DNA of 60,299 nt, filler included, from Basidioascus undulatus (Eukaryota): the NCBI GenBank assembly GCA_000826855.1. It is 6 parts of 6 records of this genome, joined end to end, with 100 filler letters (N's around TTAATTAATTAA, not from the genome) between each part and the next. Parts side by side here need not be neighbours in the genome. Positions count along the whole stretch, not along the records: positions 40,279 to 50,239 come from JTLS01001194.1; 5 more parts are not named here. One strand, given 5' to 3'. The translations under genes and the position numbers were made by a program. Every line of letters begins with the position of its first letter. The stretch's first letter is position 1. Of the stretch, positions 1 to 60,299 are shown one piece after another. The notes under the pieces were generated by a model. It was not told the DNA's origin, did not search any database, and saw nothing but the letters and a program-made list of their open reading frames with translations.

Positions 1-170
1 CTCGAACGGGTTCGGCTCGACTGTGCCGCCCGACACGGAGGAACGGCGGCGGACGAGGAGGGCGGGAAGACGGGCTGGCTCTGAGTTTGGGTCTGGGTCT
101 GCTGGGTCGCCTCGAGAAAGGACTCGTCCTCCTGCGAGTATGAGGGCAGATAGGGCGCGGGGGCGGGCAT
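1..170 (-). CDS. N-terminus of an SQ/TQ-cluster protein, possibly a Chk2/Cds1-like checkpoint protein; truncated by the window start
   Basis: ATG at 170 reads MPAPAPYLPSYSQEDESFLEATQQTQTQTQSQPVF, a dense SQ/TQ cluster. No FHA or kinase domain is visible in the window. Confidence 0.4.
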   Translation of the reverse strand, partial: MPAPAPYLPSYSQEDESFLEATQQTQTQTQSQPVFPPSSSAAVPPCRAAQSSRTRS

Positions 171-1120
171 GGCTAGCTGGTGGGATAATGGAGGGAGGAG
201 GAGAGGAGGGGCGAGGGAGCGGGCAGGATATGGAGGCGGAGTCGGGGATGGCCCGTGGAAGTCAAGCGTTAAGCCGGGTTATGGAATCCAGCCGGGGATG
301 TTGTCCGCCACTTGTACGCCTACGAAGGATTGTCCAAGGCCAGAGAAAAGCAAGGTCGGTGGGTGAGAGAGGAAGAGAGCGAGAAAGCAAGAGCCAGGAG
401 TCTGACGTTTCAATATCGACGCGTCGGCCATCAGCACGCGTCCTCCTGCAGCGGGCCCCGCGTGGCCCGCGTCTTAGGCTTTATTAGTCTTTGTCTATCG
501 GCTTTACCTACAGGTTTACCACTTGGCACCCAACTACAGTGCACTACTCAATTGTTCCTGCGGTATCTAGCTGCAGGCCTCAATCGACTGAATCTCTCCA
601 ATTTTTGGAGGTGCAATTGATGACCTTGCGGTGATTGATTGGGAGAGCGCGCCCACTGGTGTATGTAGTGGACGAAAGCGACTGTGAGCGCTTACATAAA
701 TGGCTGAACAGAGACACCAGAAAAGAGAGCTGGTGGTATTTCGCTCTATTCTAACATACGGTGGATGGAAAATCTGGAGGAATGTCTGGCGGACCCTGGA
801 TACAGCGGCAGGAGCGAGAGCTGGATCTCCGTGCTCCGTGCCGCCACCGCCGAGCGCAGGACCGATTCGCTGGACACCCAGCCATGCTTCCAAATGTCTC
901 TGATTCCAGCCAAGTACTTTTCATGAGCGCGATTGAGACCATTCCCCGTGCGCCTCCATCCACTTCTCTATCACGGAAACGGACCTCCCCTTGGAGACAC
1001 TCAGGCGCAGGCTGGCAGCAGGCCGGTCAATGCTGGGATTTGGAGGAAACATGATGACTGGTTGGATTGATGCTGGAGACCAGCAGGCAAGCAAGGTAGA
1101 GAAGCTTCAGGTTGCTGAGC

Positions 1121-2472
1121 ATGGCTTCAGGCGGGAGTGTACTCCGTTGCCAGCTCTCATGTGCGCTCTTCACAGACAGAGCAGAAATGTAGCTCCATGC
1201 TCCGCCCGCCGATGGACCATCAACTGGCGAGCCGCAGCCGATCGATATCCCCCCCAACGTGTTCTTCGGTATCCTCATCGGCGTCTTCGCTAAGTCGACT
1301 CCAGTTCTACCTTTCTCCACACAACTTACGGGTAATGGACTCCTACCTGTCGTACCTTTTTAGCTTTCCTTCTCGTCTTGTTCGTGCTCAGTGGCCCGCT
1401 CACCTCGACGCTCGTGCGCTGGCGCGCCCACTACTGTCCGAAGACTCGCGTCGCACTCGCCCTTGAGGACGAGGCCCTTCTCGAGGGCGAGGCGGTGGGT
1501 GAAGCCGAGGGCGTCCGCTCGTTCTGGAGCATGTTCAACCATGTCAGGCGGACGGAGGGCTGGGGCGCCTTGTGGAAGGGTTTGCTTTTTTTTTCTTGTT
1601 CCTTCCACAAGAGATGATACTAATAACGGCGAGGGTAAGGCATGCTTCCGTCGCTCGGTGCCTTCGCGCTCCTCAGCGTCATTGCGGGCATTGTCTCCCG
1701 TCTGCTCGCCCCCGTGCTTGCCATGCTCAACCCAAGCGTTTCTACTGCGCTTGGGGAGGTCGCCGCGGCCTACGGGCTTCTTCCTATCTCGATTGCCATC
1801 AGCCGCTACATCGTTCACCCTAGTATGTTCGTCTGACTACACACACTCCTTTCAGAGCTTCTGAGGCTTACTGTCAGTACTCTGCGCTGCTAAACAGTTC
1901 GTCTCCCGCTCACCCGCCCGTGGGTTAACTTCCGCCGGCTCGTGCCGTCGATCCTCGAGGCACTCTCCATCCCCATTCTGACCGTCGTTGGCGCCCTCGT
2001 CCTTCCGACCGTGGTCATCGCGCCGTTGCTCAAGCTCATCGGGAGCCCTTGGGCTTCCGCCGGCTTCCTGCTGTGCCTTACCCCGGTCATCAACGCTCTC
2101 GAGTACGTTCACGCTCACATCACGCTTCAACAAAACGTAGCTCACGACGCTTGTCAGGGTCGTCATGGTTCGTCTTAAGGTGCAAGGGTGGTCGCCGGCG
2201 GAAGCCGCTAGCAAAGGGTCACAACCTGCCCCTGGCGCTGTCATTCGCGACAGCACCGTTGTTCTTCGAGAGGCCAGGTACAACGGTATCGTCGATGCGC
2301 TCAAGATCATGAAAGAGTACGTCTCAATATCCTATCTTTCCTGACATAAACCTTCCTAGGTTCTCATGCCGTATCCGTCCATAGGGAGGAGGGCGTCGGC
2401 GCTCTGATGCGCGGCTGGCCCTTTACCTTGCTTACTACTCTCGGTCTCGGAGGAGCGGGCTTCGCGAAGTAG
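1121..2472 (+). CDS. Divergent mitochondrial carrier (SLC25)-like membrane protein, multi-exon
   Basis: Spliced pieces read GPLTSTLVRWRAHY, RRTEGWGALWKG, PVINALEVVMVRLKVQ and YNGIVDALKIMKEEEGVGALMRGWP. These resemble the carrier motifs Px[DE]xx[KR]x[RK] and [DE]Gxxxx[WFY][KR]G. Stop TAG at 2470-2472; the 5' exons are uncertain. Confidence 0.65.
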
Positions 2473-2847
2473 GCGCCTCCGGGCTTTATTATCGTTGGGC
2501 ACCGGCCGGACCTGCACCGCTACCGCCTAGTCTATGCCCCATTTGCACCTTTATCCAGACTGCTTACGGACAATATCACGTACTTCTCGTGTCCCGATCG
2601 TTCTCTTTGTCGGACATCCTCTGGTGACACTGGCATAGTCCCTTGTGCATTTAAAGAGTGCTGCGTGCCCAACGCTTATTGGAGTCGTAAACAGAATAAA
2701 TTGACCGCGGGGACCGAATAAGATAAGGGATAGCAGATACAACATGTCCAGCGAGCTGCGGAATAGAGAGGATGGGAAGAACGGGTATACAGTCGTACAA
2801 GGCTCATTAAGAAAGAGGGAGAAAAGGAATCGAAAGGAATGTGTGAA

Positions 2848-4752
2848 TCAGACAACGTCCCCCAGCGTCGCAAACTCGGACGCGTAAGGGTATGACGTCG
2901 TCGACTGCGACTGCTCAACCATCACGTGCTGCTGCAGCTGAGGTTGAACGAGAGCACTAGCTAGAGCTGACGACGGGCGGCGCACGTCCGGCTTGTGTGC
3001 ACCGTAGTCCAAGCTCGACGGCGGATGCGCGAACGCCGTGCCGATGGGCGAGTGCAGCGCGGCAGCTTGCGCAGCCTCGAAAGGCGCCGGAGCCACAGCG
3101 TACGAGTAGGCCGCCATGTGCTCATCGACCGAAGGGGAGCGGGGCGCAAGCCAGTACTGTTGCGGCTGCTGCCAGTCGGACTGCGGCGGGTAGGTCGACG
3201 GCGACGAGTAGGATCGCTGCAGCGGCGGCGCCGACGCCGGCGGCTGCAGGTGGTACTCGGACGGAGGGGCGTAGGACGGGTATGTCGCAGACGTTGGAGG
3301 ATTGTAGTGGTAGGGTGATGCTGAAAGAGGCAGCGGCGAAGGACGCGGGCGCTTGGAGGCCGTAGAGGAGGATGGATATGCAGATGTGTAAATCGGCGAA
3401 GGGCGCTTCCGCGGCACTGTCGACGCGGCGGCTGTGGGCGTCGTAGCGTTGTTTATTGTGGGCGTCGTCGCGCTTGACGATTCGGGCGCCGTAATGGTAG
3501 AGGCGGTGGTGCCAGTGAGAGGTGGGCAGTCAGGGTGCGTCGGGACGACAATAGGAGTAGCGTCTTGGAGGATGGGCGAGGAGATCAGCATGCGCAAAAG
3601 GTGCACTAGCACAGAAGCGTACCGTTATGTCTGCCTTCGATGCGGCGGCGCTCCTCCTCCCTCGACACGCGGTAGATCTCCCGCAGGAGCTCGGCCTTGT
3701 CGGCGGCGATAAGGTGGCCTTCTTCGGCGGTCGAGAGCTCGAGCCGGATCGCCGGAGCGGATGGGTGCCGGATGATGGTGGTGAGAAGCTGAATGCGCTC
3801 TGAAAATACCCAAGAAATACGCCGTTAGCCTCAGCCGTTTGGAACACATGGTAGCGGACATACCAGGCTTCATCAGATGGTCGGGTTCGCGATGACGAAC
3901 GTCCGCCGGCCACCAGCTCGGCTTGCCCTCCTCGCCCTTGTTGTACGGGAAGTTGGTTTGCTTCTTGGGCTCGATAACCTAAAGAGGCGAGCCTTTGAGT
4001 ACGCAGTCGCAACGAGCGTGAACGCGACGACACACCTTGATCCAGCACTTGGCAATCAGCTTGCACAAATGTTGCTGCAGGGCGCAGAAGCGAGCGGCAT
4101 AGTACTTGTCCAGTTCGTCGGGGTGAATGGTGACGGTGGCGGCAGACGTGCTCTTGAGCGGCGACGGCGACGGCGCAGACGACGACGTAGCGCTGAGTCC
4201 GGGTGATGGTGGTAGCTGAGCGTGCGAGGGCGATTCGTCGTCGGAAAGGGAAGAGTCGTCGTCGGAAAGGGTCTCGTCGAGTGACTTGCCGGGGAAGGAG
4301 GGGGAGGTAGGCGTGAGTATGGAAGCGGAAAAAGACTGCAAACGTTCGAAGGGAGCGATGATCAGCCGTCGACCTGTCCAAAGCAAGGACTGGAAGGGAC
4401 GCACATCAGACTCATCCTTGACAGAGACCCCCTTCTTCCTCCGACGCTTGTTCTCGCGCTCGACCTCCTCCTCCATCGCGACGCCCTTCTTCTCCGCGGC
4501 CACGCGAGCCATCTCGCGCGCCTGGCCCATCATACTCTCGCCGAACCACTCGGTGAGACCGCTTTGGAGGCCCTCGCTTGCGTAGGTCTCGACTTCGCCG
4601 CGGGCAGAAACCCAAAGGATGGCGAATTGGGAGCCGTTGATGAAAGACGACTTTCCGAGAAGGCGGAGGACCTGGTCACGCTTCGATTTGAAGTGTCGGT
4701 TTTGGAGCGAGGGAGTCGTGTAGGGCGTGACACGCGCCGGGATGCGGGGCAT
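2848..4752 (-). CDS. DUF2841 (YDR124W-like) protein with a MADS-box-like N-terminal segment; putative transcription factor
   Basis: Spliced [62 protein letters not shown] matches the DUF2841 signature. It has a long Pro/Ser/Gln-rich C-terminus. ATG at 4752 (MPRIPARV), TGA at 2848. Confidence 0.8.
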
Positions 4753-5739
4753 GGTCGGGGTTGGAGCGGGAAACCGGGGAGGAGAGGCCGAGGGTGATGG
4801 CGATAGTGCTCGATGAGCGGGTTGAATGAAAGTTGGTTGAAACGAAGGTGAGGAGCGGCTGCTGGTGCGAAGGAGTGTGTGGTGTCGGACGGCAAAGCGA
4901 AATGAGCGACTGGGATTCGGCGCAGAGCCGTGCTGAAAGAAAGAAAGAAACGGTCTGGAAAGAGTCTGAGGAAGATGATGGGAAGAGCGAGAGACTGGAA
5001 CGAGGCAGAAGTTGGAGTTGCGTGTACCCGGGTCGCGGCGTCGTGGCTTGCGATCTCCGGATGTGCCAGCTGCGTGCGTGCCTGCTGCAAAGGGGCAGCA
5101 AGACGCGGAATAGGGTCGATATGGATCTCGAGGCATCATTAGTATGCTGGGCACAGCAACTGACAGCGGGCGCGGACGAGCATGAGAGTTGGGAGAGGAA
5201 GTCACGCACGCCCGCGCCGGTTGACATCACATTCTGCAGCGGCGATTATCCTACAGACGCGCCGACATTACTGAGCTGCAACGCTCGTCTGCTTTCATTA
5301 CGGCCACCGCATATTCATTTACTTGCATACCAGTTGCTTCTATAGCAGTGAAGAATGCCCAAGTGCAGCATTGGCCATCCTAGAGAGCAGTTCTCGGTTG
5401 AGAAGAGTGTGCCTCGAGAGAGGAAGCGGAGCAACGGTTGACGGAGCAAGTTCGCAGGTGGCTGGCCAGGCATTCAGCCAACGTGCCAACGGAATTTCTG
5501 GCAACCTGCCTTTCCTTTTTATTACACATTTTGCCTGAAAGGGCGTCGTCGTCGTAAGCACAGTATTACGCGCCTGCTGTACGAAGCGTTGTAGCGAAGG
5601 CAAATCAAGATGATTTGAAGACTTGAGCAAGGATACCAAATTCGCGAATGCTGCTCGGTCGGCCCCACGGCCGGGAGCAAACAGCGGCGCGTCGCCAACG
5701 CGACTCGCCCCCCTTCTCCAGCTCACCACCCACGCTACC

Positions 5740-6109
5740 ATGTCCTCATCTCGAGCTCCTTCCCGCGCAGCTTCCAGCGCTTCGCTCCGCACAGTGGCCG
5801 AGCAACGGGCGCAGTCGGCCCGGGAGACCATGGAGGGTACGGCTGATGCAAGCTGGGTTTACCGTATGAGTGCGCTAATCAGCACGGCGCGATAGTCTTG
5901 TACGAGGTCTCGCAGCTGCTCAATACCGGCTTGACAAGGGAAGTTCTGGCAACATGCGTCGAGATGGTAGAAGATGGTGCAAATCCTGAGGGTCTGGCGG
6001 TACGTGACTTACCTGCAGACGTGCTGCACATTCACATCTGACCTTACTGCGATAGGCAGTCGTGCAGGAGTTGAGGAAAGAGGCGAGGGAAGCGGGAATA
6101 AGTCGCTAG
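5740..6109 (+). CDS. MZT1: Mitotic-spindle organizing protein 1 (MOZART1), 3 exons
   Basis: Splices to ...ARETMEVLYEVSQLLNTGLTREVLATCVEMVEDGANPEGLAAVVQELRKEAREAGISR*, which matches the MOZART1 consensus (LLNTGL...L..CV...E.G.NPE.LA.VI.ELR). The ORF track misses it. Confidence 0.93.
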
Positions 6110-6707
6110 TAGTTCGTGGTCGACGGCCGTGTGGTGTGTTGCTGTGTGCGCCTGATGCAGAACAGCGCTGTGGACGTCGGCTACCTACTGCTGTGTGTAT
6201 TGCGTTTGCATGAGAAGCTTGAGTTGGCTCGAGTTCAAACTGCCTCCGCTGACTTCTACAAGCATTCGGCATCGTGGCCTGCCGTTCGAAGGTCGCTCGG
6301 CTTCTCTGAAGGGGTGAGATCTTGGTCAGGGGTAGCTTCAAATGCTAGTGCGGTACGATGCGGTACGTGCGCGCTTATGGTTCGTTAGCAGCCCGACGAT
6401 CTCCATATTCCTCTGCATTACTCGGCAAGTGTTTCGACATTGCGCCAAGTGCAGTAGCGTGCACCCTGGCGCGCTGCCCTGGGCCCCGACCATGCATGCG
6501 TCCGTCCGTCTATTCCGCGATTGAGCCTCGTGCCTCTTTTCAACAGCCCCTGTACCTCGTTGGAAACCGCTTTTACTCTCTTCGCGATCCTCAACCGCTC
6601 CATTCGACACTCGTTACACACCGACGCTCTTTCGATTCACACTCGCTTCACGTACACCCCTCAGTTCCCTTGCACTCCCTGGCATCTCCTTGCGGACTCG
6701 TCGCACA

Positions 6708-8830
6708 ATGCACGGGATTGCAGCTGCCCTTGCGGTCGCTGGCCTCGCCGGTACCGCTTTCGCTCACGGCTTCGTTTCTGAGGTTTGGGTCGGTAACAGT
6801 GCGTCGCATGGACATTCCGATCTGCCCCTTGATAGCAGCTGATCACGGGGATTCGATCAACAGCTTGGTACCCGGGAAGCAACGTAGGATTAAATAACGA
6901 TTCAAACCCGGAAGGCATGTTCATGGCCTCCTTCGTCCACAGTACGGCAACTACCAGCAAGGATCGCCCGTTCGTCCTCCGCCCGCGGACCTCAGTTGTA
7001 AGAGAAATGACGCGTTGGCAGAAGAGAACGAGCTTGACGCTGGTTACAGACGTGCCCTTCTGGAACGCCTATGATGGTTCTGCGTAGGTTCACTCTTATA
7101 ACGTTTTCGTGTGCGTTTCTGACCTTCCCTGTCACGTAGCGGCATTGCTTGCGGTTGGAATGGTACGCTGCACTCTCCGCTACACTGCTCACGCCGTCTT
7201 CAGCACTCATGGGCGAACTTGCATTACATTGTAGGGGTCGACCCTGTGCCGTTTTCTGCTCCTGTAAGTAAGTTTCTGGTCCAGAGCGTCCACCGGTGCT
7301 CCAATCTCATTGGATTTGGCCGCGCAGATTGTTGCCGGAGAGAGTGTGAAGGTTCGCTGGCACGGCGACCGCGGCTGGCCCGGTACCGCTCAAGACTTAT
7401 GGGGGTAAGCATTGCGAATAAATTGGTCTACCATTTTCGCATTGTCAACTAAGAGTCTGATCCTTCACAGCCACTACGAAGGTACACCATCTTCGCTCGC
7501 CTTCTGCTGTTCCATCTGACTTCATACCTGCACTACAGGCCCAATCATTGACTAGTATGCCACTTCCGTCCGCTCATACCTTGTATCGCTTATTTCGCTG
7601 ATCACTTTCGTATCTCCACAGCCTCATGCGGTGCGATGGCCCGTGTGAGCAGTGGAGCAGTGTGCGTAGGGATTAGCTTGCACGCCGCCTGAAACTGACG
7701 ACGTAGCCGCGGGTAGAACAATCCAAATGCCCGCGTCTTCAAGATTGCCGAAGCTGGCCTGTAAGCTTTGAGGCCTCATCACTGCTTTATTTGCTGATAT
7801 GTTGCTTGTCTTTCCAGCGACACCAGCAAGCCGAGGCCTGACCAGGCTTTCTGGCCCACTCGGCCTTTTGGTCAAGGCATGTGGGCACAGGACAAGATGT
7901 CTCGCGAGCAGGCTTCCTGGTGGGAGATCAAGGTATACAATAATCAAGCACTATTTTGTGTTTATAACTGCTGACCATTGAACCACCGCAGATCCCTGAA
8001 TGGGTTGCCCCTGGTGATGTCAGTCTTTCCTCTTATTATACACCGGTCTAATACTGACTCACAAAATTTTCGAAGTACATTCTGAGGTCTGTACTTTAGT
8101 TGTTATCAAGGGGAAGAAGACTGCTGACCCCAGAGAGTAGGCATGAGCTCATCTCACTCCAGACCGCTAATGCGTGAGTAGTGATACATGGCTGCCTTAA
8201 TCAGCTTGCTAATAATCACAAATAGGCCCAATGGCAACGCCCACACTTGGCCTGGTGGTGCTCAGGTCAGCTGCAGAGTTAATTGGGCATGAGTGTTAAT
8301 GCTGATCTTGAAATGCACGGGCAGCCTTACCCAGTCTGCATCCGTCTGTCAATTTTTTTTTACCTCTTCGCACCTTGCTGTACTTACTTTGTTTTCACAA
8401 ACAGAGCTTAAGATATATGGAAATGGCAATGTCTACCCACCTGAGACTCCTGTCCGCCAGCTTTACACTGCGTACGTGCAGACTTTGCAACCCTCGGGAA
8501 CAAGGAATTGACTTCAAGTTGTGTTTTCAGACTGGACCTTAATGTCAACGTATGGTGCATTTATGACTTGAAAACTTATGTAGAAACTGATCATTTGGAC
8601 ATCTAGATTTATGACGGGATTGACGGAATTGGTATGTCCCTGCTTGCCTACCTTATTCCTTTCCACCTTCTCACTATCTTGCCTGCAGTGTCCTACAAGA
8701 TCCCTGGTCCCCCTGGTGTGTTCTGATTTTGAGTCTACTTAAGGTATTGCTGACTTTGTGTGCAGTGTTCACTCCCAAGTGGAAGCGTCATGTTCGCAGG
8801 GCTGAGCAACTTGGTCACCATACCGAGTGA
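6708..8830 (+). CDS. AA9 (GH61) lytic polysaccharide monooxygenase, secreted, ~22 exons
   Basis: Signal peptide MHGIAAALAVAGLAGTAFA is followed by HGFV (His1). Phase-consistent exons give GIACGWNG, IVAGESVKVRW, HYEGPIIDYLMRC, VFKIAEAGL, WAQDKM, IPEWVAPGDYILRHELISL, GAQPYPVCIQLKIYGNG, NIYDG and YKIPGPPVF. TGA at 8828-8830. Confidence 0.9.
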
Positions 8831-8879
8831 ACTCTCTGCTACACAGCCAACCTTTTCTATTGTTTTTGTGCCATGATTT

Positions 8880-9998
8880 CCCATTTTACCATCTTAGTCC
8901 TTCTGTCTTCTTCTGGCATACATTGCTGTTTGTTCTGCCTGTGAACCATATTTGTTTGCTGTTGCATATTGCTGGCTGAATTATAACATCAGTGAGAGGA
9001 ACACACTCTTCTCTTTCCCTTCCCCTTGTGCTTTGACAGAGCCTTTGCCTTGTCCTTCTCCAGCTTAGCCTTGTATTCAAAGATGACCTTACAACTGGCC
9101 TCATCCTTAAGCTCTTTGTCCTTGTCAAGGTCTCCTGCCAAGCTGAAGAGCTACAGTCAGCCTCCAACACTGCAATGCAGTGGTGGTGAACAGGGTGCAC
9201 TTGCAAGCACATGTTTTGCACTTTGGTGTGGGAGCTGGACATTATTGGTTTTATTGAGAAGAACACATTAGCCAATAGTGAGCTTGAGTTTTTCCATGAA
9301 ATGTATGGCAAGGTGAGAGGTGATTCAGGCAAGGACAAGGCAGTAGTACATGGGATGAGGGTAAAGGCATGGCAAGGACACACTGCAAGCATTCACAACC
9401 TTGGTGGTTCCCATGGCAAAGTTCCAGACAGAGGCACAGAGGTGTGCATGCTCAGACAAGCTTTGTGCCAAATGCTATAGTTGCAGCAGCCCAGGTAGTG
9501 CTTCTTTCTTGAGCACATGCATTGCTGCCTTGGCACGGTTGGTGGCAGCAAAACTCTTTGCAGTGGTCACCCTCCTGGCAGACAAGAGACAGGGACATGG
9601 TCATGTCAAGGTCAAGGTCCTTGTCACACTGGGACTTGACCATGGTGAGGAGTGGGCAGAACAACTCAGGGAGTTGTGTAAGGAGGATGGATGAGTGGAT
9701 GTCATTGGGGTATGAAGGCTGATGGTGGAGAGGCTGAGGGTGATCTTATGGAACTTGCAGAGATGCTCCTCTGTCAATCCACCCTTGTTGAGCCAGAGGT
9801 TGATAAGGCAGTGGATGAGGTGGACCTTGGTATGATGGGTATTTGGCTTGTGGTGCTTGAGGATTTTGTCCCATGCAGCCTTGATGTGTATAATGCTGGA
9901 GATGAGCATGACAAGGGGGTTGAGTGTGAGCAGACTCCCCTGCATCACACCCAAGGTCCTCCCAGCCACACCCCTGTTGCCACCCTTCCAGAACTTTC
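8880..9998 (-). mobile_element. Degenerate Ty1/copia-like LTR retrotransposon gag relic
   Basis: Minus-strand IKAAWDKILKHHKPNTHHTKVHLIHCLINLWLNKGGLTEEHLCKF resembles the copia gag (UBN2-like) AW..L...L..L....G....H...F pattern. Frames are broken and CpG is almost absent. Confidence 0.55.
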
Positions 9999-10098
9999 NN
10001 NNNNNNNNNNNNNNNNNNNNNNNNNNNNNNNNNNNNNNNNNNTTAATTAATTAANNNNNNNNNNNNNNNNNNNNNNNNNNNNNNNNNNNNNNNNNNNN
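9999..10098. other. Artificial contig spacer
   Basis: N44-TTAATTAATTAA-N44, with stops in all six frames. Confidence 0.99.
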
Positions 10099-12491
10099 AG
10101 AGGGCGATAGTATCCTCGGAGGCGGAGGGCGCCGCTCGCCCACAGCTGAGCGGCGCCTTCCAAAGGACGGGAAGGCGGCAGCGGAGGAGATCCACAGGTT
10201 GATTGGTGCGTCCCTGTCCCTTCCCTCTGGCCCTGCCCACAATCTCATGCTCACTGTGTCCACTGGTCGGCGCACAGGCTCCCTCTGTGCACACCACACT
10301 TCCGACGTCCCCCTCGCCTTCGAAATAGCGAACCGCGCGCGCGTGTGGGACGCAGCAGCGGTCGAAGCTGCGCGTACAATCCGGAAGGAGCTTAAGCGCG
10401 GGTCGGACGACACGCGCACCGCAGCGATCAAGCTGTGGGCGATCATGCTCCGCAATGCCGGGGCGGCGTTCATCGGTACCTTCTTCCCTCTCTTCCTTCC
10501 CTTACGTTTCCTTCAAGCTAATCATCTTCGTAACGCGAAGCCGCCTCCGCCGACCCCAAGTTCCTTTCCCAGCTGCACGAGGCCTACACCGCCTCCGCCT
10601 CCTCCCACACCATCCCCACCGCCCCTGCTGCGCAAGACCACCGCAGCTTCCCCACCCTCCTCCGCACAGTCTGGGGCGACCTCGCGTTCCACCACCGCGC
10701 CGAGCCGCCCGACTCGCCCCTCGCGCTCTTCACCACGCGATGGAACAAGGCGTTCCCCGATGCGCCCGGGGTGGGTCTCCCATCCCCCTCCCGTTTCTCT
10801 CCTCTCCTTCGCGTGGAGGCTGACTTCGCACGGGCGGGATGAATCAGGGCATCGAAGCTCACCCCAACGACCCCCTCTTCGACCCCCTCCCCGCCGCCAC
10901 CGCTGCCGCCCAGCCCCACCGCGGGCGCCCGCGCAGGCAGCAGCCCATCTCGCAGGACGAGGACCGCCGCCGGCTCCTCGTCGACGCCGAGCACGCGCGG
11001 CAGAGCGCTGGGCTGCTCGGGGAGGCGCTCATGTTCGCTAGGCCGGAGGAGCTGAAAACCAACCCGGTCATCAAGGTGCGTCCTGCCTCCATTCGCCAGG
11101 CCGACTAAATCTAACTTAGAAGGTCGGATCGGGTGCACAGGAGTTCTACGCGAAATGTCTCCGCTCGCAAGAGCTCCTCCAGTCGCAGGTGGACTGGGCG
11201 ACCGCGCAAGCCGCGCGCTCGCGCGACGCGGCGAACGCGAACGCCGCGCTGCTCGAGAACCCTGCCGAGGCGGCCGCGGAGACGCCCGAGGAGGGTCTGC
11301 TCGCGAGCATCCTTGCTGCGCTGGAGACGATTGCAGACCAGTTCAAGGTGTATGAGGACTTGGAGCGAGGTGCGTTGTGTGTACAAAGGGAAGAGGGAGT
11401 GGCATGGAGAGGCTGATGTCTGAGCGGATGGGGTGGATTCAGTTGGAAGGGCCGATGAAGAGCTCAGGGAGGCGGAGGAGAAAAGCAAGGTGGAGACGAG
11501 GTTGGATCGGAGCGTGCGTTTCTGCGTCCTCTGTACAAGCCCTTTCTTGTCCTGGCACTGACACGGCTGGGTATGCAGCAACCGGTCATTTTCTCTCCCG
11601 ACGGGTCCTTCCAAACCGAATCCGCCTTCTTGCGAACCACGACCGGCGCGTGCCGCCCCTCGGGCTCGCGCTCGCGCACGCCGTCCCCCTCCCCAACGCC
11701 CAACTCGCGCCGCCCTCTCCCAGTCCCGCCCACCGCTCTCGCGTACCCACCCTCGTTAGCCCTCCCCGAGCCGCAGCAGCACCCGCGCAGCCCGTCCCCG
11801 CGCACGCTCGCGCGCGAGCTCGAGTGGGCGCCCGCGCTGCCAAGCAACATGGCGGACTATGTGCCCGAGGCGCTGCGGACTGTCGGGCGGGAGCGGCGCG
11901 CGGCGAATGGGAGAAGGAGGGGGGAGGAGGAGGAGAACGACGAGGAGGTGTATACGACGCCGGTTGTGCCGAGCGAGAAGGCGCTTGGAAAGAGGAGGGC
12001 GGTCGTTGGGCAAAGGGAGGACGAGGAGTACGATGTGGGCGGGTATCGGGTCGGTGCGTTGATCCTTTGCTTTCGTATTCGGCAATTGTCAGACGGTTAA
12101 CTGACACGATGTTCCGCCAGCCGACCCCATCATCCCGCACGCCCCTCCCCTCCCTGCGCCCACGCCCACAGCAAGCTACACTCCCGTACCCTCGCACCCG
12201 CATCTGCAGCAGCAGCACCAGCCGCCGCTCCCCCCTCCGCGCTACCCCTCGCCGTTCTTCGCGCCCGCCGCCGCGGCCGGAGCGGAGTCCTACGACCCGA
12301 GCAGTGGCGAGTCGACGCCGACGCTGGCCGCGCGGCATATCGAGTACTCGAATGGGCCCGTCCCCGTGCTCAGCCCCGGGCAGGGAAACCCCGGCGAGGG
12401 GAGGTACCCCGACTTGCCGGCGCTCGGCGCACTGTCGCTTGGGCCGACGACGGCGCCGGACGCGCTGCCTTTGCAGAGGGAGAGGCGGTGA
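10099..12491 (+). CDS. VHS/GAT-like (Lsb5/TOM1-like) trafficking adaptor; 5' truncated
   Basis: VHS-like EAARTIRKELKRGSDDTRTAAIKLWAIMLRNAG and GAT-like ARQSAGLLGEALMFARPEEL...EFYAKCLRSQELLQSQVDWA...EEGLLASILAALETI, followed by a Pro-rich tail ending TGA at 12489-12491. Confidence 0.6.
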
Positions 12492-13024
12492 GGCGGAGAT
12501 GAGTCGAGGAGAGAGCGGGCGAGTCCGCGCAATCCACCCAACCCATTATGCCCCTTTTTCGCTTTTCCGTCTCTTCACGTCTTATCCATGCTTTCTGCTT
12601 CTGCATTACCTACTAGCATCATGAACTCTAGCACATCGTTCTACCTACTTTCACATACCATGTTCAGTCAGCTGCTGTCTTGTCTCCACCCCCCGTTATG
12701 GTTTCTGTACTGCACGCTCATATCCTGCATTTTCTATCACATGTGCATGACCAATGTAGTCTGGCTTATGTTGCACTTCCTGAGGCCGCGTTTTGCTGCG
12801 TGCTTCGTCGACGCTGTACAAGCTGCAAGAGGAAGACGCTCTTGCTTCAATTTCGGTCTGATGGCACGATAAGAAGAGACCAGTCGCCCGACTTCGCCCG
12901 ACTGCCGAGATCTGTCGTGCCGCTCGTCGCCGGGATTCAGTAGCTTGTCTGCACTGACGCCCAGATCCGGGCGAGTTCATACAGCTCCATGCTCAGTCGC
13001 AACGTCAATCGCCAACGAGCACCG

Positions 13025-16000
13025 TCATGCCCCAACGCCCTCCGTCTTGATAACCAGCCCTTCCTGCTCAAAGTCTCGTATGAGCGCGCTCCACAGCTCA
13101 CCGGTCTCCCCATCCTCGCCTCCACCGCCGGTGGTGCGCAGCGTCGCGCTATTGCCCAGGACGATGAGCGCGCGCTTTGCGCGGGTGAGGGAGACGTTCT
13201 GGAACGACACGGACACCAATCAATCACTCTGAGCGTGCACCGTACGGAAGCCAAGAAAGAGAAAAAGCGCAGGAGAAATAGACGCACGGCTCGCCGCGGG
13301 TCTTCCAGGAAGCCGATGCGCGCTTGGGGGTTCGAACGGGTCGTCGCGAAGATGATCACTGGCTTCTCGCGGCCTTCGTAGCCGTCGACCGTCTGCAACG
13401 TAACGATCAGTCACGTCAAGGGGAAGAAGAAATCAGACGGGCTCAAGCCGCACCTTGATTTCAATCTCCAGGGCTTCCTTGGCCCTCTCCGACCCAAGCT
13501 CCTCAATGAACCGCGCGCGGACCGTAAGGTCACGCCGCACCAGTCTCTGAAGCACCACAATCTGCGCCGCGTACGGGGCGATGATGCCGATGTCCGAGCC
13601 CTTGAGGCTGGGGTTGCGGACCAGCAAGTCACGCACGACGTCGCAGACGAGGCGCGCCTCGCCCTCGTTGGACGTGCTCTGCTCGGTGCGCGTTTCAGGG
13701 CAGCGGTGATCGACGAAGGAGCGGGAGGCGTTGGGAGGGAGGAAAGAGGAGGTCGGAGGGAGGAGGTGCGGGTACGGGAGAGAGGTGTGCGGGTCGACGG
13801 TCCCGTTGACGAGGCGGGACGAGTAGAACTGCGCGGAGGGGAAGGCCGCGATGGAGGGGTGCATGCGGTACTGAGTGCTGTTGGGTGAGAAGGAAGTGAG
13901 TCTCGTATACAATTCGCGCACTATGCGTGTTCGACGCGAAAGCACACGCAACACACTCGAGCATGATGGACGGAGTCGCTGATGAACGTCCTTACTGTGA
14001 GTCTTCGAACAGCTTGCTTTGTGGATGTGGACAATACACGTACCTCCCTCATCAATGAGTCGCTCGAACAAAGAATTGTCTAGACCTCCCGCCTTCGCCT
14101 GCTCGCTCATGATGATCGGTGGAAGCTGCTTGTGGTCGCCGACAAGTACGGCATGTTGCGCCTGCGTTCGCACAATTCCTCATATCAGCTCAGCCGCAAA
14201 GGGGATACGGAGATGTCACGTACTCCCTTCATCAGCGGAATCAAGGCTGCCGGCTCAGGACACTGAGTCGCTTCGTCGATGAGGACGAGCGGGAAATCAA
14301 CGGCCTGCGATGGAGACGCTCAGCTCGGCGTTCAAGACGATGCGTCAGAGAACAAGACGGGCTGGATACCTCAAGGTTCTTGGCAGCAGCGCCGATGCAC
14401 GTTGCGCAAATCTGAGGACCGAGTACAAGTCATCAGCATGCGAGGAGACGGTATGAAGGGACCGAAACGCACAACGTCCGCGTCGCGCATGATCTCTCCA
14501 AGCATTTCCTTCTCTTTATCGAACATCTCCTTCCACTTCAGCTTGATATCCCTATGCATAAGGCCTATCCTCTCCATCTATTAGCGATTTTCGTACCCCA
14601 ACAGTGCAGGCGCAGACGCACCGATCTCAGCTCCCCTCAGCTGGCCGCTTCGGAGTCTCGCGCGCATCGCGAACCCCTCCTGCCGAAGCCTCTCCACATC
14701 CGCGCGCATACGATGACGCTCGATGTGCGCGTCGATCGTCGCGTGAGCGAGGGAGGACTCGACGCGCTGCGGCGCCCCGGCGCGGAGGGCCTTGATACCC
14801 GCGGAGAGCAGGAGCAAGAGCAGGTGGTCTACGGCCACGTTCGTGTAGGCGCAGACGAGGATCGGGTGCGGGGTACGGAGGTGTGCCTGCGGTTACAGAG
14901 TAAGCAGCATCGCAGCGAGGATTCGTAGTGCGAGGCGGACCTTGAGAAGCCTGACAGCGCCCACGATCGTCGCGGTCTTTCCAGTGCCGGGAGGCTGTCA
15001 GGGGACGGAATTAGTTCGGGACCTGAACAGAGAGTTTATGTAAAGAGCGTACCCCTTGAACCAAACTCAGTCGGTTCTGAACGACCATCGACACCGCTTT
15101 CAACTGCGTCGCGTTCAGTCTCAGCTGCGGATCGCCCGCAGCATTCACCTGCTCTCGCTCGCCGTATCGCCGCGCCCAGTCCATCGCTCGAGAGTCGCTG
15201 GCGAAGAGGCCTGAGGCGGGGCTGCTGGATAGCATAGCCGACGGACCCGCCGGCGGCGTACTCCCCACGGAGGCCAAGCAGGGAAGAGCGGAGTCGCCCC
15301 GAAACGAGCAAAGGAGATCAGGCCGCAGCGCCGTGCCGTGCAAGATGATATCCTTCTCGGCGTCGACCTCCGGACTTGCGAGCGCCGGGTCGAGGGACAT
15401 GGCTTGAATGGCGGCGAGCATGCGCTGAAAAACCGTACGTGATCAGTGAACTGCCCAAGGCTACCATCACCAGGACACGAACAGTGTAAGGGATGTCGTT
15501 GTGGCCGACGTCCAGTCTGTGTTACGAGTATTAGCACTGGCTAGCGGCCCTTTGAGCGTGCGACGCACCGCCAAAATCCTTCGCTGACGTTGAACTTCGA
15601 GCCGAAGACGACCTTGACCTCCGTCCGCGTCACGCCGAGCACGCTTCCCTCGAACGGATTCTTGAGCGGGTCGCCCCGCGAGACCAGCATGACGTCTCCG
15701 GGCCTGTAGGCACTCTCTCCGGCAACATCAGCATCCGGAGGTGCCTATGGGCTGGTATGATGCTCAGCGCACCTGAACTTAGTCCACGCAAGGTCCGCGC
15801 CGTTCGGAAACCTGAAGACCGCCACGGGCTTGCCGTACAGCATGAACGCCCAGGAGCCGTTCAGGCCGATTATACAGAAGCCCTCGCGCTTTAGCCGCTC
15901 GAGCGGCCATGCCGTGAGGCGCTGCTGGACCGTCGCTTTCTCCTCGGCGCGTTCGAGTTCCACGAGCGGGTTGAACCTGTAGATGCTATCTCAGCATACC

Positions 16001-16359
16001 ACGGACATAAAAGTTAAAAAGGAGTTACGCAACTGGTCTTTGTAGGCCAACGTCTCATTGTACCACTCTTGGCCCTCCTGCAACTCGGCTCCGTCTTCCC
16101 GCTTACTTCGCTTTCGGTCATGCCCACCTCCACGCCCTCGACCTCGACCTCGCCCGCGGCCACGCCCGCCCCAGCCGCCGCCGCCAGGACTGCCGACCGA
16201 CCCGGCGGATGAGGTGCCTGAATCGTCGGAATGCTCTCGCTTCTGACGAGAAGGGCCGAATGCTTTCGAACGCCAATCGAAAGGTTTCCGCGGCTGAGAA
16301 GGCCCGGAGGGGTACGACCCTCCTTGGCGCTGGGATGACTGGCCGGTCGGCGGATCCAT
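13025..16359 (-). CDS. Superfamily-1 (Upf1/DNA2/IGHMBP2-like) helicase, multi-exon
   Basis: LNATQLKAV, Walker A QGPPGTGKT, CAYTNVAVD, LVGDHKQLPP, QYRMHPSI, TVDGYEGREK and NVSLTRAKRALIVLGN. No Upf1 CH domain. The N-terminus carries an RG repeat. Confidence 0.92.
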
Positions 16360-17399
16360 GAAGCTGTAGGCTTTCCGAGTCAATAAAAAAGCGCGACGAA
16401 TTGCATCGCGGCATATGCGCACATAGAAAAGGCTGAAGGGGTAGCGGTTGTCGTCGCGGGCTTCGGCTCGAAAGGGAGGAAACAAGCGCCCTGCGACACG
16501 ATCGAAAAAAAAAACATCAATGGCTTCAGCGGGCACTTCACATTGAGATACATCCGTAGACACGATACAAACACTTGAAATGCACTGATGGGCACAAAGT
16601 GGTAAGCGGAAAGGGAGGAAGGAGTGTAAACACGCGTCCTGGAACCCTAACCCAGGTGTCGGAAACCTCACACCCTTGAAAGCAATGTACACTCGCACGA
16701 CGGCCATACAGTTAATTTTGTTGATGCGAAAGAAGCTTTGAGAGGATGTGTACGAGCAAGCTCAACTCTCCATGGCGGCCGATTACAAGCCCCTTGCTGC
16801 AGCGCGCGAACAGCACTGCGCTACCGTGGAAGATGCGCTACACGACAAATCAAGCCCATAGTTGAGCTGGCCGGCAAAAAGCCACCTTTGGTGGGGTTTT
16901 GAAAGTGGCAAAGTGATTGGGATTTCGTGACAGTCTTAGCTTGACCCTAGCGAGCAGCATGCGAAGCCAACACTTTTATTTCGTGCCTGGGGGCTCTGAG
17001 GTAGCAGACAACTCGCGATGCGAGAAATCTTGGTACGTGATATACCACAAACATTGTTTTAAGAAAGAAGAAGGAAGCAGAACCCGCAGTTGTCCGCATG
17101 CCGATAGAGTCGTTGGCTCTGACATTGTGGATGTTCGACCTGACCTGGCGCCTCGCTGCCGACACGCAGCCGTCAGCCTGACCATTCCTTCTATCATTTT
17201 CGCCCGATCTGAACGAAGAGTTCGAGATTTCCATATCATCTTGAAGTGCTCAAACATGAGTAACAGGTATTTGCCATCACGTGTAAGTGGGGGTGCGTGA
17301 ACAGTTCCTATTCCGCGAGTGCCAACCTGCATTCGACGCAACGGAAGAAGCAGCAAAGCAGCACGTGGCAAATACAAAACCAGCTCAAACCCAGAAGTC

Positions 17400-19500
17400 T
17401 CCTAAAACTATTTCCCAGCCGCCTCGACCACCCTTGTATCGCTCGACCGTCGTGAGGCTGACGAAGCGCCAGGTCGCCTCCTTCCAGTTGCCCGAGTGCG
17501 CTCAGGTGGCGCCACTCGCTCTCGCTCCTTGTCGGGTGCTGTAAGGTTTTGAAACACGCCGTTTAAGTATTTTGAGCCAAGGCAAGACCACAAGGGGAAG
17601 AACCACGTCTCGCGCAAGCGCCAGCAGCGCCGTGCTCCTGTCCGCCGTGCGTGGCGAGGTACATCGCGAGGAGATCGAGGTCGGCGGTGCTAAGAGGGTT
17701 AAGAGAACATTCGGTCCTGAGAATATAAATTAGTAAGCACTTTCTTTGAAACCACAGCATATGTGGGGCATGTACGGCTTGGAGGGTAGAAACCACCACG
17801 ATCGATTGCACTTCGTGGTGTCGAGGGCTTTCACGCAATGGCTAGGAAGTGCGCGACGGAGGTTCTTAGAGATACAAGAGGATTGAATCCAGAGGACCAC
17901 CTCGACTCTATAAAGGAATGCTAAGCACCGTTTTACACCTGCACCGCTCCCCTTGTCCGCAAACGTTGTGCTTCCACCGTGCCAGTCGACGAGCTGCCCG
18001 CGCTCCACGCACTCGCGTACCCACTGGTACGATCGAATGAGTTTGAGCCTTTGGAACGCTTTGGAATGCGTGAAGAAGGGCAAAGTTCAGTCCCTCGCCC
18101 TGCGGGTTGACGACGACGAGCGTGGCAGTTGCAAGGTTGTTGATGTCGGCCAGCAGGGCACCGTGGGCCCGCGGCAGGTCAGGGTCATTAGTTATTAGCT
18201 GAATTTTGGCCAAGATATTGGAACAAAGCGATATAAAAAGACACCCACGGTCAGAGCGTCAAGCGTGACCTAGCGCGAAGGGACCTCGAAGGAAACGTGC
18301 ACGCGCAGGGGCTCGCCGGTCTCAGATAGAAACATGGGTCAAGGCTCGAGACGGGAAGCGGGTTCGCTCTGTAGACTCTTGGACTGGGTGTTGGTGTCGT
18401 GTGAGGGGATGTCCACGAGCGCGTTGGGAGAAGGCGAAGGCGCGACAGGCGGCGGAGGCGGAATCGCGGCGCCCGCACCAGAAGCGGCGGTGCCTTTGTG
18501 AAAGGAAAAGGTCGGACGGTTTGGCGTTCCACGACGAGCGAAGGGCTTCAAGCTCCTCCGAGGCCGCTTGGTCGGACCGCAAACTGCGAGAGGGTGGGGA
18601 GAAGAGATAAGCTGACAATTGCTGTTGGTTGGCTGCGCGGTCGGCTGCGGGAGCGCCGCCTCGAAGGGGTAACCGATGTGGGAGAAGTAGCGGTGGTTAG
18701 AGAAACAGTGTCGAGAAGGAGCGCGAGACGGTCGAGGCAGCAGCGGGCGCGTTGGGGGACCCGGTGCAGAAGGGCAGCGTCGCACCCCTTTCGGCGGACG
18801 ACAGGCTCCGAGATCCCCGACCATCCTGAAGAAGCTCGAGAAAGTCGAGCCGCCCTGAACAGAGTCTTCCCTGTGAGGGGAAAATGAAGGCCTGAGTCTC
18901 GAAAGGGGTTGCCGACAGCAAAGTGAGCGCCGGCGATGAGGGCGGGGACGACAGCGGGCTGCTTCTACCGGCGATGTCGAAGTGGTGCTCGTCGCCGTGA
19001 ATCCCCATCGACACGTACGGGACATTTCGAGAAGAAGAGGGGGAAAGGGGAACTCGATCGAGCCCCCGCTTGCGCGGCGTAAGCTGGGGAGTGGCGGCGA
19101 GGGCTCGGTCGAAAGTGTGGCCCGCTGGAAGGGCGGAAAGCACCGCTTGCCGGTTCCTGTGAACCCGGTATGCTCATGAACTGTCTTATCCCAAGCTCAG
19201 AGAAATTTGGCCCTGACGTACAGGTACCCATCCCACTCTCCCACCGCCTCCTCGAGCCAAGCGACCGTGACGGTGCGCAGCTCCCCTTCCCTGAGACCCC
19301 CACCAGCCGCGCCGATGACTATGTCCGCCGCCCTCGGGTTCGCGGTGGCGACGCCGCCCCGGGATTTGACATTAAGTAGGACACTGGAGCGTTTCGGAAG
19401 GCCGAGGGGGATGTAGAAGGTGGTTCCGGGGAAGGTGAGGCGGGGGGTGTCGGGTGGGAGAATGTCGGTCCGCGCGGAGGGGAAGAGAGGAAGTGGAGGG
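17400..19500 (-). CDS. Tandem-BRCT + Myb-like protein (Rap1/TRF2IP-like architecture), possibly frameshifted
   Basis: BRCT1 reads FPGTTFYIP...VKSRGGVATANPRAADIVIG...VTVAWLEEAV. BRCT2 reads HGALLAD...LVVVNP...YQWVRECVERGQLVD. The Myb-like part reads LSTADLDLLAMYLA...LLALARD|HPTRSESEWRH. Both gene ends are uncertain. Confidence 0.5.
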
Positions 19501-20075
19501 CTGAAAAGACTGGGCCGGGAAGTAGGGATTCAGTGGCGGGGATAAATTAGGGTATACGGGTGGGGAGGAGTGGAGCACAGGGAGAGGGGGATGAAGGGAG
19601 ACAGGTTGCGAAGCGGATGTTGAACTAGACTGGCACAGTCAGGCACCGCGTACTACCGTGAGAGAACCTTGTTTTCTGAACCGGATCTCAACTCACACCA
19701 AAGCATTGGAATTATTGAGATTTATAGGAAAGGTATAAAGTGGTGGGAGTGGAGTTGTGAAGTTCATAACTGCACGGTGGCAGTGCTGACGCCAACAGTG
19801 AGCAGACACTCTTCGGTTCCCGCGCCGTACGCCAGTGTTACATTCTACGAACTGAAGAGCGTTGTGAGGAGTAGGATCTAGACTATGAAGGTATTAACAG
19901 ATTTTCGGATCTCTGATTCGAAGGTCACCCAAGTGGCATGAGCCTGCAGGTCGGGATGTCGGTTGTGTGTACTGTGCGAGTACAGTCTTCTCAAGCAGGC
20001 GCTTAATACAGTCCTTGTGCAAAATAATGTTACAACCTGTCAAAGTCTACATCAACCCTCCATGTTCTCCCCGCC

Positions 20076-20175
20076 NNNNNNNNNNNNNNNNNNNNNNNNN
20101 NNNNNNNNNNNNNNNNNNNTTAATTAATTAANNNNNNNNNNNNNNNNNNNNNNNNNNNNNNNNNNNNNNNNNNNN
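20076..20175. other. Artificial contig spacer
   Basis: N44-TTAATTAATTAA-N44. Confidence 0.99.
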
Positions 20176-23100
20176 ACAACATTCCACCTCGCCTCCCCCA
20201 CCCTCCCCTCCTACATCCGCCTGGCCCTCGCCCAGCGGCTCATGCGCGCCTTCCGCTCCCCCGATGAAGGCCTGGGCGGGGCACTCGAGGCAGGGCAGGG
20301 CGGGGCGGTGTTTGGCATGGTCGAGTGGCTGGAGGAGCATTGGCAGGAGGCGGTGGAGAACCCGCCCGATGTGGGGAAGGTCACGAGAGACTTGCTGGGC
20401 GCGCCGGCGCGCTCGTCAGAGAAGAAGGACGACGGAGCGCGGGTGTTGCCGCCGACGGGCCCAAGCGGCAGGCGCCCGAGGGGGGCGCAGAGGAGGAGTA
20501 TTATGGATCGCGACCACGCGCGCGTGCGTGAGGAGTTTGAGCGCATGCGGGGGAGGCCGGAGTTTGGGCCGATCTTGAAAGGTAAGGAGGGAGCGTTAAC
20601 GCATGAGGAGGTGCAATGGCTGAGGTGGGTTTTCCAGGACGCGAACGTTTGCCGGCGTGGAAGATGCGGGAAGAGATCGTGCAGACCGTGGGTGCGAACC
20701 GTGTCGTAGTCATCGTCGGCGAGACTGGTGCGCTTCACCACCATCTTCCCCACCTATCCCCTCCACTAACCCACCTCCCTCAGGGTGCGGCAAAACGACT
20801 CAGCGTCCGTCCCCTCTCCGTCCCCCTCACTCCACCCCCTCACTCACCCTCACTCCCCCCGCAGTCCCGCAATTCATCCTCGACCACGAGATCGCCCAAA
20901 ACCGGGGGGCGTCCACCTCAATCGTCATCACCCAGCCCCGCCGAGTCGCAGCGCTCGGCGTCGCCTCCCGCGTCGCGCAGGAGCGGCTCGAGAACCTCGA
21001 TGGCCGACCGCGCGAGCGCGAGCGCGAGGTCGGGACAGTTGGGTACGCGATCCGCGGGGAGCGGAGGGCGGGGCGGGATACCAGGTTGCTGTTTTGCACT
21101 ACTGGTATGTCTTGCATGGGAAGTGAGGGGTAAGCGGAGGGCAGGTAAGCTGATGTAGGTGAAGGACAGGTGTCGTGCTGCGGAGGCTGGGAGGCGGCGG
21201 GGACGCGGATTTGGAGGGGCTGTCGCATATTATTATCGACGAGGTGCGTGAGCTTTTGTGTAAGGGAGGAACGGGGATAAGCGGTCTGCTGATGCGCAGT
21301 GTAGGCCCATGAGCGGTCGGTCGACAGCGACTTCTTGCTTACGGAGCTGCGCGAGCTCCTCAAGCGCAACAAGACGCTGCGGGTCATCATCATGAGTGCG
21401 ACGATCAACGAAGAGGTGCGGTGGGCTTGATCCTCTGCACTGCCTGCGCACGCACTGACTCGCCCACCCAAAGCTCTTCACCAACTACTTCCCGGGCGCC
21501 CCTCTCTTGCGTATTCCCGGCCGTACGTGCCCCCTCTACAACCCGCAGCGCTACATGCTGACGCTTGGCCCACTTAGTGACCTACCCCGTCACAGACCTC
21601 TACCTAGAAGACTACATCAGCAAGCTCGACTACCGTCCCTCCGGGGTGCCTCCCCCCCGGGGCGGCACCGCGTCCAAACAGAAGCAGAGCGAGGAGCAGT
21701 TGCAGAAGCTGCGCGACGGGTTTGCGGCGCTCGGGCTCGACCCCAACGCTGTGCGCGCGCTCGAGACGCTCTCGCGGTCGGACAGGATCGATTATCAGGT
21801 TCGTTGCGCTTCTCAGTTGCGCTTCTCAGTTGCGTGGAAATGAAAGTATGTGGACTGATGTTCCATGGTGGACAGCTCATCGCTGCTACGGCGACGCATA
21901 TCGCCCGGACGAGCGAGGACAAGGCTGGGGCGATCCTGATCTTCTTGCCTGGCGTAGCCGAGTACGTTGTCTGCCGGGCACTGACACAGTAGCCAGAGCT
22001 GATTCCCTAATTTCGCTTAACGTAGAATCAAGCAGTGCATCGACGTCCTGCGCGCCGCACCGCTCGGCCTGTCCGAGATCATCCCCCTGCACGCGAACCT
22101 GTCGAGCGACGAGCAGCGCCGCGTCTTCCAGAACTTCCCGGGCCGCCGCAAGATCGTGGTAGCTACCAACGTCGCTGAGACGTCAATCACTGTAAGCTTC
22201 GACCTGCCGTTCTGTTCAGCGCACGAGACTGACGCTCCTGCGGCTGTAGATCGACGACGTGGTGTATGTGATCGAGAGCGGTAAAGTCAAGGAGACGCAG
22301 GTACGTCTAACGTTCATGCGTAGGAGCCTCTTGTCAATTCGCTAATCCGCTATCGCTCAGTACTCCCCCGAAAACGGACTCACCCGCCTCGTCGAGACCT
22401 GGACGTCCAGAGCGTCCGCGCGGCAACGGCGCGGTCGTGCAGGTCGTGTCAAGGAGGGCCAGTGCTTCCGCCTGTACACTCGCAGTGCGTCCCCAGCTCC
22501 TTGTCGATTAAAGGACTTTCGAAGTTCACACGGTGGTGGGTAGAAACGGAATCCGACAAGATGCCGCAGCACACAACGCCCGAGATGCTCCGCGTCTCGC
22601 TCGAGAGCTTGTTCCTCAACGTCAAGGCTATGCGGGAGGAAGAGAACGTGAAAGTGCGGAAGCAGAGTTTCCTGCTCGTTTGCTGCAGCCGCTGAGTTGC
22701 TACCGCCCTGCAGCGCTTCCTCGGCAAAGCGCTTACGCCGCCGCGAGTGGACGCGATGGACAAGGCGTGGGAGGTAAGCTGCAGTTCCAACTGAGAGCCG
22801 GTCCTTTGGTTGATCATGTCCTTTTTTTTCAGGTGCTGCAAGATCTCGGCGCGCTCGAGAGCGAGGAGCAGACGTCGAAGCTCAGCGCGCTGGGCAAGCA
22901 CATGTCCTTGCTTCCCGTGGACGTTCGGCTTGCCAAGGTACGAGCTCCTACCTGCTGCTTTCGGCTTCCATCAATTTTCTGAATTAACGCGTGGACTCGC
23001 AAAGATGCTTGTCCTATCCGCCATCTTCGGGTGTCTCGACCCCATCGTCACGATCGCGGCATGTCTGTCCTCAAAGCCGTTGTTCAACTCGCCTGTCGAG

Positions 23101-24270
23101 AAGCGGGCGGAGGCACAAAAGTATGCGCGGAGAGTCCTGAATGAACTATGCGGCTCTTTCGTGGCTGAACTGCTTTGATCTTTACAGAGCACGCGAGCGC
23201 TTCGCAACCGGCAACAGCGATCTGCTCACCGACGCCAACGCGTACCTCGAGTGCGCCCGCCTGCGCGGCTCGGCCTTGCGATCGTTCTGTGAAGAGGTGC
23301 GCCGAACTATTCCCTGGCGTTTGGGCAATTATCTCATTGTCCTATGTCGCAGAACTTCATCTCGTTCTCCACGCTGCGGGACATCCACTCTCTGCGCTCC
23401 GACTTCGCCGCGGCCCTGTCCGACATCGGCTTCCTACCGCTACGCGCGGGCCCGTCTCTGCCTGAGCTCAACGCCAACTCAGGCAACGAGAACCTGCTGA
23501 AGGCTATCATCCTCGCCGGGCTGTACCCCCAGGTCGCGTGAGTAATACTTTGCTTGAGCTACGTTTGAGGCGAATGCTAACCGCGTCTTCTCACGGCACA
23601 CAGGCGCGTGCAGCTGCCGTCGGCGAAGTATCAGGCGGTCCAAGCGGGCACGGTGCAGATGGAGTCGCAGGCGAAGGAGGTGTGTTTCTCCCTCATTGTC
23701 TGAGACGATGTGCGCAGTCTTACGCCTGTTTCGCCATCCTCAGGTCAAGATCTTCGACAAGACCGACGGCCGCGTCTTCCTCCACCCGGGCTCCGTGAAC
23801 TTCAGCGAGGCCCGCTTCCGCTCGCCGCTCCTCGCCTACTTCTCAAAGTTCGAGAGCAGCAAGATTTTCCTGCGGGATTCGACCGAGGTGCGTCCATCGA
23901 TTTTCGTCTCGCTGTAAGCTGCACAGCTCACGAGCTACGACCAGGTTCCCCTCTTCGGAGCGCTGCTGTTCGGAGGGCCGGTTCACATCAACCAGCTCCA
24001 GGGCGGGATGACTATCGGCAAGGACGGGTATATTAAGATGCGCGGCAACTCACGCATTGCGGTATTGGTTTCGCAGCTTAGGTGAGCGAGTCCGGAAAAC
24101 TGTCCTGGGGTGGACGGCTGACGAGAGGGTCGATGTATCGTAGGCGACTGCTGGATGCACATCTAGAGGCAGAGATAGAGCGACCGGCGCTGGCGGACGA
24201 CGTTCGTAAGAGCCCGGTCATCACGGCCATGCTGGCGCTGCTGGAGAGGGATGGCCTGTCGCTTTCATAG
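20176..24270 (+). CDS. DEAH-box RNA helicase, DHX57/DHX36/YLR419W-like; 5' truncated
   Basis: [49 protein letters not shown] and QRRGRAGR, then HA2/OB-fold regions ([18 protein letters not shown]). TAG at 24268-24270. Confidence 0.93.
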
Positions 24271-24456
24271 ATACTCTGGGAGGTTCATTCGCATCGATCT
24301 TATTTCCTGTCGGTGTCGACGCAGAAAGTCGCAGGGCGATAACAGAGTACGTTCAATGAGATAGCCAAGCGAATAGATCTCAGCTCGCACTCAGTCTCCT
24401 GTCCCAAACCTCGCCAAGTGCAGTACAGTCCTACGCCCCCATATTTGCCGCCTCCA

Positions 24457-24849
24457 CTATCTCCCTAAGCTTGGCCGCGCCCGCGCCGAAAAGACATCAA
24501 TCGCCCACCGCTCCTCGGGCGGGACCTCGTCGTTCACGCGGGTCGGATCGCGCGGGATCCTCCTAGGCTCGAGCAGTCTCCCGGCGGCCATCCTACTGAG
24601 CGAGTACAAAGCCAGGCGCGTGCCGAACGCGCTGACCCCGTACAGAACAGCCTGCGGCAAGATGTCGTACATCTCCCGGAAGCGCTCGCGCATCAGCTCG
24701 TCCGCTTCCTCGCGCGCGAGCAAGTGGCCGAGACCTGCGGGTGACTTGATCATGAGAAAGAAGATCGCTGCTCTCTGCCACGGACGAGGTATGTCGTGGT
24801 GAACTCGCTCCCTCTCACAGAGGGGGAGGGCGCTTGAACTGGGGCACAA
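24457..24849 (-). pseudogene. Fragment of a fungal conserved hypothetical protein with a restriction-endonuclease-like (PD-(D/E)XK) motif
   Basis: IFFLMIKSP...REEADELMRERF...LYGVSAFGTRLALY...IPRDP...DEVPPEERWAIDV resembles a recurrent basidiomycete family (FFLEIK...AD.QMR.RF...LYGVSAFGT). The E of EIK is M here and no N-terminal half is evident. Confidence 0.5.
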
Positions 24850-27800
24850 CTTAGTAGCTGTGCTCCCTGGTGGGGAAGAGATGATGACCCAACTTGCTTC
24901 AATTTGATTCTTTCTTCTCCTCCATCAGAAGGGGTGCTCCAACGCAGCCTATGTGGCAGACGAGCCCGCCGCGTCCGTTCCAGTGCTCTCGTACAAGTGC
25001 TTGGCGAGCGCGGCCGAGGATGAGGAGGGGATGCAAGGGGCGGAGGAACCAGGGGAACCAGGTGCCCGCGGAAAGCCGATGGAGAAGTTTGGGTGTTTCT
25101 CAAGGGACTGGATGATGCGCAAGCTGGCGGAGGCTCTGGGCAGTTGGGGGCGATAGCGGTGGAGCCTGAGCGTGAATATCTTGTCCGATGAGGAATACCG
25201 ACGAACAGAACCCGACCACTCCTAGAGTTCTGTATGAGAATGGCGTAACACAGCACGGTTTCATTAAAGGTCTCTGAAGCATCTTGACAGGGAACTTGCA
25301 AGTTACATCTAGCGCAAGGTGGCACAGCCGCAGGCAGGCATCCAACACAGACAGATTCTCTTAGGTCGCAGACATGATTGAAATCAAGGCCAGTACCGGA
25401 TCAAAGCTCACTATACTCAAACAGTTCAGAGATCTCGTTGAAGGAGCCAAACGTAGCGTCTCATGACATCAAGACAACAAAGTGTACGCATCGCGGCTTG
25501 CGTCGTACCTCCTGCCCTCCATGGTACCAGCTGCAGTCCTACGCCGCCCTATTCCCCTCCTCTACTATCTCCTTGAGCTTGAGCGCCCCTCATCCGAAAG
25601 CACATCCAGCGCCCACGGCTCCTCGGGCCCGACATCGCGCGACTGTCATCGCCGTCGGCTGCGCGAGGCCTGTTTGGCTGCCCGTGGGGCACACGTTGCC
25701 ATGATTCGGGAGGGATCCCGTAAGGTATATCAATGGTGTGGCTACAAAGTTCAAGCATGCTAAAGTGACTCCCTTATGCAGCGACGGCAGTGTGACTGGC
25801 TCCATCCAGATCTGGGTATCCGCACGGCGTGGTCGAACAGTGCGTAGAGGGTAGTAGGCTCAACCGGGATAGGTTGACGAATCTGTTAAATATGCCATGA
25901 ACTGTTCTGCATGAGCGTATGCCAGTCCGCTATCGCCTACCGCCCAAACTCCGCGGTTTCCGGGCCAATCTTGAGGGAAAGGCTAGAACGTACACCCACG
26001 TCCCTGTGATCTTTTCTACATCCTCCTCTTCCTCTACCTTGCTAATAACCTAAACAATATTTCAAAGGGCTACTCGCATAAACAGAGCATCGTAGCTAAC
26101 TTATTCAAAGGACTTTGCACCCAACCCGCGCAGTAAGGACGGCATTAACGCATGGGCCGGCACGGCGTTCAATTGATACGCAGGGGAAAAATATTCGTAA
26201 CATGACAAGTTTAAGAAGGAAAGGTACGTTTCGACCGGTACCTTTCCTAGGAGGTGGAACCGGTCGTCGCCAACGACTCCGGCTCGGGCACTCAGAACCG
26301 AAACGCTGTCCTCGCCTTTGCCAGCGCATTGGTATTCGAGACCTGCATATCAACAGACATGAAAGTTCCATATTTCTCGTTATCCTAGGGGCTCAAGGCC
26401 GCAGCATCCCTGCGGTGGGCCATTTCCGGCTTCCCTTCTCTCCCTGTCACACGACAGCGGTGTGAGCTCCGCTCCGAGCTTGAGGACGGACAGGCATAGG
26501 GGGATAATGATATGTGCACGACTTCATTATTTATTTGGGATAACGATGTCAGTGCTCTTGGTTCATTGGTAGCGAGAGCTCTGCACCGCGAATGTACGTG
26601 CTGGTTGAACGTGAGCGACAGGTTGGCAATCACGACTTGTGGGCTTCATTCACAGCGTAGAACATCTCATCGAAGGCATGCCCTCCAGTTCATCCGCTAG
26701 TTGTTCCATGCTGCAGGTGGCACCGCAGCAGTAAGCTGCCTGTGCTCAATCTCCCCATGACTACCTCTGGAGGCCGACGTCTCACTAGTTACTCATTCAG
26801 TTATGAGAGGAGAGCGCAGCTCGCCACCGGAGATCTACTGCGGGGTCCACAGCCAGAGGATCCCGACTTGGTCCACCGCCAAAGTCCCCTCTCCACTCTC
26901 GACCCCACTACCTTAACACATAGCCCGCGCGTTAGGGGTGATCAGCGAGGGCCAAGGGGCGGTCTCGCCCGACTGGAGGTGCGTGTGGACACTCGGCAAC
27001 TGGGTGTATCCCTCAGGTCTCGCCGTCGCCTGTTCTATGATACAGCTTTTAGTAAGCTCTGCTAAAGTAAAGATGCAAGGGAAGACACATTTGCTGCTCG
27101 CAATACGTGACGAGTTCGTGAGGGTGGGCGCTCAGCCAAGTTCCGTGACTCGAGAGTATAGGAATTCCTCCCAGGTCCAGGGGCAGGCTTCACTAGCAGC
27201 TTACCACGCGGCTGTGGACCGCGGGCTGACAACACGCCACCCTGAATGACACTGTAATGTTCCTCAACATAGGGAGCTCTAAGCTTCTGGCTCCTGTACG
27301 AGGGGTACGTCCTCTGCTACCTTGGGACCGACAGCCTTAAGATCCTCACGCGTTACCTGCCCCCAGGATACACGTTTGATACTCAGTCGGCTAGCAAGAG
27401 GGGCTGGCACCCCGTCAGATCCGGCCAATCAGCGGGTGATTCAGATTACAGCTACCTCGGGGTGTCGCCGATCGGGAATCTCCAGTTCAATGACAAGTCC
27501 TCAGGGATGACGGGGCTGTACTCTGCCCTCGCATCTGAGATACGGGCTGCGCTCTCAAGCCAGGGGAGCGGAGCATTCGTGGGAAGTCTACGAGTTTTAG
27601 ATATTGACACCTGACCCATCGTTCAAGGACTGCAGTTTTATCAATACCCCCATGTGCGTGTTTGATACCCCTCCTCCATGTGCCGCCACCGGAGCGTCGT
27701 TCGTCAAAATCTCCTCCTCGGGCCAGTCTAGGTCTCGAGCGAGGAGAGGTGTGTCTGAGGACCAAGCACTCGTCTCGATCCATTGGCCGTGTGCCAGTAC

Positions 27801-28711
27801 CTTACTGTGTCCCTATCTTCCTCCATTCGGCCACTATCACGGGATCCTCCACCCTCTAGGGAAGCAGAATCTGAGAGAGTAGCCATGGCAGGAGAGGACG
27901 AGCCTGTATAGCTCGCCTGGAGTCATCCCTGGAGGTAGCAGCGCCCTCGCATGCCACTTCGCTGCTACAACACTGTCGAAGGCTGCCACATCGCTGCTCG
28001 AGTTACCAGTTTGAGGATTGAGGGACCGTATGTAGCCACTACTGACTTACCAGTCCCTGCCGTCAGACGTGACCCTAGTGGGATAAGGGCGACGTCGGGG
28101 TGCGCCCACGCAAGGCGTCTGTGGCGGTTGCATGCCTTGCCTGGGCTTTTCTTCAGGCCCCAAGGGCCCGGATCCCAATAGACGCTGATATTCTAGTATG
28201 CTTGTACACCATTGTACTTAGAGTTTCCTTCCTGATTTGATTAAAGCTGAGTGGCCTTGATTGAAGAGTTTGCCCAAGTATTTGTGTGTACCACGGGGCT
28301 GTGGGCAGTTGAGCAGAAAGAGACGCTCGACGACACGGTGGCATGGATACTATTGGAAGCGCTACGGTCGTCGAGCGACCACATTGACGTGACTGAGTCG
28401 AGTATAGTATTCAGGCCTGTTGAAGCATGGCAACCCGGTGCAATTGCGCTCCGACAAAGTGCGAGGAAAACCAAGGCGGTTTTGCTGTTGTTTGCGCCTG
28501 GTGTTTCACGGGCACTCCACGGTGCAGTCCGCGGTTGCGGAAGAGGATGCGACGCGTCGCGTCCTGTGGGAGATGGGGCTTCAACCGCAGACCACTTACC
28601 GCTTTATCCTATTACGTCCAGCTGTCGCAGCTTTCTTGTACAAAAAATTGTGCTCTCGCGGATCGAGTGCTCGCTCGCTGCCAGGCGAGACTGAAAACTA
28701 TCTCTTAGGCG

Positions 28712-30142
28712 AGTAAGTCGCGAGGCTCACGCCGTAGACTGCACCGCGTTCCGTCATACAACGCGCGCTCATGCCCTCCTCATACGCAAACAGTGCCGCC
28801 GAAGAAACCTCCTCCAGGCAATCCCCTCCTGCTCGAGTTCCTCGGTGCAGAGCGAGACCGCCTTGAGGCGAAGGGTGCCTTGCTCCCCCACAACTATTCT
28901 CCGCTCCAGCGCTGTACCTGACCCCCGCTTCGACGCCGCAGGTCTCAAGGCTGCCGAGTCATACAAGAAGGCCTACAAATCCCTGTCCGACTGTCCGCTC
29001 CCCTTCTCGCACCCATGCGAGGCGATCCAGGTCCGTGCGATGATGGAGCTAGCGGGGCGGGAGATGGCCGATGCTGAGAGACAGGAGGGGGCGCGGTTAG
29101 GTGAAGAATATTGGGCCGAAGATGCTGGAGATGCTGGAGAAGAAGATGAAGGAGTATTGCGAGGAGAACAGGCTGCCGATGCCGGAGAAGCGTGAGTCCA
29201 TCATCACCATCTCGTTCGTCATTTGGGCAGCGAGGGAAAGGCTTGTTCTGACGCCTCTCACTCATTCCAGCTTCGACGCGTGCTGTGCCGAAGAAGCGAG
29301 CCGCATCCGCGTCTACATCCGCGCCCAAGACGGCGCAAAACAAGAAGCGCAAGAAGGCGGAGCTGGACGACATGGGGCCTGAGGACCGCGGGTTGTACAC
29401 CGACGACGACGACGACGACGACGACGAGGCGCCCGCACCTGCGCCCGCGCCCAAAAAGCGCGCGGGGAAACAGTATGTCCCTGGGCTCCGTACAGGCGGG
29501 TGAGTCGGCTGGAGGACATCGAGCAAGGCGTGGGATGGAGCGGTGGTCGCTGATGGGTGGGGTGTGTTGAGACAGATACGCCATCCTCGTCGCCCTCGCG
29601 ATGAACACGCCCGATGTCGACTCGGCGCCGAGCCTCCCCAAGGCGGACATCATCGACCAGGCCACACCGTACTGCGATAGCCCATTCGTCTCGCGCGACC
29701 CATCGCAGCATTACACGGGTGCGTCTCCCTCCATCTCCCTCCTTCCCTCGCCAAAGCTGACACACCCGCGTTGGGGGTTAACCCGCAGCTTGGAACTCGA
29801 TGAAGGCGCTCGTCACCAAGGGGCTGGTCTACCAGTCCGGCCACCCGGCCAAGTATGCGCTCACGGAGGATGGCTTCCCGCTCGCGAAGCAGCTCCAGGC
29901 GGGGGCGGGCGCGCCGGACGTGGACGCGTACACGTCCACCGCGTCCGCCGCTGCTGCAGCGCGTGCTTCCGCGCCCCCGCTGAAGCCATCCGTCCACCTC
30001 CCTCCGCGCCCCGTCACGTCCAGCTCATTCACCACCAACGCGGCTGCCTCGAGCTTGCGGCTCCCCTCTCCCGCCCCCGCTCCCTCATCCTCCAGTTTCG
30101 CCCCCTCTCCCCCTGTTTGTCGCTTTTTCCTTTCTTGTCTCT
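28712..30142 (+). CDS. MUS81: Crossover junction endonuclease MUS81, N-terminal half; 3' truncated
   Basis: HhH domain NPLLLEFL...[31 protein letters not shown], then winged helix [16 protein letters not shown]...[16 protein letters not shown]...[16 protein letters not shown]...KYALTEDG. Confidence 0.92.
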
Positions 30143-30242
30143 NNNNNNNNNNNNNNNNNNNNNNNNNNNNNNNNNNNNNNNNNNNNTTAATTAATTAANN
30201 NNNNNNNNNNNNNNNNNNNNNNNNNNNNNNNNNNNNNNNNNN
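30143..30242. other. Artificial contig spacer
   Basis: N44-TTAATTAATTAA-N44. Confidence 0.99.
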
Positions 30243-31036
30243 GGAGGAGCGGGAGGAGCGGGAGGGGGATACGCTGTCTGAACGCGTTCTCTTTCTCCGT
30301 TTCTCTCTTTTTCTCCGTCTCTCCTGGTCTAGTTTTGTGCACCTCGCCGCATCATCCATCATCGTCGCATTGCCCACTCTCGCTCACGCTCACGTCTCGC
30401 ATCGTACTTCCCATCCCGTCTTCTATGCCTCTCGTTGATTCTCCGGACGCTGCAGTATACCTTTTACTTCCTCTCATCTTTCGCCCGTACCCCTCGACCC
30501 CTCGACCCGACGCTGCTTGCTTCGCTGGGTGCGAGCAAGCCGGACCGTATTTGCTTTGTTCGTGCCTTGTTGTGTTTTTGGTTTAGATTACAAGTCTATT
30601 TTGCTGGCTACATTACGAGCTGCGGTGCAGGGTTGCGGGACCTGCGTTGGTTGTGGGATGTCGGGTTGGAAGGAAGTGATGGGTGGGTAGTATATTGCGG
30701 GCGAGGGCAAGGGCTCTTTCAAGTTGCGGTCAACTGGTTGGGCTGGCTTTGCAACCAATATTACGACGATTCTTTCAGAGTCGTTCAACGTACAGTTTGC
30801 CCAGATACATCAACAAGCGCCGCTCTTCCAGAATGATCAGGAAATACACGCTGTTGGTACGTTCGTCTGCAGTACATCCTCCTTGCGGACCGCATTTGGC
30901 ATGGGCACACACCTCGTGCAAAACTGCGTTCCATTCGCGAGGGGAGGATCGCCCCCGTCTTCGCCTCATCATCATCACCCATAATTTCTCTCCGTCCCAG
31001 GCCTCTCAATCGCTTTCGCAGCACCTCTCGCTCGTC

Positions 31037-31928
31037 ATGCCCATGTTCATACCCATCGAAATCATTGCGCACACCATTGGACTGCTGGCCGAGCGCCCAC
31101 ACCCGCTCACCTATCAAAGACATTCCGGGGAGGTGCTAGACGCTGTCGCTCACCCTTGTCTCAAAGGCCGCCGTCCGGCACGACACGCTTCACCACATTC
31201 ATCGTGTGTTGCACAGCAAACTGCCGAGCTCGCAGCTCGCAGCTTCGGCCAGCTCTTCCCCGCGGAATCCATCGGCAGCGGCGGGCCTGATGGCGTAGTC
31301 ACTGACGATGAACTTAGTATTCGGGGCCTCATGGCGCTCTTTGAAATTGCACGGCCTACGCTCCGTCATGTAGTCATGGACAACAAGTCGCAGCCGTGGT
31401 GGATAAGAATAATAGTCGAGCGTTTTAGGTCTACTTGGATGCGCGCGGAGCTAGAGGAACTGGCCCTGTTCCTCACCCCTCAGCTTGACGCACGCCCGTC
31501 AGATGAAGATGCTGGGAACGCTCACCGGGCTGCCCACACGCCGACCTGAGCTCAAGCGGCTCTTCGTGTGGAGTTTTTGCTTCGAACACTTCGGGACGAA
31601 GAGCATCGAACGCTTCACTTCCCTCACCCACCTCCTACTGGACCTGATCGACATACCCCATCCGCTATACACTTCTGGTCAAACTTTCGGTGAACACGAT
31701 AACGAATGCAAGATGGTCCAACTCCGCCATTCATGCCTTGCACACCCTACCCTCCGTCGCGTCGTGCTGCTCGTCCCGCAGGGGTACATCTCCCGCATCC
31801 AGATCGGTTTCGCGGACGAAGCAAAGGATTGCGGAACAGAACTGGTGATTGACGTGCTGGCGGCGCCAACGGACTGGGACCGCGCGTGGGCAGAGAAGTC
31901 CATGCTGCGTGCGACGATGGATGAGTAG
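31037..31928 (+). CDS. Hypothetical F-box-like/LRR-like protein
   Basis: Starts MPMFIPIEIIAHTIGLL (F-box-like) and has LRR-like strands PTLRHVVM, PELKRLFVW, FTSLTHLLL and PTLRRVVL. The frame change near 31480 could be an intron at 31429-31483 or a frameshift. Confidence 0.4.
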
Positions 31929-32952
31929 CTGTGGGGGCTTGACCGCGAAGGGTTGGAGAAGACTCTCGGGTTCCCGATCGAGTGAGGATAGGGGATCTAT
32001 GTGCAGGTGCGGTGAGCCCTTGGTATTGGGCTGAACTGTTGCTTGCTTGTCATCTTGGTTTCTGCGATGCACATGTTTCTGATAACTCTCCCCGTGGAGT
32101 CATCTGCCTACCATCCAAACATACACACTCTTGTCCTTCCTCATCTATCTTCTTGCCCATGAGCACTCTGACATGCCGTGATGGACTCGATGGCAGCAGA
32201 GGGGGCCAGTGGATAGCCGGTGCTGCGCTCCGAGTCTCCGTACACTACCAGACGCTCTGCTTAATGAAAACCTCGACTACTGAAAATAGAGCTACCCCAA
32301 TATGGTATCCAAGCATGTTCCGACGAGGCAGCCCGATGCGTCCTCCGTTCCTTGACCAGGGCGCCAGGTGCCGGCTTGTATCTTCGGGTTGACGAAAGCT
32401 GAACTCTCGCGGTGGGTCGAATACTCTCCAGGGTCAGGTACTGTGTTGCCAGAGGAGTTTGGAGCAAGAAACAATGTTACTACAGTTTTAACCATGGGAA
32501 TTACCCGACTTCCGGCCACAAGATAGATAGGCGTGTCAAGACTGTGCGCAGACTGCCGTAGACTTGCGGCCCACTCACTTATCGGAGGAATTGCTGAGCA
32601 CCGTCAACCACTCAACGCGAAAGCTCTACAGCTCTACATGGCTCTGGCTCAGATTATGAAAGAAAAAGAGAGAGATGCGCTGCTAGCTTGTAACGCTCAT
32701 CCGCCGCCCGGCCAGTTTGCGCACCCCCAAGAAACCCCGCGCCGCCTTACCGCACTTGCCTCAATGCCAAGAACAACCTCGGGCGGCACAGCGCTGCGCA
32801 CCCCTCCCGTATGCACTTGTCGCTCATGCCCTGCCTTTGTGCCTGTTGTTCTCTTCCTTCTCTGCACCACCACCCTCTTTAACGAACACCACCATCACCC
32901 CCGCCCCCGCGCCTTCCGCCACCGACGCCGGAGAGCACACCGCCGGGCTCGC

Positions 32953-35714
32953 ATGCGCACACGACCGATGAAGCTCTTCTCCCCCTCCGGCTCGCCTCTG
33001 GCCTCGCCCCGCACGAGCTTCAGCATGGGCAGCCCGCTCAAGGCAGCGGGCATGAGTCGGCGCACCTCCCGCGTCCTCGTCTTCGCCGCCATCTCCTCCG
33101 CCGCGCTCCTCTTCCTCGGCTCGTCCCCCCTGCGCGCATCCGTCGTGCGCCATTCCGCTGCACCCGAGGGCAGACCCCACGATAGGAGCATCTACGACGG
33201 GCTCCCTCTGCCGCCTATTCGGAGCTGGCCATTTGGGGCAGGGGCTCAGGGGGACGAGGAGGGGGAGTGGTTCCCGGACTGGTTTGGGAATGTGGATGAG
33301 ATCGGACCGAGCCCGTATGATTACGTGCCGCGGAGGAGGGAGAGGAAGGCTAGGGTCCTATTTCTTACCGAGTACAATGGTGCGTCTCTGCTTGATCGAG
33401 GGCTGGTTCCTGGCTGGGCTGAGAGCGCCTTACCCCCCACACAGACTGTAAGACACACCAGCACGCTCTCCCTGCTTCCCTTCTGCCCTGTCCGCAATCA
33501 GTGGCACAGAGCGAAGGGGCAGGGGGCTGCCCTGAACTGTAGTGCTGATGGAAAGGGCAAGCGGACTCGTGCAGACCTGGAGCGGATGAACACCGCGCTG
33601 TATGAGATCGTGGACGCGGCGCTGCGGCATGCGTACGTGGAGGTAGACGTATGGGGGCTCGGCTGGAAAGGTTCGTTCTCTTTCACCTTCCTACCTTCAC
33701 CTCTTCCCCATCCGCTGAGCACGACCCCGCCGGACCTGACCTGACAGGCTGGGACGCCTCCCAGCCCGTCTCGTACAACCTCGCGCGGCGTGTCCTCCCC
33801 TCCGCAGGGCCCGGCGCCGAGCCAGTCGGCACGGGGTACTGGGACGTGGTGTGGACGTTTGCGCGCTTTGGGGAGGACGAGATGATGGACTTGCCTGGTG
33901 AGTCGTGCTGGGCTTGCTTAGGAAGGGACGCGCTGTCGCTGACCGGCGGGGCGAGCGCAATAGGTGGGAAGACACTGCATTTGCATCAGATTGGTGCGTG
34001 CGAGAGAGGAGGGCGAGTGAGTGGGAGGAAAAGGAAAGGCTGATGCGAGCGGAGGTGATGGTAATGGCAGGCGACTGCCATGGCGATATGAGCACTTGTC
34101 GGGTTAATGGGTGGTACCCGCGGACATCGAATGTGCGTCTCTTCTTTCGCAGTCCACCGTATTGCGCTCGCTTGCTGATACCGGGTTGGAATCGACAGAT
34201 CACTATCACGAAGTCCGTTTCTCTCGCACCAGCCCCGACGAACCGCACTGACGCCCCCTTTTCTCTCTTTCTCTGCATCAGATACGCCCACGAGCTGTAC
34301 GTTGGCCTTCGTGCCCCACCTCAGCCTGGACCGTGTATTTTGCTGCGGCAGCCGTGCTGACGTCCGCCCCGGCCCACGCGCAGCTTCGACGCCTTCGGCT
34401 CCTACGACTGGCTGCAGTCCAATTACCCCTCCTTCGAGATGCAGCTCTTCGGGCACAGCCCCGACGCGGCAAACGAGTGGGACTTCTACCCTCCGCGCCG
34501 GTGGGCTGACAAGACGCGGGACGCGACTGTGCTGGGGTTCGATGTGCGTTTCGTTTCCTGGGCGAGCACGGGCAGCGCTGGGGCTGATGAAATGGAGTGG
34601 GGGATGGCGGGATGGTCGGGAAACAGGGCTCATTCTACCCTATCCGCACGACGGTCACGGACGCGATCAGGGAGGGGACGACGTTCATCGAGCGGCACCA
34701 GCATCCTGGTACGCTGCGCCCCGGTTTCTTCCCCTCCAACTTCAACCTCCTGTTAACGCTCTACTCGACTCGCGCAGGATACACTATCTCCCACTCCGAC
34801 GACATCTATCGCCACCCGCCCGCGACGTACGACCCCGCGTCGCCGACGTACGAAAAGCACGTCGCGACGCGCAAGGACTTTGCAAAGTCTATGCGCGACT
34901 CAAGGGTCTGCGTGGTGAGTCCGGGTTCGAGTCTGAGGAAGGCGCTGCGGTGGGGTGTAGCTCGTTGAGCTGATGTGCGGCGGGTGCGTGTGTGCGGGGA
35001 TAGTTCGACTCGGCGCTGGAGCGGAAGGCGATTCGGAAATGTGGGTCGCAAGGTGACTGTCCTTCGCCTCCCAGGCAGTTTTGCTGATCCTCTGGCTTTG
35101 ATGCTTCGCAGATGCTCAAGTACGACAGGCGCCTTTAACCGGACTCTTCCGAGCTCGCTGAGTGCTGACATCCTGCGGGATCTTCCCAGGCGCTTCTCTC
35201 CGGTTGCGTGATCGCTGGCGACCTGCCAACGCAGCACGAGCGCGAGTTCCGGGACTTCGTAATTCAGCTCGAGCCCGAATGGGAAATCGACGTGTGTCTC
35301 GCCTCACCCTCCTTGCTAATCCATCTTTCTCTGACGGTCCGGCCGGCTCCCCCCAGCGCATCAACGCCGCGATCCGCGCCGCCCTTGCCGACCCGCTCGA
35401 GCTCAAGCGCAAGGCGCTCGCAGGCTTCGCGTTCGCCCGGCAGTACTACACCAACCTCGCCAAGGTCGACGGCGTGCTCGACCTCGTCAGCGAGTACCGC
35501 GCCGGCGCCCGCGGGTACGTCTGGCCTGCTGGCTTTTCCGGTGCGTCCTCTGCCCTCCCCATTTTTTTTTTTCCTCTTTCAGGCTGGTGCTGGAGTCGAA
35601 CTGACTGAGGGTTTGAATGATGGAACAGCGAAGTGCAGAACGTACTGGTCTGAGGGAGGGTATCGCCCGCCCTGGTGTGGGACGGAGGGCATGCGCGGAT
35701 TGGAAGGCCGATGA
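32953..35714 (+). CDS. Putative type II membrane GT-B glycosyltransferase, multi-exon
   Basis: N-terminal signal anchor RVLVFAAISSAALLFLG, then ARVLFLT, VDVWGLGWKG and GSFYPIR. The C-terminal part DFAKSMRDSRVCVFDS..ERKAIRKY..ALLSGCVIAGDLP...IRAALADPLELKRKALAGFAFARQYYTN resembles a GT-B (CgeB/GT1-like) nucleotide-sugar lobe. Confidence 0.6.
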
Positions 35715-38213
35715 CGGCGGGAGGAACTGTGATACTGGTAGACCTGCACGTTGGTTATTTAATGTGCTTAATGCTGTTTCTGGATGCTGCCGGAGCAGTG
35801 GTGCGCTGATGCCTGGGGTGACGAGCGAAGAAACGCCTAAGGACGTGCTCGCCCCGGCCCATTGCTCTTCCCGCTATCTGCGTACATTCGTGCATCATTG
35901 CTACTGTCTCTTACATAGTTCGGCTTTATCAGATGGAGTAAATAGCGCAAATGCGGCCCATTTGCATTCCCAGTGTTTCGAACACGCCTGGGGACGCAGC
36001 CTGCTGGAACGAGTGGTTGCCTCTGATCAGGCCTCTCGCCATTTGCTCCGCATATTGATTTGTATTCACCCACCTGGTACGACGGAGACTGGCTCATGGA
36101 GAGTTGGGGGAATTCACCGTGGGTCAGCATGAGGCACAGTGGAAAGAGTGCCAGTGTAGGACGCATGGAGAGCCAGACGTAGTCAAGAAGTGCGGTAGTT
36201 AAGGGATATATGTACGACACTTCTCGCCGTCCGCGACCTCCTCGCTCAAGAAGTTCCCGCACCCCCGCCACAACAAAGCGCTTGCGGGAAGACCTTCCCG
36301 TTCGGCGGCGAGGACACATAGAAAGGCATCGGACTCACTTGGTATTCGCTAGAATGGATAGAGAGAACGTCTTCTGCATAGGACTCGAGGACGCCGCCAG
36401 GTCGGCGACGGTACCCGCAGACCAGAATCTGATGACCACCTCCTTGTCCGGCCGGCGTATGAGACCGCCAGGAAGTCTCGCTCAAACAAGGGACGTGATC
36501 GAAAGTCTGCGGTGGGGTGGTTCGACGAGGAAGTGCGAGCGCGATCGAGTACGGGCGAGAAGTTCAAATCCTCACAACAGAGGGCGCGTGGGCAGCAGCC
36601 TTCGATTCGCGTTCGATGAACGATAGTGGATAGTTGATCAAAGACCACAGAGGAATTCCAAAGCGCGGGGCTGAACAGGTGAGAATGGTGGTAAGTGGAG
36701 AGAGGATGTTGAAAACGACGAGGGAGGTGAGCGACGGTAGATAAGGTAGATGTTTGACGGACTCCCGAGCGTACGTATGGAGGCAAATGTCGCTCTTCCC
36801 CACTTCGCCGTCGCGGCCTCTTTCACTGTACTTGTGCGGCTTGCGCTTTTTTATAGAGAAGGTGCTAGGAGGTCTGTCGAGAGCACAAAAGCGGTAACAC
36901 TTGCTATCGAAGACTCTTAAAACTGCACCATCGCTCGACGCCTCTTTCAACCTGCAAGCGACGCAGGGCGGCGCAGGGGAGTAAGCCACGATCGTCCATT
37001 TAAGCATGAGAATAATCAGTTTCCTTCACGGAAAACTTCACGAAAAAAGGCGGTGGGGTGCAAGGGCTGTGACTACCTAGCGCGGCTGCCAGCTGCTGCT
37101 GCGTCAACGAGCTGCAAGATGCACACTTTGCGCTAAGGCTGGCTTGACAACTTTCTACTGAACTTTTTCAAAGAATTTCAAGCAGTCCTGATATATATCC
37201 TCAGTAACGACCTTCGATCTCGACCCAGACGTTTCGGGCACTCATACAACACAACCCAAGCCAGCCTGCGGTCGCCAGCTCTGCAAGTCGCAGTGCTGCC
37301 TAGGTGTACTCATGAGCGGGTGTCGATGCCCACGTTTCTATACCAGATGGATGAGTACTGGTACTCGACGCGACTTGAGAAGAGTGGTCTAGAAAGATTC
37401 ACATCATTCGAGCTTGTTTTACTGTGCGTTGTGTTGCCATGTACCAACAAAAACCTGGGATCAGGTCACAGCTTCGAGGTCAAAGGTGTATGATATGTAG
37501 TTAGGCCAATTTTTACTTCCCGAAATTAACTAACTTGAACAGTACACGAAGGAGTCAACAGGCGTTCCAAGCGCGACATCCATGCGAAACTGGAAGCAAC
37601 TATTCGCCGAGGTCTCAGGTCAGTCACCGTTCGCCCTCTGGAGCTGACATGGTAAATTTTGTCTATGGTGTATCTGATGCCTCAGAGCTCCATAATTACT
37701 GCCGTTGCAAAGTACAGCTCCGATGTACCCTGCCGGCGTTGCGGCTAGCTGCTCAGGGAAGTCAGGAGAGAGACTGGCTCTGAACGTCCCGGCAGCATCT
37801 TGCATGTGTGCGTGATACTTCTGGAGTTATATATGCCAATCCCTACGTGAGTTAGTGGAAGCGGTCCGGGGAGGTCAGGACAAGGGCAATGAGGGACGGA
37901 GGGCGAAAAAAGTTTTTGAGACCCGGGCCGCCAGCCTGCAGAGCACCAAGTCCCGTTCGTAGAAAAACTGCAAACATCAGCGCTTTCCTCCTGTGTTTGA
38001 TTTGCCAAAAGCAGAGACCGTGATACCTCAGGAAGACCTTTATGGATGGTTGATGTTAGCCAGAAAGGCAAGAAACGAATAAGTTTGCATCCTGCTCGGT
38101 TGGTGGGCATTGAATCCAACTCCGCCGCCGCTGTCGCGCAGGCGCCTTCTCAGAACCAACTCCCGTCATCCCCTAGCCCTGCTCGCCTCTCTCATCGGGG
38201 AAAACCCCATGCC

Positions 38214-40178
38214 ATGTCCGCCGGACCACTAGGCAACCTACCCGGGCTCTACTACGATCCCATCAAGAAGCGCTACTTCCCGCTCGCGTCTCGCCCGCCG
38301 CCGCCACCCGCGGGGCCGCCGCCGCAACCGTCAGGCGGCGGGCGCAAGCGCAAGTCGCGGCGCGCTTCTCCACTGCTGCCGCGAACCGATTCGAAGGGCG
38401 GAGTAGTTGATGTTGATGTAACTATGCGGGAGGCGGCAGCTCCAGGGGGGAGGAGGGTGGGCAGGGGCGTGGCCACGATGATGAGCAGTTTGGATCGCGC
38501 GAGGGTGGAGCAGTGCGTCTTCTTCTTTCTAGTGACAGGGAGTCAGACTGGGGAACGCGCATGATCTCCATGGGGCGAAATAAGCAGTGATACGCTGTCG
38601 GCGCTCTATTCCCATCCACGCATGGTTCACCGGCACTCGATAGAGCTGTACGAGCCCAACTCGTCGCCGATCTCGTGCCTTGCCGTTCGTCTGCCTCATT
38701 TCACGCCGACCATCGTCCCTGGAGGAGCACGAGGTCTCAGTCTCGTGATTTGATGCACAGGTCGACCGCGAGCCAGGGCGCTGCTGGGCGGGCACAGAGT
38801 CGGGGTGGTTATATGGGCGGCGCGCAGGGGACGAGGGGTGGAGGAGGCTGATGGGGATCCGGCAGCGGGTGAGTAACCCTCTTCCATCGCAGTGCAAGAA
38901 GGATGTGGTGGGTGGGCGCTTATTGAAGCGTGAGAGAGGTAGATCTCGTCCGTTCATGTGTCGGGTGGGAAGGCGGACGGGCACCCTAAGATACTCCTGT
39001 ACGAACTCTTCATAGGTCCCCATCCATGCATTATGTCTATCCCTCCGTCGTAGTCATGATATTCCTGACAAATTGTCAATTTGTGTGCAGCGCGACGACG
39101 CAAGGCCCGACGCCGGCGGTACTCCTGACGCCCGTTCTGCAATCTGGCTCACATCACGAAGAAGACGACTCGGCGTGCGTCTGCTTCCTCACCATGTCAC
39201 CATCGCGATCGCTCACGATCGGTGCACGGTCATGCCCACAGGCCTACAATTCTCTTCAACCTCCAGCGCACATCCGATCTGCGTACTTCGGCCGTATCAG
39301 GCACCTCCGTCGCGCTAGGCGAGTCCTTACATCCTGCGGTATCGTCCGCAGCTCTTCCTGCTGACGAGAACTCGTTTGTGCCCTTCCGCAGCCGCCGATC
39401 GCCATATCCTGCACTCACCCTCGCCCGCTCACTCGACCTCTTTCGTGCCCATCTACAAGGCTTCCTCGGACGTCCTGACACTATGGCACGAACCCGTAGG
39501 TTGCCTCCTTATACCTTCCTTCACCTTCTCAACTTCACCTCAGCTTAACCTCCCACACTGTGTGCATTTTCAGGGAAGCGTCTACTCAGGCACCCGCTCC
39601 GGCCACGTCCGCGCGCACGACCTCCGCGCCCCGCCGCATAAGGCACGCGAGCTCCTCCAGCTCGCGAGCTCCGCTACGCACATTCAGACTCTGCCGGGCG
39701 AGCGGATACTGTGCGCAGCGATGAATGGCAATGTGAGTCTACTTCGCGGTGACCTGAAGTGACATCGCCCGAGCTGACACGAGCCGAGCAGCTCGACATC
39801 CACGACCTTCGGTTTGTCTCCGCGTCCGCCTCCAAGCCGATACTTCGCCTACAGAACCACGTCAACACTTACACACCCTCCCTTGTTCGTCTTCCATTCG
39901 TCCTCCTGTTCCATTCCTCTCACCCAGCGAATTCGCCGACCCCACAGCCAATAACTGTCACCCCCACGACCTCGCATGTCGTCGCTCGGGGCCAGGACGA
40001 CGTCGTGCGCCTATGGTCCGCGCGGTCGGGCGAGCTGCTACGGGAGGGGCTGTTTGGGTCGGACGCGCCCGCGGGCAGGGGTCACGGGAAAGTCGTGGCG
40101 ATGCGGTTTGAGAGTGAGGGCGACGAGGGGACCGCTGGGGGCGTGTGGGTCAATCTGAGTCGATCCGACGTTGATGAG
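38214..40178 (+). CDS. WD40 protein, DCAF4/Wdr21-like CUL4-DDB1 substrate receptor; 3' truncated
   Basis: N-terminal LPGLYYDPIKKRYFPL motif, DxR boxes (GTRSGHVRAHDLR, LDIHDLRF), and NHVNTY...GQDDVVRLWS. Confidence 0.8.
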
Positions 40179-40278
40179 NNNNNNNNNNNNNNNNNNNNNN
40201 NNNNNNNNNNNNNNNNNNNNNNTTAATTAATTAANNNNNNNNNNNNNNNNNNNNNNNNNNNNNNNNNNNNNNNNNNNN
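40179..40278. other. Artificial contig spacer
   Basis: N44-TTAATTAATTAA-N44. Confidence 0.99.
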
Positions 40279-40323
40279 GAGGGGCTCGACCTCAAGGGCG
40301 ACCTCAGCCGCCCGCCAAGCCCG

Positions 40324-40733
40324 TCCAGCGCAAGCGCACAGAGTCCGTGACGACCTTCGTCGGCGGCGGGGCGGACTCCATCTTCCGCCTCCTCCCGCGT
40401 GAGGCGCGCCCCGCGCTCCGCCGCATGATGTGCCCCGAGCCCCGCCGGCGCGCGACGTTCGCGGAGCTCCTCCGCGGGAAGGGCAACCCCGGGTGCTCGA
40501 CTGAGGGGCTCGACCTCAAGGGCGACCTCAGCCGCCCGCCAAGCCCGACGAGCGCGAGCGCGCCTGCGCGGCGAAGAGATGAGCAGGAGGTGGAGGAGGA
40601 GGACGAGGTCAGCGACGACGCTGCCGACGAGTGGCTCAGCAGCCTAGGGTCGTGCGCGTTCCGCCCGTCCCAGACTCACATCCACGTCAAGCTCCAGGCG
40701 CCGCAGGAGCCCAAGTCGCGCAAGTTCTTCTGA
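40324..40733 (+). CDS. C-terminus of a HAL/NPR-family Ser/Thr kinase; 5' truncated
   Basis: ADSIFRLLPREARPALRRMMCPEPRRRATFAELL (subdomain X-XI), then DEWLSSLGSC...HIHVK tail. Confidence 0.7.
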
Positions 40734-41627
40734 GCTCCCCTCTTCCGCCTCTCTTCCTCCCAACGCCGCCTTGTATCGATCACGACCGCAGCATTCCCAC
40801 ATGATGTCCATGCTTCGTTTCCTCTTCCTCATCCGCTTTGTTGCAATTCTACCGCCCCTTTCAAACGATCCATCGCTTCGTGTAATTCTTCTCTCCCTTT
40901 CCTCTACCCTACGCGCGGATTGATGTTCTCCCGTGTCTGCCTCCTTGTTCTATTCCATTGCCCTTCCCACTCACTTTCTTTTTTCCTTTCCTACCCCCTG
41001 TCTTTCGTTCATTCTTTCAGTCTTTTGACCTCGACTCGGCAGTGGACCTTTTGCCAGCTTCTTGCTTTCTTTCGTTCAACCTTCCTGCACCGTTGCTTCT
41101 TTCTTTTTTCTCTTTTTCTACCCCTGTGTTGCTCTCCTTTCCCATTTCCTCTCGAATCGGTTACCCTACCTGCTTGCTCGACGCACACCGGAGTCACGCA
41201 TTGACAGAATAGAATAATGCATCGTCATGACATGCGTCGCTGGAGGTCATGATTGATGGGGAAAACCACAACGAAGCCCGCTTGGCGCTGGACTGTCTTT
41301 TTTGGTCTTCTCCGACCGCTTTGCGACCGCGAGGTCAGGCTTGGCGATGAGCGTCGTCCGTACCGAGACGCAACACATGACGACTTAAGAACAGGTCCCG
41401 CTTGGCCATCAATCCGGCATGAGGCTCACTTCTTCGCTTTGTATCCGCACAACAAGATACGAAGCATGTGGCCCGCTCCTTCGCCCGCGGCTGGCCAGTT
41501 GCGTCCTTGGCTGCGTGCTGGCTTGCCGCTCTCTTCCAGACACCTCTACCTCTCCTCCAGAGTGTCTTCTTCAGCACCGTCTAAACCGCCCGCAGTCTCC
41601 CTCCTTGTAGTCACATCACTCCAGAAA

Positions 41628-43370
41628 ATGGTTAACGTCGCTGTCCTAGGTGAGCTGCGAATCCATCGTTGGGGGGTTTAGAATATGGATGCAGCTTGAG
41701 CACTCAACCGCCTCATATGCAGGTGGTGCCGGTGGGATCGGACAGCCGTTATCGCTGCTCCTCAAGCTGAACAAGCGCATTACTGAGGTCCGTTTCGCAT
41801 CTTGCCCCGCACGACGAGAAGGTTCACACGCTCTGTTCGGCCTGGCAGCTTGCGCTGTATGACATCAAGAACGCACCCGGGGTGGGCCGTTCGCCCGTTC
41901 TCCACTTTCACAGAAGATAACCTGACCAGGATCAACAGTCTAGGTTGCCGCTGACCTCTCGTACATCAACACTCCCGCTCGTGTTCGCGCGCATACTCCC
42001 GAGGCGGGTGGGCTGAAAGCAGCGCTGGAAGGAGCGAAACTGGTCATCGTTGTTGCGGGCTCGGCCAAGGTGCCCGCAACCCTGCATGCCGAATGATTCC
42101 TTACTGACGGATGTCTTGAACATTTCAGCTCGGCGATCGTATTGAGCTCCCCCTCGACAGTAAGTGTTGTTGGCCGTTGACAAGTAGTAGCACACGTGTC
42201 GTCTCTGATGCAGACTCGTTCCGTATACAGGGGATCAGCTCTTGTCCAAAAACTCCCCTCTGTGCCGGGACTTTGCCAACGCCATCGCCGACAACGCCCC
42301 GGACGCGTTCATCCTCGCCGTCACCAACCCGATCAACTCGACAGTTCCCATCTTCGCCGAGGTGCTGAAAGAGCGCGGCGTCTTCGATCCGCGAAAGTGC
42401 GTTTTCCGCCTTTTCTCGCCGTTGGAGGAGGTTAACCTCGGACTACGAGGTTAGGCTGTTCGGCGTCACCACACTCGATGCTGTACGCACATCTACATTC
42501 ATGGCGGAGAAGTTGGGGGTGCCAGAGACAGTCTGTGAGTTGGCTAGAAACCCAAATGTTTCCGTTCTTTCACTGAAAAGGCATGTTTGCTGAAATTTCG
42601 ATAGACGTTCCCGTCATCGGGGGTGAGGGCTTCTTCAATTCGTTCGCAGTTTGGAGCGTTACAGGACTGAGGCAGCCGCGTCTGTGTGCACTTTGATAGG
42701 ACACTCAAGGGGGACCACGATCCCCTTGCTTTCTCAAGCCAGACCTCACCTTGATAGACCCTTATCTCGCGAGGCTAGCGCGCAGCTCACCGAGGCGATC
42801 CAAAGGGGTGCTGACGCGGTCATTGAGGCCAAAGAGCGCAAGGGATCGGCGACGCTGTCCATGGTCAGCCTTTCTCTACCCCCAAAACACGCTTCGCTCT
42901 GTTTCTAAGGCGTGAGGGGCATACTAGGCGTACGCGACGGATGCACTCGTAAAGTCCATCCTAGATGCGGCAGTAAGCGACTCCGGGACGACCGTTTCGG
43001 CTTACGCGACGGCCGTCTCGGCCTACATCAACCTCGACGCAGATCGTGAGGGAGGAGCAACTATCAAGGAAGCTATCAGCAGGGACTTGCCGTACCTGGC
43101 CGTGCCCGTCGAATTGGGCGTAAGTGCGCCTTCTTGGACGCGTTCTCGCTCATGAGGCTGAAGGATATTCGATTGCAGCCGGAAGGCATTACCCGCATCC
43201 CCCCGCTTGGTCCACTTTCGCCGTACGAGACCGAGCTGCTTCAGCAGGCTATTCCCGAGCTTGAGCAAAGCATTGCCAAGGTCTGTACTTGATCGGTTCC
43301 ATCTGTAGAAGGTAAGACTGAACTATCGTTGGCGAGTAAACAGGGGATACAATCCGCTCGTCAAGTCTAA
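41628..43370 (+). CDS. Malate dehydrogenase (glyoxysomal/mitochondrial-type) family NAD-dependent 2-hydroxyacid dehydrogenase with an atypical substrate loop
   Basis: MVNVAVLGGAGGIGQPLSLLLK, LALYDI, VAADLSYINT, TNPINSTVPI, LFGVTTLDAVR, VPVIGGHS and GSATLSMAYA. TAA at 43368-43370. Confidence 0.92.
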
Positions 43371-44323
43371 GGACGAAGCGTCTCCGCAGCACTGGCACTG
43401 GTGCTTCGATCGTCGAACGATTTTATATTCTATCTGCCGTAATGTCGTGCCTCTGTGGCCGAGCGTGTCTCTAGTGCCTCTCTGTGGCTGAGCGTATCTG
43501 TAGTGGAAACATGAACTCGTTCAGAGTGCCCTTTAATCTAAAAGTGAATGCCTGAACACAGCTCAGGCCGACGCTCTTGGGGATAAACAGTTTCGAGCGC
43601 AGCATGTAGTATCCCATCAGCATGCTGCTTCAACATAGTCCCCACCAACCATCAGACACGAAGTAACCAGTGTATAATACTTCCTCCAGTTTTATATTGT
43701 GGTAACGGATTCAGTCGATGGACATGACAGGCTGAGGTGTGTGGACGACCTGCGGCGGCGAGTGAGGGATTGCTGGATGGCACTCTTGCTAGGCACCACG
43801 GAGGACAAAAAGAATAGGAGGAGCCCCGGTCCCTCTATACTTCAGTCTCTCTATATCGCGTACGTATCCCGCTGTACTTGGCTGTTTGTTGAAGTTGGTT
43901 GAAGGTTGTGCGTGGGAGTCTCGCCGCATACCTCGCCTTCCTTTTGTCCCCACTTGACCTCTCCATTCTCTACATCGTCGCTCAGCCTTCTATTGCTTCA
44001 TATGCCTTCACTTGCTCCCAGGTCGTTTCACCTTGTCAACCCTCTCTTCTCTAAGAGCTCCAAACCCTCACACCGCGCGACCATGTCAATGTCCTTCGCT
44101 TCGTCGGCCGTCGACGTTCCTCTCTCGGCCAACACCCCCGACGAACCAAGGGTGCACATCTCGCTCGCCTTCCAACCTTCGTCCTACACCGCCGAGACCC
44201 CCCATGCCGCAGTAATCGCGATATGAATACTAAGCTCAGATCTCCGATTACCATGTATGACCAGGGTATTGCCAGGCCGTTCCGCCTTCACGACCGATGC
44301 CCAGAAGCGGCATTCAAAAATGG

Positions 44324-44398
44324 ATGGATGCGGAGCTTAGGTTAGTAGATGGATGCGGAGCTTAGGTTAGTAGATGGATGCGGAGCTTAGGTTAGTAG
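44324..44398 (+). repeat. Tandem repeat, 3 perfect copies of 25 nt
   Basis: (ATGGATGCGGAGCTTAGGTTAGTAG)x3. Confidence 0.97.
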
Positions 44399-45175
44399 TT
44401 TATCTGAAGGTAGCTCTCTGGAGCACAACGCTGATGTGGCTCTTTTGTTGACCACTGCAGGTGGAAGTTCATGTGGTTCAGCTCGGCGGAGGACCCGACT
44501 TGCGGCGAAGTCTTCTGCTTCGGCGATCCTAGTAGGGTGCACGGGGAGGCTTCGAGATAGACTTACGGTGAGCGCACCCTGGTTGCCACAGCCTGAAGGC
44601 ATGCTGATGGTCCTAATTTTGTGCCGTTCCTTTAGGTTGGGAGCCCCGAATTCCCAGTCAGGAAGGAGCCCGACTCTGCGTGGGCCGACCCGAAGACTCG
44701 CAAGATGCTCGTTGCCCGTGAGCAGTCACATTCGATTCCCGCAGCGAGGTTACGCTGCTTACTCCAGCTGCTTCGGACAGTAGAGATTGCGCAGGGGAGC
44801 GAGGATCCCTGAGGTACTTCTCAAAATGGGAGCAGCGTAGCAGAACATCATCAGCAGGACTGGATGGGTTGTCTCTTTAAGGAGACCTGAGGCACCGGGT
44901 CAAATGAAAGGCAAAGCATAGATAAGGGGGGACTTTAAATTCGAGTAGCAACCCTGTAACAGGCTGGCACGCCGGGTGTTGCTGTACATCAGCTGAGTCA
45001 AATTTTCAGGACAACTCTGTATAGCAAAGCGGTCGCGACCAGTTGGCAATGATTTTCACAGGACCACAAAAGTCTTTTCAACTTTCGACGCGTTCCTGCT
45101 TCCTCCACGCCATGCATCAGGCAAACCATCCAAGTTCAACACTGACGTTCGCTTCCCTCTTGCCTTCGCACCACC

Positions 45176-46177
45176 ATGTCCTCCTCCCCCACCTCTCCCT
45201 CCCCTCTCTCCGCACCCCCCAGCGCCCTCCCTGCATACGAAACGAAGTCCCTCCCGCTCCTGTCGCACCCGTTCGGGCCACACACGTTCCACCTAACGCA
45301 AGCGCAGAGCACGGGCGAGACGGGCTCGACGCTCTGGCTGAGCGGGCAGGTGCTCGCTGCGTACCTGTGCGAGAACGGCGCGCTCAGCGGCCGAAAAGGG
45401 AAGGGGAAGAAAGTCCTCGAGCTGGGGAGCGGGATCGGGTACACCGCGTGTGTGGGGTCTTTTCTGCTTCGAGACTGATGTGCAGGACGGACTGATGTGT
45501 GGGGTGAGGAGAACAGACTCGCCCTCGCCTCTATGGGGAGCGACGTCATGGCGACCGACCAGCAGGTCGTGCTCGACTGCGCGCTGCTTCCGAACGTGAA
45601 GCGCAATGCGAAACTTGCGGGCGGGCCGGACGGGTGGGGGAGGCTGCAGGTCGCGAAGCTGGACTGGGCTGAAGAGCAGTTTTCATGGGAGGACCAAGCT
45701 GGTGAGTTCTTTCATTCTACCACTTTTCCCTTACGATTCTTACAAATGCTTTAATTTACTTTTTCGGTTTATAGGCGACGATGCGTCTTCCTCAGAGCCT
45801 CTGAAACCCCCATTCGACTTTGTGGGCCGTCTCTCTCCTTGCACCGTCTTCGCATTCGCTCACTCACTCATGTCTCTCAGATAATAACAACCGACACGTT
45901 CTACCACCCTCCCTTGACTCCCCTCCTCCTGAGGACGTTGCACACGCTCTCCACACCGCGGACCAAGCTCTACGTCGCGCTCGAGCGGCGCGACCCCGCG
46001 CTGATCGACGATGCGCTGCGTCAGGCGCGCGGGGACTGGGGGTTCGACGTCCGCCGGGTGGATGGCGAGGCTGTGCGGCGCGCGGTGCGCGCTGGGCTCG
46101 GGTGGGGCGCGGGGGAGGAGGACGGGTGGGAGGGCGTGGAGGTGTGGAAGTTTGCGAGAAGGAGGGAGGGCAAGTAG
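45176..46177 (+). CDS. METTL21/EFM-like protein lysine methyltransferase (Methyltransf_16)
   Basis: TGSTLWLSGQVLAAYL, VLELGSGIG, VMATD, KLDW, PFDFIITTDTFY and ALERRD. Confidence 0.88.
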
Positions 46178-46417
46178 CACAGCAGACGGATGGATGGACG
46201 TGCATGCGTGCTGCTTTTTCCAGTGTGAACGGGAATGAATGCGCGTGTGGGTATTGCGGTAAGGTCATTATGGAGAGTAATGCGGGGTATTCGAGAGAGT
46301 GCGTGGGATGGAACAACGGTGGGGAGTGGGGTGGGATGGTGATGCGAATGTCATGCCTCGTCCTTCAGAGGTCCGCCCATCTCGCCAGTCAATCGCCGCT
46401 TACTAGTCACCCAATGT

Positions 46418-47127
46418 TTAATGAGCTTCCTCCGGAAGACCCAGGACAGTAGAGCGAATGACATACGAGACCGGCTCCGACTCGTCCACTCCCTGGTCCT
46501 CCTTCCTAGTCGAAACGAGCTGCAGCTGCCGATCGAACCCATGTGCGGCTGTCCTCCCCCCACCCCGCACGATCAGCATCCTTCCCCTCCCCGCTCTCTT
46601 TCCACCCATAATCCCCGTGCCCAACTCACCAAGGTCCCTCCACGTCTCCTCCTCATCATTCTCCGTCTGCAGCTGATAGATCTGGACAAACCCGCGGAAC
46701 GTGAGGTTGCCCTGGTCATCGCAGTCCATGAACGTCCGGATCTCCTCCTTCGCCTCCTCGCCGAGCGCCGCGCCGTTCGTGTCCTTTGCCCAGCGGTCCA
46801 GGGCCTCGTCGCCGAAGTAGGCTGCGGCGAGATCGGACTCGGGCAGCGGGGAGGAGGTGCTGCTGGGGGAGGAAGCGTAGCGGAGGAAGATGGCGCGGAG
46901 GGCGGACTCGAACTGCGGCGGAGGGAAAGATTAAGCTCCTCCGTGGATGATATAGGATAGGATGGAGAGAAAAAAGAAAGAGGTACCTCGTCAGTGATGT
47001 CCCCCTCCTCATCCAACAGGTTCACGTCCGAGCGCCTTCCCTGGCGGACAGCGAAGTCGCTCGGCGTGGGTGGCCGCTCGTCCACCGCAGCCGCGACGAG
47101 GTTTTTGATCGGCGAGGGCACGGGCAT
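46418..47127 (-). CDS. Small conserved fungal EF-hand-like protein
   Basis: LLDEEGDITDEFESALRAIFLRY...WAKDTNG...MDCDDQGNLTFRGFVQIYQLQTENDEEETWRDLAAHGFD. The 3' end could extend to 46351. Confidence 0.75.
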
Positions 47128-48628
47128 GTCGGATGGGGAAGAGAGGACTTTAATGCTCCGCCGTACAACGGTACGAGGGAATGCGGAGGAGGTGGGGGTG
47201 CAGGACGAGGACAAGCAGACGAGGACTGGTTGCTTCCGGCGGCTAACAACCTTTCGCGGTCGAAACGCCAAACACTCCCAGTGAGTGAGCATCCGTTCAC
47301 ATTTCAGCTGCTATATCGTCTCTATTTTTATCCTTTTGCCTCCCTTGTGATACAAGCTACTCAATTGATATTTGAACTGCTGAAGGACGTATCAACCTCC
47401 ACCCACTACAATTAACCCAAATGGTAAGCTACATAACCTAGAGTTGGTCGGAGGAGAGAGAAGAAGCAACGACGGCACATCCCTGGAACTTGAACCTTGG
47501 GGATGACGCCGACCATTGCCAGGAGGTCACGGCAGGTGCAACGGTCGAGATGGTTGACAGCCGTAAACTGGAGGTGTATGGGGCTGCATGCAGATGGATG
47601 ATCGCCCTGATCCGCCCCGCAAAGTCGGGGGTTGGTAACTAATACTAAAACTTGGGCGTGAGCCACGGAGATAACTGTGGGCCTAGGCGGAGAGATGGAG
47701 ATGGGTCAGGATCTCGACGAGGCCGGCATCGGAGAGAAACCGATGGGCCAAGTGGCTCTCCGCATGATCGGAAGGGATGGTGATGGCGGCGACAAGGCGA
47801 GAGTACTGAATGGAGTGAAAGAGCTTGCAAACAACCGAGACGCGGAGGAGATCTCGTACGATACGACGGCAGGCAGTCTAGCGTCGGCAGAGAAGGACCG
47901 AGAAGATCGAGAATAAGATCAGTTCGACGGCCAGACCATTAAAATGAGCAGGCTTGGTATGTGGCGGGAGCGCAGATGAGAACAAAATGGCAAAGAAGCT
48001 GGAGGAGAGAAGGAGCAAGCAAAGGATGGGAGGAGCGGGACAGACAGTCTCCGTTTCCCGGAAGCAATTCGAGAAGCTCCAAGCCGTGGAAGGATGAACT
48101 ACAAAAGCCGGGGATGCCCGCACAGGAACCTAACAAGCATCAGCCAGCCATAAGGCCGCAGAACCGATGAGAGATTGAGGCAAGGTAGACATGGAAAGGA
48201 AAAGCCGAGAAGGAAGTGGGCAGAAACCTGGAGATGAAGGTCTGCGCCGGATTGTCCGCGGTTAGGCTTGGCCGACACACGAGCTGCCGACAACGAGACC
48301 AGCGTCAAACAGGCATGGCCACCTTGGCACGGGCGACCGTCCACACCGGTGCAGCGCGTGGCGAAACGCCGAGCTGATCAAGTCGACCGGAAAGAGAGAG
48401 CACGGAGATCGACCATAAAACAGGAAAGGATTTACAGAAAGAAATGGCGATCGGACAGGACACCAGGGGATAGGACTACGGAACACGCAGGGAAAGAGAA
48501 TGTCACACGAAAGGGAGAGCCGCACGCAAAGCCACAGAGTAAGAGGGAACGGTATGATAATAGAGAAAGAACCCGCGCCCCTCCGCTCCCCCTTCCACCT
48601 TCCCCCTTGTACGGCCGTAGTCCCCTCT

Positions 48629-49115
48629 CTACTCTCCATCTCCCAGATCCTCTTCCTCATCCTCCTGCGCCCGCTCGCGATCCTCGGCCTGCGACATCCG
48701 CGCCTTCTCGTCCATCCCACGGCAATCGATCACAAGCACCTCGTGCCCGTTCAACGGCAACGTATCCACCATCCGCTCGATATCCTCCACCGCGACCCAC
48801 TGCGGATGTACATGTCGAGACACACGTTGCAGTCAAGCTTCTCAAGGAGAGAACGACCATTGCGCGGCACGCTCATCTGGCTAATGTAGACGAGGGCGAG
48901 AGGGGGGCGGCTGGGGAAAGTCGGATCGCGTAGAAGTGGTGGACCCAAACGTACTCGGTCAGCTTGCGCTTCTCGATTGAGCGGTCCTTCAAGGTCGAGC
49001 GTACCCGATGGCCGTTTGGGAGCTGGACGCGCCCCCAAACGGCGCCGAGAGGGAGGGGGTCAGGAGGAGGAGGGTAGCCTTCTTTAGTGAAGTACTGACA
49101 CAGGTGAGTCTGCAA
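48629..49115 (-). mobile_element. Possible CACTA/EnSpm-type transposase C-terminal relic
   Basis: WGRVQLPNGHRVRS...YVWVHHFYAIRL...LVYIS...VAVEDIERMV resembles the C-terminal region of basidiomycete CACTA transposases. Frames are broken and no DDE core is seen. Confidence 0.35.
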
Positions 49116-49858
49116 GCGCCCCTCGCTGTCAGTTACAAGCCGCTTCCTTCACTTGCCCCGTTCTGCCACCTCCCGTTTCCTCACGCACCTTCTTCGCCTT
49201 CTTCTTTCCGAGCCCCTCCTGTTCATTGCCCATCGTTGCCGCTCTCCGCTTGTCCTTCGCTGCTGCCGGTGCCTGTTTTCCGGCGGGAGGAGGCAGAGGC
49301 GGGCGCGGGGAGGGGGCCAGGAAGACCGACGGCGTTAGTTTACTCGAGACTAAGCGGAGGAGGAAGAGCAGGAGCCGAGACACGGCATGAAGCCAGAGTC
49401 AAAAAGGGCTCAAGCAGATCTTTGACCTTGACGCTGCCGGCGTTGTTTCCTGACGCAAGTGAGGAAGGACCGCCATCAGTTCCTGTATCTATGACCGTTA
49501 TCATCGTGCTCCATAACGCGGGTGTCACCTTGGCCGCCATATGCGCATCAATCTCCCTTTGAACTTCCTTCTGCATGGCCTTCCGCTGCTTGTGTTCCTG
49601 CTCATTCTGTTGATTCCGACCACCAGGCCGTCAACGTTAGCAGGACGTTCTCGGTCGTGAGAATGAGGGATGAGGCGCAAAGCATGTGAGCAGTACGCAC
49701 ATTGCCTTGCGTCCTGAACACGATTTGCGAGCCGTAGGGCACCTGATGTTTGCTACACACTCAAAGGCAGACCGAACGCGCTCTATGCTGTTCGTTCAAT
49801 TTGCCCCAGCAATCCCACCGCATCCTCCAACCTCCCTTCCTCCACCCTTCCCCATCCC

Positions 49859-50191
49859 TCAGTTCTTCTTCGCCGCCCGCGCCGCCTGGCGCTCAGCAAG
49901 GTCGACGCCGACGAGGATCTTGCTGGCCTTCCAGAACTGGACGACGTTGATGACCTGCTTGATGAAGCAGACAGGGAAGCTGAGCAGCGCGACGAGCTGC
50001 GGCCACGTCAGGCCCACGAGGACCTGCTGCAGCGCCGTCGCCCACTCCGCAGGGAGGAATGGCGCGAGTGCCTCTGGGATGCGCGCGAGGGGAGTGAGCC
50101 ACAGCCCGATCGGCTGCAGCTTGGACGAGGCGATGATGTACAGGGCGACGAAGAAGATCTCGTTGCCGGCGCAGAAGGCGAAGAGCGTAAG
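49859..50191 (-). CDS. PIS1: Phosphatidylinositol synthase, last exon
   Basis: LFAFCAGNEIFFVALY...FPVCFIKQVINVVQFWKASKILVGVDLAER*, the PIS C-terminal signature. Confidence 0.9.
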   Translation of the reverse strand, partial: LTLFAFCAGNEIFFVALYIIASSKLQPIGLWLTPLARIPEALAPFLPAEWATALQQVLVGLTWPQLVALLSFPVCFIKQVINVVQFWKASKILVGVDLAERQAARAAKKN

Positions 50192-50239
50192 CTGCGCGGG
50201 GGAGGCGTTAGCTGGGCGTGCTGCTGCGTGTGGGAAAAC

Positions 50240-50339
50240 NNNNNNNNNNNNNNNNNNNNNNNNNNNNNNNNNNNNNNNNNNNNTTAATTAATTAANNNNN
50301 NNNNNNNNNNNNNNNNNNNNNNNNNNNNNNNNNNNNNNN
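50240..50339. other. Artificial contig spacer
   Basis: N44-TTAATTAATTAA-N44. Confidence 0.99.
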
Positions 50340-50667
50340 AACATCGTCAAAGCGCTGCGTATGCGGGTCACAATCTAATTTCTCATGAATACATATATTA
50401 CAAACACAACGAGCCGATGCAAGAACGCGGAAAAGAAGGGCGAGTACCCGGACGACAGGCACGCCTGTCGACAATCAATGATCCAGAAAAAATACAGGAA
50501 AGCCAAATGTCCCAAGAGAAGAAAGAAAATATCAGAAATCAGGGATCCGAACGATCAGACATATCGACGCCGCGCCGTATTTTTGCCGAGACCGAGACCA
50601 CTTCCAGCGAGAGACGAAGTGCGAACGACGCATGGCCGCAACATTCCCCAATTCCACCCCAACGAAA

Positions 50668-53600
50668 TCACGAGTTCGACCCGAGGGACGAGATGAGCTG
50701 GTTCCAGAACGACGCGCCGTCGTCGGTCCCGCCCCCAATGCCGTTCCCGACGCTGTGCCCGCCCACCCCGGCGTTCACATTGCCCATCATCTCAGGCACG
50801 CCGAGGCCGAGAAGCATCGCGATGCTGTCCGCGGGCGCGTCATGCCCGGGCCCGCCCAGCCCGCCGGCAGTCCACTGCGACGCGGTCGCCCCGCTGAAGC
50901 CCACGGCATCATTCTGCGAGCTCCCGGTGAGCGGGTCCGAGTGCGGCGCCGGCGCCGCGTTCGGCCAGTACCAGCTCGCCGTCGAGGTCGCGAGCGGTGC
51001 CGTCGGAGGCAGCGGCGGAGGAAGGGTTATAGGCGTGGGGTTGCTGGCTGGAGACGGGGATAGGAGGCGCGCCAGCGAGGCTTGAGACGACGAAGCCGGC
51101 TGCGAAGTCGCTGGGAACGGCGGGTTCGCGAACGGCTCGGACGCGGCCGGGGCTGGCGAAGCAGCGCCCGCGCCTGAGCTGGAGCCTGACTTGGCGCTGC
51201 TTTGGCTCAGGCCGAGGAGGAGATTAGCGCTGGCCGTGCTGGCGTCGGGTTGGGCGAAGCGCAGACCAGGATCGCGCTCGGTGCTCGCGTCGTCGCCGCT
51301 GTTCTCCTCGTCCCTCGACGGCGGGTCCATGTCCGAGCGTCGAACTGGTTGCGGAGTCCTCTTCGCGGCCTCCTCGGCCTTCTGCCGGAAGAGTTGGATG
51401 ATGCGCGTCTCGTTCACCACCGCTCTGCGTAATGTGAGGCAAGGTCAGAGAACTGTGGAAGGGAAGATAGGCAGAGTACGTACTCGTCGCCGGGGAAAGA
51501 CGGTAGCGCTTGCCGGTCGGCGATAAACGTATCGAGGATGTGCTTATATTGCTCCGCGTCGGGGCCGTGCTGCCGAATAAAAAACATGATCAGATTGGGC
51601 CGCGCGCAAGAATAATCACGCTCGGCGTACCGGCTCCAGCAGCAACGCAAGTGCCGAGATCAGGGTAGAATTGAAGATGCTGTCAACCGTCGTTGCGCAG
51701 TAGTCAGCCACCGACCGTTCGCGTCCCAGCAGACGCGACGAAGCCGCACGCACCGGTACTGCCCGCCTCCGAACCTCGCCAAGTTGCCCGACACCTCGCG
51801 CTTGAGCCGCTGACGCGCCTCAAAGTCCATCTTTGCGCTCTCGAAGCACGCCTTGCGGCTGGGCGCGAAGCGCGAGCTGTTGAGCTTGCGGAGGACCCAT
51901 GGACGGTGGAGCGAGATGCGCGTGAACATGCACTCGACGTGGAGAAGGAAGCGGTGTGTCGGGAGGAACGAGTGCGACGCGTCCAACGAACGGTCCGGGT
52001 TGTCAAAGCGGCTTTCGGAAGAACGCGTCATGAGCGAACGACGGGTCGGGTTCAAACGGCCGCAGACATACTAGTGAGGAGGAAGGCTGTTGAGGAAGCT
52101 GACGATTTCGCTGTCAAGGCGCAGGACGTTCGAGTAGCTGCAAGTCGCCGCCGTCAGCTTCTGATCGCCCCGGATGCGGGAATCGAGAATGCCAAGCACA
52201 CACCTGCTAGGCGCCCTCAGATTGAGGAAATGCTCGTTGCAGCGCGCGACGATCTGGACGAGCGTGTGACGCAGCACATGCGCGGTCATGACCGTCGGCG
52301 TGGTCAAAGGCTTCGGCACCGGCGGAGGCGCGTTCTCGCTGCCATCGTAGAAGTCTGCATCGTCGACCTGCAGTAACCGCGCACAATGGGTCAGACCTGC
52401 TGTCACAGCACAGCGGATCATAGGAGAACATACATTGGAAAGAGGAAGCGTGTCCGTGTAGGCAGGAATGATGCATGCCGGACGGCCGAGGATGAGAGCG
52501 AGCGTGCTGCGCAAGCCAGAAAAACAAAGTCAGCACTGACTCTGAATCGTGCGTACCCCTTCGCACTCACCTGTCGGCATGCTGCAGGTAGCTCCACAGC
52601 CTGCGGCGGTATTCCGTCTCCCAGGCGGACAGACCAAGCTTCGCACCGTCCCGGTGCATTCCGATGCTCTGCGCCGTCCTGCAGTATCGTTACAATCAGC
52701 ATTCGGTTCCCAAAACTCACGTATCGCTCATGCTATGTACCGGATAGCCGCGCCCAGCTGAGCCCAACATTCCGTGAGCTTGCGCTCGTTGATGAGCAGG
52801 CGAGTGCTGAAGACCACCCGATCCGAGAACGTCAGCCTCCGACGCCTCCGAGTCCAGCGCATCAGAGGCGTACTTCAGCAGGCGCGTAATCACGAGCTCT
52901 AGACATTCGCCCTGGACGGCAGTCGCAATGAGCGCGCTCCTCCTCGCTGAACGCAAACAAACGACAGTTAATACAAGCACTCCCGGACTGTGACTTTGAC
53001 GACACGACTAACCCGACCAGTACAGCTTGAGCGCCCAAAGCCTCCTCTGGTTCTCGCCGCGGACGCTGCCGACCGCAGCCGTCATCTCCTCGCCTGGGGC
53101 GAAGCGGATAGTGGTAGCCAGAACGATGAAGACGAGAGGCAAGTACCTGAAGAGCGTTATTGTCAGTCCCTGCTGCGGCTAGCCGCCACATAGACCGAGG
53201 GAAGATGCACTTGACGTCCACCGCCTCGATGGCATGGCGCTTGCGGCAGATGTTTTCGTACGCGGCGCGGAACGCGCGCTCGTCCTGCCGTGTATCAAGT
53301 CCTCCGAGATGAGCTTCTCAATAAATCGAGCGAGCCAGGCCAGGGAGAGGCAATGACGCACAATCGGATAGCGCGTCCAGTTGATGTGCGCGAAGAACGA
53401 GTCCACCAGGCCGTCGGCGATGTGTTTCGCAGGCAGGTCGTTGACGAGCTCGACGAGCGTCTGCGGGCTGACGCCGCACTCCTCCACGAGCCTCGCGAGT
53501 TGCTCGGCTGCAGATCGGCTCTGCTGCGTCGCATGCGTCTGGAGCTGGCTGGTCGCATCCTTCCCTCCGACCTGTCCGTCCACCAAGACCCACAATCAGC

Positions 53601-54638
53601 ATGCCCCTTCCTTTCCTTTCACCAACCCCATGCCCCTTCCTTTTCTTTCAACAACCCCTTCACCGCCGGCTTACCTTCTCGACCAAATCGAATGTGTCCT
53701 CCACATTCAGGCTGCTAGGCCCATACCAGTTTCCGCTCTGATGCAGCGTGCCCGTCGCGGCCGGCCCAATGCCCACGTTCGCGAGCTCGTCCGGTTCCTC
53801 AGGCTCCTCGGGCTCCTCGGTCGTCTTGCGGCGCTTGGCCGCGGGCGGCGACTTGTCGTCCCGCAGGAGGGGAAGCAGGCTCTCGAGCAGGTTCTCGACG
53901 CGCGCGAGCCGGTTGTTCACGTCTGACTCGTCCTGCCCCGGCATGAACGTCTTGCAGAGGTGCGGCACCTTGCGCGCGATGCAGTGCTGACAGGGAACTC
54001 TTTGGGCGAAAGTAGGACAGTCAGCTATCCTCCCCTCTCCGCGCTGAAGCGATCATGGACTCACTCGCGATTGCACTTCTGCTTCCGGCGATGGCACTGC
54101 GAAGACGACAGCATCAGCAAGGCGTGCACTACTGCAAAGCATAGTTTCGCGTCGGTTCTCCAGCCAACATCTCTATGGGCTGTGACAGTTCCGCTGCCCA
54201 TCCTGCAGTCCATCTCGCAGCCTGTAGCCCGCGCTGAGCGACTTGCCCGCTCACCTCAGTGCAAGCTGTCTCTCCCCAACCTCCTATCAGCACTCCATTT
54301 CACACACCCCCGAGCTCAGCCATCAAATATAACTCACAGTAGTGTACCCTCGCCCGGCTCCTCTTCTTCCCCCTCGGCCTCGGCGTGTCCTCTTCTGGGC
54401 TCGGCGCAGCGTCCGCCTGCATGCTGCCCGTGCTCGGTCCCGCGAGCGCGGTCAGCGGCGGCGCGTAGATCACCTGAGGCGGCGACGGCTGCTGCTGGGC
54501 CTTCTTCTGCGCTAGGAGCTGCGCGAGCTGCTGGCTGTTTGGGCCGGCGTGCTGCTGGAGTGGGGGAGCATGCTGGGGTGGGGGCGACTGCTGGCCGTGG
54601 GCCAGTAGTGGTGGTGGTGGTTGGGAAGGCGCGCTCAT
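50668..54638 (-). CDS. Zn(II)2Cys6 transcription factor with fungal-specific TF domain
   Basis: Spliced SCTECHRRKQKCNREVPCQHCIARKVPHLC, a coiled coil RLARVENLL, and middle homology region LVDSFFAHINWTRYPI, LALILGRP, RISLHRPW. Confidence 0.92.
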
Positions 54639-55245
54639 GGCCCGGGAGACTCGATTATATTCGCCAGGCTACGCGTTTCGTGGACGTGCCCTTGGAATTA
54701 CGGCTGAATTACGGCCTAGGACGCGTCGGGCGTGGAGGGTGTCGGGCGAGATGCGTGGCGGCAGTGTTCGGAGGGGAAGGATTTTCGGCCAATTCGCCCG
54801 GATCATGACTCGAAGCGATTACGTCAGGTTATCGCAGGGATTTACAGCCAGTTCCAAGTCACATATTGTCTATTTCGTGCAAGACTACGCCAGCCAAAAA
54901 ACAAAGAAAAATAAGCATCATTGCAGGAAATGTGGTGCACAGTCGGGGAAGAAGACGATCGTCAGCGCGACGTGACTGTGACGGACACCGTGGCATGGCG
55001 GCAGAAGCCTCTCCGCCCGCAACTTCGCGACGCGGCCAAACTTGCGAGACTGCGCGTGAAAACAACAACCAGATAGGCAGAAGAAACGGGTTTTCGTCGA
55101 AAACCATAGACTAGGCTGCAGAGGACTGCGGCGAGCGCATGCGAGGGGACGTTCTCATTCAGACACATTTGCTACGTCGACAGTCACTACTACATGTACT
55201 GCATAAAGAAACTGCCGATGAGGGCGTCCAGACTGGTCCACAGGT

Positions 55246-56240
55246 TTAAGCCGGGCCTTTCGCTATGACTGATCCAGGCTGTTGCGAATAACCTGACCAC
55301 GACTGAAAGCGAGATACGTCAGGTACCGTTCGAAATGCAGGCAGGCAGCAAGCTACAGAGTCCCAACGTACCTCGTCGTAAAATGCGAGTCGATGACGAT
55401 CTTCTGAAGAGATATCCAAATTATGGCGGCGCTCAATCCTCCACCACAAGCTGTCCGTTCCAAGCCAGAAAGTCAGCGCGTTACACAGCAGTAGAGAGCC
55501 AATGACTGGGCGTCGGTGGCTGAGCAGGTCCAGAGTGTTTTCCTCCCCGGTAGCTTCAACAAGCCTCGTCTTGAAGTCTTCCCGGGAGAGTAGGGTTGGT
55601 AGTGGAAGATCCGAGTAGACGCAGTCACAAGAGTCGGGAAAGGAAGAGAGAACGAGTGAGGAATGTGCCCGGACTTGGGGTCGTCTGAGAATCCCGTGAA
55701 GGTCTCCCCGTGTCGCGCGTCGAGGATAAAGGTCCCATCGGTTTCCGAATATGGCAAACGCGAAGAAACCTCTTGAACGTGCTCGTACGCTGGCGTATGC
55801 AGCCGAAGAGGTCAGCCGGCGTGCCCCGCCGTGGTGCATGGAAAGCACCTACATGCGATGAAGTCTTCCCGCAGGCGAGGTATGGGATAGGTTAACGTCT
55901 GTAATACTCATGAATTAGTTTTACAAGACCTCCTCAAATGTGTGCTTGCATACCTCATACGGCTGGGGCTCTCCCTCCTCCAGCTTCACGCCTTCCGCGA
56001 TCGCCCGCGGCAGTCCTCCATCCAGCAGGGACACCTTCTCGTGACCATAAGCCTGTTTAAACCCAAGCACTTCAATACACTAAAGTTTTGCTGGGACAAA
56101 TAACGAAATCAATTGACCTTGAAAGTGAAAACCGCCCTGGCGCCGCGAAGACGCCGTCCGTGTCATACACGACGACGTGCGCGTTCGGCGTGATACCAAG
56201 TCTCCCCGCATATTCGGCAATTTGCTCAAGAGAGCGTAAA
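55246..56240 (-). pseudogene. TUM1: Tandem-rhodanese sulfurtransferase (TUM1/MPST-like) pseudogene fragment
   Basis: GRLGITPNAHVVVYDTDGVFAAP, YGHEKVSLLDGGLP, ILDAR, SGHIPHSFSLPF and FYDESWSGY. There is a frameshift at the expected PRAVFTFK, no CGSG active site is readable, and the N-terminus is missing. Confidence 0.75.
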
Positions 56241-56364
56241 ACCCATCTACCATCTTGTCGGCGTCGGGGCCACTCCGTACCGACAGAAAATCGGGCGAGG
56301 CGAGTTTAGCAATATTTCTTTTCCACCCCCCCAGTGTCTATGGGCCTATAAAGTATCCCTACAG

Positions 56365-57093
56365 AGCTACTCGAGGCATGGACCCCCGCGGTTGTGAAGG
56401 GCAACGCTGCAGAGATCGGCCACATCATCGGAAACACTGAGGTGAGGGGTTCGTTGTCAAAGCTCTAGTGATCGCGGAAGGTTTGACTTACCAGCTTTCC
56501 ATTTTTACAGGCCGCGTCGCGGGGGTTCGACAGCGACGGCACTTTCAGGAACCCCGGCGAAGTGCTATACAACAAGCGGCGGCGAAACACAGTGAGCCGT
56601 TTTTTCGGTCTTGCTCTTCTTGTTAACATTGGGACTCATGCGAAATCCTGCAGGTTCCATCTTCGTCGTCCATGGCCCCGTAGATTGGATCAGCGATCGG
56701 GTCAACAGTCGTCAAGCTTCGAACGGCCAGCCGCTACTTGGTAAAGTCAGCGGCAGCGGGTGCGTAACGGGAACCGCTATCGCCGTGTTCACACGCGTCG
56801 CTCGGGCTGCAGCGCACTCCACAGGCGAGGGCGGTTTCGGCGACCAGCTCGCCGCGGCTGTCGCTGGGTAAGTCCTGTCGGTGGATCTTACCTGGTTGAG
56901 GATTTTCAGGGCTTACGCTTGGAGTCGCGCTTGCAGTATCCTCGTCTTCGGGATTGCGGGCGAGCTGGTCGCTGCACGAGCTCAAGAGCGGGGCTCATCC
57001 CGAGCAGCGTTCATCGACGAGTTGGAAAAGTTGACTCCGGAGGTTCCGAGCAGAATCGAGAAACGCGGCAGTCCGCGACAGTGTTCGCGCTGA
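56365..57093 (+). pseudogene. THI6: Hydroxyethylthiazole kinase domain (THI6 C-terminal / ThiM-like) fragment
   Basis: VVKGNAAEI, SRGFDS, GPVDWISD, SNGQPLLGKVSGSGC and AFIDEL. It lacks the N-terminal part and shows local frameshifts. Confidence 0.75.
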
Positions 57094-57399
57094 CCATCTC
57101 ACCTTTCCGACCAACTGGCTTCTCAACTGGCTTCCGTACTCGTTCTTACCACCCTCGCTAGAATATTGCATGTAGACCTGTTCTTAGGTAACGTCACATG
57201 TTTCTTACAGCAGTTTACCAACCGGATAATGTCTCCCGCGCAGCTTCCAGACCACTCAGTCGGGCGGGGGAAGCGCAATCATTACTAACGTAGAACAAAT
57301 GCGGAAGTCCGCTGTGGAGATGCTTTGAGTACAGGTAAATATTGAAGTTCTAAATCGTCCTATTTGCACCCCAGCCAGATGCCCTCAACTGCCGTCTTG

Positions 57400-58040
57400 A
57401 ATGGTGTCCTCGATCCAGCCGTAGTACCCGTCGTGGGAAGCGAAGCGTGCACGCTTGCCGTGCTTGATGACAATCAGAGCCGTCGCGAAATCGCCATGGT
57501 GATGAAAGCGACTCGATGTTGGCTACTTGAACCTCCTTGCTGGTAGCACATCATCCTTCCCCTGACCGAGATCAACTGGCTTTCCTCCATCTGGGGCCCT
57601 GATGCGAACGAGTTCCGCCCCGAGTGCTGGCTCGAGAAGGACGGCATCCCCGACTCGGCCCGCCAGCTGCCGCCGGGCTACTCGCACATCTTCACTTTCC
57701 TCGACGTTATCTCGTGCTTGTCTTGGCATGCGTTTTGGTACTTAGACCACAAAATTCTCAGGTGAATCAGAAAACTGACCCGTGCCGGACCGCACTCATA
57801 GCTCTCGCCGAGATGCGAGTCATCTTGTCTACGCTCATTGCCGTGTTCACGTTCCGACCCGACGAGGACGATGCGCTCCCGCTAGACATTGTGTCGCCGG
57901 CGCAGATGATGATTCGAGCCCAGGATCTCTGCCGGAAGGTGTACGGGGTGCCGCTGCGTATCAAACCTATGGATGCCACGACATCTTCCGGCAAAAGCGT
58001 AGGTCCTTCATATGAGTCGAGTGCTGCCCTTTCGTGTTGA
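57400..58040 (+). pseudogene. Cytochrome P450 C-terminal pseudogene fragment
   Basis: IWGPDANEFRPECWL (PERW motif decayed), then TFLD and RACLGMRFALAEM in different frames, i.e. a frameshift inside the heme motif. No N-terminal portion. Confidence 0.8.
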
Positions 58041-58409
58041 ACCAAGTTTCCCAATAGCCGTGAAAGGTTATCGTGTTGTGCCGACTTGCTCTTGTCTTAT
58101 GTGTTCTAACTTCGGAAGTTCAATCAATTTGTCTTCTCTGTCGTGCTGTGGTCCTAACGTGCAAGGGACTGCGGATTGAACTAATGCTCCGGGGGACTTC
58201 TGGATATCGACCAACAACATTGCGTCTTAGTCTCGTAGAAGTATAGAGCGACTGTCGCGCGAATCCCTAAAATGACAGAGCAGTGCGACTGCACAAGAGC
58301 CATACGCCAGTGTCGCAGCGTATTCCTCACATCCAGCGCTGCAACCATCTAACGCCGAGTCCATCCCCTCCTTCATTCCCCACCCATTCCTTCGCTTCCC
58401 CTTTCCCCC

Positions 58410-59823
58410 TCAACCCCTATACCGCCCCCTCTCCACCCCGCGATACCCCAAGCCCCTCACGACATACACATCCCCGCCCTCCAGGAACCTCCCCACATGG
58501 TCGCCCGACACGCGGCTCGATGCCGACGTCACATAGAGCTCGTCGAGGTCCGGCCCGCCAAAGACGCAGCACGTCATGTTCCCGCAGTGCGGGAAGCGCA
58601 CCTCGTCCGTGACGGTCCCGTCCGGCGCGAAACGGACGACACGGCTGTCTTGCCAGCGGGCACTCCAGATCCCGCCCTGAGAGGCGGGCGAGTGAGTGGG
58701 GAAGAGGGAGAGGGAAGGGAAGAGGAGATAGAGAAGGGGGAGGGGCACAGACGCACCTGGTCGTCCATGCACAGGCCGTCGGGCGTCCCATTGTACGGCG
58801 GCGCAGTGCAGTGGAAGACTTTCCGGGACAACAGATCGAGCGCGCTCGTGTACGGGTCGTACGCGAACGTGAAGATCGTGCCTTTGCGGGAGTCGGTCCA
58901 GTAGCTGCAGAAGAAATATAAGGAGTTTAAGCGATAGATGGAGCAGGAGCAGAAATACGAAGATGCACAAAGTCTTCCCGTCCGGTGACCATCCCGCCCC
59001 ATTCGGAGCATTACACCCATCGAGCAGCTTCCTCGTCCTCACGGACCCTCCCGCATTCTCATCCCCCATCTCTCCCTCCCCAACCCCCTGCGCCCCCTGA
59101 ACATCCTCGACCCTTCGCCCGCCCTCCAGCGGCTCCAGCATCCACATGACCCCGTCCTCCCTCTCCTCATCCTTCCCAATGGTCCCGCACAAGAATGCCC
59201 CGCGCGCGTCGCACGCGCCATCGTTAAAGCGCGCTGTCTGCGCGTGCAGCGCGCGCGGGATCGGAGGGGTCAGGTGCTCCAGCGGGCGCGGGGTGGTGGA
59301 CGACGTCGGGGGGAAGGGGAGCGAGGAGGAAGGGATGAATACGAAGGTGTGGAGGGCGGCGGCGATTAGCTGTGTGTGTGGGGAAGGAAGGTTGAGCATG
59401 GTGATGGTGGGTTTTGAGGGTGGAATGTGGGGTTTGGGACAAAGACGCACCCCCTCCCCGTCCTCACGCAGGGCAATGCACCCAATCGGCTCGGAGAACG
59501 TTTCGAAACCCCAGATACCCGAGCTCGGCTCGTACGTGTACACGCGGTGTCGGAGGATGTCGAGGAAGTAGAGGCGCTGCACGCGGGTGTCCTGCTCATC
59601 CGCCGTCGCCAACCATGGGCGCGTCAATCATCCAGCCTGAGCGCAGGTGGAATCTATTTATTCACGAGAACACTTACCCAGACGCATCCTGGATGGCATA
59701 TTCGTGAGCAGGCATGCGAGTCAGGTCTCGAGAGGAAGGAGCGCTCGCTCACTCACCTTCCCCAAGCTCGCACTGCGTCCTCAAGAGAGGCTCAGGGCCC
59801 TGAACAATACGCGGGGAGGCCAT
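58410..59823 (-). CDS. SMP-30/gluconolactonase/regucalcin family protein
   Basis: CELGEGCVWD, RFNDGACD, PNGAGWSPDGKTLYWTDS, PDGLCMD and TCCVFGGPDLDELYVTSA. Confidence 0.93.
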
Positions 59824-60299
59824 CCACGTATCTTGAACGTTGCTGGATCTGTGAGGTTTCTTGGTGGCTAGCGTTGGGATGAGGGCAAGAGCAAGGGGAG
59901 CAGGGGCACCGCTTCTAGCCGTCGCTTCGCCGGGCCGGCGCTCCGAAGTGACGTTCGTCTCCAACCGCGATGTTTCTCGTCGCCGGCAAAACAGCGTCCG
60001 CATCTACCTGGTCGATCCAAGTATTATGTGTAATCGCGCTTCAAGCAAGCGGATTCAGGCAAAGGCAGCGCTCGGGTAGAGCGCAGGTCTGAGCTTCTCA
60101 ACTGCCGCGTGCCATGCTGGACCTTGCACACGCTCGAACTGCGCATACCCTCCGAATGGGAATTGAGCGCACAAACGAAAACGCTGGGCGGAGGTGATAA
60201 AGCAGGCCGGGTTTGGTCGTGTTTAGCTGGGAGGGTATGAGTGAGCATCGGGACGTTCTACCTCGTAACCCGCAAAGACAAGCCCATAAGGCTGAGTTC

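Follow-up and report, generated by a model that had tools for sequence, protein, structure and literature searches.

Lactate and malate dehydrogenases (LDH and MDH) are a textbook pair for the study of how enzyme specificity evolves. In these enzymes, the hydride of NADH is transferred to C2 of a 2-oxo acid and the proton comes from the His195/Asp168 pair, with the C1 carboxylate gripped by Arg171 and Arg109 brought in by a mobile loop on closing. The apicomplexan route from MDH to LDH, which combines a five-residue insertion with the R102K replacement, has been dissected residue by residue (PMC4109310; bioRxiv 10.1101/386029). In particular, it has been shown in the former paper that Lys102 and the insertion sufficed for LDH conversion in an ancestral MDH background, that R102K alone lowered the oxaloacetate activity of AncMDH2 more than 100-fold, and that a construct combining the insertion with Arg102 was bifunctional (Boucher 2014, PMC4109310). 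In PfLDH, replacement of Trp107f by Leu-like residues costs at least four orders of magnitude of activity on pyruvate. In the bacterial enzyme FrsC, a loop insertion and a non-Arg residue at position 102 accompany the exclusive, phenylpyruvate-specific use of aromatic 2-oxo acids (PMC9299796).

Here we describe an MDH-family gene of Basidioascus undulatus that is encoded on the plus strand at positions 41628-43370 of the analyzed window, a stretch of 60,299 nucleotides made up of six joined genomic parts with filler. The reading that we prefer, at slightly less than even confidence, is that the gene is a paralogue encoding a functional 2-hydroxyacid dehydrogenase whose specificity has changed. 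The predicted enzyme probably acts on a 2-oxo acid other than oxaloacetate because its substrate loop is five residues longer and the malate-specifying Arg is lost; expression, activity and the change of substrate are what we infer from the gene itself.

The spliced gene model consists of 12 exons and 341 codons. With the 31-nt exon 5 included, the coding sequence (CDS) comprises 1026 nt without internal stops, and all 11 introns, 58-77 nt in size, have GT-AG borders. Exon 1 (41628..41649) contains the start codon and MVNVAVLG(G), a presequence-less MDH N-terminus that aligns with the M-KAVVLGAAGGIGQ starts of two ordinary fungal proteins (P0005 and P0006). Exon 2 (41723..41787) encodes the NAD-binding motif GGAGGIGQ, and exon 3 (41849..41881) encodes LALYDIKNAPG, which includes the NAD-selecting Asp. 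Exon 4 (41944..42069) ends with ...VVAGSAK, where Lys replaces Arg102, and is followed by the micro-exon (exon 5, 42129..42159). The rest of the NAD domain, (R)DQLLSKN...TNPINSTVPIFAEVL..., is encoded in exon 6 (42231..42396), whereas Asp168 and Arg171 are carried by LFGVTTLDAVR in exon 7 (42455..42534). Exon 8 (42605..42622) is another micro-exon, of 18 nt, which yields the conserved VPVIGG, and exon 9 (42700..42863), with (G)HSRGTTIPLL...IQRGADAVIEAKERKGSATLSM, contains the catalytic His and its changed neighbours. Exon 10 (42928..43119) holds a 21-nt in-frame tandem duplication (42987-43026; period 21, 1.9 copies, 84% matches, score 59) that adds seven residues; this duplication and the five extra codons of the loop are the in-frame insertions in the CDS. 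Exon 11 (43179..43280) precedes exon 12, which with the stop codon (43344..43370) gives a C-terminus, ...SARQV, without an SKL-like end. The intron at the 3' side of exon 3 and both introns adjoining exon 11 are placed, as read by eye, as in a canonical MDH gene from a metagenome (L001). The GC content of the whole CDS is 0.60 (GC1/2/3 of 0.64/0.465/0.687).

The ATGs at 41256 and 41466 were considered as in-frame starts of an upstream presequence (the latter opening a 54-residue acid-free stretch), and this region is taken to be 5' UTR. The upstream in-frame ORF has no Pfam match and lacks codon periodicity (GC1/2/3 of 0.59/0.57/0.57), so a start at 41628 without a mitochondrial presequence, as the initial annotation had claimed, is likely. 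Farther upstream on the plus strand lies a pyrimidine-rich tract (40800..41199, 73-80% C+T), which may represent a fungal promoter-like element. An antisense gene over the locus was rejected, none of the four minus-strand ORFs having a Pfam match.

The sequence around the micro-exon is unreadable from either side: the frame of exon 4 read past 42069 meets a stop after eight codons (ORF 41944..42096), and the frame of exon 6 followed upstream reaches a stop at 42206-42208 and is open only afterwards (ORF 42209..42454). Removal of intron 4 (42070..42128, 59 nt) and intron 5 (42160..42230, 71 nt) leaves the 31-nt exon, which encodes LGDRIELPLD and the first base of the Arg109 codon; this codon is split, A and GG, across the junction with exon 6 and precedes DQLLSKN. 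Both introns contain CTRAY-like branch motifs 21-22 nt from the 3' end, namely CTGAC at 21 nt in intron 4 (GTGCCC donor, TTTCAG acceptor) and CTGAT at 22 nt in intron 5 (GTAAGT donor, ATACAG acceptor).

According to a splice-site weight matrix trained on the other nine introns of the gene, the two best of the 18 GT sites in the zone are 42160 (6.0 bits) and 42070 (4.5), followed by a site at 0.9, and the two best of the 10 AG sites are 42128 (5.5 bits) and 42230 (5.3), followed by one at 2.9. The nearest alternative sites are weak (donor 42139 at -2.6, acceptor 42146 at 1.7). The micro-exon route is the sole two-intron, in-frame, stop-free path with sites of at least 2 bits, and an equal or better two-intron in-frame path was obtained in none of 3000 shuffles of 42070-42230. 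The micro-exon is CDS-like in composition (GC 0.61 and GC3 0.70, against 0.60 and 0.69), and its flanks are intron-like. The two donors, at 4.5 and 6.0 bits, fall under all nine training donors (6.4-9.7, values inflated by self-scoring), and GTGCCC is the only one of the 11 donors without G at +5. The 18-nt exon 8 serves as an internal control in the same gene, in that joining so small an exon yields a motif conserved in the family. Micro-exons are common in Agaricomycetes; in Coprinopsis cinerea, an exon of at most 15 nt is reported in about 9% of the gene models.

The phase-consistent 31-nt micro-exon of the initial annotation thus stands in silico, with an intact frame, unreadable flanks and the best splice sites of the zone, and we infer that it would be used in the expressed gene. 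Transcripts that restore an RKPGMTR-like loop had been named as the observation that would speak against this interpretation. When any GT and any AG are permitted, 80 stop-free in-frame paths exist, and none of them gives such a loop, so that alternative splicing back to the canonical form was rejected. An origin of the insert by tandem duplication was rejected as well: the best local alignment of 42040-42162 with 42163-42245 scores 14, the mean of the shuffles being 14.0, with 280 of 500 reaching 14. The 3' end of intron 5 reads in frame as ...VPYTG before DQLL, which resembles the canonical ...PGMTR-DDLF (tblastn pairs T-G with T-R) and is possibly a remnant of the old loop.

The length of the loop was assessed by two independent measures. 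In the TIGR01772 profile, residues 1-41 of exon 4 correspond to positions 39-78 and exon 6 begins at position 86, so that 12 loop residues stand against seven profile positions; in chain 8j5d, nine residues separate the conserved Gly from the conserved Asp, compared with 14 in the fungal protein. The loop is accordingly five residues longer than the AG-to-RDDL loop of canonical malate dehydrogenases and, by the Plasmodium sequence quoted in the initial annotation, equal in length to that of apicomplexan LDH. The loop Lys aligns with the Arg of AGLPR/AGVPR in all four full-length canonical MDHs compared, in agreement with the profile coordinates; the Arg102 by which malate dehydrogenases bind the C4 carboxylate of oxaloacetate is therefore Lys in this protein. 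The pairing of Lys102 with five additional residues between 102 and 109 is that of apicomplexan-type LDHs, but their Trp107f, two residues before Arg109, is here a Leu, read directly in the micro-exon (...PLD-R).

The spliced protein contains the complete catalytic set and NAD motif: GHS (His195), LDAVR (Asp168/Arg171), RDQLL (Arg109), GGAGGIGQ and the Asp of LALYD. The surfaces on which the loop docks are altered relative to canonical MDHs, with GGHSG changed to GGHSR and IQFGGDEVV changed to IQRGADAVI. Two arginines are new, one inside the loop (...GDRI...) and one two residues after the catalytic His, and these could preserve dicarboxylate binding and the use of oxaloacetate. The earlier description of this site, with a loop excess of five residues, Lys at R102, Leu two residues before Arg109, intact catalytic residues and NAD motif, and the neighbouring changes GHSRG and GADAV, is borne out in each of these respects.

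Pfam models match three of the five exons that were compared (4, 6, 9, 10 and 11), two of them above the cut-off. Ldh_1_N (PF00056) scores 31.1 bits with exon 6 (cut-off 27) and 17.3 bits, under the cut-off, with exon 4, and Ldh_1_C (PF02866) scores 29.9 bits with exon 9 (cut-off 22.6); exons 10 and 11 have no match. With both domains recognised and the catalytic residues and GxGxxG motif present, the protein belongs to the LDH/MDH superfamily. TIGR01772 (MDH_euk_gproteo) is the top model for exons 4, 6 and 9 (24.7, 45.6 and 36.1 bits), the exon-by-exon scores summing to about 106 bits over the three exons (the curated cut-off for the whole protein is 273 bits), and MDHs from chloroplasts, mitochondria and glyoxysomes provide the best-matching PDB chains. 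Judged by these matches, the gene is a member of the mitochondrial/glyoxysomal-type MDH family. It does not qualify as a canonical L-LDH: position 102 is Lys rather than Gln, and exon 6 scores 15.4 bits with TIGR01771 (L-LDH-NAD) against 45.6 with the MDH model.

The initial annotation had also claimed independence from the apicomplexan lineage, and the searches agree. Exon 6 matches mitochondrial-type MDHs at 4.8e-13 (8j5d) to 1e-6, whereas the 4plh and 4plt chains, which we take to come from work on apicomplexan ancestors, match only at 0.0035; the descent of apicomplexan-type LDHs from the alpha-proteobacterial LDH-like MDH clade is thus not seen here. Identity of the protein to ordinary fungal MDHs amounts to 44-47.5%, compared with 58-65% between the two canonical types. 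Among the 189 columns invariant in P0005-P0007, 119 are kept, including Arg109, Asp168, Arg171, His195, the Asn of NPxNS and the GxGxxG motif, and 70 are changed.

A search of 1.84 billion representatives with exon 9 gave four matches at E ≤ 0.001, namely three fragments of ordinary MDHs (51-58% identity, carrying GGHSG or GGHAG) and P0001 (1482 aa). When orthologues were sought among longer proteins, four of 35 candidates matched through exon 6, all canonical and 48-52% identical, and none of 219 matched through exon 10 at E ≤ 0.001. The fungal protein's own sequence is absent from the results of the exon 6, 9 and 10 protein searches. The metagenome scan with exon 10 gave a single locus among the at least 595 pattern matches listed, the canonical gene L001, in which the loop lies in one uninterrupted exon. 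Orthologues with the same insertion, a comparison proposed in the initial annotation, were thus found neither in the protein databases nor in the metagenome scan. In the window, tblastn with P0006 and P0007 detected this one locus and no second MDH locus. In the literature searched by titles and the beginnings of abstracts, no fungal enzyme was found that derives from an MDH and has either Lys102 or an extended loop.

None of the 42 ORFs of at least 110 aa between 32.5 and 52.4 kb, and none of the 112 shorter ones (45-109 aa) in the roughly 5 kb to each side of the gene, has a Pfam match at E ≤ 0.001. A gene-cluster context was rejected, with none visible around the gene in these empty ORF scans. 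Such an absence of Pfam-recognisable genes from the scanned ORFs over about 20 kb would be compatible with a region that is decaying or evolving fast. Farther off in the window are helicases, MUS81, an SGL-family gene and a copia gag fragment.

A functional 2-hydroxyacid dehydrogenase with altered specificity would have originated from a fungal presequence-less MDH of the mitochondrial/glyoxysomal-type family. Its product would be a cytosolic, NAD-dependent L-2-hydroxyacid dehydrogenase that is probably no longer a good malate dehydrogenase. The mobile loop differs through the 31-nt micro-exon, set between two introns that the canonical gene lacks, and Lys sits where the Arg of MDH binds the C4 carboxylate of oxaloacetate; since both the loop and its docking surfaces (GGHSR, IQRGADAVI) are changed, the pocket for the side chain of the substrate would have been rebuilt. 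By analogy with described enzymes, candidate substrates would be pyruvate and larger 2-oxo acids of hydrophobic or aromatic character. By a rough estimate, neutral decay to 44-47.5% identity would leave many stops, and the CDS has none. Counted against function are the lack of a detected orthologue, the weak donors at the micro-exon, the 70 changed columns out of 189 and the uninterrupted loop of L001. We regard as fairly doubtful the more specific scenario in which a basidiomycete independently re-invented the apicomplexan solution on another MDH scaffold, its loop replaced by a micro-exon flanked by two new introns, with the former loop bases remaining as intron, to yield an L-2-hydroxyacid dehydrogenase whose Leu-lined pocket would accept pyruvate or a bulkier 2-oxo acid, hydrophobic or aromatic.

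The protein might still be a malate dehydrogenase, a fast-evolving cytosolic one and possibly the sole enzyme of its type, in which the longer loop offers the C4 carboxylate of oxaloacetate another basic residue, the Arg of GDRI or the Arg after the catalytic His. Every catalytic residue is kept, both new arginines are at or near the active-site lid, and Arg102 together with the insertion gave a bifunctional construct (Boucher 2014, PMC4109310). The named relatives listed for the helicases are basidiomycetes, Tulasnella first, at about 40% identity, so the lineage may be poorly sampled or fast-evolving. We nevertheless consider retained malate specificity unlikely: position 102 is Lys, the change that cost AncMDH2 its more than 100-fold of oxaloacetate activity (PMC4109310), the protein is farther from both canonical types than these are from each other, and the replacements are concentrated in the loop and on the surface where it docks. 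An LDH of the apicomplexan plan, with Lys102 turned outward and the residue two before Arg109 packed on the methyl group of pyruvate, would fit the same two changes, which were sufficient in the ancestral MDH background (PMC4109310). It is nonetheless very improbable here, given that the key Trp is Leu and that the scaffold comes from another MDH clade. The conversion of an MDH into an LDH or hydrophobic 2-hydroxyacid dehydrogenase proposed in the initial annotation therefore stands in part, with family, loop, Lys102 and independent lineage in its favor and the Leu in place of Trp weighing against an LDH of the apicomplexan plan.

The gene could also be a dying or dead copy, its loop exon broken by some 140-160 nt of foreign or expanded sequence, such that the micro-exon is a lucky rescue that is unused or gives an inactive protein. 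The uninterrupted loop in L001, the stops met from both sides by contiguous reading, the likeness of ...VPYTG-DQLL before exon 6 to an old-loop leftover, the weak donor of intron 4, the failure of the exon 6, 9 and 10 protein searches to find orthologues, the long branch, on which 70 of the 189 invariant columns differ, and the lack of recognisable neighbour genes in the ORF scan of about 20 kb all agree with such a history. It is distinctly unlikely in our view, as no damage is seen in the remaining 11 exons or in any of the 22 splice sites, no shuffle out of 3000 matches the two-intron in-frame path, the split codon restores precisely the catalytic Arg, the 31 nt are exon-like in composition and the two indels in other parts of the CDS have lengths divisible by three.

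If the preferred reading of an altered-specificity dehydrogenase is true, the gene would be a natural second occurrence of the apicomplexan route, in another MDH clade, in a fungus and with Leu instead of Trp, and could serve as a test of the repeatability of that route and its dependence on background. It would also point to micro-exons as vehicles for rebuilding active-site loops. Under the re-invention scenario, malate specificity would have been left behind convergently once more, and for the first time by way of a micro-exon. Gene finders would probably overlook such an exon and report the gene as broken or mis-spliced. If the gene is an ordinary MDH or dead, it would be a curiosity limited to one genome.

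Among the known systems, the LDHs of Plasmodium falciparum and Toxoplasma gondii share with the fungal protein an MDH origin, Lys102, the five-residue insertion and the retained Arg109, Asp168, Arg171 and His195 (PMC4109310). They differ in their parent, an alpha-proteobacterial LDH-like MDH as opposed to a mitochondrial/glyoxysomal-type one, and in their essential Trp107f, which is Leu in the fungal protein; moreover, the fungal insertion has a micro-exon of its own. Three further comparisons come from PMC9299796. FrsC, the L-phenyllactate-forming enzyme of FR900359 biosynthesis in bacteria, is likewise a member of the L-LDH/MDH superfamily whose loop is extended by five residues and whose position 102 is not Arg, but it belongs to a biosynthetic gene cluster and has Ser102 and Asp at 107f, in contrast to Lys102, Leu and no visible cluster in the fungus (PMC9299796). 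The L-2-hydroxyisocaproate dehydrogenases (HicDH) and the aromatic L-2-hydroxyacid dehydrogenase of Trypanosoma cruzi (TcAHADH) similarly represent LDH/MDH folds retargeted to hydrophobic or aromatic 2-oxo acids through position 102; HicDH has a longer loop and is LDH-derived, whereas TcAHADH comes from the cytosolic-type MDH clade and has Ala102 without an insertion (PMC9299796). Finally, the ordinary presequence-less MDHs of fungi (P0005, the Taphrina deformans MDH P0006, P0008 and the L001 gene) share with the fungal copy the fold, the motifs, the presequence-free N-terminus and, in the C-terminal domain, the inserted ...LDAD..GG... segment. The fungal copy differs from them in its 44-47.5% identity, the rebuilt loop with Lys102, GGHSR, IQRGADAVI and the seven-residue duplication. 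At least three intron positions, as read by eye, are common to L001 and the fungal gene, with a fourth within a residue or two, and the two introns that flank the micro-exon are found in the fungal gene and not in L001.

A 12-exon model based on GT..AG boundaries and homology places the MDH-like gene on the plus strand, with 1026 nt (341 codons and a stop), no internal stop codons and 11 introns of 58-77 nt, all of the GT..AG type. The gene begins with exons 1-3 (41628-41649, 41723-41787 and 41849-41881) and continues through exon 4 (41944-42069), the 3' end of which codes for ...VVAGSAK, the 31-nt exon 5 (42129-42159; LGDRIELPLD plus one base), exon 6 (42231-42396; DQLLSKN after a split Arg codon), exon 7 (42455-42534), the 18-nt exon 8 (42605-42622) and exons 9 (42700-42863), 10 (42928-43119) and 11 (43179-43280), to end with exon 12 (43344-43370). 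Exon 10 carries an in-frame 21-nt tandem duplication (42987-43026, plus strand; 1.9 copies, 84% matches) that adds seven residues (VSAYATA/VSAY...) to the C-terminal domain immediately ahead of the ...INLDAD... segment. Translation is likely to start at 41628 without a mitochondrial presequence, as originally proposed, because the upstream ORF (41256-41627, plus strand; 124 codons in frame with the start codon) shows neither codon periodicity (GC1/2/3 of 0.59/0.57/0.57) nor a Pfam match; the predicted N-terminus, MVNVAVLGGAGGIGQ, agrees with the presequence-less MDHs P0005 and P0006, the latter from Taphrina deformans according to its source's naming. The last 54 codons of the upstream ORF (from the ATG at 41466) contain no Asp or Glu and look presequence-like. 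A uORF could begin at an out-of-frame ATG near 41420, and a pyrimidine-rich tract is located 430-830 nt 5' of the gene start.

The top NCBIfam model for exons 4, 6 and 9 is TIGR01772 (eukaryotic/gamma-proteobacterial MDH), and Pfam identifies Ldh_1_N in exon 6 (31.1 bits) and Ldh_1_C in exon 9 (29.9 bits), with exon 4 below the cut-off and exons 10 and 11 without a match. Among solved chains, exon 6 matches best with MDHs from chloroplasts, mitochondria and glyoxysomes (4.8e-13 downwards); an LDH (0.0026) and the 4plh/4plt chains (0.0035) follow at a distance. The protein is 44.1-47.5% identical to the canonical fungal MDHs P0005-P0008, which are 58-89% identical among themselves, and retains 119 of the 189 columns that are invariant in P0005-P0007 (37% changed). 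It shares with P0005 and P0006 an insertion in the C-terminal domain (...LDxxxxGG...) that is absent from the presequence-bearing P0007. No second MDH locus was detected within the window. The host organism is a basidiomycete; for a helicase ORF in the window, the named relatives listed, judged by their names, are all basidiomycetes, led by Tulasnella, Auricularia and Cantharellus at ~40% identity.

Past 42069, the exon 4 frame stays open for eight codons before a stop (ORF 41944..42096), and the exon 6 frame is open only downstream of a stop at 42206-42208, so the zone between these exons can be read only through splicing. Removal of 42070-42128 and 42160-42230, with 42129-42159 kept, lets the last micro-exon base complete an A|GG Arg codon before DQLLSKN. 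The frame alone is little proof of the micro-exon because 80 stop-free in-frame paths connect exon 4 to exon 6 when any GT and any AG are permitted. The splice sites of the zone were scored with a weight matrix derived from the remaining nine introns. The top donors among the 18 GT sites of the zone are 42160 (GTAAGT, 6.0 bits) and 42070 (4.5 bits), with the third at 0.9 bits, and the top acceptors among the 10 AG sites are 42128 (5.5 bits) and 42230 (5.3 bits), with the third at 2.9 bits. These four sites are precisely the path of the initial annotation, which is the sole two-intron path with every site at 2 bits or more; no equally good two-intron in-frame path arose in 3000 shuffles of 42070-42230, and a single-intron path arose in 86. 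Both donors score below all nine training donors (6.4-9.7 bits), the scores of which are inflated by the use of a matrix built from themselves, and the intron 4 donor, GTGCCC, is the only one of 11 without a G at +5. In each flanking intron, CTGAC or CTGAT lies 21-22 nt before the 3' end; 5 of the 11 introns carry the strict motif. The composition of the micro-exon (GC 0.61, GC3 0.70) is close to that of the CDS (0.60 and 0.69), and the flanking introns (GC 0.51 and 0.49) resemble all introns together (0.51). The 18-nt exon, located between 70-nt and 77-nt introns shortly before the catalytic His, yields the family-invariant VPVIGG, and thus the organism splices such tiny exons in this gene. 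In Coprinopsis cinerea, internal exons no longer than 15 nt occur in ~9% of gene models (PMC12230235). The observation of the 31-nt exon thus holds in silico, and its use in transcripts is predicted.

In the spliced model, the specificity loop is five residues longer than in canonical MDHs by two independent rulers: against the TIGR01772 profile, residues 1-41 of exon 4 cover positions 39-78 and exon 6 begins at position 86, giving 12 residues versus 7 profile positions, and the MDH structure chain 8j5d has 9 residues between the conserved Gly and Asp versus 14 here. Alignment to 4/4 full-length canonical MDHs puts Lys at the position of the Arg in AGLPR/AGVPR (Arg102), and Leu is the residue two before Arg109; these features, originally noted from the sequence alone, hold up. 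Arg109, LDAVR (Asp168 and Arg171), GHS (His195), the NPINS Asn and the GGAGGIGQ/LYD NAD motifs are retained. The surroundings of the active site are altered, in part as noticed initially: GGHSG became GGHSR, IQFGGDEVV became IQRGADAVI and DGAGSATLSM became ERKGSATLSM.

The single relative found in the metagenome collection, the canonical fungal MDH gene of locus L001, codes for its loop (...VVIPAGVPRKPGMTRDDLF) in one unbroken exon and has no intron at the position of the 18-nt exon. By eye, at least three intron positions (introns 3, 10 and 11), and one more near intron 6, are common to the two genes, which accordingly share ancestry, with introns 4 and 5 being additions peculiar to the MDH-like gene. 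Read in the exon 6 frame, the 3' end of intron 5 (42206-42230, plus strand) gives CRLVPYTG followed by DQLL, faintly like canonical PRKPGMTR; tblastn pairs T-G-D-Q-L-L with T-R-D-D-L-F, a weak likeness, and the acceptor AG falls within the would-be Thr-Arg codons of the old loop. This stretch may be a now-intronic remnant of the old loop (intronisation). An origin of the insert by tandem duplication was rejected, the local alignment score being reached by 280 of 500 shuffles. Also seen by eye in L001 are a 3-nt micro-exon (2258-2260; AAG, Lys) between DDLF and INAG and a C-terminal ...PKL (3310-3345) that could be a weak peroxisomal signal.

No antisense gene overlaps the MDH-like gene, and ORFs over 32.5-52.4 kb, where adjoining parts are not necessarily genomic neighbours, include no biosynthetic cluster. 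Besides the MDH-like gene, 32500-52400 contains no Pfam match among 42 ORFs of at least 110 aa and, within ~5 kb either side, 112 ORFs of 45-109 aa; this ~20 kb holds either lineage-specific intron-rich genes or is a gene-poor region. Elsewhere in the window are genes or fragments for a YDR124W-like helical domain (3982-5226, minus), a copia-type gag (9604-10050, minus), an AAA_11/AAA_12 helicase (12940-14179, minus), a DEAH-type helicase with HA2 domains (22512-23175, plus), MUS81 with HHH_8 and a winged helix (28695-30195, plus) and an SGL-family protein (SMP-30/gluconolactonase/LRE-like; 58413-59627, minus). Paired 44-base N runs at 9999-10098, 20076-20175, 30143-30242, 40179-40278 and 50240-50339, spaced roughly 10 kb apart and resembling masking more than assembly gaps, leave the MDH-like gene untouched.

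In the predicted enzyme, as in its family, C2 of a 2-oxo acid would take up a hydride from NADH, with His195/Asp168 as proton donors and Arg171 holding the substrate carboxylate, and closure of the mobile loop would bring in Arg109. In MDHs, the loop Arg102 binds the second carboxylate of oxaloacetate.

We tentatively favour, at somewhat under an even chance, a functional dehydrogenase with altered specificity. At over 50% protein divergence, the other eleven exons remain intact, as do all 22 splice sites, indels are in frame, every catalytic or cofactor residue checked except Arg102 is kept despite the changes in the invariant columns, and the best splice path rebuilds the catalytic Arg. All this speaks against a decaying gene, an unlikely reading to which the long branch, the weak intron 4 donor and the Pfam-silent surroundings lend some credit. 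Orthologues, whose absence would also suit decay, were sought in protein collections (exons 6, 9 and 10 as queries) and in the metagenome collection and none was found, which weighs little because no close relative emerged for the helicase of the window either and the library of representatives is merged at 50% identity. That the protein is still an MDH appears fairly unlikely: an Arg within the new loop, or the one after His-Ser, could rescue dicarboxylate binding, but R102K alone lowers oxaloacetate activity more than 100-fold in ancestral MDH, according to Boucher et al. 2014 (PMC4109310).

For a dehydrogenase of altered specificity, reported precedents bear on the substrate. The apicomplexan insertion swings residue 102 outward so that Trp107f occupies its position in the site, insertion plus R102K being sufficient in the ancestral background and insufficient in modern MDHs (Boucher et al. 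2014). In PfLDH, Leu-like replacements of Trp107f reportedly lower pyruvate activity at least four orders of magnitude (Wirth et al.). FrsC combines a five-residue insertion with Ser102 and Asp107f and accepts phenylpyruvate and hydroxyphenylpyruvate only, HicDHs have extended loops, and the aromatic hydroxyacid dehydrogenase of T. cruzi carries Ala102 without an insertion (PMC9299796). By analogy with these cases, the predicted enzyme has likely lost efficient use of malate/oxaloacetate and is unlikely to reduce pyruvate in the apicomplexan manner; a larger 2-oxo acid of hydrophobic or aromatic character, or another substrate, would be a guess equal to pyruvate. The initially proposed conversion into an LDH or hydrophobic 2-hydroxyacid dehydrogenase receives partial support.

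LDH function has reportedly arisen from MDH at least four separate times (bioRxiv 10.1101/2023.06.21.545977) and the fungal LDHs described to date are canonical LDHs of bacterial origin gained by acquisition (PMC10583557); at the level of titles and abstract openings, the literature yielded no MDH-derived enzyme from fungi that has Lys102 or a loop insertion. Judging from the gene model, a known trick, Lys102 plus five residues, would here be carried by a micro-exon on a new scaffold. An LDH strictly of the apicomplexan kind is very improbable: Lys102 and the five-residue insertion are common to the apicomplexan enzymes and the MDH-like protein, whereas Trp107f of the former is Leu here. The insertion is likewise shared with FrsC, which differs in having Ser102 and Asp107f in place of Lys102 and Leu.
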